NCBI GenBank assembly: GCA_016927685.1
Contig: JAFGMD010000012.1
Location: forward strand, 23,866-87,865
Direction of reading: 5' to 3'
From: Candidatus Falkowbacteria bacterium
Lineage (GTDB): Bacteria > Patescibacteriota > Patescibacteriia > CAIXNZ01
Length of the DNA: 64,000 nucleotides
Within the stretch, counting starts at the first letter, position 1. Each line of letters begins with the position of its first letter. The position numbers and the translations under genes are program-made. This document shows positions 1 through 64,000 of the stretch, piece by piece. The notes beneath the pieces were generated by a model. That model worked only from the letters and a program-made list of their open reading frames with translations. It ran no database searches and was not told where the DNA came from.

Positions 1-1219
1 TTTTCTCATCCCAATCAGCATGTCTTTCTTTTGTTTCATTGGCTACTTTAATCATAGCCGCATCGCGCACCTCTTCATAGGTCACTATATTGCCTGTTCT
101 TGAAGAAATAATGCCGCTTTTTAATTCCACAAATTCATAAGGCACGTGAATCATTTCTTTTTTAAAACCCATTAATTCTAAAATTTTAAATATCTGTTCC
201 AAATATTGCGATTGGCGCGTATCAACCAGATAAAGCGATTTATCAACTTTATATTTTTTAAATTTCTTAATAGCCAAAGGAATATCTTTTAAGCCATAAA
301 GCGAGGTACCATCAGCGCGCAATAAAACCAAAACGCCTAATTTATATTTTTCTAAATCAGCAATAATCGCTCCCTCGCTTTCCTTAATAAAATCCAGCTT
401 CATAAGTTCTGGCAGCATTTTTTTGCCATCCTTTTCTTCCACGCTTTCAAAAAAATCAATATTAAATTTAATATCTAATTCATCATAAATTTTATTAAAG
501 GCATCCAGGCTCCATTTTCTGGTTTGTTGCCACAAAAACATTAAATCCTTATCTTTGCCCTCTTCTAATCTTTTTAAAATATCCTGAACCTGAGCTTGCA
601 ATTCTGGATTGCCGTTTAATTCTTCAACTGCACGCACATAAGCTTGCCCTAAAAATTCGCCTTTATCCGGACCAATATCGGTTTCATTAACATAATTCAT
701 CATATACCACAAAACCTTGGCCACATGCGCGCCTATATCACCCAAATAATTGGCGGCAATTACTTTATAGCCGCAAGCGCGATACAAATTCACCAAAGCT
801 GAACCAATCGCAACATTCCTGACATGACCGATATGGAATTCTTTATGCGTGTTGGGCTGGGAATATTCAATCATTACTTTTATGCCTTTGCCATTAGAAT
901 TCACTCCATAATCCCCGCGCTCTTTTTTGATTTGCAAAAAAATCATTTCCGCCACTTTGCTGTAATCAAGCAAAAAGTTCAAATACGGCCCAATGTTTTT
1001 AATATTAATAATCAAATCGCTGGGCTTAATTTCTTTGGCCAAATCTTCAGCAATTTTTTCTGGCGCTTTTTTCAATTCTTTGGATAAAACAAAACAAGGC
1101 AAAGATAAATCGCCCATTTCTGCTTCTGGTGGCTCGCGTAAATCTTCGGCATTAATTTTAACGCCATGCTTTTTCAGCAACGCCACTATCTCGTTTTTTA
1201 TTTTAAGGTTGGTATCCAT
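1..1219 (-). CDS. argS: arginyl-tRNA synthetase, N-terminal part (C-terminus lies beyond window start)
   Basis: ATG at 1217-1219 on the minus strand. Translation starts MDTNLKIKNEIVALLKKHGVKINAEDL... and contains the class-I signature PNTHKEFHIGHVRN, typical of ArgRS. The frame stays open to position 1. Plus-strand ORFs 824..1087 and 993..1256 are antisense artefacts. Confidence 0.85.
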   Translation of the reverse strand, partial: MDTNLKIKNEIVALLKKHGVKINAEDLREPPEAEMGDLSLPCFVLSKELKKAPEKIAEDLAKEIKPSDLIINIKNIGPYLNFLLDYSKVAEMIFLQIKKERGDYGVNSNGKGIKVMIEYSQPNTHKEFHIGHVRNVAIGSALVNLYRACGYKVIAANYLGDIGAHVAKVLWYMMNYVNETDIGPDKGEFLGQAYVRAVEELNGNPELQAQVQDILKRLEEGKDKDLMFLWQQTRKWSLDAFNKIYDELDIKFNIDFFESVEEKDGKKMLPELMKLDFIKESEGAIIADLEKYKLGVLVLLRADGTSLYGLKDIPLAIKKFKKYKVDKSLYLVDTRQSQYLEQIFKILELMGFKKEMIHVPYEFVELKSGIISSRTGNIVTYEEVRDAAMIKVANETKERHADWDEK

Positions 1220-1351
1220 TTTTTATATTAGTAATTGGTTGAGAGTTGAAGGTTAGGGGTTTGGATATTGGATATTAGATATTTGTGTTTATTACTAACA
1301 TCCAACATCTCTCAACTTAACTCCTCACACTCAGCCACTAACACCAAACTA

Positions 1352-2557
1352 TTAAACAACTATTACTTCAATAAAGAATCTTTTGCCTTTTTGTATTAAA
1401 TGTTCTCCGGAAGTTAAGTTGTAATTTATATCATTAATTACATTATCATCAATTTTCACACCACCTTGTTCAATCAATCTTTTGGCTTCAGAACGCGAAG
1501 TCACAAAATTAATTTCTACCAAAATATCTAAAATATTTTTATTGCTAACTTTTTTTATGGCAATTTCCTCCGGCTTTTCCTTTTGCGAAAAAACTTTAAT
1601 AAAATTTTCCGCAGCAAATTCCGCTTCTTTTTCGCCGCGATAAATTTTTACTATTTCAACGGCTAGTTTTATTTTGGCATCGCGCGGGTTTGCGCCTGAC
1701 TTCATTTCATTTATCATTTGATCAACCTTACTTATCGGCATGTCGGTGCAGGTCTCAAATCCAACTCCGATCATTTCATCTGTCCATGACATAACTTTAC
1801 CAAACATTTCTTGCCCACCATCAACCAAAGTAATCATATTGCCCTCTGTCTTGCCCATTTTCTTGCCGGTCGGGTCAGTTAAAAGTTTTAAAGTCAAAAC
1901 AAATTTTTCTTTGTTTTTTAATGTTTTCATTAAATCGCGGCCAGCCAACATATTAAATGTTTGATCAGAACCGCCAAGCTCCATATCCACATCCATGGCC
2001 ACGCAATCATAGCCCTGCATGAGAGGATACATAAATTCGCTCAAATAAATTGGCTTGCCTTCTTTTATTCTCTCCTGAAACATATCACGCTCCAAAAGTC
2101 GTTGCACTGTAAACTTTGCAGCAATATTAATCACATCGCTGAATTTAAGTTTTCTGTGCCATCTAGAATTAAACATTATTTTAGCCGCATTTTTACCGGA
2201 AAAATTCAAAATGCCTGAGGCCTGCTTTTTATAACCCTTTAAATTTTTCAAAACTTGCGCTCGTGTTAATTGAGCTCTGGTAGAAAGCTTGCCAGATGGA
2301 TCGCCGACCATACCAGTAAAATCACCGATTAAAAAAATCACTTCATGGCCTAATTTCTGAAACTGCGCCATTTTTCTGAGTTGATTGCCGTGGCCAATAT
2401 GCAAAACTGGTCCTGTCGGATCAAACCCGCAGTATAACCTAATTCTCTTGCCAGTCATTAAAACCTTTTTAAAAGTATCCTTGTCCGGATAAATATTTTC
2501 CACGCCCCGCGTTAAAATTTCATCAATTAATTTCTCGTCGGTTATAACTTTACTCAT
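1352..2557 (-). CDS. tyrS: tyrosyl-tRNA synthetase
   Basis: GFDPTGPVLHIGHGNQL HIGH region, KMGKT (KMSKS-like) motif and a C-terminal S4-like domain (RLIEQGGVKIDDNVI). Confidence 0.92.
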   Translation of the reverse strand: MSKVITDEKLIDEILTRGVENIYPDKDTFKKVLMTGKRIRLYCGFDPTGPVLHIGHGNQLRKMAQFQKLGHEVIFLIGDFTGMVGDPSGKLSTRAQLTRAQVLKNLKGYKKQASGILNFSGKNAAKIMFNSRWHRKLKFSDVINIAAKFTVQRLLERDMFQERIKEGKPIYLSEFMYPLMQGYDCVAMDVDMELGGSDQTFNMLAGRDLMKTLKNKEKFVLTLKLLTDPTGKKMGKTEGNMITLVDGGQEMFGKVMSWTDEMIGVGFETCTDMPISKVDQMINEMKSGANPRDAKIKLAVEIVKIYRGEKEAEFAAENFIKVFSQKEKPEEIAIKKVSNKNILDILVEINFVTSRSEAKRLIEQGGVKIDDNVINDINYNLTSGEHLIQKGKRFFIEVIVV

Positions 2558-2620
2558 AAAATAATGATTATTTTTTATATTCTAAATTTATCATAAATTA
2601 TTAGATTTTTCAATTGCCTT

Positions 2621-2652
2621 AAATAAAAAAGCGACCTAATTACTAGGCCGCT
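2621..2652 (-). terminator. rho-independent terminator downstream of small Cys4 ORF
   Basis: Minus-strand stem AGCGGCC/GGTCGCT (one G-U pair) followed by a T-run (the complement of aaataaaaaa). Confidence 0.6.
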
Positions 2653-2654
2653 TA

Positions 2655-2813
2655 TTAATCCGTTGGAATTACCAATCTCTGATTTTCTTTCAACTTCTTT
2701 TTAGCCCTTTCCTTGCAATCTTTAAGATAAATACAATTAGAACATGGAATTGTAGTTAGAGGACATTTAATTAATGAGCGAAGCAAAACCGGTTCTTTGT
2801 TTTCCTGTTCCAT
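2655..2813 (-). CDS. unannotated small protein, 52 aa, four cysteines (C-x6-C-x2-C-x5-C)
   Basis: Absent from the ORF track (below 60 aa). ATG at 2811-2813 is preceded by AAGGAGGG. Translation MEQENKEPVLLRSLIKCPLTTIPCSNCIYLKDCKERAKKKLKENQRLVIPTD, stop at 2655-2657. It has its own sigma70-like promoter upstream and a terminator downstream. Confidence 0.55.
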   Translation of the reverse strand: MEQENKEPVLLRSLIKCPLTTIPCSNCIYLKDCKERAKKKLKENQRLVIPTD

Positions 2814-2861
2814 TAACCCTCCTTTTCAGATAAATTAGCATATCATTAAAAAAATGGCAAT

Positions 2862-2891
2862 AAAAAAGCGGCCCGACCTCTGTCAGACCGC
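2862..2891 (-). terminator. terminator of hypothetical gene 2892..3527
   Basis: GC stem (gcgg...ccgc) with a T-run on the minus strand immediately after the stop. Confidence 0.5.
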
Positions 2892-3527
2892 TTAGATCAG
2901 CTTGGCGCTTATAGGTATTATTTTTCGGCCTCGAAAATCAAAAATAAAAAGATTGCCTTTGTCAAAAAAAACCAAAACAAATTTCTTTTTATGTTTGACG
3001 CTTAGATTGATAAAGTGGCCGCCTATTTTAAAAACACCCCGCCTTGAGGTTTTTTTTACGGCCATGCCAACCGCCACTTTAAATTTTGTGGCATTCAGGT
3101 CAGCGCAATAAAGCAAGTCTTCCAGTAAAAAAATTTTTTGGTGCTCCTGAAAATTTTTCCCCCAGGAAATAATCAGCTTTTTTATCTGCAAATCAATTCT
3201 AAAAAAATCTTCGCCCCTTTTGCTGCGCTCCGTAATATAATACAGCTTTTTGAAAAATCTAGCGCTGTATTCATATATAATACGCTCATGCTCATGTTTG
3301 ATTTGCGGATTTAAACGCAAAAAATATCTAATTTTTAAAAGAACCATATTATGTTTGGGCATTTTGCGTGTGGTAAAAAGCTCTTCCAAAATCAAATTAA
3401 TAGCGCTTAGACCAATGTTAGGAATCCCCATAAAATACTCAATATTCCTTTCATAAAAATTTTCTAATCTCACTAAACGATTTCGCGCAGTTCCCCTAAA
3501 AAGACCCCTGCCAATTCCTCTTTTCAT
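2892..3527 (-). CDS. hypothetical protein (211 aa, basic)
   Basis: ORF with an upstream GGGAGG-like SD (minus strand, complement of ccctcc at ~3530). No recognisable motif. Confidence 0.5.
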   Translation of the reverse strand: MKRGIGRGLFRGTARNRLVRLENFYERNIEYFMGIPNIGLSAINLILEELFTTRKMPKHNMVLLKIRYFLRLNPQIKHEHERIIYEYSARFFKKLYYITERSKRGEDFFRIDLQIKKLIISWGKNFQEHQKIFLLEDLLYCADLNATKFKVAVGMAVKKTSRRGVFKIGGHFINLSVKHKKKFVLVFFDKGNLFIFDFRGRKIIPISAKLI

Positions 3528-3606
3528 TTTTCCCTCCTTTTTATTATCTCACCTTATCACAAAATTATTTTTTGTCAATCAGCTCTTACTAAGCTTCGGC
3601 TGGTAA

Positions 3607-3636
3607 ATAAAAAAGCGGCTTGTCGCCGCTTTTTTA
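3607..3636. terminator. bidirectional terminator (A-run, GCGGC ttgtc GCCGC, T-run)
   Basis: Perfect 6-bp GC stem flanked by aaaaaa and tttttt. Lies just downstream of the valS stop. Confidence 0.75.
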
Positions 3637-3639
3637 AGT

Positions 3640-6345
3640 TTATTTCAAACTCTTTAATTGCTCTTCCAGCTTTTCCATTTTCTCTTTCTGTTCTTTTAAT
3701 TTAAATTCCTCTTTTTCCACCACTTCTTTAGGCGCTTTTTCTACAAAATCTTTATTTTTCAATTTTTGTTCTAATGACTTTATAAAACCAGAAACACTTT
3801 TTATTTCAGAATTAATTCTTTCTTTTTCTTTTTTAATATCAACTAAACCTTCTAAGTGCAAACAAATTTCTCCCACACCTTCCAGAACATGTGAAACAGA
3901 ATTTTTAGGTTTGGATTTTTCAATTTCCAATTTATCCAATCGCGCTAAAAATATTATTACCTCTTTAACTTCCTCAAATCTTATTTTATCTAAATTTTTT
4001 CCAATTATAGATACTGAGACCTTTTTAGCGGGGTCCACTTTAAAGTCAGCGCGCAAATTTCTGATGGTCATCATAATCTCTTCAAATTTCCAAAATGGAT
4101 ATAAAATTTCTTTTTCAATTTTTTCTTTTTGTTCAGATTCTTTGCTTATTGGCCAGGATTGAACCATTAATAGATCTTTACAGCCAAAATTTGCCCAAAT
4201 TTCTTCAGTCACAAAAGGAATAAACGGATGCCACAAGATTAAAAGTTTGCCTAATATGTAAAGTAAAATATTTTCAGTATTTTCTACCAATTTGCTATTT
4301 GCCCTTTGCAATTTGCTAATCTCCAAATACCAATCAGCCAAATCAGACCAGGTAAAATTACGCAAAGCATCAGAAGCGCCAGAAAAATTAAAATTTTCTA
4401 AATCTAAAGTGATTTCTGCAGTAACTTGTTCCAGTCGAGCCAAAATCCACTCGTCAGCTAAAGTTTTTGGTCCTGGCTTTTCCTCAACTAATTTTATTTC
4501 TGAAACCGAACTTAAAATGTAGCGCGAGATATTCCAAAGTTTGTTAACAAAATTTCTAGCGCCTTCAACCTTTTCATCATATAATCTCATATCCATGCCT
4601 GCAGCCGTGCCCGAAATCATGGCTACGCGTAAAGCATCAGTGCCAAATTTTTCAATCAAATCAAGCGGATCAACAACATTGCCTAGTGACTTAGACATCT
4701 TTCTACCCTTTTCATCGCGAACTAAACCATGCAAATAAACTGTTTTAAAAGGAATGTCGCCAAGTATAAAAGTCGTTTGAATAATCATTCTGGCTATCCA
4801 GAAAAATAAAATGTCATAACCTGTTTCCATGACTGAAGTCGGATGAAATTGCATATCAGGTGAATTTTTCAGCCACTCCTCCCAAGTTTTATATTTTTTA
4901 TAATTTTTATCCAGCAAGGTTGAAAAGGTCCAAAGTCCAGAAGAAAACCAAGTATCTAATGTATCACCATCTTGAACCCAATCGCCTTTTGGCGCTTCTA
5001 GACCAACAAAAATTTCCTCATTTTTTTTACCTTTATCTTTATACCAAACAGGAATCGGATGCCCAAACCAAATCTGGCGCGAAATGCACCAATCGCGTAA
5101 ATTTTCCAGCCATTGATAATAAGTTTTTTCAAAACGCTCGGGAATGATTTTAATATCGCGCTCTTTTACTACTTGCAACGCAACTTCGCGAATTGTTTTA
5201 TTTTGAAAATATTTATTGCCAGCCAAAGTAACTTTTTTATTAACGCGCACAAACCATTGCAACGAGGGCAATGGTTCAATGGCCGAATCGCAACGGTAAC
5301 AAATGCTTAAATTCTGTTTTGTGTCTTCAATTTTTTCCATTAAGCCTTCTTTTTCCAACCACTTAACAAATTTATCTCTGGCTTCTTCAACCGTTAAGTC
5401 CTGATAATTTTTACCAGCTTCTTTGGTCATTTTGCCGTCCTCACCGATAACTTTAATTAATGGCAAATTATTTTTCTGGGCAATTTCATAATCAATAATA
5501 GAATGAGCTGGCGTCACGCCCAAAGCGCCTGTACCAAAATTCGGATCAACTGAATCTTCAGTGACGATTTTAATCTCTTGTTTGCCATGTCCCAAATCCA
5601 CAGTATAAGTTTTGCCAATATACTTTTTATATCTCTTGTCTTTAGGATTAACTGCCACAGCAGTGTCGCCTAATTTTGTTTCTGGTCGAGTTGTGGCAAT
5701 GGCAAAAGGAAAATCTTTTGAGTATTTAAAAGTATAGAGCTTGGCATTCACTTCTTTATATTCAACCTCATCGTCAGACAAAGTGGAATTACAACGTGGA
5801 CACCAGTTAACAATCCTATAATCTCGCTCAATTAGGCCTGCGTCATACATTTTAATAAAAGTGTATTTCACCACCTGCGTCAAGCCTTCATCAAGAGTAT
5901 ACCTTTCACGCGACCAATCACAGGATGAACCCATTTTGCGGACTTGCTGATTAATTGTTTTTTTTGATTCTTCGGCAAACTCTCTCACTTTTTGTAAAAA
6001 TTTTTCTTTGCCTAAATCATGGCGCGTCTTTTTCTCTTCTTTATAAAGGATGCTTTCAACTTTAGTTTGTGTAGCAATAGCCGCATGATCAGTGCCGGGT
6101 AACCACAAGGTTTTTTTACCCAATAAACGATTAAAGCGCACCATTAAATCCTGATAAGCCAACATGGTAGCATGACCTGTATGCAAAGTACCGGTGCGGT
6201 TTGGTGGTGGCATGGAAATGGAAAAATAATCACCATTTTTGGGCAATTTTAAGTTATCAGGGTTAAAATAACCCGACTCTTCCCACTTATGGTAAATTTT
6301 ATCTTCCACATCTTTAGGATTGTACGCTTTGGGAATTTCTTTCAT
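3640..6345 (-). CDS. valS: valyl-tRNA synthetase
   Basis: PPPNRTGTLHTGHA HIGH region, KMSKSLGNVVDP motif, C-terminal coiled coil, 901 aa. Confidence 0.93.
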   Translation of the reverse strand: MKEIPKAYNPKDVEDKIYHKWEESGYFNPDNLKLPKNGDYFSISMPPPNRTGTLHTGHATMLAYQDLMVRFNRLLGKKTLWLPGTDHAAIATQTKVESILYKEEKKTRHDLGKEKFLQKVREFAEESKKTINQQVRKMGSSCDWSRERYTLDEGLTQVVKYTFIKMYDAGLIERDYRIVNWCPRCNSTLSDDEVEYKEVNAKLYTFKYSKDFPFAIATTRPETKLGDTAVAVNPKDKRYKKYIGKTYTVDLGHGKQEIKIVTEDSVDPNFGTGALGVTPAHSIIDYEIAQKNNLPLIKVIGEDGKMTKEAGKNYQDLTVEEARDKFVKWLEKEGLMEKIEDTKQNLSICYRCDSAIEPLPSLQWFVRVNKKVTLAGNKYFQNKTIREVALQVVKERDIKIIPERFEKTYYQWLENLRDWCISRQIWFGHPIPVWYKDKGKKNEEIFVGLEAPKGDWVQDGDTLDTWFSSGLWTFSTLLDKNYKKYKTWEEWLKNSPDMQFHPTSVMETGYDILFFWIARMIIQTTFILGDIPFKTVYLHGLVRDEKGRKMSKSLGNVVDPLDLIEKFGTDALRVAMISGTAAGMDMRLYDEKVEGARNFVNKLWNISRYILSSVSEIKLVEEKPGPKTLADEWILARLEQVTAEITLDLENFNFSGASDALRNFTWSDLADWYLEISKLQRANSKLVENTENILLYILGKLLILWHPFIPFVTEEIWANFGCKDLLMVQSWPISKESEQKEKIEKEILYPFWKFEEIMMTIRNLRADFKVDPAKKVSVSIIGKNLDKIRFEEVKEVIIFLARLDKLEIEKSKPKNSVSHVLEGVGEICLHLEGLVDIKKEKERINSEIKSVSGFIKSLEQKLKNKDFVEKAPKEVVEKEEFKLKEQKEKMEKLEEQLKSLK

Positions 6346-6503
6346 CTAATTATAGGATTTATAGGAGCTATATGAGCTATAGGATGAACAGGAACTATAG
6401 GTTGAAAGAAAAACATCTCTGCCTATAGACTTTTAGCTCTTCTTATCCTTTAGCTCTTTTAGCTCTTATTTATTTAAAGTTATATAAAAATTTTACCAAA
6501 ATT

Positions 6504-6538
6504 AGCGGTTCTTGACAAGAATAACAATATAAGGTAAA
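6504..6538 (+). promoter_or_regulatory. sigma70-like promoter copy 1 (TTGACA-N17-TAAAAT)
   Basis: ttgacaagaataacaatataaggTAAAAT. Shares the 12-mer ttgacaagaata with copy 2. Confidence 0.5.
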
Positions 6539-6556
6539 AATATATTTCCTGCCTGT

Positions 6557-6586
6557 TGACAAGAATATGTTATAAAGATATACTTA
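6557..6586 (+). promoter_or_regulatory. sigma70-like promoter copy 2 (TTGACA-N17-TATACT)
   Basis: ttgacaagaatatgttataaagaTATACT, about 55 nt upstream of the 6644 start. Confidence 0.55.
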
Positions 6587-6643
6587 AATATTCTGACAAA
6601 AAACAATTTAGGATTTAGAATTTAGTATTTAGAATTTATTATC

Positions 6644-7777
6644 ATGGGGCTGACGCAAAATCAACAAATTTTTGAATTACTGAAAAAGAGTTCTCGGACT
6701 CTAATTTTGTTTCGCAAAAATTTTTCGGGCGACGCAGTATCATCTGCCTTAGCTTTATTTTTAATTTTAAAAAAAATGAATAAAAAGGCCGATATTATCT
6801 GCGAAAATTTCAATATTCCTCAAAGCTATGCATTTTTGCCTTATATTAAGGAAGTTAAATCAAATTTAGGTGGCTTAAAAAAGTTCATAATCAATCTGAA
6901 CTTAAGCGATACTAAACTTAAAGATTTTTCTTATGATATAAGGGGTAATAATTTGAATATCTATCTTACTCCAGAAGGCGGCTCTTTGGCTGAAAAGAAT
7001 ATCAGCTTCAAGTCAGGTAATTTCAAATATGATTTAATAATCACCTTAGACACCGATGATTTGGAATCTTTGGGTGAACTTTATGAAAAAAATACAGAAT
7101 TTTTCTTTAATACTCCGATGATAAATATTGACAGTAATCCGGAAAATGAACAGTATGGACAAATCAACTTGGTAGAATTGACCAAAACCTCAACTGCAGA
7201 AATTATTTTTAATTTAATAGAAGGATATGACATTAATTTAATGGATCAGGAAATTGCTACTTGTCTTTTGACTGGCATGATTTCCAAGACAAAAAGTTTC
7301 AGAACCCACAATATAACGCCGAGAACGCTTAATATTGCTAGTCAACTAATTTTAAATGGAGCGGAGCGCGATTTAATTATTCAAAATCTTTATCGCACCA
7401 AATCAATAAATACTTTAAAGCTCTGGGGCAAAGTTTTGACCAGATTAAAACTCGACCCACAATATAAAATCGCCTGGTCATATTTACAACAAAAAGATTT
7501 TTTGGAATTAAATGTCCAGAATCCTAATTTAAGCGAAGTCATAGAAGAACTTATCACTTCAGCGCCGGAAGCAGAAATTATTGTTTTATTTTACGAGAAT
7601 AAACACAACAGTATTTCCGGCGTTATATATACATCTAAAAATTACGACTCACTTTATCTGATAAAAAATTATGAACCATTTGGCAGTAAAACCCTGGCAG
7701 AATTTGAAGTTAATAAATCAGAACTGGTTGAAGCGCTCAGAGAAGTCATTGAAAATATAAAAAATAGTATTAAATAA
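6644..7777 (+). CDS. DHH-family phosphoesterase homolog (NrnA-like), catalytic motifs apparently degenerate
   Basis: N-terminal FSGDAVSSALAL resembles DHH motif I. No DHH tripeptide or GGGH (DHHA1) motif is visible. Confidence 0.55.
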   Translation: MGLTQNQQIFELLKKSSRTLILFRKNFSGDAVSSALALFLILKKMNKKADIICENFNIPQSYAFLPYIKEVKSNLGGLKKFIINLNLSDTKLKDFSYDIRGNNLNIYLTPEGGSLAEKNISFKSGNFKYDLIITLDTDDLESLGELYEKNTEFFFNTPMINIDSNPENEQYGQINLVELTKTSTAEIIFNLIEGYDINLMDQEIATCLLTGMISKTKSFRTHNITPRTLNIASQLILNGAERDLIIQNLYRTKSINTLKLWGKVLTRLKLDPQYKIAWSYLQQKDFLELNVQNPNLSEVIEELITSAPEAEIIVLFYENKHNSISGVIYTSKNYDSLYLIKNYEPFGSKTLAEFEVNKSELVEALREVIENIKNSIK

Positions 7778-7821
7778 AAATCACCTCGGCTTCAGTCGGG
7801 TGATTTTTTATTATTCAAATT

Positions 7822-8487
7822 TTATTTTTTTGATGCAAAGATATAATCCTGTATATCTTGCTTGGTCATTGAATCTTTATCATTTATATTTAATAAATCT
7901 TTAGCTCTGGGAAATTCAAAGTTAATTCCTTTCCCCTTTTTTGATTCATTAGCAATCATGGCTTTTACTTCCCCTGCTTTTTTATCAAAGAAAAAATCAA
8001 CAATCACGCCTTCCATTTGCAGATTACCAGCTCCGCCCGTTCTATCTTCTTGATAGGCTGGCAATTTCGCTCGTTGTTCATCATGTATCTGAAAATCAAC
8101 AATATCGCCCGGCTCATATAATTTGCCATTTTTCTTATCCCAATAAAAAGATAAATTTTCCGGATATATTACCCATGGCTCTTCACCTTGTAACCTAACA
8201 ATTGGCCCTGTAAATTTGCCTTTTTCAGATTCTGTTTTAATAACAATGATTTCTCCGTCAGCGCTTGCCCATTCTACCTTGCCCTTAACCATTCCAGCGC
8301 TTGTTTTTTCATCGCCTGGAAATAAATATTCAATCGTATCGCCTCTTTTAATATTTTCTCTTTTAGAAAGCATCTGCTCAAAATATTTACCTAAGCGCTC
8401 CAAAGCATCACCTTTTGTGTCCATTTCAGTTTCTCGTTTAGATTCAGGTGCTTTTTCTGTGCCTAATTTTAATTTTGGTTCTGGCAT
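7822..8487 (-). CDS. hypothetical protein (221 aa, acidic/lysine-rich)
   Basis: ORF only. Confidence 0.45.
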   Translation of the reverse strand: MPEPKLKLGTEKAPESKRETEMDTKGDALERLGKYFEQMLSKRENIKRGDTIEYLFPGDEKTSAGMVKGKVEWASADGEIIVIKTESEKGKFTGPIVRLQGEEPWVIYPENLSFYWDKKNGKLYEPGDIVDFQIHDEQRAKLPAYQEDRTGGAGNLQMEGVIVDFFFDKKAGEVKAMIANESKKGKGINFEFPRAKDLLNINDKDSMTKQDIQDYIFASKK

Positions 8488-8619
8488 AAATGCAAAATTT
8501 TAAAAAATTATACTTTAATTTTAGCAAATTTAAGCAAAAAAGTCAAGATTATTAAGAAACGTCACTCTTGAAAAAAAATTCATTTTAATGTAATATTTAT
8601 ATTAATTATGATAAGACCA

Positions 8620-8695
8620 GGGCGTGTAGCTCAGTCGGTTAGAGCGCTACCCTTATAAGGTAGATGTCGATGGTTCGAGTCCATCCACGCCCACC
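8620..8695 (+). tRNA. tRNA-Ile with anticodon UAU (TAT)
   Basis: Acceptor stem gggcgtg/cacgccc. Anticodon stem ctacc/ggtag with loop cTTATAa. T-arm gatggTTCGAGTccatc. No encoded CCA. Confidence 0.8.
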
Positions 8696-8778
8696 TACGC
8701 TCGTCGTAGCCTTGGCAAAGGCGAGCAAATTTAAAATATGATTTTGGCGAGCTTCGGTGGGCTTAGGCCCACATTCAA

Positions 8779-8806
8779 TTGAATATTCCCAGAATTCTGA
8801 TAAAAT
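8779..8806 (+). promoter_or_regulatory. promoter for tRNA-Val (TTGAAT-N16-TAAAAT)
   Basis: Predicted TSS about 3 nt upstream of the mature tRNA 5' end. Confidence 0.45.
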
Positions 8807-8816
8807 ATTTTTGCTA

Positions 8817-8892
8817 GGGCAATTAGCTCAGCTGGTTAGAGCGCATCGTTGACGTCGATGAGGTCAGTGGTTCGATCCCACTATTGCCCACC
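8817..8892 (+). tRNA. tRNA-Val (GAC)
   Basis: Acceptor stem gggcaat/attgccc. Anticodon stem catcg/cgatg with loop ttGACgt. T-arm cagtggTTCGATCccact. No encoded CCA. Confidence 0.88.
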
Positions 8893-8893
8893 C

Positions 8894-8948
8894 TAAACAG
8901 AGGTTCGCTTGCCCGCCAAAGCGCAGCGACGGCGGGACTCCTCTGTTG
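8894..8948 (+). ncRNA. GC-rich two-tier stem-loop trailing tRNA-Val (processing or stability element?)
   Basis: Outer stem acagagg/cctctgt, inner stem cccgcc/ggcggg, 13-nt loop. Noticeably GC-richer than its surroundings by eye. Confidence 0.35.
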
Positions 8949-8954
8949 CCCACA

Positions 8955-8990
8955 AATGGTCTTGTCAGTCAGGACCTTTTTTATTTAAAA
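8955..8990 (+). terminator. rho-independent terminator of tRNA unit
   Basis: ggtcttg tcagt caggacc followed by ttttttattt. Confidence 0.7.
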
Positions 8991-9009
8991 TGATATTATT
9001 AATTCAGAT

Positions 9010-10038
9010 ATGAAAAAAGAATTTAATTTAGAAAATTATAATTTCGATCTACCTAAAGAGTTGATCGCCCAAAAACCAGTATCCCCTGCTGATACTTGCC
9101 GACTCATGGTTTTGGACAGAAAAAGTCAGAAAATTATTGATGACAAATTTTTGAATTTGACAAAATATTTAAAAGCCGGTGATGTTTTAGTTTTTAATGA
9201 TTCCAAAGTTTTGCCTGCGCGTTTAAAAGGTAAAAAAGAAACTGGCGGCAAAGTGGAAATTTTATTGTTAAAACAAATTAAACAAAATACTTGGCAATGT
9301 TTAGTCGGCAATTTGTCCATTAAAAAACAATTGGGAATTAAATTATCATTTTCCAAAAAATTAAACGGACAAATTATCAAGCGCGAAAAAGATACGGCTC
9401 AAATAAAGTTTAATCTGTCTGGCCAGAAATTAATGGAGCAAATTTTAAAGATCGGCCAAATGCCAACTCCGCCCTACATCAAACGAATCGCCAAAGCAAA
9501 CGAGTACCAAACCTTTTTTGCCAAAAAACTTGGTTCAGCAGCTGCGCCAACGGCTGGACTGCATTTCACCCCAAGAATTTTTAAAAAACTTAAACAAATG
9601 AATGCGCAAATTGAATTTGTGACTTTGCATGTCGGTTTAGGAACTTTTCAGCCAATTAAAACTCCTGACATTACAAAATTTAAGATCCATGATGAATATT
9701 TTGAGCTGAATACAAAAACTGCTCATAACTTAAATTTGGCCAAAAAAGAAAAACGCAGAATTATTGCAGTTGGCACTACCAGCACAAGAGTTTTAGAAAG
9801 CTGTACTAGTAATAAAAAATTAAAAGCCAAAAAAGGATTTACTAAAATTTATATTTATCCGGGCTATAAATTTAAATTTATTGACGGCCTTATTACAAAT
9901 TTTCATATACCAAAATCTTCGCTAATACTTTTAGTTTCGGCCTTTGCTAGAAAAAAATTTATTGATAAAGCGTATAAACACGCTATTCAAAAAAAATACA
10001 GATTTTTTTCTTTCGGCGATGTCATGTTAATAAAATAA
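9010..10038 (+). CDS. queA: S-adenosylmethionine:tRNA ribosyltransferase-isomerase
   Basis: N-terminal YNFDLPKELIAQKPVSPADTCRLMVL matches the conserved QueA start, 342 aa. Confidence 0.85.
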   Translation: MKKEFNLENYNFDLPKELIAQKPVSPADTCRLMVLDRKSQKIIDDKFLNLTKYLKAGDVLVFNDSKVLPARLKGKKETGGKVEILLLKQIKQNTWQCLVGNLSIKKQLGIKLSFSKKLNGQIIKREKDTAQIKFNLSGQKLMEQILKIGQMPTPPYIKRIAKANEYQTFFAKKLGSAAAPTAGLHFTPRIFKKLKQMNAQIEFVTLHVGLGTFQPIKTPDITKFKIHDEYFELNTKTAHNLNLAKKEKRRIIAVGTTSTRVLESCTSNKKLKAKKGFTKIYIYPGYKFKFIDGLITNFHIPKSSLILLVSAFARKKFIDKAYKHAIQKKYRFFSFGDVMLIK

Positions 10039-10079
10039 ACAGCTTTGAAAAATGATTTAATAACAGTTATAATTAAATT

Positions 10080-11597
10080 ATGATGTTAAATGAAAAACAG
10101 CAAAAATTAATTGCAGATTTTCTTAAGGATTTTAATAAAAATCCTGATTTTAAATTTGTCCAAAAACTGCAAAAGAAATTCAAAGAAGGAGAAGTTTATC
10201 TTGTTGGCGGTAAAGTACGCGACATTTTATTGGAAAAAACTTCTTATGATTATGATTTTGTTATCAGGAAAGTTGAACCCAAAGAGTTAGAAAAGTTTTT
10301 AGCCAAAGAAGGCGAAGTAAATTTTGTGGGTAAGTCATTTGGTGTTTTTAAATTCGTACCTAAAAATTACAAAGGCCTTGAGCCAATTGATATTGCTCTG
10401 CCCAGAACTGAACAGTCATTTATGACTGGCGGTTATAAAGATTTTGATGTGCAATCAGACGCCGCTTTGCCAATTGAGAAAGATTTGCAAAGACGCGACT
10501 TCACGATTAACGCGATGGCATTAAATTTAAAAACCAGCGAATTAATTGATCCATATAACGGGCTGGAAGATTTAAAAAATAAAACTATTAAAACCGTAGG
10601 AAATCCCAAAGAAAGATTCCAAGAGGATTACACCAGAATGCTGCGCGCCATTCGCTTTTCAGTACAATTATATTTTAAAATTGAAAAAAATACTTATCTG
10701 ACCGTCCAAAACAATGCGGCTAAAATTAGGACCATGAGCATGGAAAGAATCAACGAGGAATTTACCAAAATAGTATTATCACCCAATGCCGAATTTGGCC
10801 TGGAATTACTGCAAAAATCCAATTTATTAAAATATATTATACCTGAACTGGAAGAGGGCGTAGGCGTCTCCCAAAACAAGGCTCATATCTATAGCGTTTT
10901 TACTCATAGTGTCAAAGCCTTGGGCTTTGCGGCTCAAAGAAATTATAATTTAAATGTTCGTCTGGCTGCCCTACTTCACGACATAGCTAAGCCCATGGTT
11001 AAAAAAGGTGAAGGTCCAGATAGCACTTTTTATAATCATGATATTGTGGGTGGAAAAATCGCCAGAAAAATTTTAGCGCGCTTAAAATATCCAAATGATA
11101 TTGTAAATAAAGTGGCGCATTTAGTTCGCTACCATATGTTTTTTTATTCTATCGGCGAAATTACTGATGCGGCTATCCGCCGACTCTTGGTTAGAATTGG
11201 CAAAGATAATATTAATGAAGCAATCCAGCTACGTATCTGTGATCGTTTGGGTATGGGCAGACCAAAAGCCAAGCCATATAAATTAATGGAGTTGGAAAAA
11301 AGATTACATGAAGTGCAAATGGATCCCATTTCAGTTAAAATGTTAAAAATTGACGGCCTGGAATTAATGAAAATTTTAAACATGAAGCCTGGTCCTAAAA
11401 TCGGTTTACTTTTAAATGCGCTCTTATCAGAAGTTTTAGAAAACCCGAAAAAGAATACTAAGCCAAATTTGACTAAACGCTTAAAAGAGTTAAACAAATT
11501 ATCTGATACGGAATTAAAAAATATGTCCCCTGATATTGATAGATACGAAGAAGCTAAAAAACGCGAGTATTTTTCTAAATTAAAGTGGGTGGAATAG
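10080..11597 (+). CDS. cca: CCA-adding tRNA nucleotidyltransferase with HD domain
   Basis: Pol-beta nucleotidyltransferase head (LVGGKVRDILL) and HD motif (LLHDIAKP). Consistent with local tRNAs lacking encoded CCA. Confidence 0.8.
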   Translation: MMLNEKQQKLIADFLKDFNKNPDFKFVQKLQKKFKEGEVYLVGGKVRDILLEKTSYDYDFVIRKVEPKELEKFLAKEGEVNFVGKSFGVFKFVPKNYKGLEPIDIALPRTEQSFMTGGYKDFDVQSDAALPIEKDLQRRDFTINAMALNLKTSELIDPYNGLEDLKNKTIKTVGNPKERFQEDYTRMLRAIRFSVQLYFKIEKNTYLTVQNNAAKIRTMSMERINEEFTKIVLSPNAEFGLELLQKSNLLKYIIPELEEGVGVSQNKAHIYSVFTHSVKALGFAAQRNYNLNVRLAALLHDIAKPMVKKGEGPDSTFYNHDIVGGKIARKILARLKYPNDIVNKVAHLVRYHMFFYSIGEITDAAIRRLLVRIGKDNINEAIQLRICDRLGMGRPKAKPYKLMELEKRLHEVQMDPISVKMLKIDGLELMKILNMKPGPKIGLLLNALLSEVLENPKKNTKPNLTKRLKELNKLSDTELKNMSPDIDRYEEAKKREYFSKLKWVE

Positions 11598-11690
11598 CGC
11601 CTCTGTCTTTAAGTCATTCAGAGCGTAGCGAAGAATCCATCACGGTCATAGATTCCTCGACAAGCTCGGAATGACAGAGGCGGTTTTTTA
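11598..11690 (+). repeat. ~87-nt near-perfect hairpin followed by TTTTTT (giant terminator or MITE/REP-like palindrome)
   Basis: cgcctctgtc...gtcattcagagc...cgaagaatc | loop | gattcctcg...gctcggaatgac...gacagaggcg. Only about 2 mismatches over ~35 bp per arm. Confidence 0.6.
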
Positions 11691-11716
11691 GCCCATTTCC
11701 CTATTCCTTTTAAACT

Positions 11717-12634
11717 ATGCAATTTCAAATTAAACCTGAAAATTCAAACGTACGCCTTGATAAATTTCTGACAGCAGAATTAAAAATTTCCCGCAGTAAA
11801 ATTCAGAAGCTTATTAAAGACGGAAAAATTACACTTAACGGCGGAAAAGTTACGCCGCATTTTTTTCTGCGTGCCAATGATAAAATTAATATCAATGCCA
11901 AAGATATTAAAATTGAAAATAAAACAAAAGAAATAAAGCCCAATAAAAAAGTAAAATATAATATTGTTTTTGAAGATGATAATATTATGGTTATTGACAA
12001 GCCGTCAGGACTTTTGGTCCATCCCACTGACAAAATAGAAAAAGATACCTTGGTTAACGGTTTAATCACTTATTATCCAAAACTAAAAAAAATCGGTGAA
12101 GATCCCCTGCGTCCGGGCATTGTCCATCGTTTAGATAAAGATGTTTCAGGCCTGATGCTGGTTTGTAAAACGCAAAAAGCTTTTGCATATTTTAAAAAGC
12201 AATTTCAAGACCGTAAAGTTAAAAAAATTTACACTGCTTTGGTTCACAATCCTATGGAAAGAATGGAGGGCACTATTGATTTACCATTGGAGCGTTCTGA
12301 AAAAGGCAAAATGTTAGTTAAGACAAAAGATCAAGGCGGCAAAGAAGCAATTACCAAATATACCGTCATTAAACAATTCCAAAATTTTTCTTTATTAGAA
12401 GTGCAGATCGAAACAGGACGTACGCATCAAATCAGGACACATTTTAATTTCTTAAATCATCCCATTGTCGGCGACAAGCTTTATCAGCAAAAAAAAGTTA
12501 AAGCCAATATAAAGTTGGATAGGCCATTTTTACACTCAACAAAACTTGGCTTTAAAAATTTAGATGGCAAGTATGTGGAATTTGAATCAAAACTGCCGCT
12601 TAAATTAAACAAAATTTTAAAACAAATAAAATAA
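11717..12634 (+). CDS. RluA/RluD-family rRNA pseudouridine synthase
   Basis: N-terminal S4-like region, VIDKPSGLLVHPT and HRLDKDVSG catalytic motif. Confidence 0.85.
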   Translation: MQFQIKPENSNVRLDKFLTAELKISRSKIQKLIKDGKITLNGGKVTPHFFLRANDKININAKDIKIENKTKEIKPNKKVKYNIVFEDDNIMVIDKPSGLLVHPTDKIEKDTLVNGLITYYPKLKKIGEDPLRPGIVHRLDKDVSGLMLVCKTQKAFAYFKKQFQDRKVKKIYTALVHNPMERMEGTIDLPLERSEKGKMLVKTKDQGGKEAITKYTVIKQFQNFSLLEVQIETGRTHQIRTHFNFLNHPIVGDKLYQQKKVKANIKLDRPFLHSTKLGFKNLDGKYVEFESKLPLKLNKILKQIK

Positions 12635-12701
12635 TTATTCCCTGCTTTAGCAGGCCAACACAAAGATCGATTAAGGCCCACTAAAGTGGGGCATAAAATT
12701 T

Positions 12702-13301
12702 ATGAACAAAATTATAATAATTTCTGGCCCGGTCGCAGTCGGCAAAACAACAGTTGCTAAAGCCATTATGCGAAAAATGCCTTTCTTGCAAAAAGCAGTT
12801 TCTTTTACCACTAGAAAAAAACGAGCTGGCACTGCCGAAGACAAAATAATGAAATATGTGACGGTGCCTGAATTTCAGAAGAAAATAAAAAGAGGCGACT
12901 TTATTGAATGGGCCATTGTGCATGACCAATATTATGGGACAGATAAAAATGTTCTTGCTAATTTACTAAAAAAAGGACCAGTTCTATTAAATATTGATAC
13001 ACAAGGAGCCTTAATTTTAAAGAAAAAATTATCTAATATTGTCTTAATTTTTATTCGGCCTGAATCACTGGAGATATTAAAAAAACGGTTAATTAAGCGC
13101 TCAAAAGGCCAAATTGACCATAGAGATTTCCAAGTCAGAATCAATAATGTCAAAAAAGAGCTAAAATACACCAAATATTACGATTACCAGGTTATTAATA
13201 AAGAGGGAGAATTAGCCAAAACACTGTCACAAGTCAGCAAAATTATTCAAAAAGAACTCATCACGCCTATGGCGGATTCCGCCAAAGGAGGAAAATCTTG
13301 A
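12702..13301 (+). CDS. gmk: guanylate kinase
   Basis: P-loop ISGPVAVGKTT, TTR...R, and EFQKKIKRGDFIEWAIVHDQYYGT pattern. Confidence 0.85.
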   Translation: MNKIIIISGPVAVGKTTVAKAIMRKMPFLQKAVSFTTRKKRAGTAEDKIMKYVTVPEFQKKIKRGDFIEWAIVHDQYYGTDKNVLANLLKKGPVLLNIDTQGALILKKKLSNIVLIFIRPESLEILKKRLIKRSKGQIDHRDFQVRINNVKKELKYTKYYDYQVINKEGELAKTLSQVSKIIQKELITPMADSAKGGKS

Positions 13302-13371
13302 CGAAAATATTAATTTAAGCTAAACTAAATCTACAATCCATTTCCGGATTTTTATTTTTTACAGCAAATAT

Positions 13372-13731
13372 ATGGCTACGGCAAAAAAATCAGACAAACA
13401 AATACTTACCTTGGACCAAATCCAGCCTGGCATGGTTGTTCGTGTTCATCAAAAAATTAAGGATATTACGGCCAAAGGCGAGGAAAAAGAAAGAATTCAG
13501 ATTTACGAAGGCCTGGTTATTGCCAAAAAGCATGGCATTGGACCGAGCGCAACAATTACTGTCCGTAAAATTAGTGAGGGCATCGGCGTGGAAAGGATAT
13601 TTCCAATACACTCTCCCCTAATTGATAAAATAGAACTTGTTGATACTAAGGTAACCAGAAAATCAAAACTTTATTACACCAGAGATTATTCCAAGAGACT
13701 AAAATCAATTTCAGAAAAAAAATCTAAATAG
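13372..13731 (+). CDS. rplS: 50S ribosomal protein L19
   Basis: 119 aa. RIQIYEGLVIAKKHGIGPSATITVRKISEGIGVERIFPIHSP matches the bL19 core. Confidence 0.9.
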   Translation: MATAKKSDKQILTLDQIQPGMVVRVHQKIKDITAKGEEKERIQIYEGLVIAKKHGIGPSATITVRKISEGIGVERIFPIHSPLIDKIELVDTKVTRKSKLYYTRDYSKRLKSISEKKSK

Positions 13732-13735
13732 AAAA

Positions 13736-13763
13736 AGACGAGGTTAAAAACCTCGTCTTTTTA
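13736..13763. terminator. bidirectional terminator (agacgagg ttaaaaa cctcgtct + T-run)
   Basis: Perfect 8-bp stem with flanking A/T runs. Sits between rplS and the convergent small-membrane-protein operon. Confidence 0.75.
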
Positions 13764-13929
13764 ATTTTAACTTTGCCTTAATATATTGCGAAAACTTAAT
13801 AAGCAAATAAGTTAATGGCACTCCTATGGCGAAGAAATGCTTTTCGCTAGTTGCCCCGGCAATCACAAAGGCAACAATAAAACAAATAATTTCAATTGGC
13901 ACCCTGGGTGCAGGCTTATAATAGTCCAT
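13744..13929 (-). CDS. small membrane protein (~61 aa from MMDYYKPAP...)
   Basis: The ORF-track GTG start overlaps the upstream gene. An internal ATG-ATG is preceded by GGAGG. One TM helix. Confidence 0.45.
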   Translation of the reverse strand: MDYYKPAPRVPIEIICFIVAFVIAGATSEKHFFAIGVPLTYLLIKFSQYIKAKLKLKRRGF

Positions 13930-13942
13930 CATTACCTCCTTT

Positions 13943-14182
13943 TCATAAAAATGGACTTTCGGGACGATAATATAGATAGAAAAATAGACACAGAAAAACG
14001 AAATAACCACTCACTACGGTTAAAGGTGAAAGTGCCCAAGGGGCAAATAAAGTACTGATGGTAAATAATAATGCCACTACACCAAGGCCAAACCACAGTT
14101 TTCTCAAATTTTTGTTATTTTTTATTGATTCTTTATTTTTTTTCCATCCTTCATCCATTTTAGTCTCCTTTTTAATCTTCAA
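13943..14182 (-). CDS. small membrane protein (79 aa, 2 TM)
   Basis: ORF only. Overlaps the upstream gene by 11 nt. Confidence 0.45.
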   Translation of the reverse strand: MKIKKETKMDEGWKKNKESIKNNKNLRKLWFGLGVVALLFTISTLFAPWALSPLTVVSGYFVFLCLFFYLYYRPESPFL

Positions 14183-14384
14183 ATTTGTTTAATATCCAAT
14201 CAAGGCAGAGTTTGATTAAAAACAGCGCAAACGCGACTACAAAGATAAATGATATTGCATTTTTATTTAGCGCGTCCGGTCTGACAAAAATTGCAAGAAT
14301 AAGACAACAAAGCATTGCTAAAATGCTAAAGGGCATAATAAATGAACCAATAAATTTATAAAATTCAAAAATCGCTTTTTTCAT
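14172..14384 (-). CDS. small membrane protein (70 aa, 2 TM)
   Basis: ORF only. ATGA start/stop overlap with the upstream gene. Confidence 0.45.
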   Translation of the reverse strand: MKKAIFEFYKFIGSFIMPFSILAMLCCLILAIFVRPDALNKNAISFIFVVAFALFLIKLCLDWILNKFED

Positions 14385-15103
14385 TTTTTGCCCTCTTTTG
14401 GAATCTTGACCCTAAACACAAGCGAACCAGCTTTATACCATCCTGGATCTCGATCTTTATCACCCACAACTCTAATTACCGTAACTGGCAAGAGAACCAT
14501 TTTCCCATGAGAGATTAATCTTACGGACAAATCTCCCAATATACCCTCCTCTTGCCCAGCTTCTCTCTTGGGGATGCCTTTCTTCTGAAAATCAACTGGT
14601 GGATATATTGCTTTACCATAATGATTAGGCAAATAACCTATTGCGTTAATATGAATATAAAAAAAGCAATAACCTTTAGCTTTGGCCAGTTCGTCCAAAT
14701 ATCCAGTAAAAGAATTAATTGGCACATCAGTATTGTGCATGTTTGAATAAATGCTATCGTCGGCTGGATCAAAACAGTCTCCTCTTACATACCACCACCC
14801 AGGGTACCCGTGGCGTTCCGAATTCAATTTCACCTGAAAAAATAAATAATCTTTATCTGGCGCTTGTTCATGACTACTAGCAGGCGTCTGCACTTCGATT
14901 CTTGGTTTTTTTATATCAATTGAATAATTTTTATCTGGCACCTGCTCATTATTACTAATGGGCGCCCGTATTTCATTTCTGGGCATCTTTATATGAATGT
15001 CAGATATAATGAAAAAAATAGTATAAAATGTAATGCTCGCAAAAATAATTATGAATGTTATTCTGCATGTGGGCCTTTTACCAATACCAGTATTTTCCCT
15101 CAT
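14381..15103 (-). CDS. membrane-anchored hypothetical protein with internal tandem repeat
   Basis: GGGAGG SD. N-terminal TM. Duplicated segment APISNNEQVPDKNY / TPASSHEQAPDKDY. C-terminal domain has no recognisable match. Confidence 0.55.
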   Translation of the reverse strand: MRENTGIGKRPTCRITFIIIFASITFYTIFFIISDIHIKMPRNEIRAPISNNEQVPDKNYSIDIKKPRIEVQTPASSHEQAPDKDYLFFQVKLNSERHGYPGWWYVRGDCFDPADDSIYSNMHNTDVPINSFTGYLDELAKAKGYCFFYIHINAIGYLPNHYGKAIYPPVDFQKKGIPKREAGQEEGILGDLSVRLISHGKMVLLPVTVIRVVGDKDRDPGWYKAGSLVFRVKIPKEGKK

Positions 15104-15276
15104 TCTTTCCTCCCTTGTTTTTAGTATTCATCAAACCTTATCCTTATTTTATTGTCAAAGTTCTATCTGAATTCCAAATTATAGCATTACTCTGCAATAT
15201 TGTCAATGTTATTATAATTATTTTTTACCTTAAATTAGTGATTTTAGCCATATTTTAATTATTTTTATCAAAAATA

Positions 15277-15305
15277 TTGACAAATTTATCAATAATTGCT
15301 ATACT
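15277..15305 (+). promoter_or_regulatory. consensus sigma70 promoter (TTGACA-N17-TATACT) with ~90-nt leader
   Basis: ttgacaaatttatcaataattgcTATACT. The leader contains small hairpins caca-ctttaa-tgtg and tactt-cgacact-aagta. Confidence 0.55.
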
Positions 15306-15402
15306 ATATATATGAACTAACTGATCCCTGCTTTGGGTTACACACTTTAATGTGCGACAGCCATACTTCGACACTAAAGTATCAAAGTCGTAAAAAATTT
15401 AT

Positions 15403-16143
15403 ATGAACGAACAATTAACAAAACTGTTGCAAGATGCAGGATTTACAGAAAAAGAGGCCCTAATCTACATTGCCCTCTCTGAGCTTGGCAGTGGTTCAGT
15501 TACTCAAATAGCTGAACGAGCCAAACTTAAAAGATCAATCGTCTATTTGATTTTAGAAAGCTTAATTAAAAGAGGCTATGCTTCCGTTATCCCCGATACT
15601 AAAATTAATCGATATATAGCAATTGACCCGACTAAAATTTTTCAGGACTTAAAAAATATAACTGCAAATTTTAAAGAGTCTTTGCCTGCTTTATTAGCCA
15701 TTTTTAACCAATCAATCTGGAAGCCTAAAATAAATTATTTTGAGGGCAAAGAAGAAATAAGAAATGTCTACAGACAGACGGAATCGGCTAGAGAGGCATA
15801 TTATATTAGTAATGCCGAAGCGATTACTAAATATATGCCGGAAGAAATTGAACATTGGATTGATTATTTCCAAAATAAAATACCCACCTCTTATAAGTGC
15901 CAGCAAATTTTATCTAATACTCCCGATGACCATAGTTTTGCAGAAAAAGCGCAGCGTAAAAATGTGCAATTTAAATTTTTGCCCAAAGGATTAACTCTGG
16001 ATATGGATATTTCTTTATTTGATAATAAAGTTGCCTTAACTTCTTTGAAAGACCATCTTTTTCTTGTTGTTATTGAATCAAAGGCTTTTTATAATTCCAT
16101 GAAAACTATTTTTGATTTACTTTGGAAACAGGGAGTGAAATAA
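15403..16143 (+). CDS. TrmB-family transcriptional regulator
   Basis: N-terminal wHTH FTEKEALIYIALSELGSGSVTQIAERAKLKRSIVYLILESLIKRGYAS, typical of TrmB. Confidence 0.7.
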   Translation: MNEQLTKLLQDAGFTEKEALIYIALSELGSGSVTQIAERAKLKRSIVYLILESLIKRGYASVIPDTKINRYIAIDPTKIFQDLKNITANFKESLPALLAIFNQSIWKPKINYFEGKEEIRNVYRQTESAREAYYISNAEAITKYMPEEIEHWIDYFQNKIPTSYKCQQILSNTPDDHSFAEKAQRKNVQFKFLPKGLTLDMDISLFDNKVALTSLKDHLFLVVIESKAFYNSMKTIFDLLWKQGVK

Positions 16144-16144
16144 A

Positions 16145-16175
16145 TAAAAAAGTCCCGCTACGCGGGACTTTTAAT
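16145..16175. terminator. bidirectional terminator (gtcccgc tac gcgggac)
   Basis: 7-bp GC stem with flanking A and T runs. Confidence 0.7.
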
Positions 16176-16177
16176 TT

Positions 16178-16792
16178 TTAATGCTCGTAAATTAATCTGA
16201 CGGAAACTATTTCTCCATCTATTGATGGCGACCAGTCATAGGCTGTCCAAATTTTCCAATTGCCAAGTCCAATATGCGGTCCTAAGGCAAATTCGCTTAA
16301 TTCCCCTTCCTCGGCATTGCCAAAAAGCTCCATGCTGACGCCAAAATTGACATCGTCTTTTAGGGCGCGGTTGTATTCTGTCCAAAAATAAAATTGATAA
16401 GGAAAAACATCAACCGGGATATAATAGCCACCTTCTACGAAAATGTTATTCACATCTTCATTGCCCCAATAATAATCTGCCCAAACTGAAGCTGTAATAG
16501 CCATCCCGCCACCTGTTTCATTTAATGTGCCGGCTAAAAGCCAAAGTGTCAAATCATCAGATATATTGAACTGGGGTCCAAAATAAGTGAATAAGGCGTT
16601 ATAACCATCAAGCGTGCCGAAAAGATCAACTGCGCCTAAGAGCGAATTTTTCTTTTCGCCAAATTCAAGAAATTCGTGTTTCAAGGTGATATCGTATTGG
16701 CCTTCATAAGTCAGTTCATCTTCTTCGCTGGAAAAGGCCCTTGCTGGCATGAGTAAAAAAAACAGAAACAGTACTGCCAAGAGTCTTTTCAT
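16178..16792 (-). CDS. secreted aromatic/beta-rich hypothetical protein (signal peptide ...PARA|FS)
   Basis: Cleavable signal peptide and alternating aromatic pattern. Codon composition is visibly GC-richer than neighbouring genes. Confidence 0.55.
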   Translation of the reverse strand: MKRLLAVLFLFFLLMPARAFSSEEDELTYEGQYDITLKHEFLEFGEKKNSLLGAVDLFGTLDGYNALFTYFGPQFNISDDLTLWLLAGTLNETGGGMAITASVWADYYWGNEDVNNIFVEGGYYIPVDVFPYQFYFWTEYNRALKDDVNFGVSMELFGNAEEGELSEFALGPHIGLGNWKIWTAYDWSPSIDGEIVSVRLIYEH

Positions 16793-16863
16793 TTTCTTCC
16801 TCCTTTATTTATAAAATTACCAGATGCTTCATCTTAACAAATATAAAAAATTTGTCAATAGAA

Positions 16864-16898
16864 AAAGCCCGCCTGGTAAAAACCAAAGCGGGCTTTGT
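16864..16898 (-). terminator. terminator (agcccgc ... gcgggct)
   Basis: Stem-loop with T-run on the minus strand, just downstream of the 16904 stop. Confidence 0.6.
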
Positions 16899-16903
16899 TT
16901 GAG

Positions 16904-17530
16904 CTAAAGGTTAAATTTTCGATGAGCTAATATACAAGTCTTGCCATGCCAAAGTTCGTCTTCATAGGGATAAAGTTCAAGAATGCGATCGTTCTCGTAT
17001 TGGACTGAAATATTGGTCTCATGTCGGCACGAACAGACATAACGGAAATCATCACCGACAGTCAAGGCCGATTTAAGGGCATAAATCCGGATCTCTGCTC
17101 GCCTCATTATCGGATAAGTCGCATCGAACATGAGTAGCTCCGAAATTTCAGAGGCCTCAAAGCCCAAAATATCCAACTGCTCCAAAATTTTCTTGGGTAC
17201 CCTGACGGATTTGTGGAAATGAACCAAAAACAGCTCTCTGCCATAAAAGTATCCCTTTCCTTCAAGTGAAAAGTGTTCTTCGGTGATATTATCATTAACA
17301 AAGTCGTAATTCCCAGACTTAATCATTTTAGCTAGCGGTACATAGCTAAATAAATTGCTAACTTCATAGGGTCCGCTTACTTCGATACTCCTAATGAGGC
17401 ACGAAATTTTAAAGGCCAATTTCTTATCCTTGCGCAAATTCGTAAGGTGTTCGCGCGTGACGCCCAGATGTGCCAACGCTTCAAGCGTTGATACCATCTC
17501 GCTGGAAGGTAATTCTTGCAGTAGTCCCAT
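16904..17530 (-). CDS. hypothetical cytoplasmic protein (208 aa) with C/H cluster (CSCRH...HGKTCILAH)
   Basis: AGGAGG SD 8 nt upstream. GC-richer than the local genome background. Confidence 0.55.
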   Translation of the reverse strand: MGLLQELPSSEMVSTLEALAHLGVTREHLTNLRKDKKLAFKISCLIRSIEVSGPYEVSNLFSYVPLAKMIKSGNYDFVNDNITEEHFSLEGKGYFYGRELFLVHFHKSVRVPKKILEQLDILGFEASEISELLMFDATYPIMRRAEIRIYALKSALTVGDDFRYVCSCRHETNISVQYENDRILELYPYEDELWHGKTCILAHRKFNL

Positions 17531-17650
17531 TTCTGGTCCTCCTTTTTGCCCTACTTAAAGGGCGGCTGTGGCTCGCCCCGCATTATGGGCTCGCCGTTGC
17601 CCGAGTTCGTCGGGTCGCGAAATTTCCCCAATATACAAATTCGATGTTTA
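17531..17650 (-). promoter_or_regulatory. GC-rich structured 5' leader (candidate cis-regulatory RNA) with 10-codon uORF
   Basis: Minus-strand promoter TTGACA-N17-TATTAT at 17658-17686. The leader is roughly 55-60% GC by eye. Hairpin cccga-cgaac-tcggg and direct repeat GGCGAGCC x2. uORF AUG CGG GGC GAG CCA CAG CCG CCC UUU AAG UAG at 17551-17583. Confidence 0.45.
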
Positions 17651-17702
17651 ATAAATAATAATATAATATTCTATAAAATCTGTCAATGCTGACAACATAA
17701 AA

Positions 17703-17727
17703 ATCAGCCCCGCGACGCGGGGCTGAT
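17703..17727. terminator. bidirectional terminator (cagccccgcg acg cgcggggctg)
   Basis: 10-bp GC stem flanked by A and T runs, downstream of uvrA. Confidence 0.8.
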
Positions 17728-17729
17728 TT

Positions 17730-20579
17730 TTATTTCACTAATTTTTTCAAAAATTGTCCAGTATAACTTGATTTTACCTTGGTAATATCTTTTGGTGTAC
17801 CTTGTGCTACAATTTTACCGCCCTTATCCCCGCCTTCAGGCCCCATATCAATCACCCAGTCAGCGGATTTGATCACATCCAAATTATGTTCAATCACCAA
17901 AACAGTATTGCCCTTATCAACCAATTTTTGTAAAACTCCCAGCAAGCGATTAATATCATCAAAATGTAAACCAGTTGTTGGTTCATCCAAAATATATAAT
18001 GTCATGCCAGTGGCTCGGCGTGAAAGTTCAGTGGCCAATTTAACTCTTTGTGCTTCACCGCCGGAAAGTGTGGTGGCTGGCTGGCCTAATTTTAAATAGC
18101 CCAAGCCCACATCATATAAAATCATTAATTTTTCGGCAATGATTGGTATGTCGGCAAAAAATCTTTTAGCTTCATCAACTGTCATGTCTAAAACATCAGC
18201 AATATTTTTGCCTTTATAATAAATTTCCAAGGCTTCTTTATCATAGCGCTTGCCATGGCATTCTTCGCATTCCACATAAACATCTGGCAAAAATTGCATT
18301 TCAATTTTCACCAAGCCCTCGCCACCGCAAGTTTCGCATCTGCCGCCCACTACATTAAAGCTGAATTTGCCAGCATCAAAGCCGCGCATCTTAGCTTCTG
18401 GCACTTGGGTAAATAAATCGCGGATGTATGTAAACACGCCAGTATAAGTTGCAGGGTTTGAGCGCGGTGTCCTGCCAATTGGCGATTGATCAACTGTTAC
18501 AACTTTATCCAAATTACTAATACCCACAATTTCTTTATGTTCGGCGGGCTGTTCCTTGGCTCTGAAAAAATGTTTGGCCAATGAGCGAGATAAAATATCA
18601 ATAATCAAACTGGATTTGCCAGAACCAGATACACCAGAAACCGCGATAAATTTACCGAGTGGAAATTTAGCATCCAGATTTTGTAAATTATTGGCTTTCG
18701 CGCCCTTCACTGTCACAAATTTGCCATTGCCTTTTCTATAATTTTTTCTTGGCTCGATTTTATATTTACCTGATAAATATAAACCAGTTAATGACTCTTT
18801 ATTTTTCTTAATTTTATCTAAAGTGCCAATGTCCACGACTTTGCCGCCATATTCGCCTGCGCCAGGTCCCATATCAATAACCAAATCTGCCTCTTCCATA
18901 ATTGCCTGGTCATGTTCTACCACGATTACGGTATTGCCCATATCGCGCAATTTTTTCAAACTCTCAATTAAACGCGCATTATCGCGCGGATGCAAGCCAA
19001 TTGAAGGTTCGTCTAAAATATAAATTATTTCAGTCAGCGAAGAAGAAATTTGTTTAGCCAAACGGATGCGCTGAACTTCACCGCCAGCCAATGAAGTCAC
19101 GCTTCTGTCTAAAGTTAAATAGTCTAGGGAGACATGATTTAAAAATTCCAAACGCCGAATCACCTCTTTCAAAATTTGTCTGGCAATTTTGTATTCATTT
19201 TCAGTAAGACCCTTGCCATTTTTTGATTTTTTATCTATATCAATGAAAAGCTCAACAAGATTTTCCAAACTTATGTCCACAAAATCAGAAATATTTTTAT
19301 CTAAAATTGTCACAGCCAAACTTTCTGGCTTTAGGCGCTTACCTTTGCAAACCGGGCAAATAACTTCGCGCATATAATCGCCTATTTCTGTACGCACATA
19401 ATCAGAATCTGTTTCTCTGTATTTCTTTTCCAAAAAAGGAATAATACCTTCAAATATATATTTTTTGCCATCAATATCTAATTGCTCATCGCCAGTGCCA
19501 TACAAAATAACCCTTACATCATCTTTCTTCATTTTCTCTACGGCTTTATCCAGCGGAATTTTATGCGCCTTGGCAGCAGCCGCCAAGATTTTATGCATTT
19601 GCGGCTGATTTGAAGTTAAACGCGTCCAAACTTTAATGGCGCCCTCTTCGATTGTTAAGCGCGGATTAAAAATAACCAATTCAGGATCAACTTCCAAATT
19701 TACTCCCAAGCCAGTGCATTTTGGGCAAGCGCCATGTGGCGAATTAAAGGAAAAACTTCTAATATCAAGTTCGGGCAAATTTATATCGCACTTAGAGCAA
19801 TGTAAATGCTGTGAAAATAAATATTCGGCATTATTATCCTTTCTATATATTTTGATCATGCCGTTTGATAAATCTAAGGCCTTTTTAATGGCAAAATAAA
19901 TCGGCGCATGGGTAATTTTCTCTATATTAACTTTTTCCACAAAAAGATGGTCAACCAAAGCGTCTAAATTATGCTCTTTATTTTCATCAATGACTGTCTT
20001 TTCAATTTCCATCATGTTATAAAATTTACCATCCAAGCGCAGCTGTAAAAAATTGGCCTTTTTCATTTTTTTAATCAAGTGATCTAGCTTGCCTTTCTGA
20101 CCGATGACAATCGGCGCTAAGACAGCAATGCGTGTCTGCGGCGGCAATTCTAAAATCTTTTCAATAATTTGCTTAATACCCATCTTTTTTATTTCTGAAC
20201 CGCAATTTGGGCAATGTACATGCCCGATTCTGGCAAATAAAAGACGGAGATAATCATAAATCTCCGTTATGGTGCCCACGGTTGAGCGCGGGTTTGAAGA
20301 AGTTGCCTTTTGATCAATAGCAATGACCGGCGAAATACCCTCTATCTGATCAACGTCCGGCTTATCCATTAAACCAATAAATTGGCGGGCGTATGAGGAT
20401 AAACTTTCTAAATATTGTCTTTGGCCTTCGGCAAAAATAGTATCAAAAGCTAAAGATGATTTGCCAGAACCAGATAAGCCGGTTATGACCACAAATTTAT
20501 TTTTCGGGATTTCCACATTAACATCTTTCAAGTTATGAACTCTTGCTCCTTTGATAATAATTTTGTCTTGTTTAGCCAT
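17730..20579 (-). CDS. uvrA: excinuclease ABC subunit A
   Basis: 949 aa. Two ABC ATPase modules (GLSGSGKSSLAFDT, GVSGSGKSSLI), zinc-finger cysteines and LSGGEAQR signatures. Confidence 0.95.
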   Translation of the reverse strand: MAKQDKIIIKGARVHNLKDVNVEIPKNKFVVITGLSGSGKSSLAFDTIFAEGQRQYLESLSSYARQFIGLMDKPDVDQIEGISPVIAIDQKATSSNPRSTVGTITEIYDYLRLLFARIGHVHCPNCGSEIKKMGIKQIIEKILELPPQTRIAVLAPIVIGQKGKLDHLIKKMKKANFLQLRLDGKFYNMMEIEKTVIDENKEHNLDALVDHLFVEKVNIEKITHAPIYFAIKKALDLSNGMIKIYRKDNNAEYLFSQHLHCSKCDINLPELDIRSFSFNSPHGACPKCTGLGVNLEVDPELVIFNPRLTIEEGAIKVWTRLTSNQPQMHKILAAAAKAHKIPLDKAVEKMKKDDVRVILYGTGDEQLDIDGKKYIFEGIIPFLEKKYRETDSDYVRTEIGDYMREVICPVCKGKRLKPESLAVTILDKNISDFVDISLENLVELFIDIDKKSKNGKGLTENEYKIARQILKEVIRRLEFLNHVSLDYLTLDRSVTSLAGGEVQRIRLAKQISSSLTEIIYILDEPSIGLHPRDNARLIESLKKLRDMGNTVIVVEHDQAIMEEADLVIDMGPGAGEYGGKVVDIGTLDKIKKNKESLTGLYLSGKYKIEPRKNYRKGNGKFVTVKGAKANNLQNLDAKFPLGKFIAVSGVSGSGKSSLIIDILSRSLAKHFFRAKEQPAEHKEIVGISNLDKVVTVDQSPIGRTPRSNPATYTGVFTYIRDLFTQVPEAKMRGFDAGKFSFNVVGGRCETCGGEGLVKIEMQFLPDVYVECEECHGKRYDKEALEIYYKGKNIADVLDMTVDEAKRFFADIPIIAEKLMILYDVGLGYLKLGQPATTLSGGEAQRVKLATELSRRATGMTLYILDEPTTGLHFDDINRLLGVLQKLVDKGNTVLVIEHNLDVIKSADWVIDMGPEGGDKGGKIVAQGTPKDITKVKSSYTGQFLKKLVK

Positions 20580-20728
20580 TGATTTTTATTTTAGTAATAA
20601 ATTTTTCCAGTTCCTAATATCCAATTTCTAATATCTAATTTCCGTCAAACATATATTACGGACATTGTATCACTGCCTAATAACCTAGTCAAGTAGGAAT
20701 GGGTTGAGGGCATAGAAATAAAAAATGG

Positions 20729-20758
20729 CTCCGCCAAATGACAGAGCCATTATAAATC
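20729..20758 (-). terminator. terminator of HTH gene (aatggctc ... gagccatt)
   Basis: 8-bp stem with T-run on the minus strand. Confidence 0.6.
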
Positions 20759-21232
20759 TTAGAGTAGCTCGGCAATTTCTTCCGGGCTAAGCGTCATGAT
20801 GTAATCATGGTATTTCACGACCTTACCCTTACCTTCGAGCAAAGCTCTGGCCTTGGCAAAGCCGACCTTTTTTATTAAGACCTCCATCAGAAATAATTCC
20901 TCATCCCTTTTTTTGCCCCTTTTTTTGGCTGCAACTGGCTTCAACGCTTGAGATTCGCCGACCTTATCGTTTTTCACTATCAGATGGTTGTTCCAAAATT
21001 GGATCAACCCATTAGCAATGCTCGCATACATGTAGCCGTGCGGCTCTTTCCGATTGACCCAATCGGATTTAATTGCCGAGACCTGGGTCTTTTTCCAACC
21101 GATCTCTGTAGCCATTTGTTCGTTGGAAATTGCCAAACGTTCTTGTAAATCAAAAACATTAATTGCCAATTCCCGAGCTTCCTGCTCCTTAGGGCCCTTT
21201 TTCCCGTAAAGAGGCAACCTTTTTCTCGCCAT
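20759..21232 (-). CDS. small HTH-type (XRE-like) DNA-binding protein, GC-rich
   Basis: The second in-frame ATG (MARKRLPLYG) has TAGGAGG 7 nt upstream; the ORF-track ATG at 21250 has none. Segment LAISNEQMATEIGWKKTQVSAIKS looks like an HTH. Confidence 0.5.
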   Translation of the reverse strand: MARKRLPLYGKKGPKEQEARELAINVFDLQERLAISNEQMATEIGWKKTQVSAIKSDWVNRKEPHGYMYASIANGLIQFWNNHLIVKNDKVGESQALKPVAAKKRGKKRDEELFLMEVLIKKVGFAKARALLEGKGKVVKYHDYIMTLSPEEIAELL

Positions 21233-21412
21233 CGAAAACCTCCTATTCAATTTTTAAAAATTGGGATGCAAGGGTTTATCACGTTTTACTTCTCCTAACC
21301 GCCTGGCAGGATTTTCAAACATTGACTAAGTCCTCACTTTTGGCTATCCCATGGTAACCATTTTGTCGATTTAACATCCTATCAAAAAAAAATAAAAATG
21401 TCAAGAGCCAAA

Positions 21413-21440
21413 AAAGCCGCTTTAATGCGGCTTTTTAAAA
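21413..21440. terminator. bidirectional terminator after por operon (agccgc tttaat gcggct)
   Basis: Stem with flanking A/T runs. Confidence 0.7.
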
Positions 21441-21444
21441 AAAT

Positions 21445-22341
21445 TTATTTCAAATTATATTTTTCAATATTTTTATCGGCAATATTTTGTATTTGTTTAA
21501 TTGCCTCTTTGCCTCTTTCATTCCCGAATAAGTGCTTGAAACGCTTGTGTAATTTTAAATATTCATCAACTTTGAGCGGTTCGCCGGGAATTTTCATAAC
21601 ATGATATTCATCGTCATAATATTCAAAAACCGGATAAATGCCTGTTTTGTGAGCTAGTTTTCCCATTTGGACAGCCATTTCATTTTCTACTCCCCAACCG
21701 GGTATGCAAGTCGTTAAAATTTCCAGATATTTTGGACCAGTAAATGTTAAAGCTTTTTTTACTTTATTAATAATGTCAGCCGGATAACCGCAAGTTGTCT
21801 GTGCTACATAAACGCAACCATGCGCGATAGCAATTTCTCCCATATTTTTTCTGATAAAAGCATTGCCCATGGACTTTTTGTCTGGCGGTGTCGTGGTGGT
21901 ATTGGCATCAAGCGGCGTAGCGCCAGATGCCTGATAGCCGGTATTAGAATAAACTTCAGTATTATAACAAACATATAAAATATTTTCCTTTCTCTCCCAC
22001 ATGCCTGAAATCAAGCCAAAACCAATATCAAAAGTGGAGCCATCCCCACCTTGTGCTAAGACAGTTATTTCTTTATCTAAGCCTTTTTGTTTCAAAGCTG
22101 CCAAAATTCCAGACGCTACTGCCGAAGGATTTTCAAATAAAGAATGGACCCAGGGAACTTTCCAGGACGAAGTTGGATATTTTGTTGTCGTAACTTCCAA
22201 ACAACCAGTCGCATTAGCAATAATGGTTTTTGACCCGCAAGCATCTAAAACTAAACGCGCTGACATAAGCTGACCGCAACCAGGGCAAGCCGTATGGCCA
22301 GGGGCTATTAAATGTTGATTTGGATTTTTATATTTTTGCAT
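21445..22341 (-). CDS. porB: pyruvate/2-oxoacid:ferredoxin oxidoreductase beta subunit (TPP-binding)
   Basis: GHTACPGCG, GGDG TPP motif and CxxC cluster. Confidence 0.9.
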   Translation of the reverse strand: MQKYKNPNQHLIAPGHTACPGCGQLMSARLVLDACGSKTIIANATGCLEVTTTKYPTSSWKVPWVHSLFENPSAVASGILAALKQKGLDKEITVLAQGGDGSTFDIGFGLISGMWERKENILYVCYNTEVYSNTGYQASGATPLDANTTTTPPDKKSMGNAFIRKNMGEIAIAHGCVYVAQTTCGYPADIINKVKKALTFTGPKYLEILTTCIPGWGVENEMAVQMGKLAHKTGIYPVFEYYDDEYHVMKIPGEPLKVDEYLKLHKRFKHLFGNERGKEAIKQIQNIADKNIEKYNLK

Positions 22342-22408
22342 AGAGTTATAGTGTTTTAGCGTTATAGAGTTATAGTCTAAAATTCTATAACGCTATAATT
22401 CTAAAATT

Positions 22409-23584
22409 CTAATCGGTGCAGCTAATAAAATGCATTTTATTAGTTTTGTCTTTTTTTATGTCAAAAATAATCTGTTCAATCATTTCCTTGGTCACGTCGC
22501 GGCCGCCTAGACCGACAATAAAGCTCTGGATTTTTGCTTTTGTTTGATTATAGGCCGCGCGTTTTATTTCTGTAGCCAAAACTCCTTCACTACCAAGCGA
22601 AATTGATTTATCAACTACAGCAATATATTTTGCTTTTGCTAAATGTTTAATTACTTCTTCATCAGCAAAAGGTCTGAAGGAAATAATTTTCAAAAGTCCG
22701 ACTTTTTGTTTTCTCTCTCGCATTTCATCAATGGCATCTTTGATTGTACCGCAAACAGAACCCATAGCTACTAAAATAACTTCAGCATCTTTAGTTTTAT
22801 ATTCTTCCACCAACCCGTTGTCGCCGATACTTCGGCCAAAGACTTTTTTAAAATCCGTATGATATTTTTTTATCAAATCAGAACTTAAATAAATATCTTG
22901 CGCCAATTGTTTTCTAATTTCCATATAACTATCAGGCGTAGCCAAACTTCCAAGCGTGACTGGATTTTTCACATCCAAATATGTCCCGATTGCTGGTTTA
23001 TATGGCGGTAAAAATTTATTTATCTGTTCTTGGCCTGGCATTAAAACGGGCTCGTAAGTATGGGTCAAAACAAATCCATCCATATTTACCATAACCGGCA
23101 ATCTTAAAGTTTCAGCTAGCTTGTACGCCAGCAAATGCAGGTCAATAATCTCTTGATTTGTCTCGCCATAAAGCATAAGCCAGCCAGCATCACGGATTGT
23201 CACTGCGTCCTGTTGGTCGTTCCAAATATTTATAGGCGCTGAAACTGCGCGATTGGCGCAAGTAATTACGACAGGCAATCTCATGCCCGCAATATTAAAT
23301 AAAACTTCAGTCATTAATAAAAGACCTTGAGAGCATGTAGCTGTATATGTACGCACGCCTGTTGCGCTGGCACCAAGCAAAAGAGAAGCTGCGGCAAATT
23401 CTGATTCAGTATTTATGTATTCAAAGCCTCCTTCACCGCTGGCTTTCATTTTGGCCAGGTCTTCAACAATATGCGTTTGTGGCGTAATCGGATAAGCAGC
23501 CACAACAGCTGGCTTAATTAATTTAATAATTTCAGCCACTGCATGCGAACCTTCTAAAAATTGTTTGCTATTATCTAATTTCAT
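22409..23584 (-). CDS. porA: pyruvate:ferredoxin oxidoreductase alpha subunit
   Basis: Start reassigned to MKLDNSKQFLEGSHAVAE (internal ATG at 23582-23584). The 86-codon N-terminal extension in the ORF track overlaps porD and is rejected. Confidence 0.85.
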   Translation of the reverse strand: MKLDNSKQFLEGSHAVAEIIKLIKPAVVAAYPITPQTHIVEDLAKMKASGEGGFEYINTESEFAAASLLLGASATGVRTYTATCSQGLLLMTEVLFNIAGMRLPVVITCANRAVSAPINIWNDQQDAVTIRDAGWLMLYGETNQEIIDLHLLAYKLAETLRLPVMVNMDGFVLTHTYEPVLMPGQEQINKFLPPYKPAIGTYLDVKNPVTLGSLATPDSYMEIRKQLAQDIYLSSDLIKKYHTDFKKVFGRSIGDNGLVEEYKTKDAEVILVAMGSVCGTIKDAIDEMRERKQKVGLLKIISFRPFADEEVIKHLAKAKYIAVVDKSISLGSEGVLATEIKRAAYNQTKAKIQSFIVGLGGRDVTKEMIEQIIFDIKKDKTNKMHFISCTD

Positions 23585-23621
23585 AATTCTATATTCTGTA
23601 TTCTTAATTCTATATTCTAAT

Positions 23622-23900
23622 TTATTTAAAATCATTTTCCATTCTAATCGCACTAACCGGACATTCTTTGGCGCATAAACCGCAACCTTTACAAAAATCC
23701 AAATCACGGTCATAAAAAATACGACCCTTACTGTTTTTTTCGCCAGTTGGAAAGCAAACTCCCTCGGGGCAAACTTTTCTACACACATCACAACCAATAC
23801 AGATCTCATGGTCAACAATTGGCTTTTGCGTTCGCCAACCACCAGTTTTATTTGTAATAGTTGTACCTGGATTTACCTCTAGTGGATATTTTAATTTCAT
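23622..23900 (-). CDS. porD: pyruvate:ferredoxin oxidoreductase delta subunit (2x[4Fe-4S] ferredoxin)
   Basis: CIGCDVCRKVCP and CKGCGLCAKECP motifs. Confidence 0.9.
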   Translation of the reverse strand: MKLKYPLEVNPGTTITNKTGGWRTQKPIVDHEICIGCDVCRKVCPEGVCFPTGEKNSKGRIFYDRDLDFCKGCGLCAKECPVSAIRMENDFK

Positions 23901-23901
23901 A

Positions 23902-24465
23902 TTAATCTAATTTATAATTTTTCTTAACCCAATCATAAGCTTCATGCATGGCTTTAATATTTTTATCAATAATCTCTTTGTCTAACCTTTCACCCAAATT
24001 TATTTTAATCGCTTTTTCCAGACTTTTTGTTGAAAATTTATAATAAGCCGCAAACGCACCCAAAAGCGCAGTATTTGTGATGGGCTTGCCAATTATTTTT
24101 AAAGAAATCTCATTGGCAGGCATACAAATAACTTTATAACTCACGCCCGGACAAAGCGCTTTGGGACTTTTATCGGAATTAATTATAATCACTGTATTTT
24201 TCTTGCAACCAGCAAAAACATTCTCAACTCCTAAAATTGATGGGTCTTGAATAATAAGATAGTCGGGATGATATACTTGCTCCCGGCTCCTGATAAACTT
24301 ATTATCAATTTTTACAAAAGCCGTAACCGGCGCCCCCCTTCTTTCTACGCCAAAAGAGGGAAAGGCCTGCGGTGACTTACCGTCTTCAAAAGCAGCAATG
24401 GCTATTATTTCCGCAAGCTTGACATTGCCTTGTCCACCGCGACCATGAATACGAATTTCTTTCAT
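23902..24465 (-). CDS. porG: pyruvate:ferredoxin oxidoreductase gamma subunit
   Basis: MKEIRIHGRGGQGNVKLAEII start, typical of the gamma subunit. Gene order gamma-delta-alpha-beta. Confidence 0.88.
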   Translation of the reverse strand: MKEIRIHGRGGQGNVKLAEIIAIAAFEDGKSPQAFPSFGVERRGAPVTAFVKIDNKFIRSREQVYHPDYLIIQDPSILGVENVFAGCKKNTVIIINSDKSPKALCPGVSYKVICMPANEISLKIIGKPITNTALLGAFAAYYKFSTKSLEKAIKINLGERLDKEIIDKNIKAMHEAYDWVKKNYKLD

Positions 24466-24468
24466 AAA

Positions 24469-25182
24469 TTATTGAGCTATTGATTGTTTAATTTTGGCAA
24501 TTAGTGTTTTAAAAGTATTATATGGGATGCCTCCGCTTAATTTATTGCCATTAATATAAAAAGTTGGAGTGCCGGTGATATTTAAAGTCAAGCCGTCTTG
24601 CATGTCTGATTTTATCTGAGAAAAATATTTTGCCTCATCAAGGCAATTATTAAAATTTGCAGAATTTAATCCCAAATTAAGTGCCAATGCCTTTAAATTT
24701 GAAGAGCTTAAATCGGTCTGATTTTCAAATAGCAGATCATGATATTCCCAAAATTTACCCTGTTCATTGGCGCATAAGGACGCCATAGCAGCTGTAAGAG
24801 CTTGGGGACTTGAAACAGGATTGGGAAAATTGCGGAAAATAATTTTCAGCGACGGGTCTTCCTCTGCGATCATTCTGACTATAAGCGCCTCTTGCTTGCA
24901 AACAGGACATTGAAAATCTCCAAATTCCACTATAACGATAGCTGCATTTTCATCGCCCAAAAAGGGGGAATCCTTCTTTTCTATAGTATCTCTTATGTTA
25001 TATGCTTGGGGTATTTTTAAAGAATTAATATTTTGACCGTTTATCTGATTTTTCGCGTCTATTAAAAAAATAATCTGGTATATTAATAACCCCGAATAAA
25101 TGAAGGCCAGTACGCAAATTATTAAAAAAATAATCCCCCACCATTTTTGGTGCCATTTTTTTTGTTTTTTTATTATAGCCAT
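24469..25182 (-). CDS. membrane-anchored DsbA-family thiol:disulfide oxidoreductase
   Basis: N-terminal TM. Thioredoxin fold with CPVC active site (FGDFQCPVCKQ). Confidence 0.8.
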   Translation of the reverse strand: MAIIKKQKKWHQKWWGIIFLIICVLAFIYSGLLIYQIIFLIDAKNQINGQNINSLKIPQAYNIRDTIEKKDSPFLGDENAAIVIVEFGDFQCPVCKQEALIVRMIAEEDPSLKIIFRNFPNPVSSPQALTAAMASLCANEQGKFWEYHDLLFENQTDLSSSNLKALALNLGLNSANFNNCLDEAKYFSQIKSDMQDGLTLNITGTPTFYINGNKLSGGIPYNTFKTLIAKIKQSIAQ

Positions 25183-25227
25183 ATAAACTATTATAACATA
25201 TTTAATACGATCGTCAGAGTTAAAAGA

Positions 25228-25256
25228 TTGACGGGATTTATTTCTTCTGATATACT
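25228..25256 (+). promoter_or_regulatory. sigma70-like promoter for secG (TTGACG-N17-TATACT)
   Basis: ttgacgggatttatttcttctgaTATACT. Confidence 0.5.
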
Positions 25257-25281
25257 TAATTACAAGTTAATAATTACTATT

Positions 25282-25491
25282 ATGATCTTAGGCATTATTC
25301 AAATTGTTTTAGCCGTCTTAATGGTTGTTGCTATTTTACTGCAACAGCGCGGCACCGGACTTTCTTCTGCTTTTGGTGGTGAAGGCAATGTTTATCGCAC
25401 CAAAAGGGGAGCAGAAAAAATAATCTTTATCGCTACTATAATTTTAGCAATCGCTTTCTTGGCTACGGCTTTTCTTAATGTTTTATTATAA
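25282..25491 (+). CDS. secG: preprotein translocase subunit SecG
   Basis: Start reassigned to MILGIIQIVLAVLMVV (ATG 25282). LLQQRGTGLSSAFGG signature, 69 aa. Confidence 0.8.
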   Translation: MILGIIQIVLAVLMVVAILLQQRGTGLSSAFGGEGNVYRTKRGAEKIIFIATIILAIAFLATAFLNVLL

Positions 25492-25530
25492 TTTTTAGTA
25501 CTCATATATAATTTTTAATTTTATTCTCTC

Positions 25531-27366
25531 GTGAACACTCTAATCAAATTGTTTTTAGTTTTGAGCCAAAACTTAAAGAGTTTTGTTATTTTTTGGTGGG
25601 ATAAAATCAGAAAAAAACAAAAACTGGCCAAACATCAAAATTTTGATAAAAAAATTGTAGCTAATTTGAGTAATAAAAAAATTCCCACTTGGAAACAATT
25701 TAAACGCTTGTCAATGTCTCTTACTCCGTTTGAAAATTTAGCTTTGAAAATATTATCAGGCCTAATCTTATTTTCTCTTGCATTTCTAGTATATTTTAAT
25801 TATTTCCAAAAATTAGTTGAAGTGCCAAAAAATGGCGGAGATTTCGTGGAAGCGCTAATCGGTTCCCCTTTATATGTAAATCCGATTTTAGCGCAAAGCT
25901 ATATTGATGCGGACATGGATCTTACTCGCCTTATTTTTTCTGGCCTTTTGAAATATAATGAAAATTTAGAACCGGTTCTTGATTTAGCGGAAAAATATGA
26001 AGCTTCTGAAGATCAAAAAACATACACTTTTTATTTAAGACAAAATGCCAAATGGCATGATGGCGAAAAAGTTACGGCCGGTGATGTTGTTTTTACTATT
26101 AACTGCATTCAAAATCCTGATTATAAAAGCCCTCTTTGGCGCAGTTTTGTCGGCGTGACTGCAGAAAAAGTTGACGACTATACTGTTAAATTTACGCTCA
26201 AAGAACCCTATGCGGCTTTTTTGAATTTATTGACAGTTGGACTTTTACCCCAGCATTTATGGTATGACTTTCCAGCACAAAGCGCTCGTTTAGCAATTTA
26301 TAATCAAAAACCAATTGGCAGCGGTCCCTTTAAGCTAAAGTCGTTAATTAAAGAAAAAAGCGGTATTATTAAGGCCTATACTTTGGAAAAAAATAATGAT
26401 TATTACGGCAAAATTCCTTATATAAACAAAATCATTTTTAAATTTTATCCTGACTACGAAAATGCCATAAATGCACTTACTAATAAGGAAGTGCAGTCAA
26501 TTAGTTTTTTGCCAAAAGAATATTTCAGCAAATATAGTAATAAGCGAGAAATTAATTTATATAATCTTGGCTTATCGCAATATACTGCCATATTTTTTAA
26601 TAAAAAAAATAATGCTCTATTAGATAATGATAAAATTCGCCAAGCATTGGCCTTAGCCATTGATAAAAACAAAATTATTGATGATGTATTGCAAAATCAA
26701 GGACAAATAATTGATGGACCGGTTTTGCCGGGATTTCTTGGCTATAATAAAGATATAAAAAAATACGAATATAATACTCAAAAGGCATTAGAAATTCTAG
26801 CTGCTGATGGGTGGACGCCCGATGGCGAAGTTCTAAAAAAGAAAGGCCAGGAATTAAAAATCGCTTTAACAACCGTTGAGCAAGATGAATATATTAAAGT
26901 GGCAACCATGATAAAAGATTTTTGGAATGTTATTGGAGTTAATGTAGAACTACAGATAATTTCACAATCAGCCATGGAAAATGATATTATTAACCCTCGC
27001 AATTATCAAGCCCTGCTTTATGGCGAAATAATAGGTTATGACCCAGATCTTTTTTCTTTCTGGCATTCTTCTCAAAGAGAAAGTCCTGGCGCTAATTTAT
27101 CAAATTATATTAATAAAAAAGTTGATCAATTATTAGAGGAAGCGCGCATTAATAGCGATATTAAAATTAGAGATCAAAAATATCAGGAGATGCAAAATCT
27201 TCTAATTGACGACTTGCCGGCAATATTTTTATACAGCCCCACCTATGCGTATCCTGTCTCAAAAGAAATTAAGGGCATTACCATCAAAAGGATAGCTACA
27301 CCTAGCGATCGCTTTATTAATATTGAAAATTGGTTTATAAAAACCAAAAAGGAATATCCAAATTAA
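25531..27366 (+). CDS. ABC transporter substrate-binding protein, family 5 (peptide/nickel-binding), TM-anchored
   Basis: 611 aa. N-terminal TM and SBP_bac_5-like architecture. Confidence 0.75.
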   Translation: MNTLIKLFLVLSQNLKSFVIFWWDKIRKKQKLAKHQNFDKKIVANLSNKKIPTWKQFKRLSMSLTPFENLALKILSGLILFSLAFLVYFNYFQKLVEVPKNGGDFVEALIGSPLYVNPILAQSYIDADMDLTRLIFSGLLKYNENLEPVLDLAEKYEASEDQKTYTFYLRQNAKWHDGEKVTAGDVVFTINCIQNPDYKSPLWRSFVGVTAEKVDDYTVKFTLKEPYAAFLNLLTVGLLPQHLWYDFPAQSARLAIYNQKPIGSGPFKLKSLIKEKSGIIKAYTLEKNNDYYGKIPYINKIIFKFYPDYENAINALTNKEVQSISFLPKEYFSKYSNKREINLYNLGLSQYTAIFFNKKNNALLDNDKIRQALALAIDKNKIIDDVLQNQGQIIDGPVLPGFLGYNKDIKKYEYNTQKALEILAADGWTPDGEVLKKKGQELKIALTTVEQDEYIKVATMIKDFWNVIGVNVELQIISQSAMENDIINPRNYQALLYGEIIGYDPDLFSFWHSSQRESPGANLSNYINKKVDQLLEEARINSDIKIRDQKYQEMQNLLIDDLPAIFLYSPTYAYPVSKEIKGITIKRIATPSDRFINIENWFIKTKKEYPN

Positions 27367-27458
27367 GGACTCTTTTTTATAAAAAATTAATCAAAAGGAC
27401 TCATTTGTTCTTTACTTTTTTACTTTAAAAACTTTTAACTCTATAACTAAATAAAATT

Positions 27459-29177
27459 ATGGTTTACAAAAAAACAAGGACTCCTTATGCCCATACACGT
27501 GGCGATAAGGACCAAAAATTGAAAATTATGGTGTTGGGCGGACTGGAAGAAGTCGGCCGCAACATGACGCTCATGGAATACGGCCAAGATATTATTATCA
27601 TTGACATGGGCCTGCAATTTCCCGAAGAAGATATGCCGGGCATTGATTATATAATCCCCAATATTTCCTATTTGAAGGGAAAAGAACGAAATATTAGGGG
27701 TGTAATTATTACTCATGGACATTATGACCACATCGGCGGTATTCCCCATATTATGCCGAAAATCGGCAATCCTATCATTTATACAGCCAGACTATCAGCT
27801 GGCATTATCCAAAAAAGACAAGAGGAATATAAAAATTCGCCTAAATTAAAATTTTATATTACTGACGAAAACAGCAAATTGCGCTTGGGCGCTTTTAATG
27901 TGGAATTTTTCCGCGTCAATCATAATGTGCCAGACAGCTTTGCCGTCGTGATTAAAACTCCGGTTGGCACCATTGTGCACACTGGTGATTTCAAAATCGA
28001 TCATAACCCTATCAATGACAGGCCAGCTGATTTGAATCGCATTGCCCAAGTCGGTTCTGAAGGCGTGACTGCTTTAATGGCGGACTCAACTAATGCTGAA
28101 GAAGAAGGTTATCAGATATCTGAAAATGTTGTAAGCGAAGAATTGGAAAGAATTTTTGAGAAAGCCAAGGGCAGGCTGATTATTGGCACATTTGCTTCCC
28201 TGCTCAACCGTGTTCAGCAAGTTATTTCTATAGCCGAACAATTCAACCGCAAAGTTATCGTGGAAGGGCGCAGTATGAAAACTAATGTGGAAATCGCCCA
28301 TAAACTCGGCTATATGAAAATTAAACCCGGCACAATATTGGAAATTGATCACTATAATCAGCGCGATTATCCGGATAACAAAGTTGTAATCGTTGGTTCT
28401 GGCGCCCAAGGTGAACAAAATGCCTTTTTAGTCAGATTTGCTGAAGACGAACATAAATACCTTTCTGTTAAAGAAGGAGATACAATTATCTTCTCTTCTT
28501 CAGTAATTCCAGGCAATGAAAGAACGGTTCAGAATCTTAAAGATACGCTGGCGCGCAAAGGTGCCAAAATTATTCACTACAAATTAATGGATGTGCATGC
28601 TGGTGGTCATGCCAAGAAAGAAGATTTAAAATTAATGCTGCGTCTGATTAAGCCAAAGCACTATATTCCCATTGAAGCCAATCATTACATGTTAAATATC
28701 AATGGTGAGATTGCTGAAAATTTAGGCATGCCTAAAGAAAATATTTTTGTCGCTGATAATGGACAGATTATTGAATTTACAAAAAAGGGAGGCAAACTCA
28801 CCAAAGAATATATTCCGGCTGATTATGTCATGGTTGATGGACTTGGCGTGGGAGATGTTTCAAACATTGTCTTGCGCGACCGCCGCGTTATGTCAGCTGA
28901 CGGCATGCTGGTAGTTATTGCTACTGTTGAATACAAAACAGGAAGATTAATTGGCAACCCAGATATTATTTCCCGCGGTTTTGTCTATATGAAGGAAAAT
29001 AAAAAACTTATTGAATCCACTAGAATGAAAGTTAAAAAAATCTGCCAGGACCATGATGCCAAATCCCCTGCTTTTGATGATTTGATAAAAAATAAGATTC
29101 GCGATGAAATTGGCCAATATTTATATCAACAGACAAAACGCCGACCCATGATATTGCCAGTAGTCATTAAAGTATAA
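27459..29177 (+). CDS. rnj: ribonuclease J
   Basis: Metallo-beta-lactamase HGHYDHIGG motif, beta-CASP and RNase J C-terminal region, 572 aa. Confidence 0.88.
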   Translation: MVYKKTRTPYAHTRGDKDQKLKIMVLGGLEEVGRNMTLMEYGQDIIIIDMGLQFPEEDMPGIDYIIPNISYLKGKERNIRGVIITHGHYDHIGGIPHIMPKIGNPIIYTARLSAGIIQKRQEEYKNSPKLKFYITDENSKLRLGAFNVEFFRVNHNVPDSFAVVIKTPVGTIVHTGDFKIDHNPINDRPADLNRIAQVGSEGVTALMADSTNAEEEGYQISENVVSEELERIFEKAKGRLIIGTFASLLNRVQQVISIAEQFNRKVIVEGRSMKTNVEIAHKLGYMKIKPGTILEIDHYNQRDYPDNKVVIVGSGAQGEQNAFLVRFAEDEHKYLSVKEGDTIIFSSSVIPGNERTVQNLKDTLARKGAKIIHYKLMDVHAGGHAKKEDLKLMLRLIKPKHYIPIEANHYMLNINGEIAENLGMPKENIFVADNGQIIEFTKKGGKLTKEYIPADYVMVDGLGVGDVSNIVLRDRRVMSADGMLVVIATVEYKTGRLIGNPDIISRGFVYMKENKKLIESTRMKVKKICQDHDAKSPAFDDLIKNKIRDEIGQYLYQQTKRRPMILPVVIKV

Positions 29178-29187
29178 TTAAATACTG

Positions 29188-29218
29188 CAAAAATCCGGCT
29201 AAAAGCCGGCTTTTTGTT
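29188..29218 (+). terminator. terminator after rnj (tccggct aaa agccggc + T-run)
   Basis: Perfect 7-bp stem followed by tttttgtttt. Confidence 0.75.
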
Positions 29219-29223
29219 TTCTA

Positions 29224-29252
29224 TTGACAAATAATAATATTTTTGTTAAAAT
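29224..29252 (+). promoter_or_regulatory. island cassette A promoter (TTGACA-N17-TAAAAT)
   Basis: The transcript starts with AGCCTATTAAA, similar to the leaders of cassettes C and D. Confidence 0.55.
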
Positions 29253-29343
29253 AGCCTATTAAAATATCAAAGTATTTTAATTTTGAATATAAGGGAATTT
29301 TGTATTTTGAAAATAAAAAACCACTGATTAAGAGGAGGGCTAG

Positions 29344-30567
29344 ATGAAAAAATGGCAAAGAAATATTCTGATCGTGTTGGCAGGCCTAATTATTGTCTTT
29401 ATGGTTTTTGCAACCATTGACAATATTGGTCAGCTTGGCTTACTTATGGGGTTTTTAAAAATTATAGCTGCTCATTGGCTGGCCGTTTCAATAGTCACTA
29501 TAGGTCTTGCTATTTGCGGAGGCCTTATCTGCCTGATTATTTGGCTCTTTCTTAAAGAAAGGGCTGAAAAAACCGAAAGGGCCGAAGAAATTCAAAATTT
29601 GCGTGAGCAGATAGAGAATTTAAAAAATCCCAAAAAAGCAGAAGATTCAGAGCAGGGCGCTATCTATTCTGAACAAGAAGAGGAAATAGGCAGTGAGGCA
29701 GAAATTCAGGTTGGAGATGAAACTCCTCCGGCACCCACAAATAAAAAGGGGCCGGCATCAAACACCTGTGATGAGCCCTCTCCTATTACTGAAGCTGGCT
29801 TTATTAACGAAATTAAGGCCTTTATCACAAAGGGTAATCGGCGTATTATCGCTATTACCTTAAGCTCCTTGATCATTCTCCTACTGCTTACGCTAGGCCT
29901 TGGCTTTGCAACTTACAAGTTCTGGCAACGCAGCAATTATTTCAAGGCACAGAGCGAGACATTGCAGGGCCTGGTAAAGTCATGCACTGACACCAATGCT
30001 TTTTACAACATTTTGAACAAGCAGCAGGAGCTTATGATGAAATTTGGCATCCCGGTGCCTGAATCAATTGATCCCAAAGAAGTGGCAAAGTGGAACGTGG
30101 ATGCCACGTTCGTAAATTTGTACTGCCAGTTCCGCAGTAACCAGATCGAGGTCAATAAAGAATACCTTGACCTTTTGCCCAAATTTCCGCAGGCACCAAA
30201 ATGTACCTGCAATATTCAGGCCTGTACTGAAGGCAAGGACGCGGTAACTGCACCACCCACTGACGAAAAACCAAAGGCAGAATGCGGCGATGGCAAATGC
30301 GAAAAAGATGTAGGTGAGAATATTAATTCTTGTCCTACAGACTGTAAGCCAAAGCATTTTTGCGGCGATGGCAAATGCAATAAGGACGAGGATAAAAATT
30401 CTTGTCCTAACGACTGCTATGAAGAAACGCCCAGCCCGCCAAAACCGGTTTGCGATGACGGCATCTGCCAGCCACAGTCAGGGGAAAATTATATCAATTG
30501 TTCTGACTGTGAAGACAATAGAGAAATCCAGCCCATGGACGTTTATCCAGGGTGCGATAATCAGTAA
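29344..30567 (+). CDS. membrane protein (3 TM, coiled coil) with C-terminal extracytoplasmic Cys-rich repeats (CGDGKCxKDxxxNSCPxDC x3)
   Basis: SD AAGAGGAGGG. Three repeats of the C-G-D-G-x-C...N-x-C-P-x-D-C module. Confidence 0.7.
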   Translation: MKKWQRNILIVLAGLIIVFMVFATIDNIGQLGLLMGFLKIIAAHWLAVSIVTIGLAICGGLICLIIWLFLKERAEKTERAEEIQNLREQIENLKNPKKAEDSEQGAIYSEQEEEIGSEAEIQVGDETPPAPTNKKGPASNTCDEPSPITEAGFINEIKAFITKGNRRIIAITLSSLIILLLLTLGLGFATYKFWQRSNYFKAQSETLQGLVKSCTDTNAFYNILNKQQELMMKFGIPVPESIDPKEVAKWNVDATFVNLYCQFRSNQIEVNKEYLDLLPKFPQAPKCTCNIQACTEGKDAVTAPPTDEKPKAECGDGKCEKDVGENINSCPTDCKPKHFCGDGKCNKDEDKNSCPNDCYEETPSPPKPVCDDGICQPQSGENYINCSDCEDNREIQPMDVYPGCDNQ

Positions 30568-30610
30568 TAACAAGGCCCTCACCATATTGGTGAGGGCCTT
30601 TTTCTTTTAC

Positions 30611-30639
30611 TTGACAAAATAAAAAAAATATACTAAAAT
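30611..30639 (+). promoter_or_regulatory. island cassette B promoter (TTGACA-N17-TAAAAT)
   Basis: ttgacaaaataaaaaaaatatacTAAAAT. Confidence 0.5.
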
Positions 30640-30688
30640 GCTTTATTCAGTATTGAATCTGTAATTTAAAACCAAGGAGGAACAAAAA

Positions 30689-31645
30689 ATGAAAAAGGTG
30701 ATTTTGGGAATTATTGTTTTCCTGACAGCACTTACGGTTTTTGCCGGGGTGCCGAACTATGCCTACAAAGATGGCCATTTCATTCCTACGCTCATTGAGA
30801 TTGACAAGACCATCGCTGGCGAGGACTTTGACCAGCTGCGTCTCAATGCGGAGAGCTTGAAAAATTGTCCTGAATGCATTGTTATTATCCAGGGAGTTGG
30901 AGAAAATCCGGGAATGAAAGCCGAAACAGTCAAGCTCTGGCTGCTCAACAACGAAAAGGTCCCTCAAAACCAGGTACGAATTTTGAAAACAGCCGGCATG
31001 CAGCCAATCAAAACCACAAACAATGGCGTGCTACTGACTATTGCCACCAAACAGGATCTGGAGGATGAAAAATTCCCAGAAAATATCTATGTAAAAAGCG
31101 AGACTGGGTATAAGCCTCTTTACGTTAAAGGCGACTGCCAACTGCTTGGCAAATTAAACGACACCCTTTACTTGATCAAACTGCTTTGTCCGGGTTTCAC
31201 CTGCGCAACTCCGGAATGTATGGAAATCGTACCCATTACGCCAACAAAACCTGACTGCAGTATTTGCAAAAACTGCCCTGAGTGCCAAAAAGGCCAAGCC
31301 GCCTACATCGAAAAATCGGACAAGGAAATCTTAAAAGATTCTTTGCTCTACTGGGGCCCGATTGGTGCCGCAGCAGGCCTAGGAGCTTCTCTCTTTTATG
31401 TGGAGGGCGCTCATGACAACAATGGCAATGGCGGAGGCAACGCTGGCATGTGCGTGAAAAAAGATGTACATGACGGCATTGAATATGACTGGGGCTGCGT
31501 TGCTCTGGTCACTGTCGGTGGTTATGCTGCTGGGGTCGGAATCGGCTATCTCGGCGAAAAAACCTATTATGTTGGCAAAGGGAATAACAAAAAAGAAGTT
31601 ACTCTTGCGCCAACAACCGGCGGTATAAAAGCAAGCTGGAAATAA
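30689..31645 (+). CDS. secreted Cys-rich protein with Gly-rich hydrophobic C-terminal tail
   Basis: Signal peptide, CPEC/CPGFTC/CSICKNCPEC clusters, and C-terminal GPIGAAAGLGASLF...GGYAAGVGIGYLG tail. Confidence 0.65.
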   Translation: MKKVILGIIVFLTALTVFAGVPNYAYKDGHFIPTLIEIDKTIAGEDFDQLRLNAESLKNCPECIVIIQGVGENPGMKAETVKLWLLNNEKVPQNQVRILKTAGMQPIKTTNNGVLLTIATKQDLEDEKFPENIYVKSETGYKPLYVKGDCQLLGKLNDTLYLIKLLCPGFTCATPECMEIVPITPTKPDCSICKNCPECQKGQAAYIEKSDKEILKDSLLYWGPIGAAAGLGASLFYVEGAHDNNGNGGGNAGMCVKKDVHDGIEYDWGCVALVTVGGYAAGVGIGYLGEKTYYVGKGNNKKEVTLAPTTGGIKASWK

Positions 31646-31748
31646 TAATCCAAACCCCGAGTCAGAAATGACTCGGGGTTTTTTCATTTATCTTAGCAAA
31701 ATAATCATTATTATATTTATAAATAGCAATACTGTTAAATAACTATCC

Positions 31749-31777
31749 TTGACAAAAACACTAACTTATGCTACAAT
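31749..31777 (+). promoter_or_regulatory. island cassette C promoter (TTGACA-N17-TGcTACAAT, extended -10)
   Basis: Shares the identical 25-mer cttatgctacaataccctattaaac with the cassette D promoter. Confidence 0.6.
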
Positions 31778-31931
31778 ACCCTATTAAACTAAATTGAATT
31801 AAGCTTTTGAAAATAGTCAAAAATCATTGACCTCTTTCAGTAGCTTAATTGGAGAAAAATCTCCATAAAAATATAGTAGGATCTTTGAAACAAGAAACAA
31901 ACCAAACATAAATTTTCCGAAGGAGGAAAAA

Positions 31932-32765
31932 ATGAAAAAAACATACGCTTCCTTTGTCGCGCTGATTTGCGCGATGTCGCTTCTGTTCGTAACCTTGATT
32001 CCGAACCAAGCTTTGGCAGCCACAAAACCGGCAGTCAATGAAGAGGCAGCGACCTCAATGATTCCCCTGAACCCGGACTGGGAAATTCAATATTTCCCGA
32101 CCGGATTCTCGACAGTCACCCGAGAGATTGAACAACAGATCCAGCCCCTGCTGGCGTGGCACAAAAGCCACCCGGAGGATATGTTCATCGTGATGGGCGC
32201 GGTGTCTGATAAACCATTCAGCAAGGATAGCGACAATAAACAGATGCAGTTGGCCACGGACCGGGCAATGGCTGTTCATAAGTATCTTACGGACAATGCA
32301 GTGCCGAAGAACAAAATCGTCATTCTGAAGTCCAATATGATTGCCATTGAAAAAGGCAACTATCGAAAAAATCAAAAGGTAATGGTATGGCATGCATATC
32401 ATCCCGAGCTATCTTCGACGCCATTGGTTACCGAAAATAAGCCATGTCCGCCTCAGCAGGAATGTCCAGTGCCAAAGTGCGACAAGTGCGATAAAGCACC
32501 GAATTACATCGTCAATGTACCGCCCCAATGCACCAAAGAGGAGTCGGATGTGATTGATCCTATCACCGGCATCCGGACCATCACAATCAACGTGACTTGC
32601 CCTGACGAGGTGCAAAAGGAAATGTGGTGCAAAGCTCATAAAGGCGCTTGCACGGCACTGATCATCGGCGGAATCGTCCTCATCGGAGGCATTTTGGCCA
32701 TTGGCTGCGCCCAGGGCGCCAGCGGACCCAATGGGTCCGGCGGTGATGCGGGTTTCTGTTTTTAA
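31932..32765 (+). CDS. secreted Cys-rich protein with C-terminal TM/Gly-rich tail
   Basis: Signal peptide, CPPQQECPVPKCDKCDK cluster, and C-terminal ALIIGGIVLIGGILAIGCAQGASGPNGSGG tail. Confidence 0.65.
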   Translation: MKKTYASFVALICAMSLLFVTLIPNQALAATKPAVNEEAATSMIPLNPDWEIQYFPTGFSTVTREIEQQIQPLLAWHKSHPEDMFIVMGAVSDKPFSKDSDNKQMQLATDRAMAVHKYLTDNAVPKNKIVILKSNMIAIEKGNYRKNQKVMVWHAYHPELSSTPLVTENKPCPPQQECPVPKCDKCDKAPNYIVNVPPQCTKEESDVIDPITGIRTITINVTCPDEVQKEMWCKAHKGACTALIIGGIVLIGGILAIGCAQGASGPNGSGGDAGFCF

Positions 32766-32868
32766 CCATCCTAAGCTACTTAACCGGGTATACATTCGTG
32801 TGTACCCGGTTTTTCTTATATAAAATATGCTGAAATTAGCATAATTTTAATAATTAAGTTAACCACTC

Positions 32869-32897
32869 TTGACAAAATCATTTTCTTATGCTACAAT
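32869..32897 (+). promoter_or_regulatory. island cassette D promoter (TTGACA-N17-TGcTACAAT)
   Basis: Same promoter/leader block as cassette C. Confidence 0.6.
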
Positions 32898-33008
32898 ACC
32901 CTATTAAACCTGTAAAAGGTTTTCAATGAAATATATAGGCAATTAGTTGTTTGCGAGATAAAGGGTCTTTTAAAACAAAATTCCAAAATTGGAAAAGGAG
33001 AAGATAAA

Positions 33009-33833
33009 ATGAAAAAGATAATGATGGCTCTTTTGGTTTCTTTGTCCGTGGTTTTCGCGGCCTGCGAAGGCGGCGACTACAATGATCACTCCTCCCATGA
33101 CTACGACCCCGATGAAATCTGCGGCAACGGCGTCTGCGGCAATGGTGAAACCCACCAGAATTGCCCGGCTGACTGCGACGCAGATTCTGAGCCGGTCTGT
33201 GGCAATGGGATCTGCGAAAATGGCGAGAATGAGAGAAACTGCTTTGAGGATTGCGGCACCACGCCCTGCACCGACGCCAATGAGAACGGCGTCTGTGATG
33301 ATGCCGAATATATCGGCATCTATTGCTACAGCAATACGGAGCTGGACGCAATCTATGGCGACACTGTCCACTATGGACAGTTTAGCTCGCCAAGCGAAAC
33401 TCCTGGAGTATGGGAGGCAGAAAACGATGTCCCTGGATTCATCGAATCTGGCGACACGATTTGCTTCACTACTCCGAGGCCATTGCCCGAGGTAGAGCAC
33501 GGCTATGAGTCACTCTACGCTGATGTGACAGCAGGGCCGTTTTCAGCCGGACAATGGATAGGTTTCAGTGTGGCACCAAAAAGCATTAACGTCCTCAGGG
33601 GCAACACCATCACATCTCGACCGATTCTGCCCTACTTCGCCGGGATGGGCTATCATGCCTGTCTTGACGAAGAGCAACCGCTATGTTGGACCAACCTATG
33701 CACGATCAGCGCAAGCGGTGTCTGGACCTGCTACGATGACGGCGTCCCCGACAGCGAATGCGGTTTGACAAAAACTTGCCAGACCTGCGTTCTGCACTGC
33801 CGGGAACTCTACAACATTTTGCTCTCCCCCTGA
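33009..33833 (+). CDS. lipoprotein with CGNGxCxNGEnxxNCPxDC repeats and a C-terminal domain paralogous to the C-terminus of the 34151 gene
   Basis: Lipobox VFAAC followed by EGGDYND, compared with AACKGGNYND in the next gene. Shared C-terminal signature YCYSN...GMGYHACLDEE versus WCYTSP...GSGYFVCLTDD. Confidence 0.7.
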   Translation: MKKIMMALLVSLSVVFAACEGGDYNDHSSHDYDPDEICGNGVCGNGETHQNCPADCDADSEPVCGNGICENGENERNCFEDCGTTPCTDANENGVCDDAEYIGIYCYSNTELDAIYGDTVHYGQFSSPSETPGVWEAENDVPGFIESGDTICFTTPRPLPEVEHGYESLYADVTAGPFSAGQWIGFSVAPKSINVLRGNTITSRPILPYFAGMGYHACLDEEQPLCWTNLCTISASGVWTCYDDGVPDSECGLTKTCQTCVLHCRELYNILLSP

Positions 33834-34150
33834 ATTTTTGCCTATCAAAGGCCCGCGTACTGAAAAAGTACCCGGGCCTTTTTCTTTTCTAGAAAAACCT
33901 AATTTATTTCATCAAATAAAACAACTTGACAAATCCTAAAAATATGCTAAGATATGCTATTCTGAAAAAGTAAAGGAAATTCAGGGATAATAGCCCTATT
34001 TTATATAGAAACAGGTGTTTTGTTGGCTCATTAAAATAAAATCAAAAAACCCTCTAAATTGAGGGTGAGGAGGAAAAAATGGAACTATGGGTTTCAAAGG
34101 AAACGTGCCATAATGGCAATAAAAAAAATGACCAAAAGGAGGTCAAAAAA

Positions 34151-37100
34151 ATGAAGAGAACAATCACGGCTTTTGTCATTTGCATGATCATGCTGACACT
34201 TGCAGCCTGCAAGGGCGGCAACTACAATGACAATTCTGGATCAGGTGGAGCCAATACTCCTCCGACAGTTGTCATTAATACGCCAAACGAGGACGAGACC
34301 TTTTTGCCGGATTCTGACATCAATATCAGGGCCCATGCAACAGACAATGGGACCGTCGCCAGAATCGTGATTCTCCAAGGCGAAACCGTCTTGTGCAGGA
34401 ATGATGCCTTTACTTTGAATTGCACCTGGGAAGATGTGCCGGCTGGGCATTATACTCTGGTTGCCATTGCCACGGATAATGAAGGCGCAACCGGATCTGA
34501 CACTGTTCGAATTTTTGTTGGCAATGCACCTCCGGGCACAAACCTTCCGCCAGAAGTGACTATTACTTCACCTGCAGACGGAACAGATTATCCGGCACCA
34601 GCGAACTTCACGGTCATGGTTTATGCCACCGACCCTGATGACCTAGTTGCTTCAGTGCAATTCTGGATTGATGACACTCCATTGGGAACAGACAATACAA
34701 CGCCATACAGCCTAGATGTAACAGATTTGCCAGCTGGCAGATATGTGCTTTGGGCAGAGGCAACTGATAGCCGAGGAGCAACGGGAATTTCACAGCTGGT
34801 TGTTATCGAAGTCGGTAATATATCGCCTCTTGATAACACTCCGCCTGTGATCACTATTGTTTCCCCAGCTAACGGAGCCAATTATCAGGCTCCAGCGAAC
34901 TTCAATGTCGGCGCAGTAGCTATTGATGCAGACGGCGACGCTATCGCTAGCGTTGATTTAATGCAAGGAACAACTACCTTGGCAACCTTAACCGCAGAAC
35001 CTTACGTTTTCTCAATCAATAACTTGCCCATTGGCACCTATGTGTTTTGGGGCAGAGCAACTGATGTCTATGGAGCGCAAGGTATTTCTGAACCGGTTAC
35101 TGTGAGCGTTACAAACACGCCGCTGGTTGCCAATAATCCGCCAAATGTTTTGGTTACTTCCCCAGCGGATGGCGCTACTTACATCGCACCAGCCAACTTC
35201 AATATCACAGCTGAAGCAGTAGACACGGATGGCGACTTAATTGCCAGCGTAACATTCTTGATTAACGGCACAGTTTTGGGAACAGACAATACTGCTCCCT
35301 ATTCTGTACCTGTCACCAACTTGCCCATAGGTAACTATGTTATCTATGCCCGGGCAATTGACGCGCGTGGAGCTGTGGGGATTTCCCAACTTATTAGTGT
35401 TCATGTCGGAACAGTCTCTCCCACAGCTAACACTCCCCCAACCGTGGTCATGGTCAGCCCAGCAGACGGCGCCACTTACACGGCACCGACCAACATACAA
35501 GTTGGTGCTATTGCTTCTGACCCAGATGGCGATGCCATTACTCATGTTGAATTGATGCAGGGGAACACTCTTCTACTCACTGACACAACTGCGCCTTACA
35601 ACATATCAATTACCAACTTGCCCGCTGGAACTTATGTTTTTTGGGCAAGAGCAATTGATTCGCGCGGAGCATCTGCTATTTCGCAGCTTGTCAGAATCAG
35701 AGTGTACAACCCCACACCAGCCATAAACAATCCACCACGCGTCATTGTGGTTTCTCCAGCTGATGGTGCCACATACACAGCACCGGCAAGCTTGAGTGTC
35801 ACGGCTTACGTGACTGACCCGGATGGTGATGCGATTGGACAAGTTGAGCTGTTACAAGGTGGAACAGTCATAGGCACGTTTAATTCAGCGCCCTATACTG
35901 TCGTTTTGAACAATCTCACGGCAGGCAACTATGTTTTTTGGGCTCGTGGGACTGATGCTCGTGGAGCAACCGGTGTATCACAGCTCGTGCAAATACGAGT
36001 TGGCAATCCTACACCAGCCATAAATATCCCGCCAAATGTCATTTTAACCTCGCCTGGCGATGGAGTCAGCTATGTAGCCCCGGCTAATTTCAATGTCGGA
36101 GCAGACGTAGTAGATTCTGATGGCGACATCATCACCCAGGTCGAGCTTATGCAGGGAAATACGGTTTTGGTCATTGACACAACGGCACCTTATACTCTGC
36201 CAATCACCAACCTGCCAGTAGGTAACTATACTTACTGGGCCAGGGCAACTGATAGCAGGGGCGGGGTCGGCGTTTCTCAATTGGTCAGAATCACTGTTGT
36301 GGCAGCACCTCCAGTCGTTAATAATCCGCCGTTAGTGATTATCACTTCTCCGGCAGACGGTGCCACTTATCTGGCACCGGCGAACTTCACTGTCACGGCA
36401 ATTGCCACGGATTCGGACAACGACGCAATTGTATCGGTTACGTTTATGAATGGGAACACGGTTTTAGGAACAGATATTTCTGCTCCTTTCTCTGTGCCCA
36501 TTGTTAACCTGCCGATTGGCAATTACGTCATTTACGCCCAAGCAACAGATGCGAGGGGCGCTGTGGGTACTTCTCAATTAATCAACATTTTCGTTGGAAA
36601 TGTATCACCCACTATCAATAACCCGCCTATTGTGGTTATTGTCTCTCCGTTTGATGGCGCTACTTATACTGCGCCGGCTGACTTTATTGTCAGTGCCTTT
36701 GTGAATGACCCGGATGGTGATGCCATTACCGGCGTTGAATTTTTGATGGGAAGCACAGTACTTGGAGTGGATAATACCGCTCCGTACGATGTTTCAGTCA
36801 CAAATTTGGCGGCTGGAAATTACGTTCTCTGGGCCAGGGCAACTGATAACCGCGGTGCGGTTGGTATGTCCCAATTGGTAACAATCCATGTTGGGAGCTT
36901 GCCACCTTCGGTTAATAATGATCCTCTGGTAATTCTGGTTTCGCCAGCTAATGGAGCCAATTATGTAGCGCCAGCTGACTTTTACGCGCAAGCGCTCGTA
37001 ATTGATCCGGATGGCGATGCCATTATCCAAGTGGAATTCTTAGTTGGTAATGATGTGGTGGCAGTTGATTCAACAGCACCATTCACAATGCCGGTCAAAC

Positions 37101-37762
37101 TCAGGTCCGCAGGTCTTTATACTGTGTGGGCCAGGGCGACTGACAGCAGAGGCGGTATTGGAATGTCCGAAATCGTCTCTGTGAATGTTACACAGCCGAT
37201 TCCCAATGCTTTGGTCTGGTGCTACACCAGTCCGCCGGCTAATACGATGGGACAGGCTGCCAGCCTTGATCCAAATTCAGGACCTGACACAGGAGCCTGG
37301 ATTCCTTATCGAGATTTGGCAGTTGATGGTTCTGGTTGCGTATCCATTGCCCAAGTTGATGGGAGAATCCCCTACATTTGGGTAGATGGCACATACGGAC
37401 CAGCAGCCGATGGACTTTGGTTTGGCGCCAGCATTCCGCCGAACGAAATCTGGGTGGATGGCGTAGCTTACACTACGATCCAATTCTTCCCATATGTCGT
37501 CGGCATTGGTTCTGGTTACTTTGTCTGCTTGACTGATGATTGCGGCTTGCAATCTGGTTATGGCCACATTCTTATCCAGCTGTTTACGGACGCTGATAAG
37601 GATGGCACGCCAAATATCAGTGATAATTGCATGATATACGCAAATGATCAGCTGGACAGCAATGGTGACGGAGTGGGAGATGCCTGCGATGGCCGCGACA
37701 GCGACAACGATGCTTATCGCGACTATGACGATGCTTATCCCAACAATCCTCTTTTACACTAG
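34151..37762 (+). CDS. giant surface lipoprotein: 11 tandem ~95-aa Ig-like (Big-type) repeats, C-terminal domain, Asp-rich Ca-binding (TSP3-like) repeats
   Basis: AGGAGG SD before MKRTITAFVICMIMLTLAAC. Repeat consensus PPxVxIxSPADGATYxAPANFxVxAxAxDxDGDxIxxVExxxGxTVLGTDxTAPYSVxVTNLxxGNYVxWARATDxRGAxGxSQLVxIxVG. C-terminus DSNGDGVGDACDGRDSDNDAYRDYDD. The ORF track's upstream in-frame ATG at 34079 is a less likely start. Confidence 0.75.
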   Translation: MKRTITAFVICMIMLTLAACKGGNYNDNSGSGGANTPPTVVINTPNEDETFLPDSDINIRAHATDNGTVARIVILQGETVLCRNDAFTLNCTWEDVPAGHYTLVAIATDNEGATGSDTVRIFVGNAPPGTNLPPEVTITSPADGTDYPAPANFTVMVYATDPDDLVASVQFWIDDTPLGTDNTTPYSLDVTDLPAGRYVLWAEATDSRGATGISQLVVIEVGNISPLDNTPPVITIVSPANGANYQAPANFNVGAVAIDADGDAIASVDLMQGTTTLATLTAEPYVFSINNLPIGTYVFWGRATDVYGAQGISEPVTVSVTNTPLVANNPPNVLVTSPADGATYIAPANFNITAEAVDTDGDLIASVTFLINGTVLGTDNTAPYSVPVTNLPIGNYVIYARAIDARGAVGISQLISVHVGTVSPTANTPPTVVMVSPADGATYTAPTNIQVGAIASDPDGDAITHVELMQGNTLLLTDTTAPYNISITNLPAGTYVFWARAIDSRGASAISQLVRIRVYNPTPAINNPPRVIVVSPADGATYTAPASLSVTAYVTDPDGDAIGQVELLQGGTVIGTFNSAPYTVVLNNLTAGNYVFWARGTDARGATGVSQLVQIRVGNPTPAINIPPNVILTSPGDGVSYVAPANFNVGADVVDSDGDIITQVELMQGNTVLVIDTTAPYTLPITNLPVGNYTYWARATDSRGGVGVSQLVRITVVAAPPVVNNPPLVIITSPADGATYLAPANFTVTAIATDSDNDAIVSVTFMNGNTVLGTDISAPFSVPIVNLPIGNYVIYAQATDARGAVGTSQLINIFVGNVSPTINNPPIVVIVSPFDGATYTAPADFIVSAFVNDPDGDAITGVEFLMGSTVLGVDNTAPYDVSVTNLAAGNYVLWARATDNRGAVGMSQLVTIHVGSLPPSVNNDPLVILVSPANGANYVAPADFYAQALVIDPDGDAIIQVEFLVGNDVVAVDSTAPFTMPVKLRSAGLYTVWARATDSRGGIGMSEIVSVNVTQPIPNALVWCYTSPPANTMGQAASLDPNSGPDTGAWIPYRDLAVDGSGCVSIAQVDGRIPYIWVDGTYGPAADGLWFGASIPPNEIWVDGVAYTTIQFFPYVVGIGSGYFVCLTDDCGLQSGYGHILIQLFTDADKDGTPNISDNCMIYANDQLDSNGDGVGDACDGRDSDNDAYRDYDDAYPNNPLLH

Positions 37763-37782
37763 TTCTTTGTAACACATTTGTA

Positions 37783-37818
37783 ACACAAGGGCTTGCGCAA
37801 CTGCGCAAGCCCTTTTTC
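37783..37818 (+). terminator. terminator after giant lipoprotein gene (gggcttgcgca ac tgcgcaagccc + T-run)
   Basis: 11-bp stem followed by tttttctttt. The same cctttttctttt tail follows cassettes A and D. Confidence 0.8.
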
Positions 37819-37870
37819 TTTTCCAAAATTAAACTTTACAGAAAGCCAAAATCTAAGTAAAATAAAATAT

Positions 37871-38860
37871 ATGACTACAAAAAATAAACAAATAGTTTTA
37901 TCGGGCATACAGCCGACTGGCGAACTCCATATTGGCAATTATTTGGGCTCGCTGAAAAATTTTATAGAGCTGCAGGACAAATATCAATGTTATTTTTTTC
38001 TGGCAACTTATCATTCAATTACAGAAAATTACAATCCCAAAGAAAAGCATAAACAAGTTTTAGATTTGGCTGCAACGTATTTAGCAGCAAAACTTGATCC
38101 TAAAAAATGCATTATTTTTGACCAAGCAGATGTGCCAGCATGCACAGAATTAGCCTGGATTTTTAATAGTATTACACCTATTAATGAATTAGAAAGAATG
38201 ACCCAGTATAAAGATAAAGCTGCTAGGCAAATTAAAAATATTAATACTGGTCTTTTTGATTATCCTGTTTTACAAGCAGCTGACATTTTACTTTATCATG
38301 CCAACTTTGTACCGGTTGGCGCTGACCAATTACAGCACTTGGAATTGACTAATGAAATTGTCAGATGGTTTACCAATAAATTTGGAGAATATTTTCAACC
38401 CATTAAACCTCTGCTAACAAAAATGCCAAAAGTCATGTCCCTTATTGAGCCGGATAAAAAAATGAGTAAAAGTTTGGGTCCCTCGCATTATATTGCCATA
38501 AATGATGAACCGGATATTATTTTAGCCAAACTAAAAAAGGCAGTGACCGGCATGGGTACTGAAGAACAAATTCCAGCTGGCGCTCAAAATTTAATGACTC
38601 TGCTTTCGGAATTTGGCACAAAAGAAGATGTGGTTTATTTTGAAAATCAGATAAAAAATAAAACTATTAAATATTTTGAGCTTAAAGAAAAGCTGGCTAA
38701 AAATATTAGTGATTACTTTGCTGATTATCGAGCTAAATATAAAGAATTACAGGATAAGCCAGATTATATTGAAAAAGTGCTTAAACAAGGCGCTAAAGAG
38801 GCCCAAAAGGTTGCGCAAAAGACTATAAAAGAGGTTAAGGAATTAATTGGCGTGGCCTAA
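37871..38860 (+). CDS. trpS: tryptophanyl-tRNA synthetase
   Basis: Start at MTTKNKQIVLSGIQPTGELHIGNYLG (HIGH region). The ORF-track start at 37793 adds a non-conserved extension that overlaps the upstream terminator. Confidence 0.88.
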   Translation: MTTKNKQIVLSGIQPTGELHIGNYLGSLKNFIELQDKYQCYFFLATYHSITENYNPKEKHKQVLDLAATYLAAKLDPKKCIIFDQADVPACTELAWIFNSITPINELERMTQYKDKAARQIKNINTGLFDYPVLQAADILLYHANFVPVGADQLQHLELTNEIVRWFTNKFGEYFQPIKPLLTKMPKVMSLIEPDKKMSKSLGPSHYIAINDEPDIILAKLKKAVTGMGTEEQIPAGAQNLMTLLSEFGTKEDVVYFENQIKNKTIKYFELKEKLAKNISDYFADYRAKYKELQDKPDYIEKVLKQGAKEAQKVAQKTIKEVKELIGVA

Positions 38861-38868
38861 ATTGACCC

Positions 38869-38897
38869 TTGACAAAAACTGCTATATATAGTAAAAT
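38869..38897 (+). promoter_or_regulatory. rnpB promoter (TTGACA-N17-TAAAAT)
   Basis: ttgacaaaaactgctatatatagTAAAAT. Predicted TSS about 38904. Confidence 0.6.
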
Positions 38898-38904
38898 ATT
38901 AAGT

Positions 38905-39308
38905 ATCTAAATGCCAAATATGCAGATGATCGCTACTCCGTAGCTTTAGCGAAGGAGTAGAGGAAAGTCCGGACACTGAAAGCGGTAGTGGGTAACGCCC
39001 ACCGGCTTAATAGCAATATTAAGTCAGGACCAGTACCACAGAGACAATACTACCCCGCTTCGCGGGGGAAAGGTGAAAAGTGTTTTGAGGTTTTTGTTCT
39101 CGAGACAAAAGCGACAAAACTCAGCTCCTGGCAACAGGAAGCTTGTGGCAAACTCTACCTGGTGCAAGGACAAACTTATTTCTGGCAATGCTGGAAATAA
39201 TGACAAGTAGTCCGCATGAGCTTAGCAGTAATGTTAAGCCTAGATAGATGATCATCACCCGACTCAGGTCGAGGCACAAAATCCGGCTTACATATTTGGC
39301 ATTTAGAT
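38905..39308 (+). ncRNA. rnpB: RNase P RNA (bacterial type A)
   Basis: P1 pairs 38905-38921 with 39292-39308. Universally conserved GAGGAAAGTCCGGAC, GGGTAACGCC and ACAAAATCCGGCTTAC elements. Internal ORFs 38988..39200 (+) and 39024..39206 (-) are artefacts. Confidence 0.92.
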
Positions 39309-39311
39309 GTA

Positions 39312-39345
39312 ACCAAACGGAACTTAAAGGTTCCGTTTAGTTATA
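39312..39345 (+). terminator. terminator after rnpB (aaacggaac ttaaa ggttccgttt)
   Basis: Perfect 9-bp stem. Confidence 0.7.
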
Positions 39346-39354
39346 AAAACTTCT

Positions 39355-40785
39355 ATGAAAAAAACAGGATTAATTTTCACAATCTTACTTGTACCTATTG
39401 ATTTTCTAATGTTGGTTTTGGCAGCAGTTTCTGCCTACTATTTACGCGTCGGTTCTCTTGTTGCCGAAATCAGACCCGTTATTTATACACTTAAATTAAG
39501 CGAATATTTAAGCTATGCTTTTTTAGTTGCCATAATTTGGTTGATAATTTTTGCCTTAGCCGGTCTATATCGCATTGGTAGGCCAAAACTAAATGAAGAA
39601 ATTGCTAAAATATTCCTGGCTTGCTCAACTGGCATATTGACAATAATTGTGGCCATCTTCTTGCAAAGAGAATTGTTTTCTTCTCGCTTCATAATTTTAG
39701 CGGCTTGGGCCTTTGCCGTTATTTATGTAACTATTGGCCGCATAATTATTTTTGAAATACAAAAATCTTTATTAATGAAAGGTGTCGGTGCTATAAATAT
39801 CATTTTAATTGGCAATGATAAAAATACTCAAATAATCGCAGAAGAATTCAAGCAAAATCCTAAGCTTGGCTACAACATCATAAGAATATTTCCGACTTTT
39901 AATGAACAAATTAAGCGGGAAATTATTAATCTGAAAAAAACAGAAGAAATTGACGAAATTGTTCAGGCTGACCCAAATTTAAATAGGCAAATTACGCTTG
40001 ATTTAATTACCTTTACAGAAGAAAATCATATTATTTTTAAATTTTCAGCTGATATATATCAAACCAGAACAAGCCGTTTGGCCATTGATACTATGGCTGG
40101 TATGCCGATTTTTGAAATTAAAAAAACCAAGCTTGAGGGCTGGGGCTGGATTTATAAAAGAATTTTTGACATTATTGGTTCAATAATTTTAATAATCCTC
40201 ACCTTCCCGCTAATGTTGCTTGCTGCAGTAGCCATTAAAATAGATAGTAAGGGTCCAATCTTTTATAAAAATAAAAGGGTGGGACAACGCGGCAAAGAAT
40301 TTGAACTCTTTAAATTCCGTTCCATGTATTATGAAATGAGCACGGGTGTGGGTAGCCCAGAACAACAGAAAAAATCCTTAGAATACGAACAAAAATTAAT
40401 TGAAGAGAAAAATACTAGACCAGGAGCGGTTTATAAAATTGGCGAAGACCCAAGGGTTACAAGAGTGGGAAAATTTATTAGAAAATATTCTATTGATGAA
40501 TTGCCTCAATTTTTTAATGTTTTAATCGGCCAAATGAGCTTAGTTGGCCCTAGGCCACATCAGCCCAGAGAAGTCGCTCAATATCAAAAAGCTCAATATC
40601 ATTTGCTAGATATAAAACCTGGCGTAACAGGCATGGCTCAAATTTCTGGTCGCTCTGATCTGCAATTTGACGAGGAAGCTAAGCTAGATACATATTATAT
40701 AGAAAATTGGTCTATTTGGCTTGATTTAAGAATAATTTTAAGAACTCCCATTGTTGTACTTTGGCCAAAAAGAAAAGCATTATAA
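39355..40785 (+). CDS. undecaprenyl-phosphate sugar phosphotransferase (WbaP/CpsE-like bacterial sugar transferase)
   Basis: N-terminal multi-TM region. C-terminal catalytic region LVGPRPHQPREV...KPGVTGMAQISGRSDL. Confidence 0.85.
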   Translation: MKKTGLIFTILLVPIDFLMLVLAAVSAYYLRVGSLVAEIRPVIYTLKLSEYLSYAFLVAIIWLIIFALAGLYRIGRPKLNEEIAKIFLACSTGILTIIVAIFLQRELFSSRFIILAAWAFAVIYVTIGRIIIFEIQKSLLMKGVGAINIILIGNDKNTQIIAEEFKQNPKLGYNIIRIFPTFNEQIKREIINLKKTEEIDEIVQADPNLNRQITLDLITFTEENHIIFKFSADIYQTRTSRLAIDTMAGMPIFEIKKTKLEGWGWIYKRIFDIIGSIILIILTFPLMLLAAVAIKIDSKGPIFYKNKRVGQRGKEFELFKFRSMYYEMSTGVGSPEQQKKSLEYEQKLIEEKNTRPGAVYKIGEDPRVTRVGKFIRKYSIDELPQFFNVLIGQMSLVGPRPHQPREVAQYQKAQYHLLDIKPGVTGMAQISGRSDLQFDEEAKLDTYYIENWSIWLDLRIILRTPIVVLWPKRKAL

Positions 40786-40883
40786 AGCTAAAATATTGCG
40801 AAAAACAGCCAAAAACAAAGGTTGTTTTTTATTTAATCAATAAACTTGAAATTAGGGCGAAGATAAGATAAAATAAAAGCACT

Positions 40884-41981
40884 ATGAGGGTTGCTTTATT
40901 ACATGATTATCTTAATCAAGCGGGTGGCGCTGAACGGGTATTAATGGCGCTTACAGAATTATTTCCCGAAGCTCCTATTTACACGCTAATCTATGACAAA
41001 AAAAGATTGGCTGGTTTTGAAAATAAAAAAATTAAAACTTCTTTTTTACAAAAATTGCCCTTTGCTGCTTCGAAAATAAAATATTATTTGCCAATAATGC
41101 CTATTGCGGTTGAACAATTGAATCTTGGCAATTATGATCTAGTAATTTCTTCAACCTCTGCCCTTATTAAAGGCGTTATTACTCCCCCGCACACGCTGCA
41201 TATTTGCTATTGCCATACCCCAACCAGATATCTTTGGAGCGACACACATTCTTATCCTAAAGATATTAAAGTGGGCTCAATAGTTAAAAATATTTTGCCT
41301 TTTATGCTGACAAAATTGCGCCAATGGGATCATCATGCGGCTCAGCGCGTCAATCACTTTATTGCTAATTCGCATTTTATAGCCAGCCGCATTAAAAATT
41401 ATTATCATCGCGATAGCGAAGTCATTTATCCACCCGTTGATACGCAAAATTTTTATATTACCAATCAGCTTGGCAATTATTACCTTATAATATCCCGCCT
41501 GCGACCATATAAAAAAGTCGATATGGCCATCAGCGCTTTTAACAAATTAAATCTGCCCTTAAAAATTATTGGTACGGGCGAAGAAGAGGCAAGTTTAAGA
41601 AAAATGGCTAAATCTAATATAGAATTTTTGGGTGCTGTTTCTGAAGAAATAAAAAGAAAATACCTGTCTAACTGTTTAGCCCTAATTCATCCCCAAGAAG
41701 AAGATTTTGGTTTAACTGCTATAGAAGCCATGGCTTCTGGCAGGCCTGTCATCGCCTATGGCAGAGGAGGCGCCTTAGAAACAGTTATTGACGGCAAGAC
41801 CGGAAAATTATTTGATGAACAAAGTTGGGAGGCCTTAATAGATACTATTATCAAATTCAAACCCAACGAATATAATTCCTTTGAAATAAAAAAGCATTCG
41901 GAAAATTTTGACACGGAAAATTTTTACAAGCATATGAGGGAATTTGTCGAAAAATCATACCGCCAATTTAAAAATAGCTAA
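40884..41981 (+). CDS. glycosyltransferase family 4
   Basis: EDFGLTAIEAMASGRPVIA motif. Confidence 0.8.
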   Translation: MRVALLHDYLNQAGGAERVLMALTELFPEAPIYTLIYDKKRLAGFENKKIKTSFLQKLPFAASKIKYYLPIMPIAVEQLNLGNYDLVISSTSALIKGVITPPHTLHICYCHTPTRYLWSDTHSYPKDIKVGSIVKNILPFMLTKLRQWDHHAAQRVNHFIANSHFIASRIKNYYHRDSEVIYPPVDTQNFYITNQLGNYYLIISRLRPYKKVDMAISAFNKLNLPLKIIGTGEEEASLRKMAKSNIEFLGAVSEEIKRKYLSNCLALIHPQEEDFGLTAIEAMASGRPVIAYGRGGALETVIDGKTGKLFDEQSWEALIDTIIKFKPNEYNSFEIKKHSENFDTENFYKHMREFVEKSYRQFKNS

Positions 41982-41989
41982 ATTTTTTT

Positions 41990-43135
41990 ATGCAGATTGC
42001 CATAGATATTCGCTGTCTCATGAATAAAAATTATTCTGGCGTATCGCAGTATACTTATTATTTATTGAAAAATTTATTTGAACTAGATAAAAAAAATAAA
42101 TACAAACTCTTTTATAACTCAAGTAAAAACGTAACTGCTAATTTACCGCAATTCAATCATGACAATATTCAACGTTTTGGCTTCAAATTTTCCAATAAAA
42201 TATTAAATTTTTGCTTAAAATTTCTAAAATATCCAATGCTAGATAAATTAATGGGTGGCGCGGATATTTTTTTTATACCCAATATAAATTTTTTTTCCGC
42301 TTCAACTAAATGCAAAAAAATACTAACTATCCATGATTTATCTTTTGAATTATATCCCCACTTTTTTTCGCTTAAACGACGACTTTGGCATAAATTTATA
42401 AATGCCAGAAAAATAGTTGATAATTGTGATAAAATAATTGCTGATTCTGAAAATTCTAAAAATGATTTAATTAAGCTATATGGCGTCGAATCAAAAAAAA
42501 TTAAAGTAATCCATCTGGGAGTAGATCAAGATATTTTTAAAATAATACAAGCCAATGACGAAAAATTAAAGGAAATCAAGAAAAAATACGGATTACCAGA
42601 AAATTTTTTATTGGTTCTTAGCACCATAGAACCGCGCAAAAATATTGAAGGTATAATTGAGGCGTTTAATATAATCAAAGAAGGAAACAGCGAATTAAAA
42701 GATATGCAGTTAGTTATTGTCGGAGAAATTGGCTGGAAAAGCAAGAGAGTATTCACATTTGCCGATAATGCTCAATTTAAGGACCAAATAAAGTTTATTG
42801 GTTATGTCGATAATAAAGATAAAGTTTATCTATATAATTTGGCAAAAATCCTGCTTTTTCCCTCTTTCTATGAAGGATTTGGTTTGCCAATTCTAGAGGC
42901 ACAAGCTTGCGGTTTGCCTGTTATCGCGGGCTTAAATTCATCTCTTGCAGAAATTACAAATGGTTCTGCTTTTTTAGCCAAACCAGATAATTTAACGGAG
43001 ATTACCACTGGTATAAAAAAAATATTAAAAGATACGCAATATAGACAAAATTTAATAAAGAAAGGCAGGCAAAATATACAGCGTTTTTCTTGGCAAAAAT
43101 GCGCTCAAGAAACTCTTGATTATATCTTAAAATAA
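41990..43135 (+). CDS. glycosyltransferase family 4
   Basis: EGFGLPILEAQACGLPVIAG motif. Confidence 0.8.
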   Translation: MQIAIDIRCLMNKNYSGVSQYTYYLLKNLFELDKKNKYKLFYNSSKNVTANLPQFNHDNIQRFGFKFSNKILNFCLKFLKYPMLDKLMGGADIFFIPNINFFSASTKCKKILTIHDLSFELYPHFFSLKRRLWHKFINARKIVDNCDKIIADSENSKNDLIKLYGVESKKIKVIHLGVDQDIFKIIQANDEKLKEIKKKYGLPENFLLVLSTIEPRKNIEGIIEAFNIIKEGNSELKDMQLVIVGEIGWKSKRVFTFADNAQFKDQIKFIGYVDNKDKVYLYNLAKILLFPSFYEGFGLPILEAQACGLPVIAGLNSSLAEITNGSAFLAKPDNLTEITTGIKKILKDTQYRQNLIKKGRQNIQRFSWQKCAQETLDYILK

Positions 43136-43171
43136 TCTAATCCTTAATTTTATATTTCTAATTTATTCTTT

Positions 43172-44293
43172 ATGCGTATTGGCTTTGATGCCAGAATGTA
43201 TGGCAAGTCACAATCAGGCATTGGTAATTATATAAAACAGATTACCGATCGAATTTTTGAATTGGACAAAGAAAATGATTATTATCTCTTTCTTTTAGAG
43301 CCGCAATTTTCAGAATATACAGAACCACATAAAAAAATTCATAAAATAAAAGTGACTGCGCCCTGGTATAGCTATAGCGAACAAATTAATTTTTTATTTG
43401 ATTTACTAAAATACAAGCTTGATCTTGTACATTTCCCTAATTTCAATGCGCCTCTTTTATATCCATTTAAAAGAGTAACGACTATACATGACATTACTCC
43501 TAAATTTTTTCCAGGCCATAAACAAAAATCAATATGGCATAAATTGGCGTACAATTTAACAATTAGAACATCGTTAGCTTTATCGCAAAAAATTATTGCA
43601 ATTTCTCAGTGGACAAAAGCCGATTTACTCAAATATTTTGTTAAAAATCCCGATAAAATTGAAGTTACCTATTTAGGCACAGAACCCCAGTTTCAAGTTA
43701 TTGAAAATTATGCTAAAATTAAAGAAGTAAAAGAAAAATATAAGATCACAAAACCCTACCTGTTTTTTGTGGGAGTTTGGCGCAATCATAAAAATCTTGA
43801 AGGACTGGTTCACGCCTTTGAAATAATTAAAAAAGAGAGCCAATTTGATATTCAATTAGTCATTGCAGGACAAGAAGATCCGGCTTATTCTCAAATACGA
43901 GAAACAATTAATAATTCTCCTTTTAAAAATGATATAATCACCCCTGGCTTTATAAATGATGCTGATTTGCCCTTAATATATAATGGCGCTTCGCTTTTTG
44001 TCCTGCCATCTTTTTATGAAGGTTTTGGATTAATAGGTTTGGAAGCCATGGCTTGTGGCTTGCCAGTTATATCTTCAGATGCAACTTGTCTGCCAGAAAT
44101 ATATGGCGAAGCAGCATTATATTTTAACCCAAAAAATATTGATGAAATGGCTGAAAAAATTTTAGAGGCCTTAAAAAGTTTTCCATTGCAGGCAGAATTA
44201 AAAAATAAAGGTTTTGAACAAATAAAAAAATATTCTTGGGAAAAAACCGCCAGTCAAACCTTACAAATATATAAAAAAATATTAGGACAATAA
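43172..44293 (+). CDS. glycosyltransferase family 4
   Basis: EGFGLIGLEAMACGLPVISS motif. Confidence 0.8.
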   Translation: MRIGFDARMYGKSQSGIGNYIKQITDRIFELDKENDYYLFLLEPQFSEYTEPHKKIHKIKVTAPWYSYSEQINFLFDLLKYKLDLVHFPNFNAPLLYPFKRVTTIHDITPKFFPGHKQKSIWHKLAYNLTIRTSLALSQKIIAISQWTKADLLKYFVKNPDKIEVTYLGTEPQFQVIENYAKIKEVKEKYKITKPYLFFVGVWRNHKNLEGLVHAFEIIKKESQFDIQLVIAGQEDPAYSQIRETINNSPFKNDIITPGFINDADLPLIYNGASLFVLPSFYEGFGLIGLEAMACGLPVISSDATCLPEIYGEAALYFNPKNIDEMAEKILEALKSFPLQAELKNKGFEQIKKYSWEKTASQTLQIYKKILGQ

Positions 44294-44305
44294 ATCTCTT
44301 AAATA

Positions 44306-46888
44306 ATGAAGAAGAAAAAAACAAACAAAAAAATTAAGCGCAAAAAACCGCAACTCAAAACTAAAAAGAAAATTTCCGCGAAAAAACCCATGCGCTCGAA
44401 AAAAAGAACTGTAAAAAAAGCAGTAGAACTTTTATATTCCCCAAAAGAGCTACAAATTAAAGAATCGGAAATAATACAAACAGAGGTTGCCAAACCTCTC
44501 CAAAAAGAAATTATTAAAGAGTTACCCAAGCATACATCAGCACCCTATTTAAGAAAAAATTATATCTCAAGGCATGTTCTCGATTTGAAAAAAATTCAAG
44601 CGGAAAAATATCAACTGCAAAATGAAAGAGAAAAAGACGCGCATGACATCTCGGAAGAGGTTTTAAGAAAAATAACCGGTAAAAAAAACCAAATAGCAAA
44701 AAGGGTAAAGACAATAGTGCATAATATTGAATCGGAAGCAGAAAAATTGCCGAAAATTTCACCAAAAAAATATCCGCAAAAAAAAATAAAACTAAAAATT
44801 AGTTTTCCGAAATTAGATTTGCCTGATATTAATTTGCCAAAAGCTAAAATAAGTTTGCCTTTATATTGGGCTAAAGCGATAATAAGTTTTATAATTATTT
44901 GCCTAATCTTGATTTCTCCATTTTTTGCTTTTGATCAGTATCGTAATCTTCTAGAGAAAAAAAACACGATTTTAGGCAGGACTGCATCAGCATTAACTCA
45001 TCTTTCCCTTTCTGGCGAAGCAGCTTCAGCACATGATTTATACTACACTCAATTTGAATTGCAGACAGCCAGCGAAAATTTTACTGAAGCGGAAAAAGAA
45101 TTGCAAAACATAAATCTGATTATTCAGGGCTTGTTAAAAATTACTCCAAAAATCAGCGATCAGTACAATACTGCTGCAAAATTATTAGATGCCGCAGAAA
45201 AACTTTCTACAAGCGCTGCTAATTTAAGCTTTGCCTTAGAAAATTTTGAATTATTGGATAAAAACAAAAATGAACTTAATTTAACTGAAAAGCTTTCGGC
45301 TCTCAAAGACAGCCTAAACTTAATACTGCCTGATTTAAAAATCGCTAAAAACGATTTATTAGAAATTAATATCAAAGAAATCCCAGTAAATTTTCAGGAT
45401 AAAATTATTATGTTACAGGAAATATTACCTGTTATTGAAAATAATGTTTATCAATTTATAAATTATTCGGACCTTGCCTTGCAAATTCTTGGTCAAGATA
45501 ATCTTAAACGCTATTTAATACTTTTTCAAAATAACAATGAATTGCGTCCGACAGGCGGATTTATTGGCAGTTATGCTTTGGTTGATTTTGACCGCGGCAA
45601 TATTGAAAAAATTAGTATTCCTGGCGGAGGCCCATATGACCTTAAAGCCGGATTAAAAGTTAATATTTCTGCGCCCCGACCGCTGCGCATACTTAATCAG
45701 CGCTGGGAATTTCAGGATGCTAATTGGTTTGCGGACTTACCCACTTCTGCTGATAAATTGATATGGTTTTATGAAAAAAGCGGAGGACCGACAACTGACG
45801 GCATATTTTTTATCAATGCTTCCTTTGTAGAAAAATTATTAAAAATTACAGGGCCAATTGACATGCCGGAATATGGCAAAACAATAAGCACAGAAAATTT
45901 TATAAATGAAATTCAAAAAAGTGTTGAATTTGAATATGATAAAACGATCAATAAACCTAAACAGATCATAGCTGATTTGGCGCCCAAGCTAATAGATAAA
46001 TTAATCCATGCTGATAAAATCACGCTTATTGATCTTGTAGATCTTGTATTTAATGGGTTAAATGAAAAAGAAATTCAGCTATATTTTACAAATTACTCTC
46101 TGGAAAAATTTGTACTAAATAATAATTGGGGAGGCCAAATTAAAAAAACTGATGGTGATTATTTGAATATTGTCAGCACTAATATTGCCGGTGAAAAAAC
46201 TGATGCAAAAATTAGCCAAAAAGTTAATTTAAAAGTTGATATTAAAAAAGACGGTAGTATTATTAATACTTTAACTTTAACAAAAATTCATTCAGGCGAA
46301 AAAAATGAGGCGCTTTACGGGGTGCCCAATGTAGATTATTTGCGAATATATACACCTAAAGGCAGTGAATTTATTAGCGCTTTTGGATTTGATTCTATGG
46401 AAAGCGAACTTTTTGAAAATGTGGATCCAGAAATATTTAAAACAGATGAATTGCTAGTTTCTATTTCTAACACTAAACGCATAGAACCCTTAACACAAAC
46501 TGAAATTTATTATGAGGGGGACAAAACCGTATTTGCAAATTGGATAAAAGTACAGCCAGGTCAAGAAAAAACAATTTCATTAACCTATAAACTGCCTTTT
46601 AAAATAAATCTTTTTAATTTAGACCAACCCAGCAATAATGACCTTATAGAATTTTTAAAATCACAGATAGGCAATGAAAGTGATAATAATAATTTAAGCT
46701 GGTACTCTTTGATTTTGCAAAAACAATCTGGCAAGAATTATGATATTGAAGTGCAAATTAATTTACCTGATACTTTTGATATATATAAAATTTATCCCAA
46801 AGATTTGATTAAAAAAAATAATTATTTTATTTTTTACGAAAACTTAAATGCTGATAAATTATTAGCTATTATTTTTAATAAGAAATAA
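44306..46888 (+). CDS. large membrane-anchored extracytoplasmic protein (Lys-rich N-terminus, 1 TM; possibly DUF4012-like)
   Basis: 860 aa. Highly basic N-terminal 60 aa followed by a TM helix. Motif RPTGGFIGSYALVDF. Adjacent to the glycosyltransferases. Confidence 0.5.
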   Translation: MKKKKTNKKIKRKKPQLKTKKKISAKKPMRSKKRTVKKAVELLYSPKELQIKESEIIQTEVAKPLQKEIIKELPKHTSAPYLRKNYISRHVLDLKKIQAEKYQLQNEREKDAHDISEEVLRKITGKKNQIAKRVKTIVHNIESEAEKLPKISPKKYPQKKIKLKISFPKLDLPDINLPKAKISLPLYWAKAIISFIIICLILISPFFAFDQYRNLLEKKNTILGRTASALTHLSLSGEAASAHDLYYTQFELQTASENFTEAEKELQNINLIIQGLLKITPKISDQYNTAAKLLDAAEKLSTSAANLSFALENFELLDKNKNELNLTEKLSALKDSLNLILPDLKIAKNDLLEINIKEIPVNFQDKIIMLQEILPVIENNVYQFINYSDLALQILGQDNLKRYLILFQNNNELRPTGGFIGSYALVDFDRGNIEKISIPGGGPYDLKAGLKVNISAPRPLRILNQRWEFQDANWFADLPTSADKLIWFYEKSGGPTTDGIFFINASFVEKLLKITGPIDMPEYGKTISTENFINEIQKSVEFEYDKTINKPKQIIADLAPKLIDKLIHADKITLIDLVDLVFNGLNEKEIQLYFTNYSLEKFVLNNNWGGQIKKTDGDYLNIVSTNIAGEKTDAKISQKVNLKVDIKKDGSIINTLTLTKIHSGEKNEALYGVPNVDYLRIYTPKGSEFISAFGFDSMESELFENVDPEIFKTDELLVSISNTKRIEPLTQTEIYYEGDKTVFANWIKVQPGQEKTISLTYKLPFKINLFNLDQPSNNDLIEFLKSQIGNESDNNNLSWYSLILQKQSGKNYDIEVQINLPDTFDIYKIYPKDLIKKNNYFIFYENLNADKLLAIIFNKK

Positions 46889-46890
46889 TC

Positions 46891-48813
46891 ATGAATGATT
46901 TTGAAAAGAACAAATCAGATTTGGCTAAAGCAAAAGAAATTGACAAAGAATTAAAAAATATTTATAAACAAGGCGGCAAAATGCCTGACATGGGTAAGCT
47001 GGACCATAAGCAAAGAAGTAAATTTTTGGGCTTATTTTTTTTAATTATTACTTTATTATTAATCCTAGGAGTTTCTGTGCTGGGATTTTTTGTTTTTCAG
47101 CAAAAGCCAAAATATACTGGCGATAAAATTAGTTTAGAAATTAAAGCTCCGTTTAATGCCGCTTCCGGCGAAAGAATAAGCTATGAAATAAAAATAACCA
47201 ATGGCGAAGAAATAAGCTTAACTAAGGCAGAGCTTTGCGTTTATTTGCCGCAGGGATTTATTTTTGAAAATTCCAGCCTGATGTCTAAAATTAAAGCTCC
47301 TGAAGGCGAGAACCCCAACCCTAATATTAAGGTCTGGCAGCTGGATGACCTCTACAGCAAACAAATACAATCAATAATAATTACCGGCAAATTGATAGGA
47401 CAAACGAATTCAAAACAACCCATTTCCGCCACATTTAGTTATTTTCCCGCTAATTTTAACTCGGAATTTCAGAAAAATGTTTCCTTTAATACGGATATTG
47501 CCGATTCTTTAGTTGATTTCGAATTAGATTATCCTTCCCAGGCGGCAAACCTGGATGAAATTGTATTTAATTTAAAAATAAAAAATAAATCAGAAGATAC
47601 TGAAATTAGCAATGTGCAAATAGAATTAAATTTTTCTGAAAATTTCACATTAACAGAGAGCCAGGCCATTCAGGGGGACAAAAAAAATCCTATTGTCAAA
47701 GAAAAGCTAGCTGCTCAGGCGAAACAAAAACTATGGGATATTGACAAATTGATGCCAAAAGAGGAATGGCAAATAAAATTCAAGGGTAAATTTGAGGTAA
47801 GTGAAAGTAAAAGTGAGGAATTTAATATAAAATTAAGAGAAAAAGGTTCCGCTGAAGAATATATTGATCAAAAAGAAAAAAATTATAATATTGAAATTAT
47901 TAAGGGCGATTTGTTGACAAATTTGATTATTAATGGTTCCAGCCAAAATAAAGCTTTCAATTTTGGCGACACGCTTAATTGCCTCTTAGTAATTGAAAAT
48001 AAAAGTAAAAAAATATTAGGCGATATTAAGGCCAGGCTAGTTCTTGATTCTACCTTATTGGACCGATCGACACTTTTAGATAATAACAATGGCATGGTCC
48101 AAGACAATCAAATACTTTGGACCAAAGAGCAAATATCACAATTGGGATTTATTATACCAGAAGGTGAAGTAGAAATCCCCCTTCAAATAAAATTAAAAGA
48201 TTTTGATCCGTCCCTAAAATATAAAGAAGAAGATTTAAAAGTGAGAAGTTTTTTTGAAACACAAATCAATAAAATAAATGATAAAGATGTGCAGGTTGCC
48301 GTGCAAAGCAACACTTTAATAAATGAGATAAATACAAATTCCGACTTAAGCGCTGCAATTAGATATTTTGCCGACACAAACGGAACCATCGGGAGCGGTC
48401 CCTTGCCCCCAATTGTTGGACAAACAACAAGTTATAAAGTATTTTTGACTCTTACAAATTCATTGCATGAAATAAATAATATTAAAGTGCAAATAAAATT
48501 ACCAGATTATGTTAATTATGCGGGCAATGAAAATATTTCAGCGGGAAATTTAATATTAGGAGAACAAAACCAGCTAATTTGGCAAATTTCACGCATTCCC
48601 GCCTCAGTAACCAAAACAACTGCAGAATTCGAAATAGCCATAACCCCGATAATATCAGATGCCAATAAAATAATGACTTTAATTAATGAAATAGAACTTT
48701 CAGTAATTGACTCTCAAACCCTTGATTCTATAGAAAAAACAATTACTGGCTTGACTACAAATCTTGAAGCAGATGAACTAGGCAAAAACAAAGGAGTTGT
48801 GCAACTTGAATAA
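46891..48813 (+). CDS. membrane-anchored hypothetical protein (640 aa), beta-rich extracellular region
   Basis: ORF with a TM at aa ~45-68. Start ATG lies 3 nt after the previous stop. Confidence 0.5.
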   Translation: MNDFEKNKSDLAKAKEIDKELKNIYKQGGKMPDMGKLDHKQRSKFLGLFFLIITLLLILGVSVLGFFVFQQKPKYTGDKISLEIKAPFNAASGERISYEIKITNGEEISLTKAELCVYLPQGFIFENSSLMSKIKAPEGENPNPNIKVWQLDDLYSKQIQSIIITGKLIGQTNSKQPISATFSYFPANFNSEFQKNVSFNTDIADSLVDFELDYPSQAANLDEIVFNLKIKNKSEDTEISNVQIELNFSENFTLTESQAIQGDKKNPIVKEKLAAQAKQKLWDIDKLMPKEEWQIKFKGKFEVSESKSEEFNIKLREKGSAEEYIDQKEKNYNIEIIKGDLLTNLIINGSSQNKAFNFGDTLNCLLVIENKSKKILGDIKARLVLDSTLLDRSTLLDNNNGMVQDNQILWTKEQISQLGFIIPEGEVEIPLQIKLKDFDPSLKYKEEDLKVRSFFETQINKINDKDVQVAVQSNTLINEINTNSDLSAAIRYFADTNGTIGSGPLPPIVGQTTSYKVFLTLTNSLHEINNIKVQIKLPDYVNYAGNENISAGNLILGEQNQLIWQISRIPASVTKTTAEFEIAITPIISDANKIMTLINEIELSVIDSQTLDSIEKTITGLTTNLEADELGKNKGVVQLE

Positions 48814-48823
48814 ATATAAATAA

Positions 48824-48858
48824 AAAAATCGCCTAGCTTTACTAGGTGATTTTTTTAT
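48824..48858. terminator. bidirectional terminator between convergent genes
   Basis: aaaaaaatcgcctag ctttact aggtgattttttt. Confidence 0.6.
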
Positions 48859-49769
48859 CTAAATATTTTTACTATTTTATATAGTAAGAACCAGGCCTTA
48901 TCTACTGGCAAATCCCAGCTCCCAGCATATTCAATTTCAAACCCTCCAAAACCTTTTTTAAATCTTGTCACGCCTGGCCATTTAGCCTCGTCAATCCCCC
49001 AAAAATCATAATATTTATAGCCTTTATTCTTGGCGATTTTAATCAATTCCCATTGCAAAAAATGCGGTGCCATTAAATTTTTATCATCTGGAGCTGATCC
49101 GCCATACAAATATGTAGCCGTGTCTCCAAAAAAAACAATCATATTGGCACATAAAATCTTGCTTTCGTACTGGGCGAAATATATTTTAGCCAAATGATCT
49201 TGATACAATTTATTATAATAGGTACAATTAAATAATTTTTTTTCTTTCCGTCTAAATGTATCAACCAGCAAATCATAAAATTTTAAAAATTCTTCCTCTC
49301 GACAAATTTGCAGAGTAACTCCTTTTTTTGCCGCTAAACGAATATTATAGCGCCATTTTTGATGCATTTCGTCCAATAATTGCTCTTCGCTTTTGGTCAA
49401 ATCTAGTAATAAAGTTTTATTGGGTTGTGTATTTTTAACCTTTTTAAATCCCAAACTCCCCAAGTTTTGTTTGATTGACTCGATCTTAATAAAAATACAA
49501 CCTTCCTTTTTGGCAAGATCTTTTATGCCTTCAATAATATTTTTATTCAACTCAAAATTTAATCTGGGAATATACAAATAACTCTTATTAAACGGCAAAG
49601 TCATTTTAATTACTAAAATATAAACTCCATCAAAGTCCAGACGCCAAATTTTTCTATTTAATCTCTGTTGAAATTCTCCCCATTCCCATGATTGCAAAAA
49701 TTGGGCCATTTTCTGCGTCCCAATTTTATTATCCCATTCTTCTTTATATGTAATTTCTTTAATTTCCAT
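48855..49769 (-). CDS. FemAB-family aminoacyltransferase (peptidoglycan interpeptide bridge formation)
   Basis: LYGGSAPDDKNLMAPHFLQWELIKIAKNKGYKYYDFWGI matches the FemAB core. Confidence 0.75.
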   Translation of the reverse strand: MEIKEITYKEEWDNKIGTQKMAQFLQSWEWGEFQQRLNRKIWRLDFDGVYILVIKMTLPFNKSYLYIPRLNFELNKNIIEGIKDLAKKEGCIFIKIESIKQNLGSLGFKKVKNTQPNKTLLLDLTKSEEQLLDEMHQKWRYNIRLAAKKGVTLQICREEEFLKFYDLLVDTFRRKEKKLFNCTYYNKLYQDHLAKIYFAQYESKILCANMIVFFGDTATYLYGGSAPDDKNLMAPHFLQWELIKIAKNKGYKYYDFWGIDEAKWPGVTRFKKGFGGFEIEYAGSWDLPVDKAWFLLYKIVKIFR

Positions 49770-49770
49770 T

Positions 49771-50349
49771 TTAGTATTTTTTACTTAAAAGTTGTAAAGC
49801 GGCTTTGACCTTTTTCTCAGTACCTTTTATATTTTTATCAATTTGCCTTAGAACATCTCTGGCTTGTTCTGTAGAATATCCTAGGCCGACTAAAGCATCG
49901 ATTACATCGGCATCTTCAGATTGAATTATCTTGCCACTAACTTCGGCCAAGCCTTTATATTTATTTTTTAATTCCAATACAATGCGTTCAGCGGTTTTTT
50001 TGCCAATACCAGAAATCTTTGTCAGAACTGAAGCATCGCCAGAGATTATAGCTGACTCAATTTCATCAATCTTAGCAACAGATAAAGCGTTTAAAGCTGT
50101 CTTTGGCCCAATGCCCGAAACAGAAATCAACTTCTCAAACATAAGCTGTTCTTCGCGACTGGCAAAGCCAAAAAGGTCAATAGCATCTTCTTTCACGTTT
50201 TGATAACAAAAAATTTCAACTTCTTGCGCAACTTTTGCCTTATTTAAAATATTTGCAGTAGTAAAAATTTTATAGCCAATATTATTGACGTTGATCTCTA
50301 TAAAATTCGCGCCTACATATTGAATTTTACCTTTTAAGTATGAAATCAT
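49771..50349 (-). CDS. ruvA: Holliday junction DNA helicase RuvA
   Basis: MISYLKGKI start, GIGPKTALNALS HhH motif, 192 aa. Confidence 0.88.
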   Translation of the reverse strand: MISYLKGKIQYVGANFIEINVNNIGYKIFTTANILNKAKVAQEVEIFCYQNVKEDAIDLFGFASREEQLMFEKLISVSGIGPKTALNALSVAKIDEIESAIISGDASVLTKISGIGKKTAERIVLELKNKYKGLAEVSGKIIQSEDADVIDALVGLGYSTEQARDVLRQIDKNIKGTEKKVKAALQLLSKKY

Positions 50350-51566
50350 ATCTTTTTTCTTAAAATAGTCATAACCGGCACCTCTTTATTAAGTTTAACT
50401 AATATTGCCTTACCTTGTCCACCATGGACTTCTTTGACATTTTTTTTCTTATCTAAATCAAAAATCTCCTTAATTTTTTCAGTAAAGTTATCTTGAAGTG
50501 GTCTAATAAATTCTATTGTCTCGCCCGATCTAATTACATTATGCACCTTGATTTTAGCTTGCCAAGCTTTTTTATTATTTTTTTTACTTTCAATAACTTC
50601 TCCGCAAAATTCTGATTCCGAACGAAAGTGGGTTTTATTATAATTCTGCATTTTTACTTTTTCAGTGTCAAAATAGAAACCCGTCGTAAAATCTCTGTTG
50701 GAAATTTTTTGTAATTCCTTATATAAATTATCAGTCAAACTCTTGTTATTCATATTATCTAGGGCTTGCCTGTAAATTTTAACTGCATTAGCCAAATAAG
50801 CAATACTTTTTGTCCTGCCTTCAATTTTAAAATGCTTAATACCAGCCCTTTCCATTTCTTTCAGATATTTAATCATACAAATGTCTTTTGAGCTTAAAAT
50901 ATATGTACCATGCTGATCTTCTTCGATGGGCATAAATTCACCTGGCCGCGTTTCTTCTTCTAAATGTAATTTATATGACCAACGACATGGGTGAGAACAA
51001 TCGCCCAAATTAGCGCTACGATTGGCCAAATAACTAGATAGAATACAGCGTCCAGAATAGGCCATACACATAGCGCCATGCCCAAAGCCTTCTAATTCTA
51101 ATTGCGGAACTTTTTTATGAATTTCGTTTATTTCTTTTAAATTTAACTCTCTGGCCAAAATAATTCTTTTAATCCCTTGTTTATGCCAAAATTGGGCGGC
51201 TTGCCAATTTGTGCAATTAGCTTGAGTAGATAAATGCAAATCAATGCCTTTTAAATGTTTTTTTGCCAGCATAATGATACCTGGGTCTGAAATAATAACC
51301 GCATCGGGCTTTAACTTATTCAGCAATTTCAAATTTTGTTCTATTGACTTGAGGTGATGGTTATGGGCGTATATATTTACAGTCACATATATTTTCTTAT
51401 TGTGATCGTGGCAATATTTAATCGCTTCTTCTAGTTTTAATGGCGTAAAATCGTTAATTCTAGCGCGCAAGCTTAAAGAGGGCAAACCCAGATAAACTGA
51501 ATCTGCCCCATATTCAATAGCATATTTCATTTTACTAAAATTGCCCGCAGGCGCTAGTAATTCCAT
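50346..51566 (-). CDS. U32-family peptidase (YhbU/RlhA-like)
   Basis: MELLAPAGN start, typical of the U32 family. Conserved Cys/His clusters. Confidence 0.8.
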   Translation of the reverse strand: MELLAPAGNFSKMKYAIEYGADSVYLGLPSLSLRARINDFTPLKLEEAIKYCHDHNKKIYVTVNIYAHNHHLKSIEQNLKLLNKLKPDAVIISDPGIIMLAKKHLKGIDLHLSTQANCTNWQAAQFWHKQGIKRIILARELNLKEINEIHKKVPQLELEGFGHGAMCMAYSGRCILSSYLANRSANLGDCSHPCRWSYKLHLEEETRPGEFMPIEEDQHGTYILSSKDICMIKYLKEMERAGIKHFKIEGRTKSIAYLANAVKIYRQALDNMNNKSLTDNLYKELQKISNRDFTTGFYFDTEKVKMQNYNKTHFRSESEFCGEVIESKKNNKKAWQAKIKVHNVIRSGETIEFIRPLQDNFTEKIKEIFDLDKKKNVKEVHGGQGKAILVKLNKEVPVMTILRKKI

Positions 51567-51629
51567 ATCTTGACAATATTATTATAATACATTAACATTA
51601 AATTATTGATGTTATATAAGGAGGATGGA

Positions 51630-52187
51630 ATGGAAAGCATTATTGGTCCACAAAAGGAAAAGGAGTTATCAAAAAAGAAAATGTGTACTGTCTTGGGTAT
51701 CTATCTTTCGGGAAGTTCAAAGGGTCTTGAGGTTTTGCTGGTTAATGAAATCAATAAAGATGATAAATTCAGATTGCCAGGAGGGGCGGTTCTTCTTAAG
51801 GGTGGGGCTCACAGACAAAGGAAGCGTGAAAATCATAACTTACGTAAGTATGTTTATTTACAGGCCGAATTTAACATTGAAATATTAAAACCTATTGGCA
51901 TACGCACCTTTGCTCTCTATACCTACGACAATGAAATTATCAAGGTCTATCTGATAACGCACAGTCAAAAAATTATAAGTTCAAGCTGGCACAAGAATCA
52001 TCCAAACTACCGAGCCAGATTAGTGCTTATAGATGAAATACTTAATGGCAAGTGTTACTTGCGGATTGATCAGATTACCAAAATAATATTAACTGATTTC
52101 TTGAGGAGAATCAATAAAAAAAGAAAGACAAACAGACACAACCACCTCGTTCCTGTCAGCGAAATTAAATTAAGAGCCATAGCTTAA
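51630..52187 (+). CDS. hypothetical protein (weak Nudix-like LPGGAVLLKGGAHRQRKRE segment)
   Basis: ATG at 51630 lies 5 nt after AGGAGG. The ORF-track start at 51606 is a TTG-ATG further upstream. Confidence 0.4.
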   Translation: MESIIGPQKEKELSKKKMCTVLGIYLSGSSKGLEVLLVNEINKDDKFRLPGGAVLLKGGAHRQRKRENHNLRKYVYLQAEFNIEILKPIGIRTFALYTYDNEIIKVYLITHSQKIISSSWHKNHPNYRARLVLIDEILNGKCYLRIDQITKIILTDFLRRINKKRKTNRHNHLVPVSEIKLRAIA

Positions 52188-52203
52188 TGCTATGGCTTTT
52201 TTA
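52173..52203. terminator. bidirectional terminator (agccatagc ttaat gctatggct + tttttt) shared by convergent genes
   Basis: Perfect 9-bp stem. Confidence 0.75.
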
Positions 52204-55135
52204 TGCCAATCCAAATTTTTAAACCATTTATTTCGAATTCTTTCTGTTCATCTTTAGCTAATTTTACTTTTTCATCTAAAATATCTTTTGATAAAGTACT
52301 CTTTTTTATTTCTTCCTTGGCCTCGCTGATTGCTTTTAATAAATCTTTATCTTTTGTTTGATAATACACATTAACAGAATCTCCTAAGCTTAAATTTAAA
52401 TCTTTTCTAAGGGCATTGATAAATCTAATTAATTCCCTGATATGCCCCTCTCTCTGTAAATCAGCTGAAATTTTAATATTAAGGGCAACTTTATACAGCT
52501 CATCTGCGCCTATTATATAATTCTTTTCTGTCGGTAATTTTTCGGAAATCTCTACCACCTTAACATTTACCTCCTCCTTAATCAATTCCAAAAATTCATT
52601 GGGCAAAGATTTTTTTGTAATAATCAATTTGTTTAACGGTTGCCTAATTTTAACGCCCGCTTCTGCTCTGGCAGCCAAAGCTTGCTCAATTAATTTTCTC
52701 GCTATTTCCATTTGTTCTAATAATTCTGACTTGATCAAATCAGGTGCCACGCTTGGCCAATCTTCCAAATGCACGCTTTCTTTTTTGCCGTGTAATTTTT
52801 GATAAATATTTTCAGCTGTAAAAGGTAAAAATGGAGCACAAATTTTAGCTAAGTTTAATAAAATATAATGCATTGTGGCTAAAGCATGCGCCTTATCATT
52901 TTGATCATCTCCTTTAAACCTTTCTCGACTGCGTCGTAAATACCAAGTTGATAATTCATTAATAAAGTCGGATATTGGTCGCGCTGCCCGCGTTAAATCA
53001 AAAATATCCATCTCTTCCGTAACTTCTTTTAATAAAATATTTAATTTAGCTACAATCCATTTGTCTAAAATATTTTCCAAATCATTTGGTCTTAAATTTT
53101 TATCAAAATTCATGCTTTTTTCATACAAAGCATAAAAACTGTAAATATTATTCAAAAGCATAACGGTTTTTCGCAGAGTCTCTTCGACTAAGCGATCCGA
53201 AAAACGATAATCTTCACCCATGGGCGTTGAAACTAGCAAAAAATAGCGAATCGCATCTACGCCTGCTTTATCAATTAAAATATTTGGTTCGGTATAATTT
53301 TTCAATCTCTTAGAAAGTTTTTTTCCGTCTTCTGCCAAGATTAATCCATTTGCAATTACATTTTTATATGCTGGTTTATTAAATAGCGCTGTCGCTAAAA
53401 CATGCAAAGTATAAAACCAACCGCGGGTTTGATCCAGACCCTCGCCAATAAAATCACAAGGAAAGCCTTTCTCAAATTTTTCTTTATTTTCAAAAGGATA
53501 ATGATACTGAGCGTAAGGCATAGAACCAGATTCAAACCAGCAGTCAAAAACTTCTTCTATGCGATTCATTTCCCCGCCGCAAGCGCATTTAAATTTAATT
53601 TCATCAATATAGGGTCTATGCAAATCTTTTATTTCTGAATTTTCCAATTCTTTAATACTGCCCACAACCTTATAAGTATTGCATTTTTCACATTGCCAGA
53701 CAGGAATTGGCGCACCCCAAAATCTATTTCTGGAAATATTCCAGTCCTTAGCGCCTTCCAGCCATTTACCAAAACGACCCTCTTTAAGATGCTCCGGTAC
53801 CCAACGAATGCCTTCATGTTTTTTTCCATTAGGATCAGTTATTCTTAATTCATTATTGTTATATACCAAATTATCTTTAAATTTTGTGACTGCCACATAC
53901 CAAGCGTCTAACGCATAATAAATTAATGGGCTGTCACAGCGCCAGCAAAAAGGATAATCATGCTCAATTTTATCGTTTATGCCGGATATTAAAATATTTT
54001 TATCTTTTAAATATTCCATTATTTTCAAATCAGCATCTTTTACAAAAACTCCTGCCCAATCTTTTACTTCTGACTTAAACTTGCCCTCTGAATCAACTGT
54101 CATTAAAACTGGCAAATTATACTTTCTGCCTATTTCCATATCTTCTTCGCCAAAAGCCGGGGCAATATGAACTATGCCCGTGCCATCTTCTGTCGTAACA
54201 AAATCTCCCTCAATTACATAATAAGCTTTTCTATCTAACTTTTTAAAATAATCAAAAATCGGTTCGTATTCCCAATTTAAAAGGTCGGCTCCTTTAAATA
54301 ATTCAACAAGCTCATAATGCCCCAAATATTTTTCAAGAGTGTCTAATCTGGCTTTGGCCAAAATATAATATTCCCTGCCGACTTTGATTTTCGCATATTC
54401 AACTGACTTGCCTACGGCTAAAGCTACATTTGAAGGCAATGTCCAGGGCGTTGTAGTCCAAACCAAAAAGTAAGCATTATCCTGATCTTTTATTTTGACC
54501 TTGAAATAAATTGAAGGATCTTTTGCTTTCTGATAATTTTGATTAACTTCAAAATTCGATAATGGAGTACCACAGCGAGGGCAATAAGGGGCTACGCGAT
54601 AATCCTTATATACCAAACCTTTATTAAAAAGTTCTTTAAAAACCCACCAAACCGTTTCAGTGTATTCTTTATTCATGGTCGCATATTGATTGGAATAATC
54701 AGCCCAACGGCCGATGCGCCTGAAAGTATCCTTCCACTCATCTACGCATGTAAAAACAGATGCTTGACAGCGATCATTAAATAATTTAATGCTGTCATAT
54801 TCATTTTTAGCCAATCCTAAAATTTCTTTCTTTGATTTTATTTTTAATTCCTTTTCAATCAGGTTTTCTACGGGCAAACCATGGCAATCCCAACCAACAG
54901 TACGCTCAACCTTAAATCCGCGCATAGTCCAATAACGCGTTACTGTATCTTTTAACGTAGAGGCTAAAAGATGGCCATAATGTGGTGAACCCGAAGCAAA
55001 TGGCGGACCATCATAGAATGAAAAAACTGGCGACTTCTCGCGCGCCTTAACTGATTTTTCAAAAATTTTATTTTTCTCCCAAAAAGCAATGATTTCTTCT
55101 TCTTTTTGGGCGAAATTTGATTTATTTTCTGACAT
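52190..55135 (-). CDS. ileS: isoleucyl-tRNA synthetase, type 2 (eukaryote/archaea-like)
   Basis: YDGPPFASGSPHYGHLL HIGH region (the type-2 'PPFA' form) and KLSKRLKNY KMSKS motif, 981 aa. Confidence 0.88.
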   Translation of the reverse strand: MSENKSNFAQKEEEIIAFWEKNKIFEKSVKAREKSPVFSFYDGPPFASGSPHYGHLLASTLKDTVTRYWTMRGFKVERTVGWDCHGLPVENLIEKELKIKSKKEILGLAKNEYDSIKLFNDRCQASVFTCVDEWKDTFRRIGRWADYSNQYATMNKEYTETVWWVFKELFNKGLVYKDYRVAPYCPRCGTPLSNFEVNQNYQKAKDPSIYFKVKIKDQDNAYFLVWTTTPWTLPSNVALAVGKSVEYAKIKVGREYYILAKARLDTLEKYLGHYELVELFKGADLLNWEYEPIFDYFKKLDRKAYYVIEGDFVTTEDGTGIVHIAPAFGEEDMEIGRKYNLPVLMTVDSEGKFKSEVKDWAGVFVKDADLKIMEYLKDKNILISGINDKIEHDYPFCWRCDSPLIYYALDAWYVAVTKFKDNLVYNNNELRITDPNGKKHEGIRWVPEHLKEGRFGKWLEGAKDWNISRNRFWGAPIPVWQCEKCNTYKVVGSIKELENSEIKDLHRPYIDEIKFKCACGGEMNRIEEVFDCWFESGSMPYAQYHYPFENKEKFEKGFPCDFIGEGLDQTRGWFYTLHVLATALFNKPAYKNVIANGLILAEDGKKLSKRLKNYTEPNILIDKAGVDAIRYFLLVSTPMGEDYRFSDRLVEETLRKTVMLLNNIYSFYALYEKSMNFDKNLRPNDLENILDKWIVAKLNILLKEVTEEMDIFDLTRAARPISDFINELSTWYLRRSRERFKGDDQNDKAHALATMHYILLNLAKICAPFLPFTAENIYQKLHGKKESVHLEDWPSVAPDLIKSELLEQMEIARKLIEQALAARAEAGVKIRQPLNKLIITKKSLPNEFLELIKEEVNVKVVEISEKLPTEKNYIIGADELYKVALNIKISADLQREGHIRELIRFINALRKDLNLSLGDSVNVYYQTKDKDLLKAISEAKEEIKKSTLSKDILDEKVKLAKDEQKEFEINGLKIWIGIKKP

Positions 55136-55289
55136 ATTATATTTCTTTTAGCCAATACCCAATTACTAATGGCTAATGACTTAATATCAATTATTTTAGC
55201 TAAAATAGCGCTAAAAGTCAAAAATCATATTAGCAGTTTTTATTTTTTTTCTGCTATAATGTAAGTAATCTAATTCTTAATAATAAATT

Positions 55290-56276
55290 ATGGACAATGC
55301 ACCAAAAATTAATTTAGTAAAAATTATCAAAAAGATTGTTTTGATTATACTGGTGATTATCGGCGTCTTAGCCGTGATCTATTTTCTTTTACATGCTGTT
55401 ATTAGTTGGCGAAACAGAAATTCTTATTATTCAATAGAAAGCCCCGTTGCCCTTCCCTCCTCTGGCATTGATTTTGGTATTGGGATGACTGCTCTTGACG
55501 TAAGAACCAAAGAATCAACTCAATCTTATGAGATGGCCGCACCTATTCCAGCCATGGCACCGAGTGCCGGTAATGCTGGCATGACAGAGCAAAAAATAAT
55601 TAAAACAGCCAATTTAGCTATTACTGTTGATGATGTTGAGAAAACAGCCGCCCAAATCACCAATGACGCAATATTATTAAATGGTTTTGTACAGAATTCA
55701 ACGATTACCGAGGACAGAAAGGGTCAAAAATTTGCCAACCTTATTTTGCGGGTTCCTGTTTCTGGTTTTGACAATTTGATTAGTAAAATTAAATCTTTAG
55801 CAAAATTAGTTGAGCGCGAAAATATTAGCGGCAAAGAAGTCACGGAAGAATATGTTGATTTGCAAGCCGACCTATCCCATAACCTAGCAGTGGAAGCGCA
55901 ATATCTGGAATTATTAAAACGCGCTCAAAAAGTTGAAGAAATAATAGCAGTTCGCGAAAAACTTGACCAAGTTCAAGGAGAAATTGAACGAATTAAAGGA
56001 CGTGTCAGATATTTAGACAATCAAACAGAAATGTCTACTATTGCCGTAAGTATTTCCAGCGAGGCGCAAATTAATATTCCGGCTGAAAAATGGCAACCTT
56101 ATGTCATTTTAAAACAAGCCATCCAAAATTTAATTGTTAGTTTGCAGGGTTTTGTTAATTTTATAATCGTTGCTTTCTTCTGGCTTATAAGTATAATTCC
56201 TTACCTGCTCGTTCTTGGCTTAATTTACATAATTGCCAGATGGATATATAAAAGAGTAAGAAAACCTAAGATATAA
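55290..56276 (+). CDS. membrane protein with N- and C-terminal TM helices flanking a coiled-coil extracytoplasmic region
   Basis: ORF. Extended -10 tgcTATAAT upstream. Confidence 0.5.
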   Translation: MDNAPKINLVKIIKKIVLIILVIIGVLAVIYFLLHAVISWRNRNSYYSIESPVALPSSGIDFGIGMTALDVRTKESTQSYEMAAPIPAMAPSAGNAGMTEQKIIKTANLAITVDDVEKTAAQITNDAILLNGFVQNSTITEDRKGQKFANLILRVPVSGFDNLISKIKSLAKLVERENISGKEVTEEYVDLQADLSHNLAVEAQYLELLKRAQKVEEIIAVREKLDQVQGEIERIKGRVRYLDNQTEMSTIAVSISSEAQINIPAEKWQPYVILKQAIQNLIVSLQGFVNFIIVAFFWLISIIPYLLVLGLIYIIARWIYKRVRKPKI

Positions 56277-56327
56277 TGAGTAAAAAACGCCTCGGCTAAA
56301 ACGAGGCGTTTTTATTATACAAATGAA

Positions 56328-56777
56328 TTATTTTACTGAAGGTGGAGTAGAATTTATTTCTTCTCCTGGCAATGGCGGCATTTCTTGATTATCTGCAGAT
56401 CTTATCTGTATTGACTTTGCAGTAATGCTACCATCACTATTTGTCGTGCCAGTTACCGTAACATTTGTACCTACTATTAAATCTGTTTTGCTGCTATCAG
56501 TCATTTTGGATATCGCAGTAGAATCGCTCAATAAAATTATTTTTGAACCGCTTTCTTTCATTTTTAAAGTTACGCTATTATCGTCAATAGCAAGGATCTC
56601 ACCGCTAGTCATGCCATTATTCATTCGTATGCCTTGGCTATTCAATTGGCCGGGCCCTTGAGAAAAACCCAGATTTCTTTTATTTTGGGCGCACCTCATG
56701 CCGCCATAAAAAGATAATGCGCTAATAACTACAATTGCTATCACAAAAATGATAATTAGAGTGTGTTGTTTTTTCAT
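56328..56777 (-). CDS. small signal-anchored Ser/Thr-rich protein (149 aa)
   Basis: Last gene of the efflux operon. N-terminal TM helix. Confidence 0.5.
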   Translation of the reverse strand: MKKQHTLIIIFVIAIVVISALSFYGGMRCAQNKRNLGFSQGPGQLNSQGIRMNNGMTSGEILAIDDNSVTLKMKESGSKIILLSDSTAISKMTDSSKTDLIVGTNVTVTGTTNSDGSITAKSIQIRSADNQEMPPLPGEEINSTPPSVK

Positions 56778-56794
56778 TTTTTTATATTTAATAA

Positions 56795-58018
56795 TTATTC
56801 ATATCTTAATGCTTCAATTGGATTTAATTTTGAAGCTCTGACTGCCGGATAATAGCCAAAAATAATACCAATTGCAGCTGATACCCCAAAAGCTAAAATA
56901 ATAGAAGAAAAAGTCACTGTAGTGGTTGTCCAGCCAAAATAATTTACTCCATAAGAAACTATATAACCAATAAATATTCCCAGTAATCCTCCAATAAAAG
57001 TCAATGATACCGCTTCAATTAAAAACTCAATGCTTATATCTCTCCTTCTTGCGCCAATAGCTTTGCGCAAACCAATTTCTTTAGTTCTTTCAGTAACTGT
57101 TGTCAACATCATATTCATAATACCAATACCACCAACTAATAAAGAAATGCTGGCCACAGCACCTAAAAGTAATGTGAATGTCTTGGCCACGCTAGTAGCC
57201 GTTGAGGCAATATCGGCCTGATTCATAATGCTAAAATCAGCGTTTGCTGGATCAGATATTTTGTGTAAATCCAATAAAAGATTGGTGATGTCTTCTTGTA
57301 CAATGTCTAACGCATTAGCATTTATGGCCGAAGTATTTATTGTCGTTAGATATTCATTGCCCGTAAGATATTTCTGGGCAGTACTAAGGGGAATATATAT
57401 ACGGTCATCTTGGCTCCCCATACCTGAGCCCCCCTTTGCCTCTGTTATCCCTATTACTTTAAATTCTATTTTATTTATTTTTAAAATTTGCCCGACAGCA
57501 TCAACTTCTTCGCCAAAAATATCGTCCCTTGTTGTGGGGCCTAAAACAGCAACCCTTGATGACGATTGGAAATTTTGATCTGAAATAAAATCACCGCTTG
57601 CCATGGCTATGCTTTTCACAATAGTATATGATGAAGTGGTTCCTATAATTTGCGTATTTGTATTTTGGCCTTTGGCTGAAACTTGATAGCGCCCGCTAAC
57701 TTCAGGAGCAACGGCCAAAATATTCTCAATTTGAGACGCAACTGCTTCAGCATCAGTTAGCTTTAATGATTTTGCTGAACCTCTGCCAGAGCTTACCATT
57801 GTGCCAGGACCTCTTTGTACGCCGCTTGAAACAGTAATTAGGTTTGACCCAATAGAAGCAATATTTGACTCAATAGAACTTTGTGCTCCTTGCCCGATAG
57901 AAAGCATAACAATAACCGAACTGATGCCAATAATAATACCAAGTACTGTTAAACCCGATCTAGCCTTATTAGAAGACAGCGCTGTTTTAGTTTCTTCAAA
58001 AATATCGCTTAATTTCAT
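56795..58018 (-). CDS. ABC transporter permease, FtsX/MacB-like
   Basis: 4-TM FtsX-like topology with a large extracytoplasmic loop, 407 aa. Confidence 0.85.
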   Translation of the reverse strand: MKLSDIFEETKTALSSNKARSGLTVLGIIIGISSVIVMLSIGQGAQSSIESNIASIGSNLITVSSGVQRGPGTMVSSGRGSAKSLKLTDAEAVASQIENILAVAPEVSGRYQVSAKGQNTNTQIIGTTSSYTIVKSIAMASGDFISDQNFQSSSRVAVLGPTTRDDIFGEEVDAVGQILKINKIEFKVIGITEAKGGSGMGSQDDRIYIPLSTAQKYLTGNEYLTTINTSAINANALDIVQEDITNLLLDLHKISDPANADFSIMNQADIASTATSVAKTFTLLLGAVASISLLVGGIGIMNMMLTTVTERTKEIGLRKAIGARRRDISIEFLIEAVSLTFIGGLLGIFIGYIVSYGVNYFGWTTTTVTFSSIILAFGVSAAIGIIFGYYPAVRASKLNPIEALRYE

Positions 58019-58022
58019 AAAA

Positions 58023-58709
58023 TTATTTTTTATTTTTAGTATCGCTCACTACCCTTCCATCTTTAATAAATATGGTTCTGTCTGCATGTTTAGCCACTTC
58101 AGCTTCGTGAGTAATTATAATTATTGTCCTGCCGCCCTCTCTATTTAATTTTTCAAATGTATTTAGGACAACTTCCCCAGTTTTTGTATCAAGATTGCCA
58201 GTTGGCTCATCTGCTAATATAAGAGTTGGGTTATTTACTAATGCTCTGGCAATGGCTACGCGCTGTATTTGCCCGCCGGACAACTGATTAGAAAGATGTG
58301 TAAAAAATTCTTCATCAAGACCAGCTTCTTTTAATACTTTTTTTGCTCGCCTTTCACGCTCTTCCCTATTAATGCTTTCATACACTAAGGGCAAAACAAC
58401 ATTTCTCAATACAGTCGCTCTGGGCAATAAATTAAATGATTGAAATACGAAACCAATTTTTTGCTTACGAATATCTGCCAATTGATCCTCGCTTAATTTA
58501 GATACATCTTTTCTATCTAAAAAATATATTCCGCTAGTCGGCGTATCTAATGCCCCTAAAATATGCATTAGCGTAGATTTGCCAGAACCAGATGGTCCCA
58601 TAATAGCTACAAATTCTCCGTCTTCAATTTTAAAACTTACCTCGTGCAATGCCTGATACTCTGTAGCGCCTGTTTTATAAATCTTAGTAATATCCTTAAT
58701 TTCAATCAT
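58023..58709 (-). CDS. ABC transporter ATP-binding protein (MacB/LolD-type)
   Basis: Walker [10 protein letters not shown], signature LSGGQIQR and Walker [12 protein letters not shown]. Confidence 0.9.
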
Positions 58710-58715
58710 ATTTTT

Positions 58716-60518
58716 TTATCTTATCATCATTGCTCCGTTGGGAGGTCCGTCATTTCCGCCGAATATACTACCTGAAGAATTAGATGACTTATTTATTGAA
58801 GAGCTAGAGCTACTTGAAGAAGAGCTGGTAATTGTTTTGACTACTATGATATCACCCTCTGTTAGGCCAGAAGTAATTTCAATATTGGTATCATCAGATA
58901 GACCAATTTCCACTTGAACTTGGCTTGGCTTTTCTGCCGAATTAACGCCTTGTGCGGTAGTATCTGTATATTGTTCACTTAATTTTAAAACATAATTTAT
59001 ATCATTATTTGATTTAACTGCTGAGCTTGGCACAGCCAATACATCTTGATGAGTTTGCGTAATAATAGCTGCTGAAACGCTCATGCCGGGCTTAATTCTT
59101 TCATCTTGAGTATCAAAATTTATTTTAACATCATAAGAGACGACTCCGGAACTTACTGTACCAAGTGTATCCACCTCAACTACTTCACCGGTTATTGTCA
59201 AGTCTTCTGCTGCATCAAATGTTAAAGTAGCTTTTTGACCAACTTTAACTTGAGCGACATCAACTTCGTTTAGAGATATTTCCGCAATTCTCTGCTTGGT
59301 TATTAGGGTAGCTAAGGCGCTACCCGAACTTGCTATATCGCCCTTTTTTACATCAACACTTGCGATAATCCCATCAAACGTTGCCCTAATAGTATAGTCG
59401 GCTAATTTCCCCCAAGCATCCGTTAGGGCAATCTCTTTTTGTTTAATAGATAATTCTTGCGTTTTAATATCAAGCGGATCAGCTCCTGCCTTTAAATTTT
59501 CTAATGAACCCTCTTTCTCGGCAATAGTCCGCTCTGAAGATGTAATACTGGCCCTTGAGTTTTGTATTGTATTTTTTATTGATAACAAATTTGAAACAAA
59601 ATTATTAATCGTACCAGTATAGCCATTAAGAGTCGATAAATGAGCTGTTGATTGCGCAACTGGCTGTAAATTATTTTCTTTGGTTTTATCAATATAAAAT
59701 TGTATGAAATTATTGGCGTTTTTTATGGCTTCAGCAATATTTTTGGAGGTGATATATGTTTCATCTATTAATTTTTCAATTGTTTCACTATCAGAAAATC
59801 TGCTAGTCGCTTTGTAATCAATAAAATTTTGGTCATATTGTCTTCTGGCCAATTCATAAGATGACTCCGCGCTTTCCTGATAAGTATATATGGCCGCTTG
59901 ATTCAAATTTAAAGAGTTAGCATAATAATCAACATTCCACTGATTGCTGTTAATATTACTTCCGTAAAGTATTTCGTAAAGAGCGGAAATAATAGTTGGC
60001 AAATCTAAAAATGCATCGGCTACTGCGTTGAATCCGTCTTCATAGGCCTTAGCTAAATTCTCTTCAGCATTTGCTTTAGATTCTTTAGCACTAATTATGG
60101 AATTTTCTGCTTGTAATAAAGATAATGGATCTGCGGCTTGCTGTAATTTTTCTAAAGATAATTTTGCGCTTTCTAGGGCTGATTCTGCGTCCCTAACAGA
60201 TTTATAAGCATCGCTAGAATCAATTTTAGCAATTAAAACGCCGGACTTTACTTCTTGCCCTACGACAACTGGCAAGGAGGTAATTTTCCCTGATACTATT
60301 GGTTTTATATCTAATTGATTGGCGGCAGAAACTTGGCCAGTACCCGAAACTGTTACTATTATTGTTCCTTTTTCAACAGAGCCAAGCACATAACGCGTTT
60401 CCTGGATAGAACTATGAGCTGCTTTATATGCCCAAACGCTTCCGCCGACCAAAATGAAAATAATAACGCTGGTAATTATTTTATGCTTTATTATAAGGTC
60501 CAAAATTTTTTTTAGCAT
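58716..60518 (-). CDS. HlyD/MacA-family periplasmic adaptor with long coiled coil and C-terminal poly-Ser tract
   Basis: N-terminal TM, coiled-coil hairpin, beta-barrel/lipoyl-like segments, and a C-terminal SSSSSSSSSS tract. Confidence 0.75.
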   Translation of the reverse strand: MLKKILDLIIKHKIITSVIIFILVGGSVWAYKAAHSSIQETRYVLGSVEKGTIIVTVSGTGQVSAANQLDIKPIVSGKITSLPVVVGQEVKSGVLIAKIDSSDAYKSVRDAESALESAKLSLEKLQQAADPLSLLQAENSIISAKESKANAEENLAKAYEDGFNAVADAFLDLPTIISALYEILYGSNINSNQWNVDYYANSLNLNQAAIYTYQESAESSYELARRQYDQNFIDYKATSRFSDSETIEKLIDETYITSKNIAEAIKNANNFIQFYIDKTKENNLQPVAQSTAHLSTLNGYTGTINNFVSNLLSIKNTIQNSRASITSSERTIAEKEGSLENLKAGADPLDIKTQELSIKQKEIALTDAWGKLADYTIRATFDGIIASVDVKKGDIASSGSALATLITKQRIAEISLNEVDVAQVKVGQKATLTFDAAEDLTITGEVVEVDTLGTVSSGVVSYDVKINFDTQDERIKPGMSVSAAIITQTHQDVLAVPSSAVKSNNDINYVLKLSEQYTDTTAQGVNSAEKPSQVQVEIGLSDDTNIEITSGLTEGDIIVVKTITSSSSSSSSSSINKSSNSSGSIFGGNDGPPNGAMMIR

Positions 60519-60537
60519 ATTTTTAGAATATTTATAA

Positions 60538-61083
60538 TTAAAATGCTGGGAAAGAATTGGGTATTATAGGCCGATTATTTGGAAAATTATTATTTTGTGG
60601 TGGGGGTGGCAATATTCTTATTAATTTTGCTTCTATTTGGCCTGTCTCATTTGGTTCTCCTATAATGACCAAATAATCCTCAACTTTTAATTCAGATAAT
60701 TCTACGGCATCCTTAAAATGCCTAATTATTGTGTCGTTGTTTAAATTAACAACTTTTTCTGAATTATCAATGCTATTGATAATCAGAGATTTTCCTTCTA
60801 TTTTAAGTATTTGTCCAAAAACGCCATGAGATTGAATAAAGTCATCGTTTCTAAAATCTCCCACAAAACCCTGCCTTGGTCCCGCAAAATTTCTATGATA
60901 ATTATCTCCCCAATTATGAGAGAATCCAGCCTTTCTAAAACCGACATTCATGCCTATATTAAAAACCAGCAATAAAATAATTAGGCCACCAACAATAGAG
61001 GTAAAAATAATAAATGATTTATTTGTATAAAATTTTTTTTCTGTATTTTCTTTATTTTTATTTATTACATTATTTTCTTCCAT
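60538..61083 (-). CDS. membrane-anchored hypothetical protein (181 aa), Pro/Asn-rich C-terminus
   Basis: ORF. TM at aa ~24-45. Confidence 0.45.
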   Translation of the reverse strand: MEENNVINKNKENTEKKFYTNKSFIIFTSIVGGLIILLLVFNIGMNVGFRKAGFSHNWGDNYHRNFAGPRQGFVGDFRNDDFIQSHGVFGQILKIEGKSLIINSIDNSEKVVNLNNDTIIRHFKDAVELSELKVEDYLVIIGEPNETGQIEAKLIRILPPPPQNNNFPNNRPIIPNSFPAF

Positions 61084-61092
61084 ATTAATTTT

Positions 61093-61494
61093 TTAATTAA
61101 TTAACTTATGTCTATTAATAATAATTTTAAAATCAAAGAATAAAATATAAATAGACTCAAATATCACAAAAATAGTTCCAAAAAATAAGAGCAAGCTGAA
61201 TATTGGTAACGTTTCCAATAATACAAATATAAAATTTTGCCAATATATTTTAATAATCTCAAAATCAGAGAATATTAATGATAAAAATTTAATAAAACCA
61301 GATTGTGAAAAATCTACATATAGCATTTTTAGGACTGGCGCAAAGGCAACCAATGAAATGGTTAAACAAATAGAAAAAATGGCTAATCTTAATTTAAGAG
61401 CAAAAAAATTTTGTTCTTTCTTTAAGCGCTCAGTAATATTATTAAAAAGTTCTTTTGGCGGTTCAATTGGCTTAAAATTTGATAAATTATTCAT
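61093..61494 (-). CDS. multi-TM membrane protein downstream of ECF sigma (possible anti-sigma factor; no Zn-binding ASD motif)
   Basis: ORF with no obvious SD. Position after the sigma gene suggests an anti-sigma role. Confidence 0.35.
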   Translation of the reverse strand: MNNLSNFKPIEPPKELFNNITERLKKEQNFFALKLRLAIFSICLTISLVAFAPVLKMLYVDFSQSGFIKFLSLIFSDFEIIKIYWQNFIFVLLETLPIFSLLLFFGTIFVIFESIYILFFDFKIIINRHKLIN

Positions 61495-61526
61495 AATCTT
61501 ATTTATTAACCCCTTATTAATAAATA

Positions 61527-61561
61527 CGAAAAAAAGATGCCTTTTGGTGCATCTTTTTTAT
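61527..61561. terminator. intrinsic terminator between sigma factor gene and downstream genes
   Basis: aaaaaagatgc cttttggt gcatctttttt. Confidence 0.65.
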
Positions 61562-61568
61562 ATTAATT

Positions 61569-62129
61569 CTATGTTTTTTGGTAGATTTTCTTAAGCATTA
61601 TAACGCCCCGGCGGTATCGACTTTTCACGGTATTTAGGGGCTCATTTAATCTCTTAGATATTTCCGAAAAAGACAAATCAAATCTATATCTTAAATTAAT
61701 TACTTTCCTATATTTTAAAGGAAGAAGTCCAAGCTTGGTGTCAAGATTGCGTTTTGTTTCTGCTTGTTCACATAACTTATCGGGTAATGGAGACCGGTCA
61801 ATAAGTGAATCGAAAAATATTTTCTCTTCTTCTTCTGTATACGCAGAGAATGGCACATTCTTTTTCTTTTTTAAAAAATCCAGTGCTGTATTTTTGGTAA
61901 TTGCAAATAACCAGGTACTAAAACTTTTTGCTTGGTCAAATTTCTGTAGATTCTTCCAAATTTTTACAAAAACTTCTTGTGTAATATCCTCAGCATCCGC
62001 TTCATTACTGGTATAATAATAGCAAAAATTAAAAATCGGCTTGAGATATTTTTTTATAAGTATCTCTAATGATTTTTTATCACCAGCCAAATATCGTGCG
62101 ACTAAATTTTCATCTGTTATTTTTGGCAT
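61569..62129 (-). CDS. RNA polymerase sigma-70 family, ECF subfamily
   Basis: Region 2 (DAEDITQEVFVKIWKN) and region 4 HTH (FSEISKRLNEPLNTVKSRYRRG), 186 aa. Confidence 0.85.
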   Translation of the reverse strand: MPKITDENLVARYLAGDKKSLEILIKKYLKPIFNFCYYYTSNEADAEDITQEVFVKIWKNLQKFDQAKSFSTWLFAITKNTALDFLKKKKNVPFSAYTEEEEKIFFDSLIDRSPLPDKLCEQAETKRNLDTKLGLLPLKYRKVINLRYRFDLSFSEISKRLNEPLNTVKSRYRRGVIMLKKIYQKT

Positions 62130-62134
62130 AATTA

Positions 62135-62207
62135 TGGACCGGACAGGACTTGAACCCGCTACCTCCTCGGTGCAAACGAGGCGCTCTACCAGGTGAGCTA
62201 CCGGCCC
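62135..62207 (-). tRNA. tRNA-Ala (UGC) with G3:U70 identity pair
   Basis: Minus strand gggccggtagctcacctggtagagcgcctcgtTTGCAccgagg...ccggtcc. 6 nt upstream of the sigma-factor ATG. No encoded CCA. Confidence 0.8.
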
Positions 62208-62270
62208 TTGCCCGCCAAGTGCGGGATTCGCCTACATTCCAAATAAAAAAAGTTCTTACGAACTAAAAAT

Positions 62271-62299
62271 AGTATATCAAATAAAATTTTTATTGTCAA
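62271..62299 (-). promoter_or_regulatory. consensus sigma70 promoter (TTGACA-N17-TATACT) driving tRNA-Ala and the ECF sigma gene
   Basis: Minus strand TTGACAataaaaattttatttgaTATACT. Confidence 0.55.
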
Positions 62300-62544
62300 T
62301 AATAATCATAAAAAAAATTTTTAAAAAAAATTTAAAAGTTATCCACAGTTTTTAGCATAAAATCATTTAATAACTTGCTAATAAGTATTATAATTAAGAT
62401 ATAAAATAATTGCCTAAAAATTAACTTTAAAGAAATGGCAAAGAAAAGAAAAGCAGCTAAAAAAGGAAAAAAGAAAGCTGCAAAAAAGAAAAAGAAAGCT
62501 GCTAAAAAACGCAGAAGATAAATGCTTAACCAATAAGCAACAAT

Positions 62545-62580
62545 AAAACCCTTTTAATCATAGAAGGGTTTTATTGTTTT
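62545..62580. terminator. bidirectional terminator (aaaaccctt ... aagggtttt)
   Basis: Stem-loop with flanking A/T runs. Confidence 0.65.
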
Positions 62581-62584
62581 AATA

Positions 62585-63832
62585 TTATATTAAACTTGCT
62601 TGCTGAAATTTTTTTCTTTCTTTGCCATTAAAAATTTTTACGATACCATATATACCATCATAACCCGGCTCAATAAATAATTTACCTTCACGAACTCTTT
62701 TAATACCCTCAACAACTTCGCCTTGACCAATTTTTTTTAATTCCTCAATGCTTAAATCAAGAAGTACAGCAAATTCATTTTTACCTTTTTTAATCATACT
62801 AAAATATTCCTCCTGAACTTTCTTTGAATTTTTTCCCAAATCAAAAGCCTCGGCAATTATTTCTGACAAAGGCACAATGTTTTTGTAAGGAATATGATTA
62901 TCAAGTTCTCCCACTTCTCGATCGGCCAAATCATCAACTCGATGTAATACACCAATGGTTAAGGGTTTTTTACAGACCGGACACAAACCTTTATTCTTTT
63001 TTGTTTCCTTCGGTTCCAAAGATACATTACATGTCGCATGACCATCAATATGATATTTGCCTTCTTCGGGATGAAATTCAATTGTGAATAAAAATTTCTT
63101 CTTATCCTTATTTTTTAAAGTATTATAAATTTCATCATAAGAACTTTCTGCAAAATCAAAAACATTTGCTTCGCGACCAAGATTTGGCAATGAGTGCGCA
63201 TCAGAATTAGAAACCAAAGTAATTTTATCCAAAGCTGATAAACGCCAATTCATGGGCGGGTCAGAGGAAAGGCCAGTTTCAATGGCGAAAATATTTTTTG
63301 CATATTCTCCAAAGCATTCTTCAATAGTGTCAAAGCCAGATTTGGAACCAAAGATAGAAAACCAAGGTGTCCAGGCATGCGCTGGAATAATCAGCGCTTT
63401 CTTATTTATATCCAAACAAATTTTTGTCAGTTCAATTGCTGACATGCCCAAAATTGGCCTACCATCTGATTTCAAATTGTATCCACCTTTTTCCAGGTAA
63501 TCGTTAAATTTCTCAACATCAGAAATCTCTGGGAAAAAAATATTTATATGTATTCTGCGGCATTTATCGCCCTGTTTATAAATGCAAGAAATTTCCGTGC
63601 CTAAGATAAATTTTACTTTGCCATTACCACTTCTAAGTTGGTGTAAGCCATTCGCCATTGGCACTAAGCCATTTGCTATTTCTTTAAACCAAGCCGGATG
63701 AGTAAAATCGCCAGTAGCCACAATATCAATACCCTTGATTTGGCACCACTTATCAATATTTTCCAATGTCAAATCCTGCGAGCAAGCCCGCGAATATTTG
63801 GAATGAATATGTAAATCGGCGATCTGGCGCAT
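62585..63832 (-). CDS. PHP-domain protein, EndoQ-like endonuclease family (TIGR00375-like)
   Basis: N-terminal DLHIHSKYSRACS PHP motif with IVATGDFTHP, and a CPVCKK zinc-finger-like element. Confidence 0.55.
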   Translation of the reverse strand: MRQIADLHIHSKYSRACSQDLTLENIDKWCQIKGIDIVATGDFTHPAWFKEIANGLVPMANGLHQLRSGNGKVKFILGTEISCIYKQGDKCRRIHINIFFPEISDVEKFNDYLEKGGYNLKSDGRPILGMSAIELTKICLDINKKALIIPAHAWTPWFSIFGSKSGFDTIEECFGEYAKNIFAIETGLSSDPPMNWRLSALDKITLVSNSDAHSLPNLGREANVFDFAESSYDEIYNTLKNKDKKKFLFTIEFHPEEGKYHIDGHATCNVSLEPKETKKNKGLCPVCKKPLTIGVLHRVDDLADREVGELDNHIPYKNIVPLSEIIAEAFDLGKNSKKVQEEYFSMIKKGKNEFAVLLDLSIEELKKIGQGEVVEGIKRVREGKLFIEPGYDGIYGIVKIFNGKERKKFQQASLI

Positions 63833-63835
63833 ATA

Positions 63836-64000
63836 TTATTTAAAAACTTTTTTAATTGCTTCGTATTGTTCTTTGACTAATTCTCTCGCCTCTGGAATTA
63901 ATTTATTCCAGCTGCGCTCCATTTTAGCCAAGGCCCAGTTCAGGCCTGGTTGATAATCTAAGCCATGAACTTTCCAGGCCAAATACAACAAGGCCGAAAA
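63836..64000 (-). CDS. hypothetical protein, C-terminal fragment (N-terminus beyond window end)
   Basis: Open frame ending ...WNKLIPEARELVKEQYEAIKKVFK*. Confidence 0.4.
   Translation of the reverse strand, partial: FSALLYLAWKVHGLDYQPGLNWALAKMERSWNKLIPEARELVKEQYEAIKKVFK

Follow-up and report, generated by a model that had tools for sequence, protein, structure and literature searches.

A conserved tRNA-Ile gene with a genome-encoded UAU anticodon in a Candidatus Falkowbacteria bacterium and its relatives

In a 64,000-nt stretch of DNA from a Candidatus Falkowbacteria bacterium (the whole stretch is hereafter named the window), we found a tRNA-Ile gene with a genome-encoded UAU anticodon. This gene is under strong structural selection across a clade of the Candidate Phyla Radiation (CPR), small-genome bacteria whose MAGs are labelled Falkowbacteria, Buchananbacteria or Uhrbacteria, and, judged from its sequence, very probably specifies a functional minor isoleucine tRNA. 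To keep AUA (Ile) apart from AUG (Met) is a well-known difficulty of the genetic code, for which bacteria are said to rely almost universally on TilS and lysidine; tilS is regarded as essential and as a potential drug target. Each lineage that naturally uses a plain UAU anticodon shows an alternative solution, and raises the question of how misreading of AUG is prevented. UAU systems of this kind had been described in bacteria before, and what is added here, modestly, is the conservation across a CPR clade together with AUA being commoner than AUG. No paper linking CPR or Patescibacteria with TilS, lysidine or tRNA-Ile(UAU) was found in the literature searched. In its present form, the finding carries a phenomenon known from other bacteria into a new phylum-level group and reveals no new mechanism; it would gain weight if a clade-wide loss of tilS were confirmed.

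Structure of the tRNA-Ile(UAU) gene

ARAGORN reported a tRNA-Ile with the anticodon (tat) at 8620–8695 on the plus strand, the final two nucleotides of the call being 'CC', and placed the anticodon at position 35 of the gene. The Rfam tRNA model scored 77 bits for 8620–8693 against a gathering score of 29, and the cloverleaf was the exact minimum-energy fold of the same segment (−28.9 kcal/mol, z = −3.4 compared with shuffles). The initial annotation had described a tRNA-Ile with a genomically encoded UAU anticodon at 8620–8695 and had proposed a check with tRNA finders; its strings and coordinates were correct on direct reading, the two programs agreed on anticodon position and isotype, and together with the fold they confirmed the description. 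A wrong anticodon call was considered and rejected, as ARAGORN, Rfam, the fold and direct reading all agree.

The acceptor stem is GGGCGTG/CACGCCC, the D arm GCTC-AGTCGGTTA-GAGC, the anticodon arm CTACC-CTTATAA-GGTAG, the variable loop ATGTC and the T arm GATGG-TTCGAGT-CCATC, followed by the discriminator A73. The anticodon loop reads C32-U33-U34-A35-U36-A37-A38, so that a canonical tRNA body carries T-A-T at positions 34–36, as a bacterial tRNA-Ile(UAU) does. Position 34 is T in the window gene and in all aligned homologues, in place of the C34 of the lysidine system, and the gene is a continuous 74-nt cloverleaf lacking an intron of the eukaryotic type. The positions of this gene and of its neighbours are collected in Table 1.

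Table 1. Features of the window discussed in the text
Feature	Position	Strand	Basis and remarks
Valyl-tRNA synthetase	3640..6345	-	NCBIfam valS, 992 bits; synteny anchor, in divergent orientation to the DHH gene and the tRNAs
DHH/NrnA-like phosphoesterase	6644..7777	+	Pfam DHH; synteny anchor beside the tRNA pair
Promoter-like site TTGAAA-17-TAATAT (putative)	8568..8596	+	Consensus scan; ends 23 nt upstream of tRNA-Ile
tRNA-Ile(UAU)	8620..8693	+	74 nt, positions 1–73; ARAGORN, Rfam, fold, covariation
Anticodon T34-A35-T36	8654..8656	+	Within loop CTTATAA (8652–8658); direct reading
tRNA-Val(GAC)	8817..8892	+	ARAGORN, Rfam; conserved downstream partner of tRNA-Ile(UAU)
CCA-adding tRNA nucleotidyltransferase	10080..11597	+	Pfam PolyA_pol, PolyA_pol_RNAbd, HD, tRNA_NucTran2_2
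Type-2 isoleucyl-tRNA synthetase (IleRS2)	52190..55135	-	NCBIfam, Pfam and PDB matches

In E. coli, the identity set of tRNA-Ile comprises A73, A35, U36, A37, A38, C4–G69, U12–A23 and C29–G41 (PMC9976931). All of these are present in the window tRNA except C29–G41, which is A29–U41 here, so that two of the three minor stem elements (C4–G69 and U12–A23) are kept and the tRNA has the features of an isoleucine acceptor. C4–G69 was found in 11 of the 12 aligned tRNA-Ile(UAU) sequences. Because the E. coli elements were defined for a type-1 IleRS, their relevance to the type-2 enzyme encoded in the window is presumed.

The putative promoter upstream of the gene is only a consensus match. At the other end, A73 is followed by CCT (8694–8696) and the 3′ end of tRNA-Val reads ACCC (8891–8893), so the CCA is incompletely encoded in both cases. 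A CCA-adding enzyme would be needed, since neither tRNA gene of the window encodes a full CCA. The candidate encoded nearby is syntenic in relatives, and its best match to an NCBIfam CCA tRNA nucleotidyltransferase model (252 bits) lies below the equivalog cutoffs. A full ACCA is encoded in some relatives (L008, L149 and L151). In two others, L144 and L145, two CCA-enzyme-like genes stand in tandem (14157–15737 and 15913–17499), and these may be a split pair of a CC-adding and an A-adding enzyme.

Conservation in related genomes

Loci of relatives were retrieved through two anchors, the neighbouring DHH protein and ValRS. At 10 of the 11 related loci (L008, L145, L146, L148, L149, L150, L151, L152, L154 and L156) tRNA-Ile(tat) is present with tRNA-Val(gac) downstream of it, and the DHH proteins at the pair-bearing loci are 46–73% identical to that of the window, the one next to the pair in L008 being 46% identical. 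By source label these relatives are, among others, Falkowbacteria, Buchananbacteria, Uhrbacteria and 'Patescibacteria group'. Of the species representatives in the genome collection, the nearest is a further Falkowbacteria MAG, whose ValRS is 86% identical to that of the window. For the most part the surrounding block is kept, with ArgRS-TyrRS-ValRS, the DHH gene, both tRNAs, QueA, CCA enzyme, Rlu, Gmk or Cmk, and L19. ValRS adjoins the DHH gene in relatives too. QueA was of no use as a synteny anchor in L008, where it does not adjoin the tRNAs whereas the DHH gene does.

An alignment of 12 tRNA-Ile(UAU) sequences formed the basis of the covariation counts. The anticodon loop CUUAUAA and A73 were invariant in all 12, every one of the 252 pair cells held a standard pair, and 14 of the 21 stem pairs showed changes on both sides (compensatory). 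None of 500 shuffles reached the observed values, and slid controls paired at 22–44%. With pairing at 100%, compensatory changes in two-thirds of the stem pairs and the tRNA pair kept at all but one locus, the element behaves as a gene under selection and not as a pseudogene. The closing pair of the acceptor stem varies: C1–G72 replaces the usual G1–C72 (CCGC...GCGG-A) in L146 (11467–11540), L148 (18475–18547) and L154 (1986–2059), and G1–U72 is found in L067 and L156. L067 is an unrelated contig with an additional tRNA-Ile(TAT), the TrpRS there being just 29% identical to that of the window.

The exception among the related loci is L155 (GCA_016214745.1), in which tRNA-Val(GAC) is present and tRNA-Ile is absent at the syntenic spot. 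In this Falkowbacteria locus, tRNA-Ile(UAU) is replaced by a stretch (5200–6640) that is rich in GC and apparently frameshifted and in which no gene was called; it could reflect an insertion, an assembly chimera or a relocated tRNA.

Two further variations were seen around the anchors. A family-less 221-aa ORF (7822–8487, minus strand) lies between the DHH gene and tRNA-Ile in the window; the DHH gene abuts the tRNA in L008, and different small ORFs occupy that spot in other relatives. ValRS, of 901 aa in the window, is enlarged in some relatives, with 986 aa and a His_Phos_1 match in L150 (6933–9893) and 1079 aa in L008 (9998–13237).

Use of the AUA codon

The initial annotation had called for the AUA codon frequency, and we counted codons over 47 window ORFs (18,463 codons). 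AUA occurred 422 times, that is 22.9 per 1000 codons, compared with 16.7 for AUG and 14.0 for AUC, and made up 24.5% of the isoleucine codons. IleRS has 17 of them, ValRS 11 and UvrA 13. Usage above 10 per 1000 codons has been classed as high (PMC12514573).

We then counted the residues found in homologues opposite the window AUA codons, leaving out homologue positions that are themselves ATA-coded. These were I in 31%, V in 17%, L in 15% and M in 4.7% of cases, a profile like those of AUU and AUC and unlike that of AUG, opposite which M made up 35%. The prevalence of I, V and L with M rare shows that AUA is used as isoleucine in the window; AUA is also frequent, and the genome needs an efficient decoder for it.

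The isoleucyl-tRNA synthetase

The description of the window IleRS as a type-2 enzyme proved right. Its ORF matched NCBIfam ileS with 950 bits (MupA/MupB-type matches, 806 and 751 bits), and Pfam assigned it tRNA-synt_1, Anticodon_1 and a C-terminal DUF5915 (residues 872–980), with no match to zf-FPG_IleRS, the Zn-binding domain. The best PDB matches were P. megaterium IleRS2 (8c8u, 787 bits) and the T. thermophilus enzyme (1ile, 784 bits), followed by structures of eukaryotic cytoplasmic IleRS at 707–762 bits, whereas the type-1 structures 1ffy and 8c9e scored only 352 and 345 bits. An ARD3-type C-terminal domain for anticodon recognition (DUF5915), the missing Zn domain and the greater closeness to archaeal and eukaryotic IleRS all place the enzyme with IleRS2. 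The DUF5915 match spans only positions 91–194 of the 195 of the profile, and the protein is ~50 aa shorter than P. megaterium IleRS2; from its sequence, it may be a variant of IleRS2 that lacks the INS subdomain, a part of IleRS2 described recently (bioRxiv 10.64898/2026.02.03.703510).

IleRS2 occurs in roughly half of bacteria, mostly alongside TilS (bioRxiv 10.64898/2026.02.03.703510), and the enzyme type is therefore no sign of a dedicated adaptation, though it is compatible with recognition of UAU. Taniguchi et al. suggested that the eukaryote-type IleRS accepts UAU as eukaryotic IleRS does (PMC3575796). On the other hand, P. megaterium IleRS2 is more stringent than IleRS1 in its reading of the anticodon (bioRxiv 10.64898/2026.02.03.703510), so that acceptance of U34 by a bacterial IleRS2 cannot be assumed.

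Decoding of AUA with or without TilS

No TilS-family match was obtained with Pfam or NCBIfam among the window ORFs of at least 120 aa, and no ORF in the window or in the 1.14 Mb of fetched loci contained [ST]GGxDS, the PP-loop motif by which TilS binds ATP. Likewise, no CAU tRNA was detected in the 64 kb of the window (ARAGORN and Rfam) or in ~200 kb from relatives of the clade. On the strength of the deep fixation of the UAU gene, the high AUA usage and the reduced genome, we lean towards the view that tilS is absent from the genome; the presence of tilS in ~98% of bacterial genomes (PMC12514573) and the precedent of redundancy in L. plantarum weigh against it. tRNA-Ile(UAU) is probably the main AUA decoder of the lineage, and possibly the sole one.

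The alternative that survives best is that the genome holds tilS and tRNA-Ile2(CAU) elsewhere, with a lysidine tRNA and the UAU tRNA both reading AUA, and we regard this as a serious possibility. Besides the prevalence of tilS just cited, the 64 kb in view are a part of the genome in which these genes need not lie, and redundant CAU and UAU tRNAs-Ile are on record for lactic acid bacteria (refs 44 and 45 of PMC9976931). Taniguchi et al. proposed such a redundant stage as an evolutionary intermediate (PMC3575796). In the unrelated contig L067, moreover, a CAT tRNA sits 10 nt upstream of the TAT tRNA. Against redundancy stand the searches described above, which yielded neither tilS nor a PP-loop ORF nor a CAU tRNA, the high AUA usage, and the fixation of the UAU gene over a divergence at which a neighbouring protein falls to 46% identity; strongly reduced CPR genomes would also be expected to disfavour long-term redundancy. 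As to L067 itself (4–163 of a 71.6-kb metagenome contig from a sample shared with L145), its upstream CAT tRNA has an A31–C39 mismatch and is either a tRNA-Met or of the Ile2 type.

A broader reading can be advanced tentatively, namely that a class-level CPR branch (the genomes labelled Falkowbacteria, Buchananbacteria and Uhrbacteria, which we take to be the GTDB class ABY1) has abandoned TilS and lysidine, with AUA read solely by tRNA-Ile(UAU) together with IleRS2 and AUG misreading avoided by means so far undescribed for bacteria with IleRS2. A property of the unusual CPR ribosome or a U34 modification would be the candidates for the latter. If this were true, the branch would be by far the largest natural bacterial group without lysidine. 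The absence of tilS would make it a broad natural test bed both for the recognition of U34 by IleRS2 and for the discrimination of AUA from AUG by the ribosome or by wobble modification, and would matter for annotation pipelines and for the completeness marker sets applied to CPR genomes.

Other explanations considered

The gene might be a pseudogene or a recent accident, arisen by a position-34 mutation in a tRNA-Ile2(CAU) or tRNA-Ile(GAU) gene and now unused. A single C-to-T or G-to-T change would give the UAU anticodon, and in a metagenome pattern scan with the same 5′ body that permitted C or T at position 34, at least 120 contigs matched, with CAT in 119 and TAT in one of the 120 contigs among the matches listed. 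The 119 listed CAT contigs were judged unrelated by sequence, and the one new TAT tRNA among the matches listed was that of L067, so the scan says little about the ancestry of the tRNA. The initial annotation had allowed for a pseudogene, and this is contradicted by the covariation across relatives. The stem pairing kept throughout, the compensatory changes at 14 stem pairs and the invariance of the loop (T34 in all 12 homologues included) and of A73 exclude a pseudogene or recent accident for practical purposes, and the conserved synteny and the promoter-like site upstream point the same way. Some of the contigs from the scan (L026, L031, L043, L045, L048, L065, L100 at 25–63, L125 and L128) carry only the 5′ half of a CAT tRNA, beyond which the sequence is unrelated, and these halves may be duplicated attachment sites of integrated elements.

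An altered code or another identity, in which AUA would be reassigned (many mitochondria read it as Met, for example) or the tRNA would be charged with an amino acid other than isoleucine, is highly improbable. An unmodified UAU could in principle read both AUA and AUG, but the residues aligned with the window AUA codons are those of an isoleucine codon, their profile resembling AUU and AUC and not AUG, and A73, A35, U36, A37, A38, C4–G69 and U12–A23 are all of the Ile type (PMC9976931).

That the tRNA is no core gene and arrived with a phage or mobile element as a supplement to AUA decoding deserves hardly any credence: phages often carry tRNAs for AT-rich codons and the family-less ORF lies between the DHH gene and the tRNA, but the neighbours are housekeeping genes (TyrRS, ValRS, DHH, QueA, CCA enzyme, Rlu and Gmk) in a block that is syntenic across the clade, and no integrase or repeat was seen.

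A model for the reading of AUA

Taking tRNA-Ile(UAU) as a functional minor isoleucine tRNA, we propose that it would be transcribed from its own putative promoter and that the CCA-adding enzyme, whose gene lies 1.4 kb downstream, would complete its CCA end. The IleRS2 of the window would charge it through A35, U36 and A73 with tolerance of U34, a proposal in keeping with the natural acceptance of UAU-type tRNA-Ile by the eukaryotic relatives of IleRS2. U34 would then pair with the A of AUA. Such pairing would read AUA directly and make the lysidine step unnecessary for this tRNA; and as the gene has T and not C at position 34, TilS would have no substrate in it.

It is a reasonable inference that an adaptation of the wobble base, the ribosome or IleRS is needed against misreading of AUG, as the initial annotation had put forward. 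The best precedent would be an unmodified U34 that binds AUG weakly on its own ribosome, as in M. mobile and in a B. subtilis suppressor (see below). Two enzymes encoded in the window belong to families that modify tRNA or RNA. Among the NCBIfam models, a U32-family protein (50346–51566, minus strand) best matches that of TrhP, the prephenate-dependent tRNA U34 hydroxylase, with 418 bits against a cutoff of 534; its gene lies ~600 nt from ileS, with a family-less 193-aa ORF (51606–52187) between the two. The other is a pseudouridine synthase of the RluA family, encoded in synteny with the two tRNAs. A role of either as modifier of U34 is speculative, and both most likely have other substrates. 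Uridine-5-oxy modifications widen wobble pairing and would worsen AUG misreading.

Other features of the window

The GC content of the window ranges from 31 to 48% in 4-kb windows and is ~34% over most of it. The housekeeping genes are typical of CPR (TyrRS, ValRS, QueA, CCA enzyme, RluA-family enzyme and Gmk, as well as UvrA, RNase J, TrpRS, RNase P RNA, RuvA and IleRS). The RNase P RNA is of the bacterial class A (38914–39303, plus strand, 183 bits) and directly follows the TrpRS gene (37793–38860). A compositional island at 31900–38000, with 42–48% GC compared with ~34% elsewhere, contains two ORFs, one OmpA-like and the other of unknown family, as well as the gene of a 1227-aa protein with ~10 Big_7 Ig-like repeats (34079–37762). 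AUA usage is much lower in the island genes, and the island may be of foreign origin.

Comparison with known systems

Bacterial tRNA-Ile(UAU) is known from M. mobile, M. haemofelis, M. suis, Bifidobacterium, Neorickettsia and lactobacilli, and 19 species in tRNADB-CE and 371 metagenomic tDNA-Ile(TAT) had been catalogued by 2013–14 (PMC3575796, PMC4013482, PMC9976931). Such tRNAs were still termed 'rare cases' in 2026 (bioRxiv 10.64898/2026.02.03.703510). The initial annotation had called them rare and known from a few reduced genomes; the rarity stands, but the second part understates their spread, given the lactobacilli, the catalogued species and metagenomic genes, and the fixation in a CPR clade.

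The canonical system of tRNA-Ile2(CAU) and TilS performs the same task, the reading of AUA as isoleucine, with a similar tRNA body, and among the matches listed in the metagenome scan many CAT tRNAs have the 5′ half GGGCnTGTAGCTCAGnnGGTTAGAGC in common with the window tRNA-Ile. It differs in the C34 of its gene, where the window gene has T34, and in its dependence on tilS, which was not found in the window. A UAU anticodon on an Ile body was also obtained in a B. subtilis tilS-deletion suppressor (tRNA-Ile1 G34U), in which the unmodified U34 gives strong binding to AUA and weak binding to AUG on the ribosomes of B. subtilis itself (Kohrer et al. 2014, PMC3919564). That was a laboratory mutation, whereas the window gene is naturally fixed and conserved.

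The eukaryotic cytoplasmic tRNA-Ile(UAU) is charged by an IleRS of the same structural class (type 2) as that of the window. Its anticodon is pseudouridine-A-pseudouridine, and the pseudouridine at position 34 depends on the intron of the gene. The eukaryotic genes thus contain introns, whereas the window gene is intron-free.

In Lactobacillus plantarum and other lactobacilli, a bacterial tRNA-Ile(UAU) is likewise recognized by IleRS, and coexists there with tilS and tRNA-Ile(CAU) (PMC9976931). M. mobile resembles the window lineage in having a genome-encoded UAU tRNA-Ile that reads AUA without lysidine and a small AT-rich genome; its UAU anticodon is unmodified, and AUA and AUG are discriminated at the level of the ribosome (PMC3575796). 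However, the M. mobile IleRS is of type 1 with a specific Arg865 change in the Zn-binding domain, whereas the window IleRS is of type 2 and has no such domain. Furthermore, the absence of tilS, the unmodified U34 and the ribosomal rejection of AUG are experimental results in M. mobile, whereas they would be predictions for the window lineage.

The closest architectural match is with Bifidobacterium and Neorickettsia, which lack tilS and combine tRNA-Ile(UAU) with a eukaryote-type IleRS (PMC3575796), that is, with the type-2 (eukaryote/archaea-like) enzyme also encoded in the window. These bacteria belong to other phyla (Actinomycetota and Alphaproteobacteria respectively), and the absence of tilS is established in them and no more than somewhat likely in the window lineage. 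The UAU gene of the latter is shared by an entire CPR clade, with 23 AUA per 1000 codons in the window.

Follow-up and report, generated by a model that had tools for sequence, protein, structure and literature searches.

Gene content and transcription units at the locus

The sequence analysed (the window) is a 64,000-nt stretch of contig JAFGMD010000012.1, positions 23,866-87,865, of Candidatus Falkowbacteria bacterium (GCA_016927685.1). Two minus-strand genes, here called ORF204 and ORF208, are flanked by a trmB-like gene and by uvrA. The following genes and signals were located:

16148-16172, unstranded: bidirectional terminator between ORF204 and the convergent trmB-like gene
16178-16792, minus strand: ORF204 (JW977_01300), 204 aa, secreted, aromatic-rich, with a signal-peptide-like N-terminus
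16831-16858, minus strand: own promoter of ORF204, TTGACA-N16-TAAGAT with extended TG
16862-16896, minus strand: terminator-like hairpin after ORF208, AAAGCCCGC...GCGGGCUUUUU, predicted from sequence
16904-17530, minus strand: ORF208 (JW977_01305), 208 aa, containing CSCRH and HGKTCILAH
17658-17686, minus strand: promoter of ORF208, sigma-70-type TTGACA-N17-TATTAT
17699-17730, minus strand: intrinsic terminator of uvrA, AAAAUCAGCCCCGCG-U-CGCGGGGCUGAUUUUU, the upstream border of the ORF208 unit

As each of the two genes has its own promoter and its own terminator, they represent two separate transcription units, and ORF204 is outside the RNA element described below. The promoter proposed for ORF208 in the initial annotation was found at 17686-17658 with 11 of 12 matches, and the 208-aa protein described there, with its CSCRH...HGKTCILAH cluster, corresponds to the ORF at 16904-17530. 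Transcription of ORF208 would start near 17651. A comparable promoter-like site is present at most 170 nt upstream of the leader motif in 36 of 50 related leaders. The 47-nt stretch 16814-16860, which spans the ORF204 promoter, is identical in the locus L002, and the neighbours of ORF204 homologs vary between contigs. Neither Pfam nor NCBIfam gave anything above threshold for ORF204, ORF208 or the ORF208 family.

The two genes had been regarded as a GC-shifted islet, possibly of foreign origin. They are richer in GC (42.3% for ORF208 and 40.7% for ORF204) than the flanking trmB-like gene (32.8%) and uvrA (38.1%), but they are not outliers: they rank 8th and 9th among the 46 ORFs (z = 1.07 and 0.77; gene mean 36.5%, sd 5.4), and the true GC outliers of the window are located at 30.7-37.8 kb. 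Horizontal acquisition of both genes together would account for their excess over the immediate neighbours, for the lack of a close relative of ORF208 and for the differing surroundings of ORF204 homologs. It is nevertheless rather unlikely, as the GC shift amounts to merely about one standard deviation, the genes are transcribed independently and the flanks contain no mobility genes or repeats. Foreign origin thus finds no support in base composition. The unusual GC content noted for the leader of ORF208 does stand: its core (17545-17632) has 60.2% GC compared to a window mean of 36.1%, and 90-nt windows with at least 58% GC are otherwise confined, within the 64 kb, to tRNAs and the region at 31-35.5 kb.

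ORF208 and the DGR variable proteins

ORF208 has no close homolog, and a phmmer search revealed 442 distant relatives, the family consisting of Patescibacteria proteins of about 200 aa from tiny groundwater bacteria. Homologs are located directly upstream of bAvd and RVT_1, and Avd plus RT were found about 1 kb downstream in about 40 of 80 related genome loci. In the homologs, the last 125-151 nt of the gene constitute the VR, and the VR/TR pairs of this length show mismatches almost solely at TR adenines (24/25 in L018). Such adenine-specific mismatches were observed in 9 of the 10 homolog loci tested, the tenth alignment being gapped and unscored. ORF208 aligns end to end with VR-bearing proteins (alignments A1 and A7) and, judged by its sequence, is a member of this Patescibacteria family of DGR variable proteins. 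The alignments delimit two parts of the gene:

17387-17530, minus strand: N-terminal helical domain, residues 1-48, MGLLQELPSSEMVSTLEALAHLGVTREHL... (alignment A7)
16907-17080, minus strand: VR-equivalent C-terminal segment (alignments A1 and A7)

ORF208 itself is an orphan, as the 64 kb contain no RT, Avd or TR. In tblastn searches with two RTs and two Avds as queries, the window gave no match; it has no TR, and the final 220 nt of ORF208 occur in it only once. DGRs with remote targets are known, so the absence of a nearby RT and Avd does not exclude activity.

The VR-equivalent segment holds both the CSCRH and the HGKTCILAH motifs and ends with ...ILAHRK, compared to ...RFLAVRK in the family consensus. 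A metal site at the Cys/His cluster is not supported, since in the alignments the cluster falls within the counterpart of the VR, the hypervariable segment of DGR targets. Because of this position, the cluster is more likely a product of diversification. In the AF2 model of ORF208 (pLDDT 87), the N-terminal helices comprise residues 3-6, 9-21, 26-34 and 36-48. This domain gave no fold match, and HTH_17 was a sub-threshold match (E = 0.15). The best fold matches of ORF208, all weak, were C-type lectin-like domains, and a sequence-profile search of the PDB returned designed helical repeats alone, which are not meaningful. No transmembrane segment or known domain was detected in ORF208. In this respect, the protein resembles the Patescibacteria/CPR variable proteins of DGR clade 2 (Roux et al. 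2021, PMC8144416), from which it differs by the absence of RT, Avd and TR from the 64 kb and by its divergent, AT-rich VR-equivalent tail. The CPR/Patescibacteria proteins are abundant and without recognisable domains or membrane anchors, and their function and regulation are unknown (PMC8144416).

A conserved purine-loop hairpin in the ORF208 leader

The region between the promoter and the first codons of ORF208 is organised as follows:

17615-17626, minus strand: conserved box GAAAUUUCGCGA, on the 5' side of the leader
17600-17614, minus strand: hairpin A, CCCGA-CGAAC-UCGGG
17567-17597, minus strand: leader purine-loop hairpin (short form), GGC-GA-GCCC-AUAAUGCG-GGGC-GA-GCC
17551-17583, minus strand: uORF MRGEPQPPFK*, judged fortuitous
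17548-17563, minus strand: hairpin C, GCCCU-UUAAGU-AGGGC, with a pyrimidine-rich 5' strand
17520-17543, minus strand: translation-initiation-region (TIR) hairpin, AGGAGGACC-AGAAAU-GGGACUACU

Hairpin A is the cccga/tcggg hairpin of the initial annotation, and the duplicated sequence mentioned there is GGCGAGCC, which occurs twice within 17570-17595 and provides the two strands of the purine-loop hairpin. The latter is present in the MFE fold of the leader and can be extended by pairing of GGC (17599-17601) with GCC (17564-17566). Its base, GGC-GA-G/C...C/A-GA-GCC, consists of three G-C pairs and a tandem G.A/A.G, followed by a variable stem-loop. The upper part is short in the window (4 bp and an 8-nt loop), which could reflect relaxed selection in an orphan gene.

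The leader of the closest homolog, L088 (41% protein identity), displays a matching three-hairpin layout with compensatory changes. In L088, L094 and L095, the closest homologs, hairpin A reads CCUGA-CGGAA-UCAGG, with one compensatory change from C-G to U-A, and the box aligns with UUGAAAC/UYCGCG; a similar box adjoins the Shine-Dalgarno sequence in L003 and L106. Hairpin C, which folds at -7.6 kcal/mol (z = -2.0), is clade-specific: a hairpin of different sequence takes its place in L088, L094 and L095, and none is found in L105. A search with blastn-short found no further copies of the leader in the window, and on this ground a dispersed repeat or MITE was rejected.

The covariance model R2 was built from 19 other leaders, with the window left out. 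It matched the window leader at 17567-17597 on the minus strand with 30.5 bits (E = 7.5e-6), which was the sole significant match in 64 kb. The match lies 37-67 nt upstream of the AUG, and the corresponding distance is roughly 20-80 nt in related loci. At E < 0.05, R2 had matches in 27 of the 46 subfamily loci, each of them on the strand of the gene and ahead of its AUG, and nothing below this value was found in 439 kb of loci from other subfamilies. In the R2 alignment, 92.4% of the cells are paired, as compared to at most 48% in slid controls, and 59 cells show double changes as compared to 15.3 +/- 2.9 in shuffles; the pair-count alignments are fitted to models and their sequences are related by descent, both of which inflate pair statistics. 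Conservation is limited to the tandem G.A and the flanking G-C pairs, GGCGAG/GAGCC being retained across proteins that are only 30-40% identical, and the stem-loop above them is free to vary (3 to more than 12 bp). G.U pairs are frequent and conserved, which fits an RNA on the sense strand. In a genome scan based on alignment A2, the motif was seen to accompany the N-terminal domain rather than the lectin-like C-terminal part (25 of 36 versus 1 of 44 loci; Fisher p = 3.5e-11).

Beside intact DGR cassettes, the motif has a long form with 96.9% paired cells, double changes in 12 of 14 pairs, and two invariant loop strands, UGGGG and UGAGG. The loop sequences differ between subgroups (UAAGG/UUAGG or UAUAA/UAAAA), and the short form has no such loop. 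With the long-form model R1, only the basal helix of the window leader was matched (16.5 bits), the 27-position core being missing. The view that the window holds a decayed motif was nonetheless rejected, because the short form itself is widespread in the subfamily. Orphan genes lacking a cassette in their vicinity have kept the motif as well. By eye, the P2 loop of the long form (AUUGG) might form a pseudoknot with a downstream CCAAU, but this was discarded because it overlaps P1 and is not general. A kink-turn was dismissed since the loops are symmetric (2x2 or 3x3) and without a three-nucleotide bulge.

At the gathering score, Rfam 15 identified only RNase P RNA and three tRNAs in the whole window, and tRNAs only in 20 related loci. 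At E <= 10, the leader region yielded noise alone, all far below the gathering score, and the same search with the canonical long-form leader likewise returned only noise. No description of the element was found in the literature searched. The comparative sequence evidence therefore presents the leader motif as a conserved RNA hairpin that is so far uncatalogued, in agreement with the initial view of a structured leader that resembles no familiar riboswitch consensus. The uvrA terminator hairpin attracts hairpin-type Rfam noise matches.

A second hairpin over the translation initiation region

In the TIR hairpin of the window, the Shine-Dalgarno sequence (17538-17543) pairs with codons 2-4, with a tandem A.G/G.A inside, and the AU of the start codon (17528-17530) is located in the loop. 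In the general scheme, AGG, which forms the 3' half of the Shine-Dalgarno sequence, is paired to a CCU or ACU in codons 3-4. Above this helix come 2-4 purine-purine mismatches, and then C-C(-C) pairs with the G-G(-G) of AUG-GGN. The window, with the pairing pattern ||o||oo||, has the TIR hairpin as defined for the MG(N/L)L subfamily. It folds at -7.2 kcal/mol (z = -3.7), and 0 of 200 shuffles fold as well. A matching 9-position helix was found in all 39 distinct subfamily TIRs (39/39), with a mean z of -2.8 against 5'UTR shuffles. As MAFFT could not register the TIR region, the pair counts were obtained with an anchored script, and the helix was checked with a partner-shuffle control.

Covariation in the TIR proceeds through synonymous codons, from G:C to A:U via the Asn codons AAC/AAU and from A.G to G.A via the Gly codons GGG/GGA. 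Moreover, all 39 genes use GGG or GGA for Gly at codon 2, as compared to 28% elsewhere in those genes. Secondary R2 matches straddle the AUG in eight loci, indicating that the leader and TIR hairpins are of one type; the window TIR hairpin, with its 2-bp inner stem, is not detected by R2. In view of its moderate stability (-7.2 kcal/mol), the TIR hairpin may tune translation without switching. Both this second hairpin over the ribosome-binding site and the membership of ORF208 in a DGR family had escaped the initial annotation.

Possible function of the element

Both hairpins are conserved and covarying, and they are positioned on the coding strand, downstream of the promoter-like site seen in 36 of the 50 related leaders. 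We consider it reasonably likely that the ORF208 leader is a copy of a conserved two-part cis-acting RNA element belonging to DGR variable-protein genes with a shared N-terminal helical domain, and that the hairpin pair probably controls ORF208 translation. The TIR hairpin would limit the access of ribosomes to the Shine-Dalgarno sequence and AUG, by which translation would be held down or gated. With greater reserve, a single trans-acting factor might recognise the purine-loop architecture shared by the leader and TIR hairpins and adjust the degree of repression; candidates would be a DGR accessory protein or the conserved N-terminal domain of the variable protein itself. The pattern of conservation, with a tandem G.A and a free upper stem, would suit a module for protein recognition or structure better than a metabolite pocket. 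As a tentative suggestion, to which we attach low confidence, the two purine-loop hairpins could be sites for the N-terminal helical domain or an Avd-like DGR accessory protein, providing feedback on the amount of the hypervariable protein. The element is intact in an orphan gene and, therefore, appears to be a property of the gene module rather than of the retroelement cassette.

A different role would be that of a passive structural leader, which stabilises the 5' end of the mRNA and sets a fixed low translation rate without sensing any ligand or protein. The very small conserved core would agree with this, as would the modest stability of the TIR hairpin and an MFE fold in which all hairpins are held together with no obvious alternative switch structure; moreover, Patescibacteria have few regulators. 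However, stability alone requires neither an invariant tandem G.A nor an exchange of A.G for G.A, it would not need one loop architecture in two places, and it leaves the conservation of GGCGAG/GAGCC across proteins of 30-40% identity unexplained. We regard the passive leader as a minor possibility that deserves to be kept in mind. A riboswitch or ion sensor, in which a small molecule or metal ion bound by the purine-rich internal loops would alter access to the Shine-Dalgarno sequence, is unlikely. The position of a conserved structured 5'UTR just before the Shine-Dalgarno sequence, the invariant UGGGG and UGAGG strands of the long form and the placement of the element outside every known class would be compatible with such a sensor. 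Yet the loops vary widely between subgroups (UAAGG/UUAGG, UAUAA/UAAAA, none in the short form), the conserved positions of the short form are too few to build a pocket, and the product of the regulated gene is a hypervariable binding protein and not a transporter or enzyme, which might have hinted at a ligand. The conserved nucleotides, namely the tandem G.A and flanking G-C pairs below a freely varying upper stem-loop, likewise speak against a classical riboswitch, the initial annotation having suggested a riboswitch-like element.

That annotation had also considered a stalling leader peptide or an attenuator. The uORF exists at 17583-17551 and includes a PPF motif; the distance from its stop to the AGGAGG Shine-Dalgarno sequence is 7 nt rather than 10 nt. 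Regulation of ORF208 through ribosomes stalled on this Pro-rich uORF is extremely unlikely: the uORF has no Shine-Dalgarno sequence of its own, its AUG is part of the apical loop in a stable, conserved hairpin, and its Pro codons derive from the GC-rich 3' strand of that hairpin. No AUG or ORF is found at this place in the four closest leaders, L088, L094, L095 and L105, the loops of which are AUC, GCA, AUAGCUUUAGCGA and GGAGCUUUAGCGA. Attenuation of transcription does not fit either, as none of the leader hairpins is followed by a U-tract (the next letters are ACAGCC or AAAAAGG), and a terminator scan retrieved only 17699-17730, about 16862-16896 and 16148-16172, with none inside the leader. 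The direct repeat GGCGAGCC...GGCGAGCC might instead be an operator for a DNA-binding regulator, given that two 8-mers lie just downstream of the promoter and a trmB-like regulator gene is nearby. This is very improbable, because the two repeats may be as close as 6 nt or more than 40 nt apart, the intervening sequence shows the covariation of a helix, strand-specific G.U pairs are common, and every motif match is on the coding strand. It is equally improbable that the leader hairpin belongs to the DGR mechanism and flags the target, as transcript or gene, to the RT-Avd complex. Although the motif is confined to the DGR target family and its long form occurs in loci with adjacent Avd and RT, it is more than 450 nt away from the VR, it tracks the N-terminal domain and not the VR-bearing one, and orphan genes retain it with no cassette close by. 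The known DGR homing signals (IMH and a downstream hairpin), as established in Bordetella phage BPP-1, are situated at the 3' end of the VR, unlike the leader motif.

Relation to known RNA elements and significance

Structured RNAs of DGR loci have previously been defined by comparative analysis, as was done here, in the form of the RT-associated motifs RT-1 to RT-19 (Weinberg et al. 2017, PMC5737381). Those motifs, such as RT-10 of Bordetella phage BPP-1, are located beside the RT gene, between TR and RT, and a role in priming has been proposed (PMC5737381). In contrast, the present element resides in the 5'UTR and TIR of the target gene, and no Rfam model matched it. It shares with autoregulatory leaders (rpsF with S6:S18, and the L30e and L7Ae K-turn sites) a small hairpin with a purine-rich loop or tandem G.A near the Shine-Dalgarno sequence, conservation that is limited to the loop and flanking pairs, and a tie to one gene family. 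Unlike the L30e/L7Ae sites, it has no 3-nt bulge, and ORF208 is no known RNA binder. As in ROSE and fourU RNA thermometers, the TIR hairpin holds the Shine-Dalgarno sequence and start codon and is weakened by non-canonical pairs. However, the element has neither a ROSE or fourU consensus nor an Rfam match, it includes an extra upstream hairpin of one type with the TIR hairpin, and groundwater hosts would seem to offer no obvious temperature cue.

An RNA element tied to the N-terminal module would provide a first handle on the expression control of CPR DGR variable proteins. If the feedback reading is true, it would represent a new class of RNA regulatory element for DGR targets and the first expression control known for such CPR proteins. 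The element can account for the roughly 60% GC patch in a 36% GC genome, and its TIR hairpin for the constrained N-terminal codons MG(N/L)L and their synonymous positions. It spans both the 5'UTR and codons 1-4 and is short enough for direct testing. Lastly, the covariance models R1 and R2 can be used to flag family members and their true start codons in metagenomes.

Composition and transcription units of the ORF208 region

The window, from a Candidatus Falkowbacteria (Patescibacteria/CPR) MAG, is AT-rich with a GC content of 36.1%. The two minus-strand genes of the initial annotation, the promoter, a hairpin, a duplicated GGCGAGCC and a uORF were all found where it had placed them.

16904-17530 (-), ORF208, the promoter-proximal gene (208 aa)
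16178-16792 (-), ORF204, its neighbour (204 aa)
17545-17632, core of the ORF208 leader
17583-17551 (-), uORF MRGEPQPPFK

The GC-richness claimed for this region held for the leader, the core of which has 60.2% GC; besides the leader, the only 90-nt windows with at least 58% GC fall in tRNAs or in a cluster located at 31-35.5 kb. The two genes were not a convincing compositional islet, since ORF208 (42.3% GC) and ORF204 (40.7%) rank 8th and 9th among 46 ORFs (z of about 1). Promoter and terminator are separate for the two genes, which therefore do not form an operon with a single leader.

ORF208 as a DGR variable protein

No close relative of ORF208 was found among 5.8 billion clustered proteins. 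An exhaustive phmmer search returned 442 distant relatives, roughly 200 aa in length, and none of these has a Pfam domain. The genomic context of these relatives is decisive for their assignment to the variable proteins of diversity-generating retroelements (DGRs). In two homolog loci (L004 and L006), the family gene is followed by bAvd, encoding the DGR accessory protein Avd, and then by an RVT_1 reverse transcriptase (RT). Scanning one genome per species, we observed Avd on the minus strand and RT on the plus strand, both some 1 kb downstream of the gene, in approximately 40 of 80 loci. The final 125-151 nt of the homologous genes recur in the interval between gene and avd, and mismatches between this variable repeat (VR) and the template repeat fall almost exclusively at adenines of the downstream copy (24 of 25 in L018, 22 of 23 in L066). 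This arrangement is the DGR signature and marks the ORF208 family as CPR-type DGR variable proteins, an assignment that goes beyond the initial annotation. CPR DGR variable proteins have been described as lacking recognisable domains (PMC8144416).

ORF208 was modelled confidently by AF2 (pLDDT 87), with a helical domain at the N-terminus (residues 1-48) and, after it, an alpha/beta domain whose top fold matches, below significance, are C-type lectin-like domains. The CSCRH...HGKTCILAH cluster falls within the part of the protein aligned to the hypervariable VR, a placement that undercuts its candidacy as a metal site. Neither RT, Avd nor a template repeat was found within the 64-kb window, which makes ORF208 an orphan or remote target. 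It joins the known CPR DGR variable proteins as a new orphan member.

A conserved structured leader in two forms

Family members sharing one type of N-terminus carry, directly upstream of the Shine-Dalgarno sequence, a long-form motif, GGCRAGCC-UGGGG-[variable hairpin]-UGAGG-GGYGAGCC, for which RNAalifold predicted 14 pairs and compensatory changes at 11 of these. A covariance model of this form (R1) matched 25 of the 36 loci in which the protein match included the N-terminus versus 1 of 44 with a C-terminal match only (Fisher p = 3.5e-11). On the alignment fitted to the model itself, from which the pairs were counted, 96.9% of the cells were paired and 12 of the 14 pairs showed double changes, with slid controls at 30-57%.

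The long form (L008-L087; e.g. L013:2919-2969 and L018:2931-2981) precedes family members adjoining intact DGR cassettes. Its invariant loop strands UGGGG and UGAGG flank the covarying hairpin, and subgroups swap both strands jointly (e.g. UAAGG/UUAGG, UAUAA/UAAAA). L085, where the protein match is C-terminal only, has two copies about 1 kb apart (1927-1977 and 2917-2965), which may mark tandem family genes.

In the window, R1 aligned the basal helix alone (16.5 bits), as if the leader were a decayed long form. This reading proved wrong, because the leader of the nearest protein homolog (P0005 at L088, 41% identity) is plainly homologous to that of the window, with the same three hairpins, and a short form of the motif is widespread in the subfamily.

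Leader hairpins at L088 and in the window
Hairpin A: L088 CCUGA-CGGAA-UCAGG; window CCCGA-CGAAC-UCGGG; one compensatory pair
Hairpin B, 17567-17597 (-): L088 GGCGAG-UUCCGC-AUC-GCGGAA-CGAGCC; window GGCGAG-CCC-AUAAUGC-GGG-GCGAGCC
Hairpin C: L088 other sequence, same location; window GCCCU-UUAAGU-AGGGC

A metagenome scan for subfamily members bearing the N-terminus MG(N/K/S/L)L..E.P.SE..ATLE yielded 50 further loci, in whose leaders the short form is seen. It consists of three G-C pairs and tandem G.A/A.G, closed by G-C, C-G or G.A, and then a stem-loop that is free in both sequence and length; the compact version of the window recurs in L116, L117, L120 and L122. The corresponding model (R2), built from 19 subfamily leaders excluding the window, had its sole significant match on either strand of the 64 kb in the ORF208 leader (30.5 bits, E = 7.5e-6). 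It matched 27 of 46 subfamily loci (E < 0.05), always on the gene strand and upstream of the AUG; at the same cutoff, 439 kb of other loci gave no match. In all, 92.4% of the cells were paired (slid controls at most 48%), with 59 double-change cells compared to 15.3 +/- 2.9 in shuffles. Together, the homologous leaders, the R2 match and the covariation identify the duplicated GGCGAGCC as the two strands of one helix. The initial annotation was right to read the region as a regulatory leader, conserved and structured, of no known class.

A box GAAAUYYCGCG is conserved in the window (17615-17626), L088, L094, L095, L003 and L106; its position is 5' of hairpin A in the window's clade, and in L003 and L106 it adjoins the Shine-Dalgarno sequence.

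A second hairpin over the start codon

Secondary R2 matches spanned the AUG in eight loci, and anchoring on the AUG revealed one 9-position helix in 39 of 39 distinct translation-initiation regions (TIRs), a hairpin absent from the initial annotation. In its outer part, the Shine-Dalgarno AGG, in many cases extended by a base, is paired to (A)CCU of codons 3-4. Next come two to four purine-purine mismatches, and in the inner part GG(G) of AUG-GGN is paired to CC(C). The loop of 3-7 nt includes the AU of the start codon.

17543-17520 (-), TIR hairpin of the window, AGGAGGACC-AGAAAU-GGGACUACU

This hairpin has a folding energy of -7.2 kcal/mol (z = -3.7), equalled by none of 200 shuffles. The constraint acts on the RNA, as judged from four observations. 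In three loci A:U takes the place of a G:C pair, the Asn codon differing synonymously between AAC and AAU. The first mismatch is A.G in some stems and G.A in others (11 versus 7 distinct stems, never G.G), with a synonymous exchange of the Gly codons GGG and GGA. At codon 2, all 39 genes use GGG or GGA for Gly, versus 28% elsewhere in those genes, and no shuffle of 5' and 3' partners reached the observed pairing.

In L093-L142, at least three types of C-terminal variable domain (ending ..RFLAVRK, ..SARKF and ..A(L/V)RAS) are joined to the N-terminal helical module and its leader and TIR hairpin, and Avd or RT is nearby in just two of these loci. This pattern points to the shuffling of a 5' module among DGR targets that are mostly remote.

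Proposed mechanism and alternative explanations

The leader and TIR hairpins are conserved and covarying, with the same architecture on the mRNA strand; a promoter-like site lies upstream of them in 36 of 50 related leaders, and one of the two encloses the Shine-Dalgarno sequence and start codon. We regard the element as a cis-acting translational leader, being highly confident of the conserved RNA structure and moderately so of translational control, in which the TIR hairpin would restrict initiation. Conservation is limited to the G.A loops and flanking pairs, with the upper stems free, which suggests recognition by a macromolecule rather than a metabolite. Because the motif is associated with the N-terminal domain, the N-terminus of the protein itself is a candidate binder; this role finds no support in fold or family matches, and any specific binder is named here with low confidence.

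A serious rival to this translational control is a passive structure that sets the expression level. The attenuator proposed initially is rejected as the main explanation, as no leader hairpin is followed by a U-tract, and so is the stalling leader peptide, the uORF being neither conserved nor preceded by a Shine-Dalgarno sequence. A DNA operator is contradicted by the variable repeat spacing, the covarying helix between the repeats and the frequent strand-specific G.U pairs.

Among known RNA elements, Rfam 15 gave no match to the ORF208 leader at gathering score or E <= 10, so that it fits no catalogued family, and none to the element in leaders of related loci; the literature searched yielded no description of it. 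The RT-1 to RT-19 motifs (Weinberg et al. 2017) adjoin RT genes, whereas the present element sits in target-gene leaders. Autoregulatory leaders with purine-rich loops and Shine-Dalgarno-sequestering thermometers resemble it in principle, but their defining features are not seen here. It is not a K-turn.

Other features of the window

The real compositional outlier is 30689-37762, with four plus-strand ORFs of 46.6-53.9% GC (gene mean 36.5%): two without Pfam match, one OmpA-like (31932-32765) and one whose 1227-aa product contains 10 Big_7 Ig repeats. Apart from the 31-35 kb cluster, the GC-rich patches are the ORF208 leader and the following RNAs.

38914-39303, RNase P RNA (class A), 182.8 bits
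8620-8693, tRNA
8817-8890, tRNA
62135-62207 (-), tRNA

The ORF204 promoter and first transcribed bases (16814-16860) are identical over 47 nt to those of the homologous locus L002 (L002:76-122), the proteins being just 67% identical, and the L002 5'UTR contains an additional GC hairpin (GCCCUCCUUCGCAUAAAGCUACGGAGGGC).

Follow-up and report, generated by a model that had tools for sequence, protein, structure and literature searches.

The GC-rich block that lies between rnj and trpS/rnpB in this Candidatus Falkowbacteria genome is, on balance, best read as an old cell-envelope locus of one Falkowbacteria-like sub-clade of Patescibacteria, which would encode an anchored and variable surface assembly. 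The rnj–trpS interval of the window (the whole 64-kb stretch of DNA analyzed here) holds five genes, A to E, all on the forward strand (Table 1), and composition and coordinates both agree with the five-gene island described in the first-pass annotation. GC content is 0.462 in the island (29188-37818) and 0.345 across the remaining window; the island is raised, as had been claimed (ORFs 0.44-0.54), but over a background of about 34.5% GC, not ~30%. The flanking trpS matches PF00579, and the rnj orthologue in the related genome L082 (93% identical) carries the Lactamase_B, RNase_J_b_CASP and RNase_J_C domains. A surface-glycan gene cluster follows directly downstream of the island.

Table 1. 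Features of the island and of neighboring genes, in window coordinates.
Feature	Position	Strand	Details
DsbA/thioredoxin-fold protein, membrane-anchored, outside island	24469..25182	-	PF13462 97 bits, PF01323 67 bits
Promoter of A	29224..29252	+	TTGACA-N17-TAAAAT, TG before -10 hexamer
Gene A	29344..30567	+	407 aa
Three 4-Cys modules, C-terminus of A	30283..30510	+	CGDGKCEKDVGENINSCPTDC, CGDGKCNKDEDKNSCPNDC, degenerate CDDGICQPQSGENYINCSDC
Terminator of A	30572..30608	+	13-bp stem, -24.7 kcal/mol, tail CCTTTTTCTTTT
Promoter of B	30611..30639	+	11/12 match
Gene B	30689..31645	+	318 aa
Terminator of B	31652..31687	+	13-bp stem, -23.2 kcal/mol
Promoter block of C	31747..31789	+	~42 nt, CTTGACAAAA...CTTATGCTACAATACCCTATTAAAC
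Gene C	31932..32765	+	277 aa
OmpA-like domain of C	32091-32324 (aa 54-131)	+	PF00691
Terminator of C	32782..32816	+	13-bp stem, -20.1 kcal/mol
Promoter block of D	32867..32909	+	86% identity over 50 nt with C block
Gene D	33009..33833	+	274 aa lipoprotein, lipobox VFAAC
Two 4-Cys modules of D	33120-33176, 33198-33254	+	
Cys-containing C-terminal domain of D	33267-33830	+	core common with E
Terminator of D	33847..33888	+	-22.8 kcal/mol, tail CCTTTTTCTTTT
Promoter of E	33926..33953	+	TTGACA-N16-TAAGAT, 10/12
Gene E	34079/34151-37762	+	1227 aa (ATG 34079) or 1203 aa (ATG 34151)
Stalk of E, ten Big_7 Ig-like repeats	34259..37216	+	96-99 aa each, PF17957
Terminal beta-sandwich domain of E	37217..37555	+	common with D
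Asp-rich TSP3-like repeats, C-terminus of E	37556..37759	+	DADKDG..., DSNGDG..., DSDNDAYRDYDD
Terminator of E	37787..37822	+	12-bp stem, -23.3 kcal/mol, tail CCTTTTTCTTTT
rnpB	38914-39303		

All five products are predicted from their sequences to be membrane-anchored and extracytoplasmic, as first proposed. Protein A combines three TM-like stretches, at aa 7-25, 48-66 and 168-186, with a charged linker and an ectodomain of ~220 aa at its C-terminus, and it matches no curated family above threshold. Its NCBI name, phage holin, was rejected (PF07332 scores 22.1 bits where 28.4 is required, and no holin model passes), as was the JGI name of its homologue P0007, pseudopilin PulG (no pilin model above threshold); no PHROG match backs either name. 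The Cys modules at its C-terminus contain four Cys each rather than the six originally counted. Strict CGDGKC...CPxDC modules number two in A, where the third is degenerate, and two in D. Their consensus is the 19-residue CGNGxCExGETxxxCPxDC, and no Pfam or NCBIfam model matches A, D or other proteins, in some of which the module occurs up to 22 times. Such modules may act as disulfide-bonded spacers, and the DsbA-like protein, encoded in a gene neighborhood that recurs in L082, is plausibly the oxidase of these Cys-rich ectodomains, which would link it to the island.

B and C are predicted to be paralogous OmpA-like type-I membrane proteins. Both start with a signal peptide, an OmpA-like domain and a Cys-rich linker; B ends in a Gly-rich hydrophobic region containing a GGNAGMC motif, and C in a TM helix (aa 242-260) and the conserved tail GPNGSGGDAGFCF. 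The domain of C passes the PF00691 cut-off marginally (28.8 versus 27.2 bits), and the C-family profile, in which L107, A108 and R111 are invariant, matches Pal, MotB and OmpA chains (E about 3e-4). B alone gives no PF00691 match; profile-profile alignment (hhalign) joins it to the C family with a probability of 99.7%. Of the OmpA binding residues (Asp of GxxD, Asn, and Arg of LSxxRA), the Arg corresponds to the invariant R111, window C has the Asp (VSDK) and the Asn spacing differs, within what is a marginal domain match; the domains of B and C may hold peptidoglycan.

The lipoproteins D and E share a conserved GG(D/N)YN after the lipobox. With the pattern [LVI][ASTVI][GAS]C as a test, the L-A-A-C of E fits and the F-A-A-C of D is atypical at -3; the lipobox of E (LTLAAC) ends at Cys20 in the short form of the protein. 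Searches with PF17957 confirmed as Big_7 the ~95-aa repeat noticed earlier in E (351.4 bits versus a 24.1 cut-off, in 10 stretches) and corrected its number from 11 to 10. The repeats are mutually 60-76% identical at the DNA level, where no tandem array is called in E. The AF2 model of the terminal domain of E has a pLDDT of 84-95 over most of model residues 10-117, whereas that of D is poor and unreliable (pLDDT 50.5). Among 1.84 billion representative clusters, about 13 belong to the family of this domain, and outside it the E domain has no recognizable relative. The TSP3-like part is modeled with low confidence and scores 21.0 bits with PF02412 (cut-off 25; 32.1 bits for the homologue P0022), yet DxDxDG-type motifs are visible in it and it probably binds Ca2+. 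Stalk type seems exchangeable among D/E-like proteins: P0004 resembles D but has a Big_7 repeat where D has Cys modules, in P0021 nine such modules precede a D/E-type terminal domain and TSP3, and Ig stalks vary from 2 to 10 or more repeats (P0024, P0029, P0017). The domain carried by such stalks would be the ligand-binding part.

Each gene appears to be a separate transcription unit with a sigma-70 promoter of the organism's type and an intrinsic terminator. The earlier description of self-contained units holds for all five, each with a promoter, a strong GGAGG-type SD and a hairpin terminator. TTGACA-N17-TAnAAT occurs with an 11/12 match at 29224, 30611, 31749 and 32869; sites of at least 11/12 number just 12 on both strands of the whole 64 kb, 4 of them within the island. 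The terminators have stems of 12-14 bp and energies of -20.1 to -24.7 kcal/mol (z -6 to -8), and the tail shared by three of the five, also seen at first pass, is CCTTTTTCTTTT after A, D and E (0.08 occurrences expected). The sole repeat common to island genes is a 50-nt promoter block, with no long identical repeats. Across three genomes, the C and D genes carry the ~42-nt promoter block (CTTGACAAAA...CTTATGCTACAATACCCTATTAAAC) almost unchanged, although the D proteins are only 38-42% identical. In six genomes, every island gene has its own TTGACA(A/T)..-N-..TAnnnT promoter, most commonly as TTGACAAA..TGCTAnnAT. A similar promoter precedes rnpB, and other window genes with 11/12 promoters have a normal GC3. 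The strength of these signals suggests high expression of the island genes.

The proposed check of gene order in relatives placed trpS directly after rnj in at least 10 distant genomes (L005, L006, L008, L016, L053, L058, L070, L071, L077 and L081). A homologous GC-rich island occupies the same site in L002, L003, L004, L007, L082, L087, L089 and probably L083. Below about 77% rnj identity to the window lineage, rnj and trpS are adjacent and the block is absent; at 80% or more (L002, L003, L004, L007) every relative carries a block of 5-9 kb, as do L082, L087 and L089, in the order TM protein, OmpA-like protein(s), lipoproteins. This distribution supports an insertion relative to the ancestral rnj–trpS order, and its presence at the same site in eight close relatives indicates that the insertion is old and clade-specific rather than recent.

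Island proteins are 30-70% identical across relatives, versus 77-93% for flanking proteins, and dN is 4-12 times higher (0.2-0.66 versus 0.04-0.16). Between L002 and L082 (rnj 95%), B and D' are 89 and 92% identical, but A and C are both at 48% and D at 68%, and the C protein of the window is nearer to L002 (72%) than to L082 (46%). The divergent patches are ectodomain parts of A and C, flanked by conserved 5' and 3' ends, a pattern that reads as an allelic mosaic. Conserved ends, anchors and promoters combined with divergent ectodomains fit a surface under selection for variation. Because dS is saturated, positive selection is not demonstrable from these comparisons. E is collinear with its counterpart in the nearest relative (L089; trpS 90%) over all ten repeats, with 93-98% identity in the terminal domain and TSP3 part, 73-89% in the stalk repeats and an omega of 0.03-0.12. 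The collinearity and low omega point to a functional, constrained protein under purifying selection; thus, "hypervariable" describes how gene content and alleles differ between species and does not apply to each gene. Tandem-repeat and repeat searches found no homopolymer or SSR tracts, invertible segments or silent copies at the island.

From A to E, ORF GC is 0.436, 0.466, 0.505, 0.539 and 0.493 and GC3 is 0.45, 0.50, 0.59, 0.63 and 0.45, versus GC3 values of 0.37 in rnj, 0.27 in trpS and mostly 0.20-0.39 in other window ORFs of at least 150 aa (background about 0.29). It is highly improbable that this shift is a by-product of amino-acid content and the island ordinary core envelope machinery. 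GC2 does rise from ~0.30 to 0.37-0.48, and amino-acid usage differs strongly from that of other ORFs (K 3.8% vs 10.6%, P 7.2% vs 3.6%, C 3.0% vs 0.7%), the island proteins being rich in Gly, Ala, Pro, Cys, Thr and Val and poor in Lys, Ile and Phe. Synonymous usage shifts too, however (TTC 0.48 vs 0.12, TAC 0.44 vs 0.15, AAC 0.40 vs 0.14, ATC 0.37 vs 0.12, CAG 0.55 vs 0.27, TTA 0.10 vs 0.43), while other envelope genes of the window (DsbA, Opp SBP, TM proteins) keep a normal GC3. The codon-usage profile suggested at first pass was therefore non-uniform in GC3 and synonymous choice alike, and these tables refute amino-acid content as the sole cause. Core machinery is also at odds with the absence of the block from relatives below about 77% rnj identity. 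The first-pass annotation had reasoned that the same genes in the same place with normal composition would make the block core surface machinery; the place is indeed the same, but the composition there is GC-rich. Recent horizontal acquisition from a GC-richer donor, with the GC excess as unameliorated foreign composition, is improbable, even though GC1, GC2 and GC3 are each elevated and the block splits an ancestral adjacency. Its families are also extremely rare among 5.8 billion (5 clusters for D, 3 for full-length A and 2 for B, for which just one other 90%-identity cluster turned up), and the distant homologue P0021, in a GC-rich block beside an outer-membrane-protein-like gene, could represent a donor type. 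Yet site, gene order and GC excess recur in eight related genomes between which synonymous sites are saturated, so a foreign signature should already have decayed and the shared GC3 excess must be maintained, not leftover. E was inherited vertically in L089 with a GC3 of 0.46 (0.29 in trpS), and the six island spacers are AT-rich (GC 0.25-0.33), with promoters of a type native to the organism. No integrase or transposase was found among window ORFs, repeat and RNA-gene searches gave no flanking direct repeats or adjacent tRNA, and PHROG and PADLOC scans of the island returned nothing relevant to mobility. Hence, of the proposal of an acquired or rapidly evolving module, the insertion and the fast evolution stand, but not the GC shift as a mark of recent acquisition, which is largely refuted. 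A transfer long ago, into the ancestor of the clade, is possible and compatible with the envelope locus that we favor.

A structural role is possible but doubtful: B and C would tether an abundant envelope scaffold to the wall, D and E would space or organize the wall or an S-layer, and divergence would reflect weak constraint on spacers or receptor-using phages, not partner recognition. OmpA-like tethers, very strong expression signals and the adjacent glycan cluster would suit such a scaffold, as would the concentration of variation in the stalk of E instead of its terminal domain. Cultivated Patescibacteria also reportedly attach via type IV pili, making a further adhesin unnecessary. On the other hand, an anchor, a stalk of variable length and a terminal domain are a layout typical of adhesins, and the terminal domain is the best conserved part, as expected of a binding head. 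The island proteins have no PHROG match with an annotated function, no relative of the E tail turned up in viral contigs, and the sole PADLOC match is a weak MotB-like similarity in C. An anchored, variable surface assembly remains our preferred reading. The block would have been inserted between rnj and trpS in the ancestor of the sub-clade and inherited there ever since. A is a three-TM protein with the small Cys modules at the tip of its ectodomain, the OmpA-like domains of B and C would grip peptidoglycan, and D and E both carry the rare beta-sandwich domain, D at the end of a short two-module Cys stalk and E after ten Big_7 repeats, with the TSP3-like repeats and their probable Ca2+ binding behind it. 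The nearby DsbA-like protein would form the module disulfides, and the ligand of the terminal domain may be a glycan carried by a partner cell or a surface. Across genomes, signal-peptide or TM ends, anchors and promoters are kept, and it is the sequence encoding the ectodomains that is swapped or diverges fast. The host attachment proposed at first pass, or adhesion more broadly, is plausible given the lipid anchor, Ig stalk, terminal domain and Asp-rich repeats. This explanation does not account for the GC3 excess.

Parts of the assembly resemble known proteins. OmpA_C-like peptidoglycan-binding domains occur in Pal, MotB and YiaD, and the C-family profile aligns with Pal and MotB over ~95 residues, including a conserved L-A-x-x-R-A stretch, at marginal scores; in C, however, the domain lies at the N-terminus and the membrane anchor at the C-terminus, with an added Cys-rich linker and conserved G-x-N-G-x-G-G-D-x-G-x-C tail. 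DUF4215 (TIGR02232) is the Myxococcus-type cysteine-rich repeat and, like the island modules, consists of short tandem Cys-rich units starting with CGNG in secreted proteins. Some proteins with the island-type module come from Myxococcales or Deltaproteobacteria, but the consensus differs and neither model matches A, D or the multi-module proteins. Ig-repeat adhesins include Leptospira Lig and the RTX adhesins, the latter combining an extender with a ligand-binding end. E shares with this group a lipobox, a long Ig-like run, probable Ca2+ sites and a terminal domain outside the repeats. It differs in that its repeats are Big_7, not Big_2 (in NCBIfam it scores best with Leptospira OmpL47, reaching 39.9 bits where the cut-off is 250), that it has no T1SS signal, in an organism that, as a member of the Patescibacteria, presumably lacks an outer membrane, and that its terminal domain has no recognizable relative.

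As a locus, the island recalls the vlp and vsa loci of Mycoplasma, where adjacent genes for anchored surface proteins have their own promoters, conserved 5' regions and divergent external parts. The island genes are likewise adjacent and separately promoted, with conserved promoters and signal peptides and divergent exteriors, in a small-genome, wall-dependent or host-dependent bacterium. They differ in having four architectures instead of one family, a raised ORF GC and no homopolymer tracts or invertible elements for switching, and their variation is known from comparison between species. SAR11 and Prochlorococcus carry hypervariable cell-surface genomic islands between conserved core genes. 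The island shares with these a fixed site between core genes and surface-related content that differs sharply among close relatives, but it consists of protein cassettes with conserved promoters rather than mainly glycosyltransferases, and its GC lies above that of the genome, not below. In a Gracilibacterium, a hypervariable surface-protein gene shows nucleotide-level repeat hypervariation within one gene (PMC6851277).

The GC content of the DNA between rnj and trpS, read in 1-kb windows, rose from 0.38 (29-30 kb) to 0.50 (33-34 kb) and fell back to 0.35 (38-39 kb). This profile upholds, with minor corrections, the GC-rich island described in the first-pass annotation, the AT-rich background outside the island being nearer 34.5% than the ~30% GC given there. 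The five genes of the island (A to E) had GC contents of 0.436, 0.466, 0.505, 0.539 and 0.493, respectively, and third-position values (GC3) of 0.45, 0.50, 0.59, 0.63 and 0.45, compared with 0.37 in rnj, 0.27 in trpS and mostly 0.20-0.39 in the remaining long ORFs of the window. The six spacers within or at the edges of the island were AT-rich (GC 0.25-0.33); thus, the shift is confined to the reading frames. Synonymous choice in the island differed strongly from the rest in the two-fold families (TTC, 0.48 versus 0.12; TAC, 0.44 versus 0.15; AAC, 0.40 versus 0.14; CAG, 0.55 versus 0.27) and in the Ile and Leu codons (ATA, 0.09 versus 0.26; TTA, 0.10 versus 0.43), with no shift in Ala and Gly. 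Because TTC, TAC, AAC and CAG usage also moved, we rejected amino-acid content alone as the source of the excess. Elsewhere in the window, two minus-strand ORFs without a Pfam match, neither obviously secreted, had raised GC3 (16904-17530, 0.46; 20759-21250, 0.53) and may form another small patch of atypical composition. The former stands behind a promoter-like site at 17686 matching 11 of 12 consensus positions, and L004, a relative's genome, encodes a 42%-identical relative of the latter. A further minus-strand ORF (16178-16792; GC3 0.38) encodes 204 aa including a signal peptide; it matched no Pfam family and had no relatives among the fetched loci.

Features of the island and its flanks (window coordinates)
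Feature	Position	Strand	Remarks
DsbA/Thioredoxin_4 protein, membrane-anchored	24469-25182	-	adjoins POR subunit gene
rnj (RNase J)	27459-29177		5' flank of island
Island ORFs A-E	29344-37762	+	between rnj and trpS
A	29344-30567	+	
B	30689-31645	+	
C	31932-32765	+	
D	33009-33833	+	
E	34079/34151-37762	+	
trpS	37871-38860		3' flank of island
RNase P RNA (rnpB)	38914-39303		after trpS
WbaP-like initiating sugar transferase and three GT4-type glycosyltransferase genes	39355-44293	+	first genes past trpS and rnpB

Protein D matches the NCBI entry 'hypothetical protein JW977_01375 [Candidatus Falkowbacteria bacterium]' exactly, and the nearest rnj loci come from MAGs of Falkowbacteria and Patescibacteria; judged by sequence, the source of the window is a Falkowbacteria-like member of Patescibacteria. 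The DsbA-like gene, 4 kb upstream of the island, suggests that the organism is capable of disulfide formation outside the cytoplasm, making extracellular disulfides plausible. Downstream of it are an Opp-type solute-binding protein gene and rnj, a neighbourhood also found in the metagenome contig L082, there with SecG too. On the other side, the WbaP-like and GT4-type genes place the island next to a surface-glycan synthesis cluster. The contig L087 has the same order, with glycan-synthesis genes behind trpS and rnpB.

The products of A, B and C have the features of membrane-anchored proteins. In protein A (407 aa), three hydrophobic segments and a charged linker precede the C-terminal ~220 aa, which end in the Cys modules CGDGKCEKDVGENINSCPTDC and CGDGKCNKDEDKNSCPNDC and a degenerate third copy. 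Its basic N-terminus is probably inside, so that the Cys-rich end would be outside. The names 'phage holin' and 'pseudopilin PulG' attached to A and its homologue lack support, as the holin model scored below its cut-off and nothing else matched. Protein C (277 aa) carries a signal peptide, an OmpA-family domain barely over the Pfam threshold (28.8 versus 27.2 bits), a Cys-rich linker and a transmembrane helix, and its conserved tail, GPNGSGGDAGFCF, has G, N, G, G, D, G and C positions invariant in five genomes. Against the PDB, the C-family profile retrieved Pal, MotB and OmpA chains (E ~3e-4). Protein B (318 aa) had no family match of its own, and its family profile aligned to the C family with 99.7% probability over 283 columns with the parts in the same order, indicating that B and C are paralogues. 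Both are likely to tie the membrane to the wall. In the relative L002, a shortened duplicate of C (L002 positions 5268-5768) encodes 166 aa, matches the full L002 protein at 81% identity and has a conserved promoter block to itself, which shows duplication and decay inside the island.

D (274 aa) and E (1203 or 1227 aa, depending on the start) are lipoproteins with the lipoboxes FAAC and LAAC, respectively, and share GG(D/N)YN after the lipid-modified Cys. Beyond the lipobox region, D carries two Cys modules and E carries Big_7 Ig-like repeats (351 bits), which number ten rather than the 11 reported earlier. The expected TSP3 match was weaker: the Asp-rich TSP3-like repeats at the C-terminus of E stayed below threshold and exceeded it in the homologue P0022. 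Tandem Repeats Finder called nothing, and the Ig repeats of E are old and diverged. Two in-frame starts, each with a strong Shine-Dalgarno (SD) sequence, are available for E (34079-34153, plus strand). The L003 and L083 orthologues have their SD and start codon aligned with the ATG at 34079; the ATG at 34151 follows a 72-nt insertion specific to the window genome and yields a classical MKRT... lipoprotein signal. The homologue P0004 has been called with a similar N-terminal extension. The terminal domains of D and E share the core CY...GQ...W...D.T.G...W.G...P.SI.V.G...GY..CL; exhaustive HMMER profiling of 1.84 billion representatives picked out about 13 proteins with this domain. In word-indexed searches of 5.8 billion clusters, D had 5 matching proteins, A had 9, of which 3 were full-length, and B had 2. 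P0004, a D-type protein, has a Big_7 repeat in place of the Cys modules, and P0021 has nine Cys modules ahead of an E-type domain. The stalk is therefore interchangeable, supporting a role for the Cys modules as spacers. AlphaFold (AF2), proposed earlier for both proteins, served only for E: the model of D was unreliable (mean pLDDT 50.5), and a 16-sequence alignment yielded a nine-strand beta-sandwich for the E terminal domain, with block-mean pLDDT of 84-95 across most of residues 10-117 and no confident model of the TSP3 tail. Foldseek found no significant match to this domain in the PDB or among viral models. As modelled, it is a generic sandwich without an identifiable family, in which glycan binding is at most hinted at. 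No relative of the E tail turned up in a scan of viral contigs, and PADLOC and PHROG scans revealed no link to defence or phage.

The Cys modules each contain four cysteines, not six as first described. About 100 further proteins in the HMMER search matched the D/E profile only through these modules, some (such as P0025, P0027 and P0091) in arrays of up to 22, and 427 of 524 modules were exactly 19 residues long, with the consensus CGNGxCExGETxxxCPxDC. The module co-occurs with trypsin, Calx-beta, NosD/beta-helix and Kazal domains, and the secreted proteins that bear it are labelled as archaeon, Deltaproteobacteria, Myxococcales or plain 'bacterium'. The arrays matched no entry in Pfam, NCBIfam or the PDB, and a literature search by motif text found no paper on them. 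Thus, a module common in secreted proteins of many lineages is missing from these libraries as searched; the very rare terminal domain and this uncurated, widespread module are both new to them.

Each island gene is, as the first-pass annotation had it, a unit with its own promoter, SD and terminator. A, B, C and D each have, 40-180 nt upstream, a promoter-like site that agrees with the consensus at 11 of 12 positions, E is preceded by a 10/12 site, and a GGAGG-type SD stands before every start codon. Only 12 sites reach 11/12 on both strands of the window, one of them before rnpB; hence, the island promoters are of the organism's normal type, used once per gene and not once per operon. In six genomes, every island gene has its own TTGACA...TAnnnT promoter, most of them TTGACAAA...TGCTAnnAT, and the promoters of C and D lie in a 42-nt block that hardly varies among three genomes or between the two paralogous positions, although the D proteins are only 38-42% identical. 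The five terminators are 12-14 bp GC-rich hairpins with T-runs (-20.1 to -24.7 kcal/mol; z -6 to -8). Three of them do share a tail, CCTTTTTCTTTT, which occurs exactly three times in the 64 kb (after A, D and E; 0.08 expected). We rejected it as a defining element because it is found at some island terminators of L003, L004 and L089 and is absent from L002 and L082. Rfam searches of 29100-38000 at a permissive threshold gave only sub-threshold matches, on terminator hairpins, and no known leader or riboswitch in the 5' UTRs (105-200 nt). A minus-strand 11/12 site in the B-C spacer (31710-31738) is aimed at the B terminator, which can form on both strands; it has no ORF behind it and may be a chance match in AT-rich DNA.

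The suggestion that the block was acquired or rapidly evolving fared unevenly. An RNase J scan with one genome per species returned 80 loci. In ten of them (L005, L006, L008, L016, L053, L058, L070, L071, L077 and L081) trpS lies directly after rnj or within ~650 nt, and a gap of 1-2 kb separates them in L014, L060 and L072. The four closest genomes (rnj 80-91% identical) have 5-9 kb between the two genes, and the same block is present in the metagenome contigs L082, L087, L089 and probably L083. Its order is in every case a transmembrane protein with a Cys-rich end, OmpA-like proteins and lipoproteins ending in TSP3-like repeats, and the relatives' island ORFs have GC3 of 0.41-0.71 versus 0.29-0.40 in the flanks, with AT-rich spacers. 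An inserted, fast-changing surface-protein block therefore stands, but not a fresh acquisition: the island is old, vertically kept, clade-specific and equipped with native signals. The clade ancestor may have received the block by an ancient transfer, with the GC-rich setting of the distant homologue P0021 (below) as a possible donor type. Rapid evolution is borne out by proteins far more diverged than the flanks (dN 0.2-0.66 versus 0.04-0.16): between the window and L002, identity is 91% for rnj and 77% for trpS versus 45%, 55%, 72% and 38% for A, B, C and D. L002 and L082 (rnj 95%) share 89% identity in B and 92% in D', yet only 48% in A, 48% in C and 68% in D, and the window C is closer to that of L002 (72%) than to that of L082 (46%). 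The DNA of L002 and L082 aligns at 82-84% outside the ectodomain-coding parts of A and C, and the first 45-210 nt and last 70-130 nt of these two genes are still alignable. We read this mosaic pattern as probable allele replacement through recombination within the conserved ends; locally accelerated divergence could also lie behind the divergent patches of A and C. In L089, the nearest relative (trpS 90% identical), E is collinear with all ten repeats and 82% identical overall, and the terminal domain and TSP3 part are 93-98% identical (omega 0.03-0.12). Thus, the island proteins are constrained and working, with the head as the best-conserved part. dN/dS was uninformative about positive selection, dS being saturated in every pair, the nearest relative included.

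What maintains the GC3 excess is the remaining puzzle. A leftover of recent transfer is ruled out, because synonymous sites are saturated in all genome pairs (pS 0.6-0.8), window and L089 included, and E, plainly inherited vertically, keeps GC3 of 0.45-0.46 in both beside trpS at 0.27-0.29. We also rejected P0021 (GC 0.59, contig L084) as a sign that the shift follows the gene family in AT-rich genomes: this distant terminal-domain homologue shares its GC-rich block with an outer-membrane-protein-like gene next to it, and the neighbour and spacers in L085 are GC-rich too. Its source is probably a GC-rich diderm or a chimeric contig. The 5.4-kb L084 drops abruptly from GC ~0.59 (1-1900) to 0.32-0.34 (1926-5408), a step that marks the edge of an island in another organism or else comes from a chimeric assembly. 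Raised GC3 is not general to envelope genes, strong-promoter genes or the likely highly expressed pyruvate:ferredoxin oxidoreductase. The rank A<B<C<D recurs in three genomes, the window, L002 (0.41, 0.50, 0.56, 0.59) and L082 (0.49, 0.57, 0.65, 0.67), pointing to a per-gene equilibrium. That codon families shift unevenly favours selection at the codon level over a uniform bias to some degree, but classic translational selection would not give the observed gain of G-ending codons for Lys, Gln and Glu or the loss of CGC. A GC3 excess that outlasts saturating synonymous divergence in an AT-rich genome offers a clean natural case for asking what besides mutation bias sets local base composition in bacteria.

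The island most likely encodes an anchored surface assembly of wall tethers and stalked lipoproteins whose conserved terminal domain binds something extracellular, and adhesion to a partner cell is our leading guess for its role from sequence. A reading that joins a distinct surface-variation system, a gene-specific GC3 force and an undescribed widespread spacer module strikes us as rather unlikely. Under it, ectodomain-coding segments would be swapped between lineages by way of homology arms, formed by the conserved AT-rich promoter blocks and the conserved ends that encode signal peptides and anchors, and a gene-specific force, perhaps selection on the codons of very highly expressed genes or GC-biased repair of the recombining segments, would keep the ORFs 15-40 GC3 points over the genome. 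If so, the GC3 order, held even at 40-50% allele identity, would report per-gene expression or recombination rate, and, separately, the 19-residue module would be an undescribed spacer domain widespread in bacteria and archaea. To our knowledge, how ultrasmall Patescibacteria recognize and hold partner cells is largely unknown beyond type IV pili, and our literature search on CPR surface proteins, lipoproteins and Ig-like adhesins found nothing on the island locus. For one environmental clade, the locus supplies a concrete and clearly delimited group of candidate surface proteins, with the rare terminal domain as a testable binding candidate. With its evolutionary signature of a fixed site, conserved control regions and replaced ectodomains, the island belongs with variable surface-protein loci and Ig-repeat adhesins.
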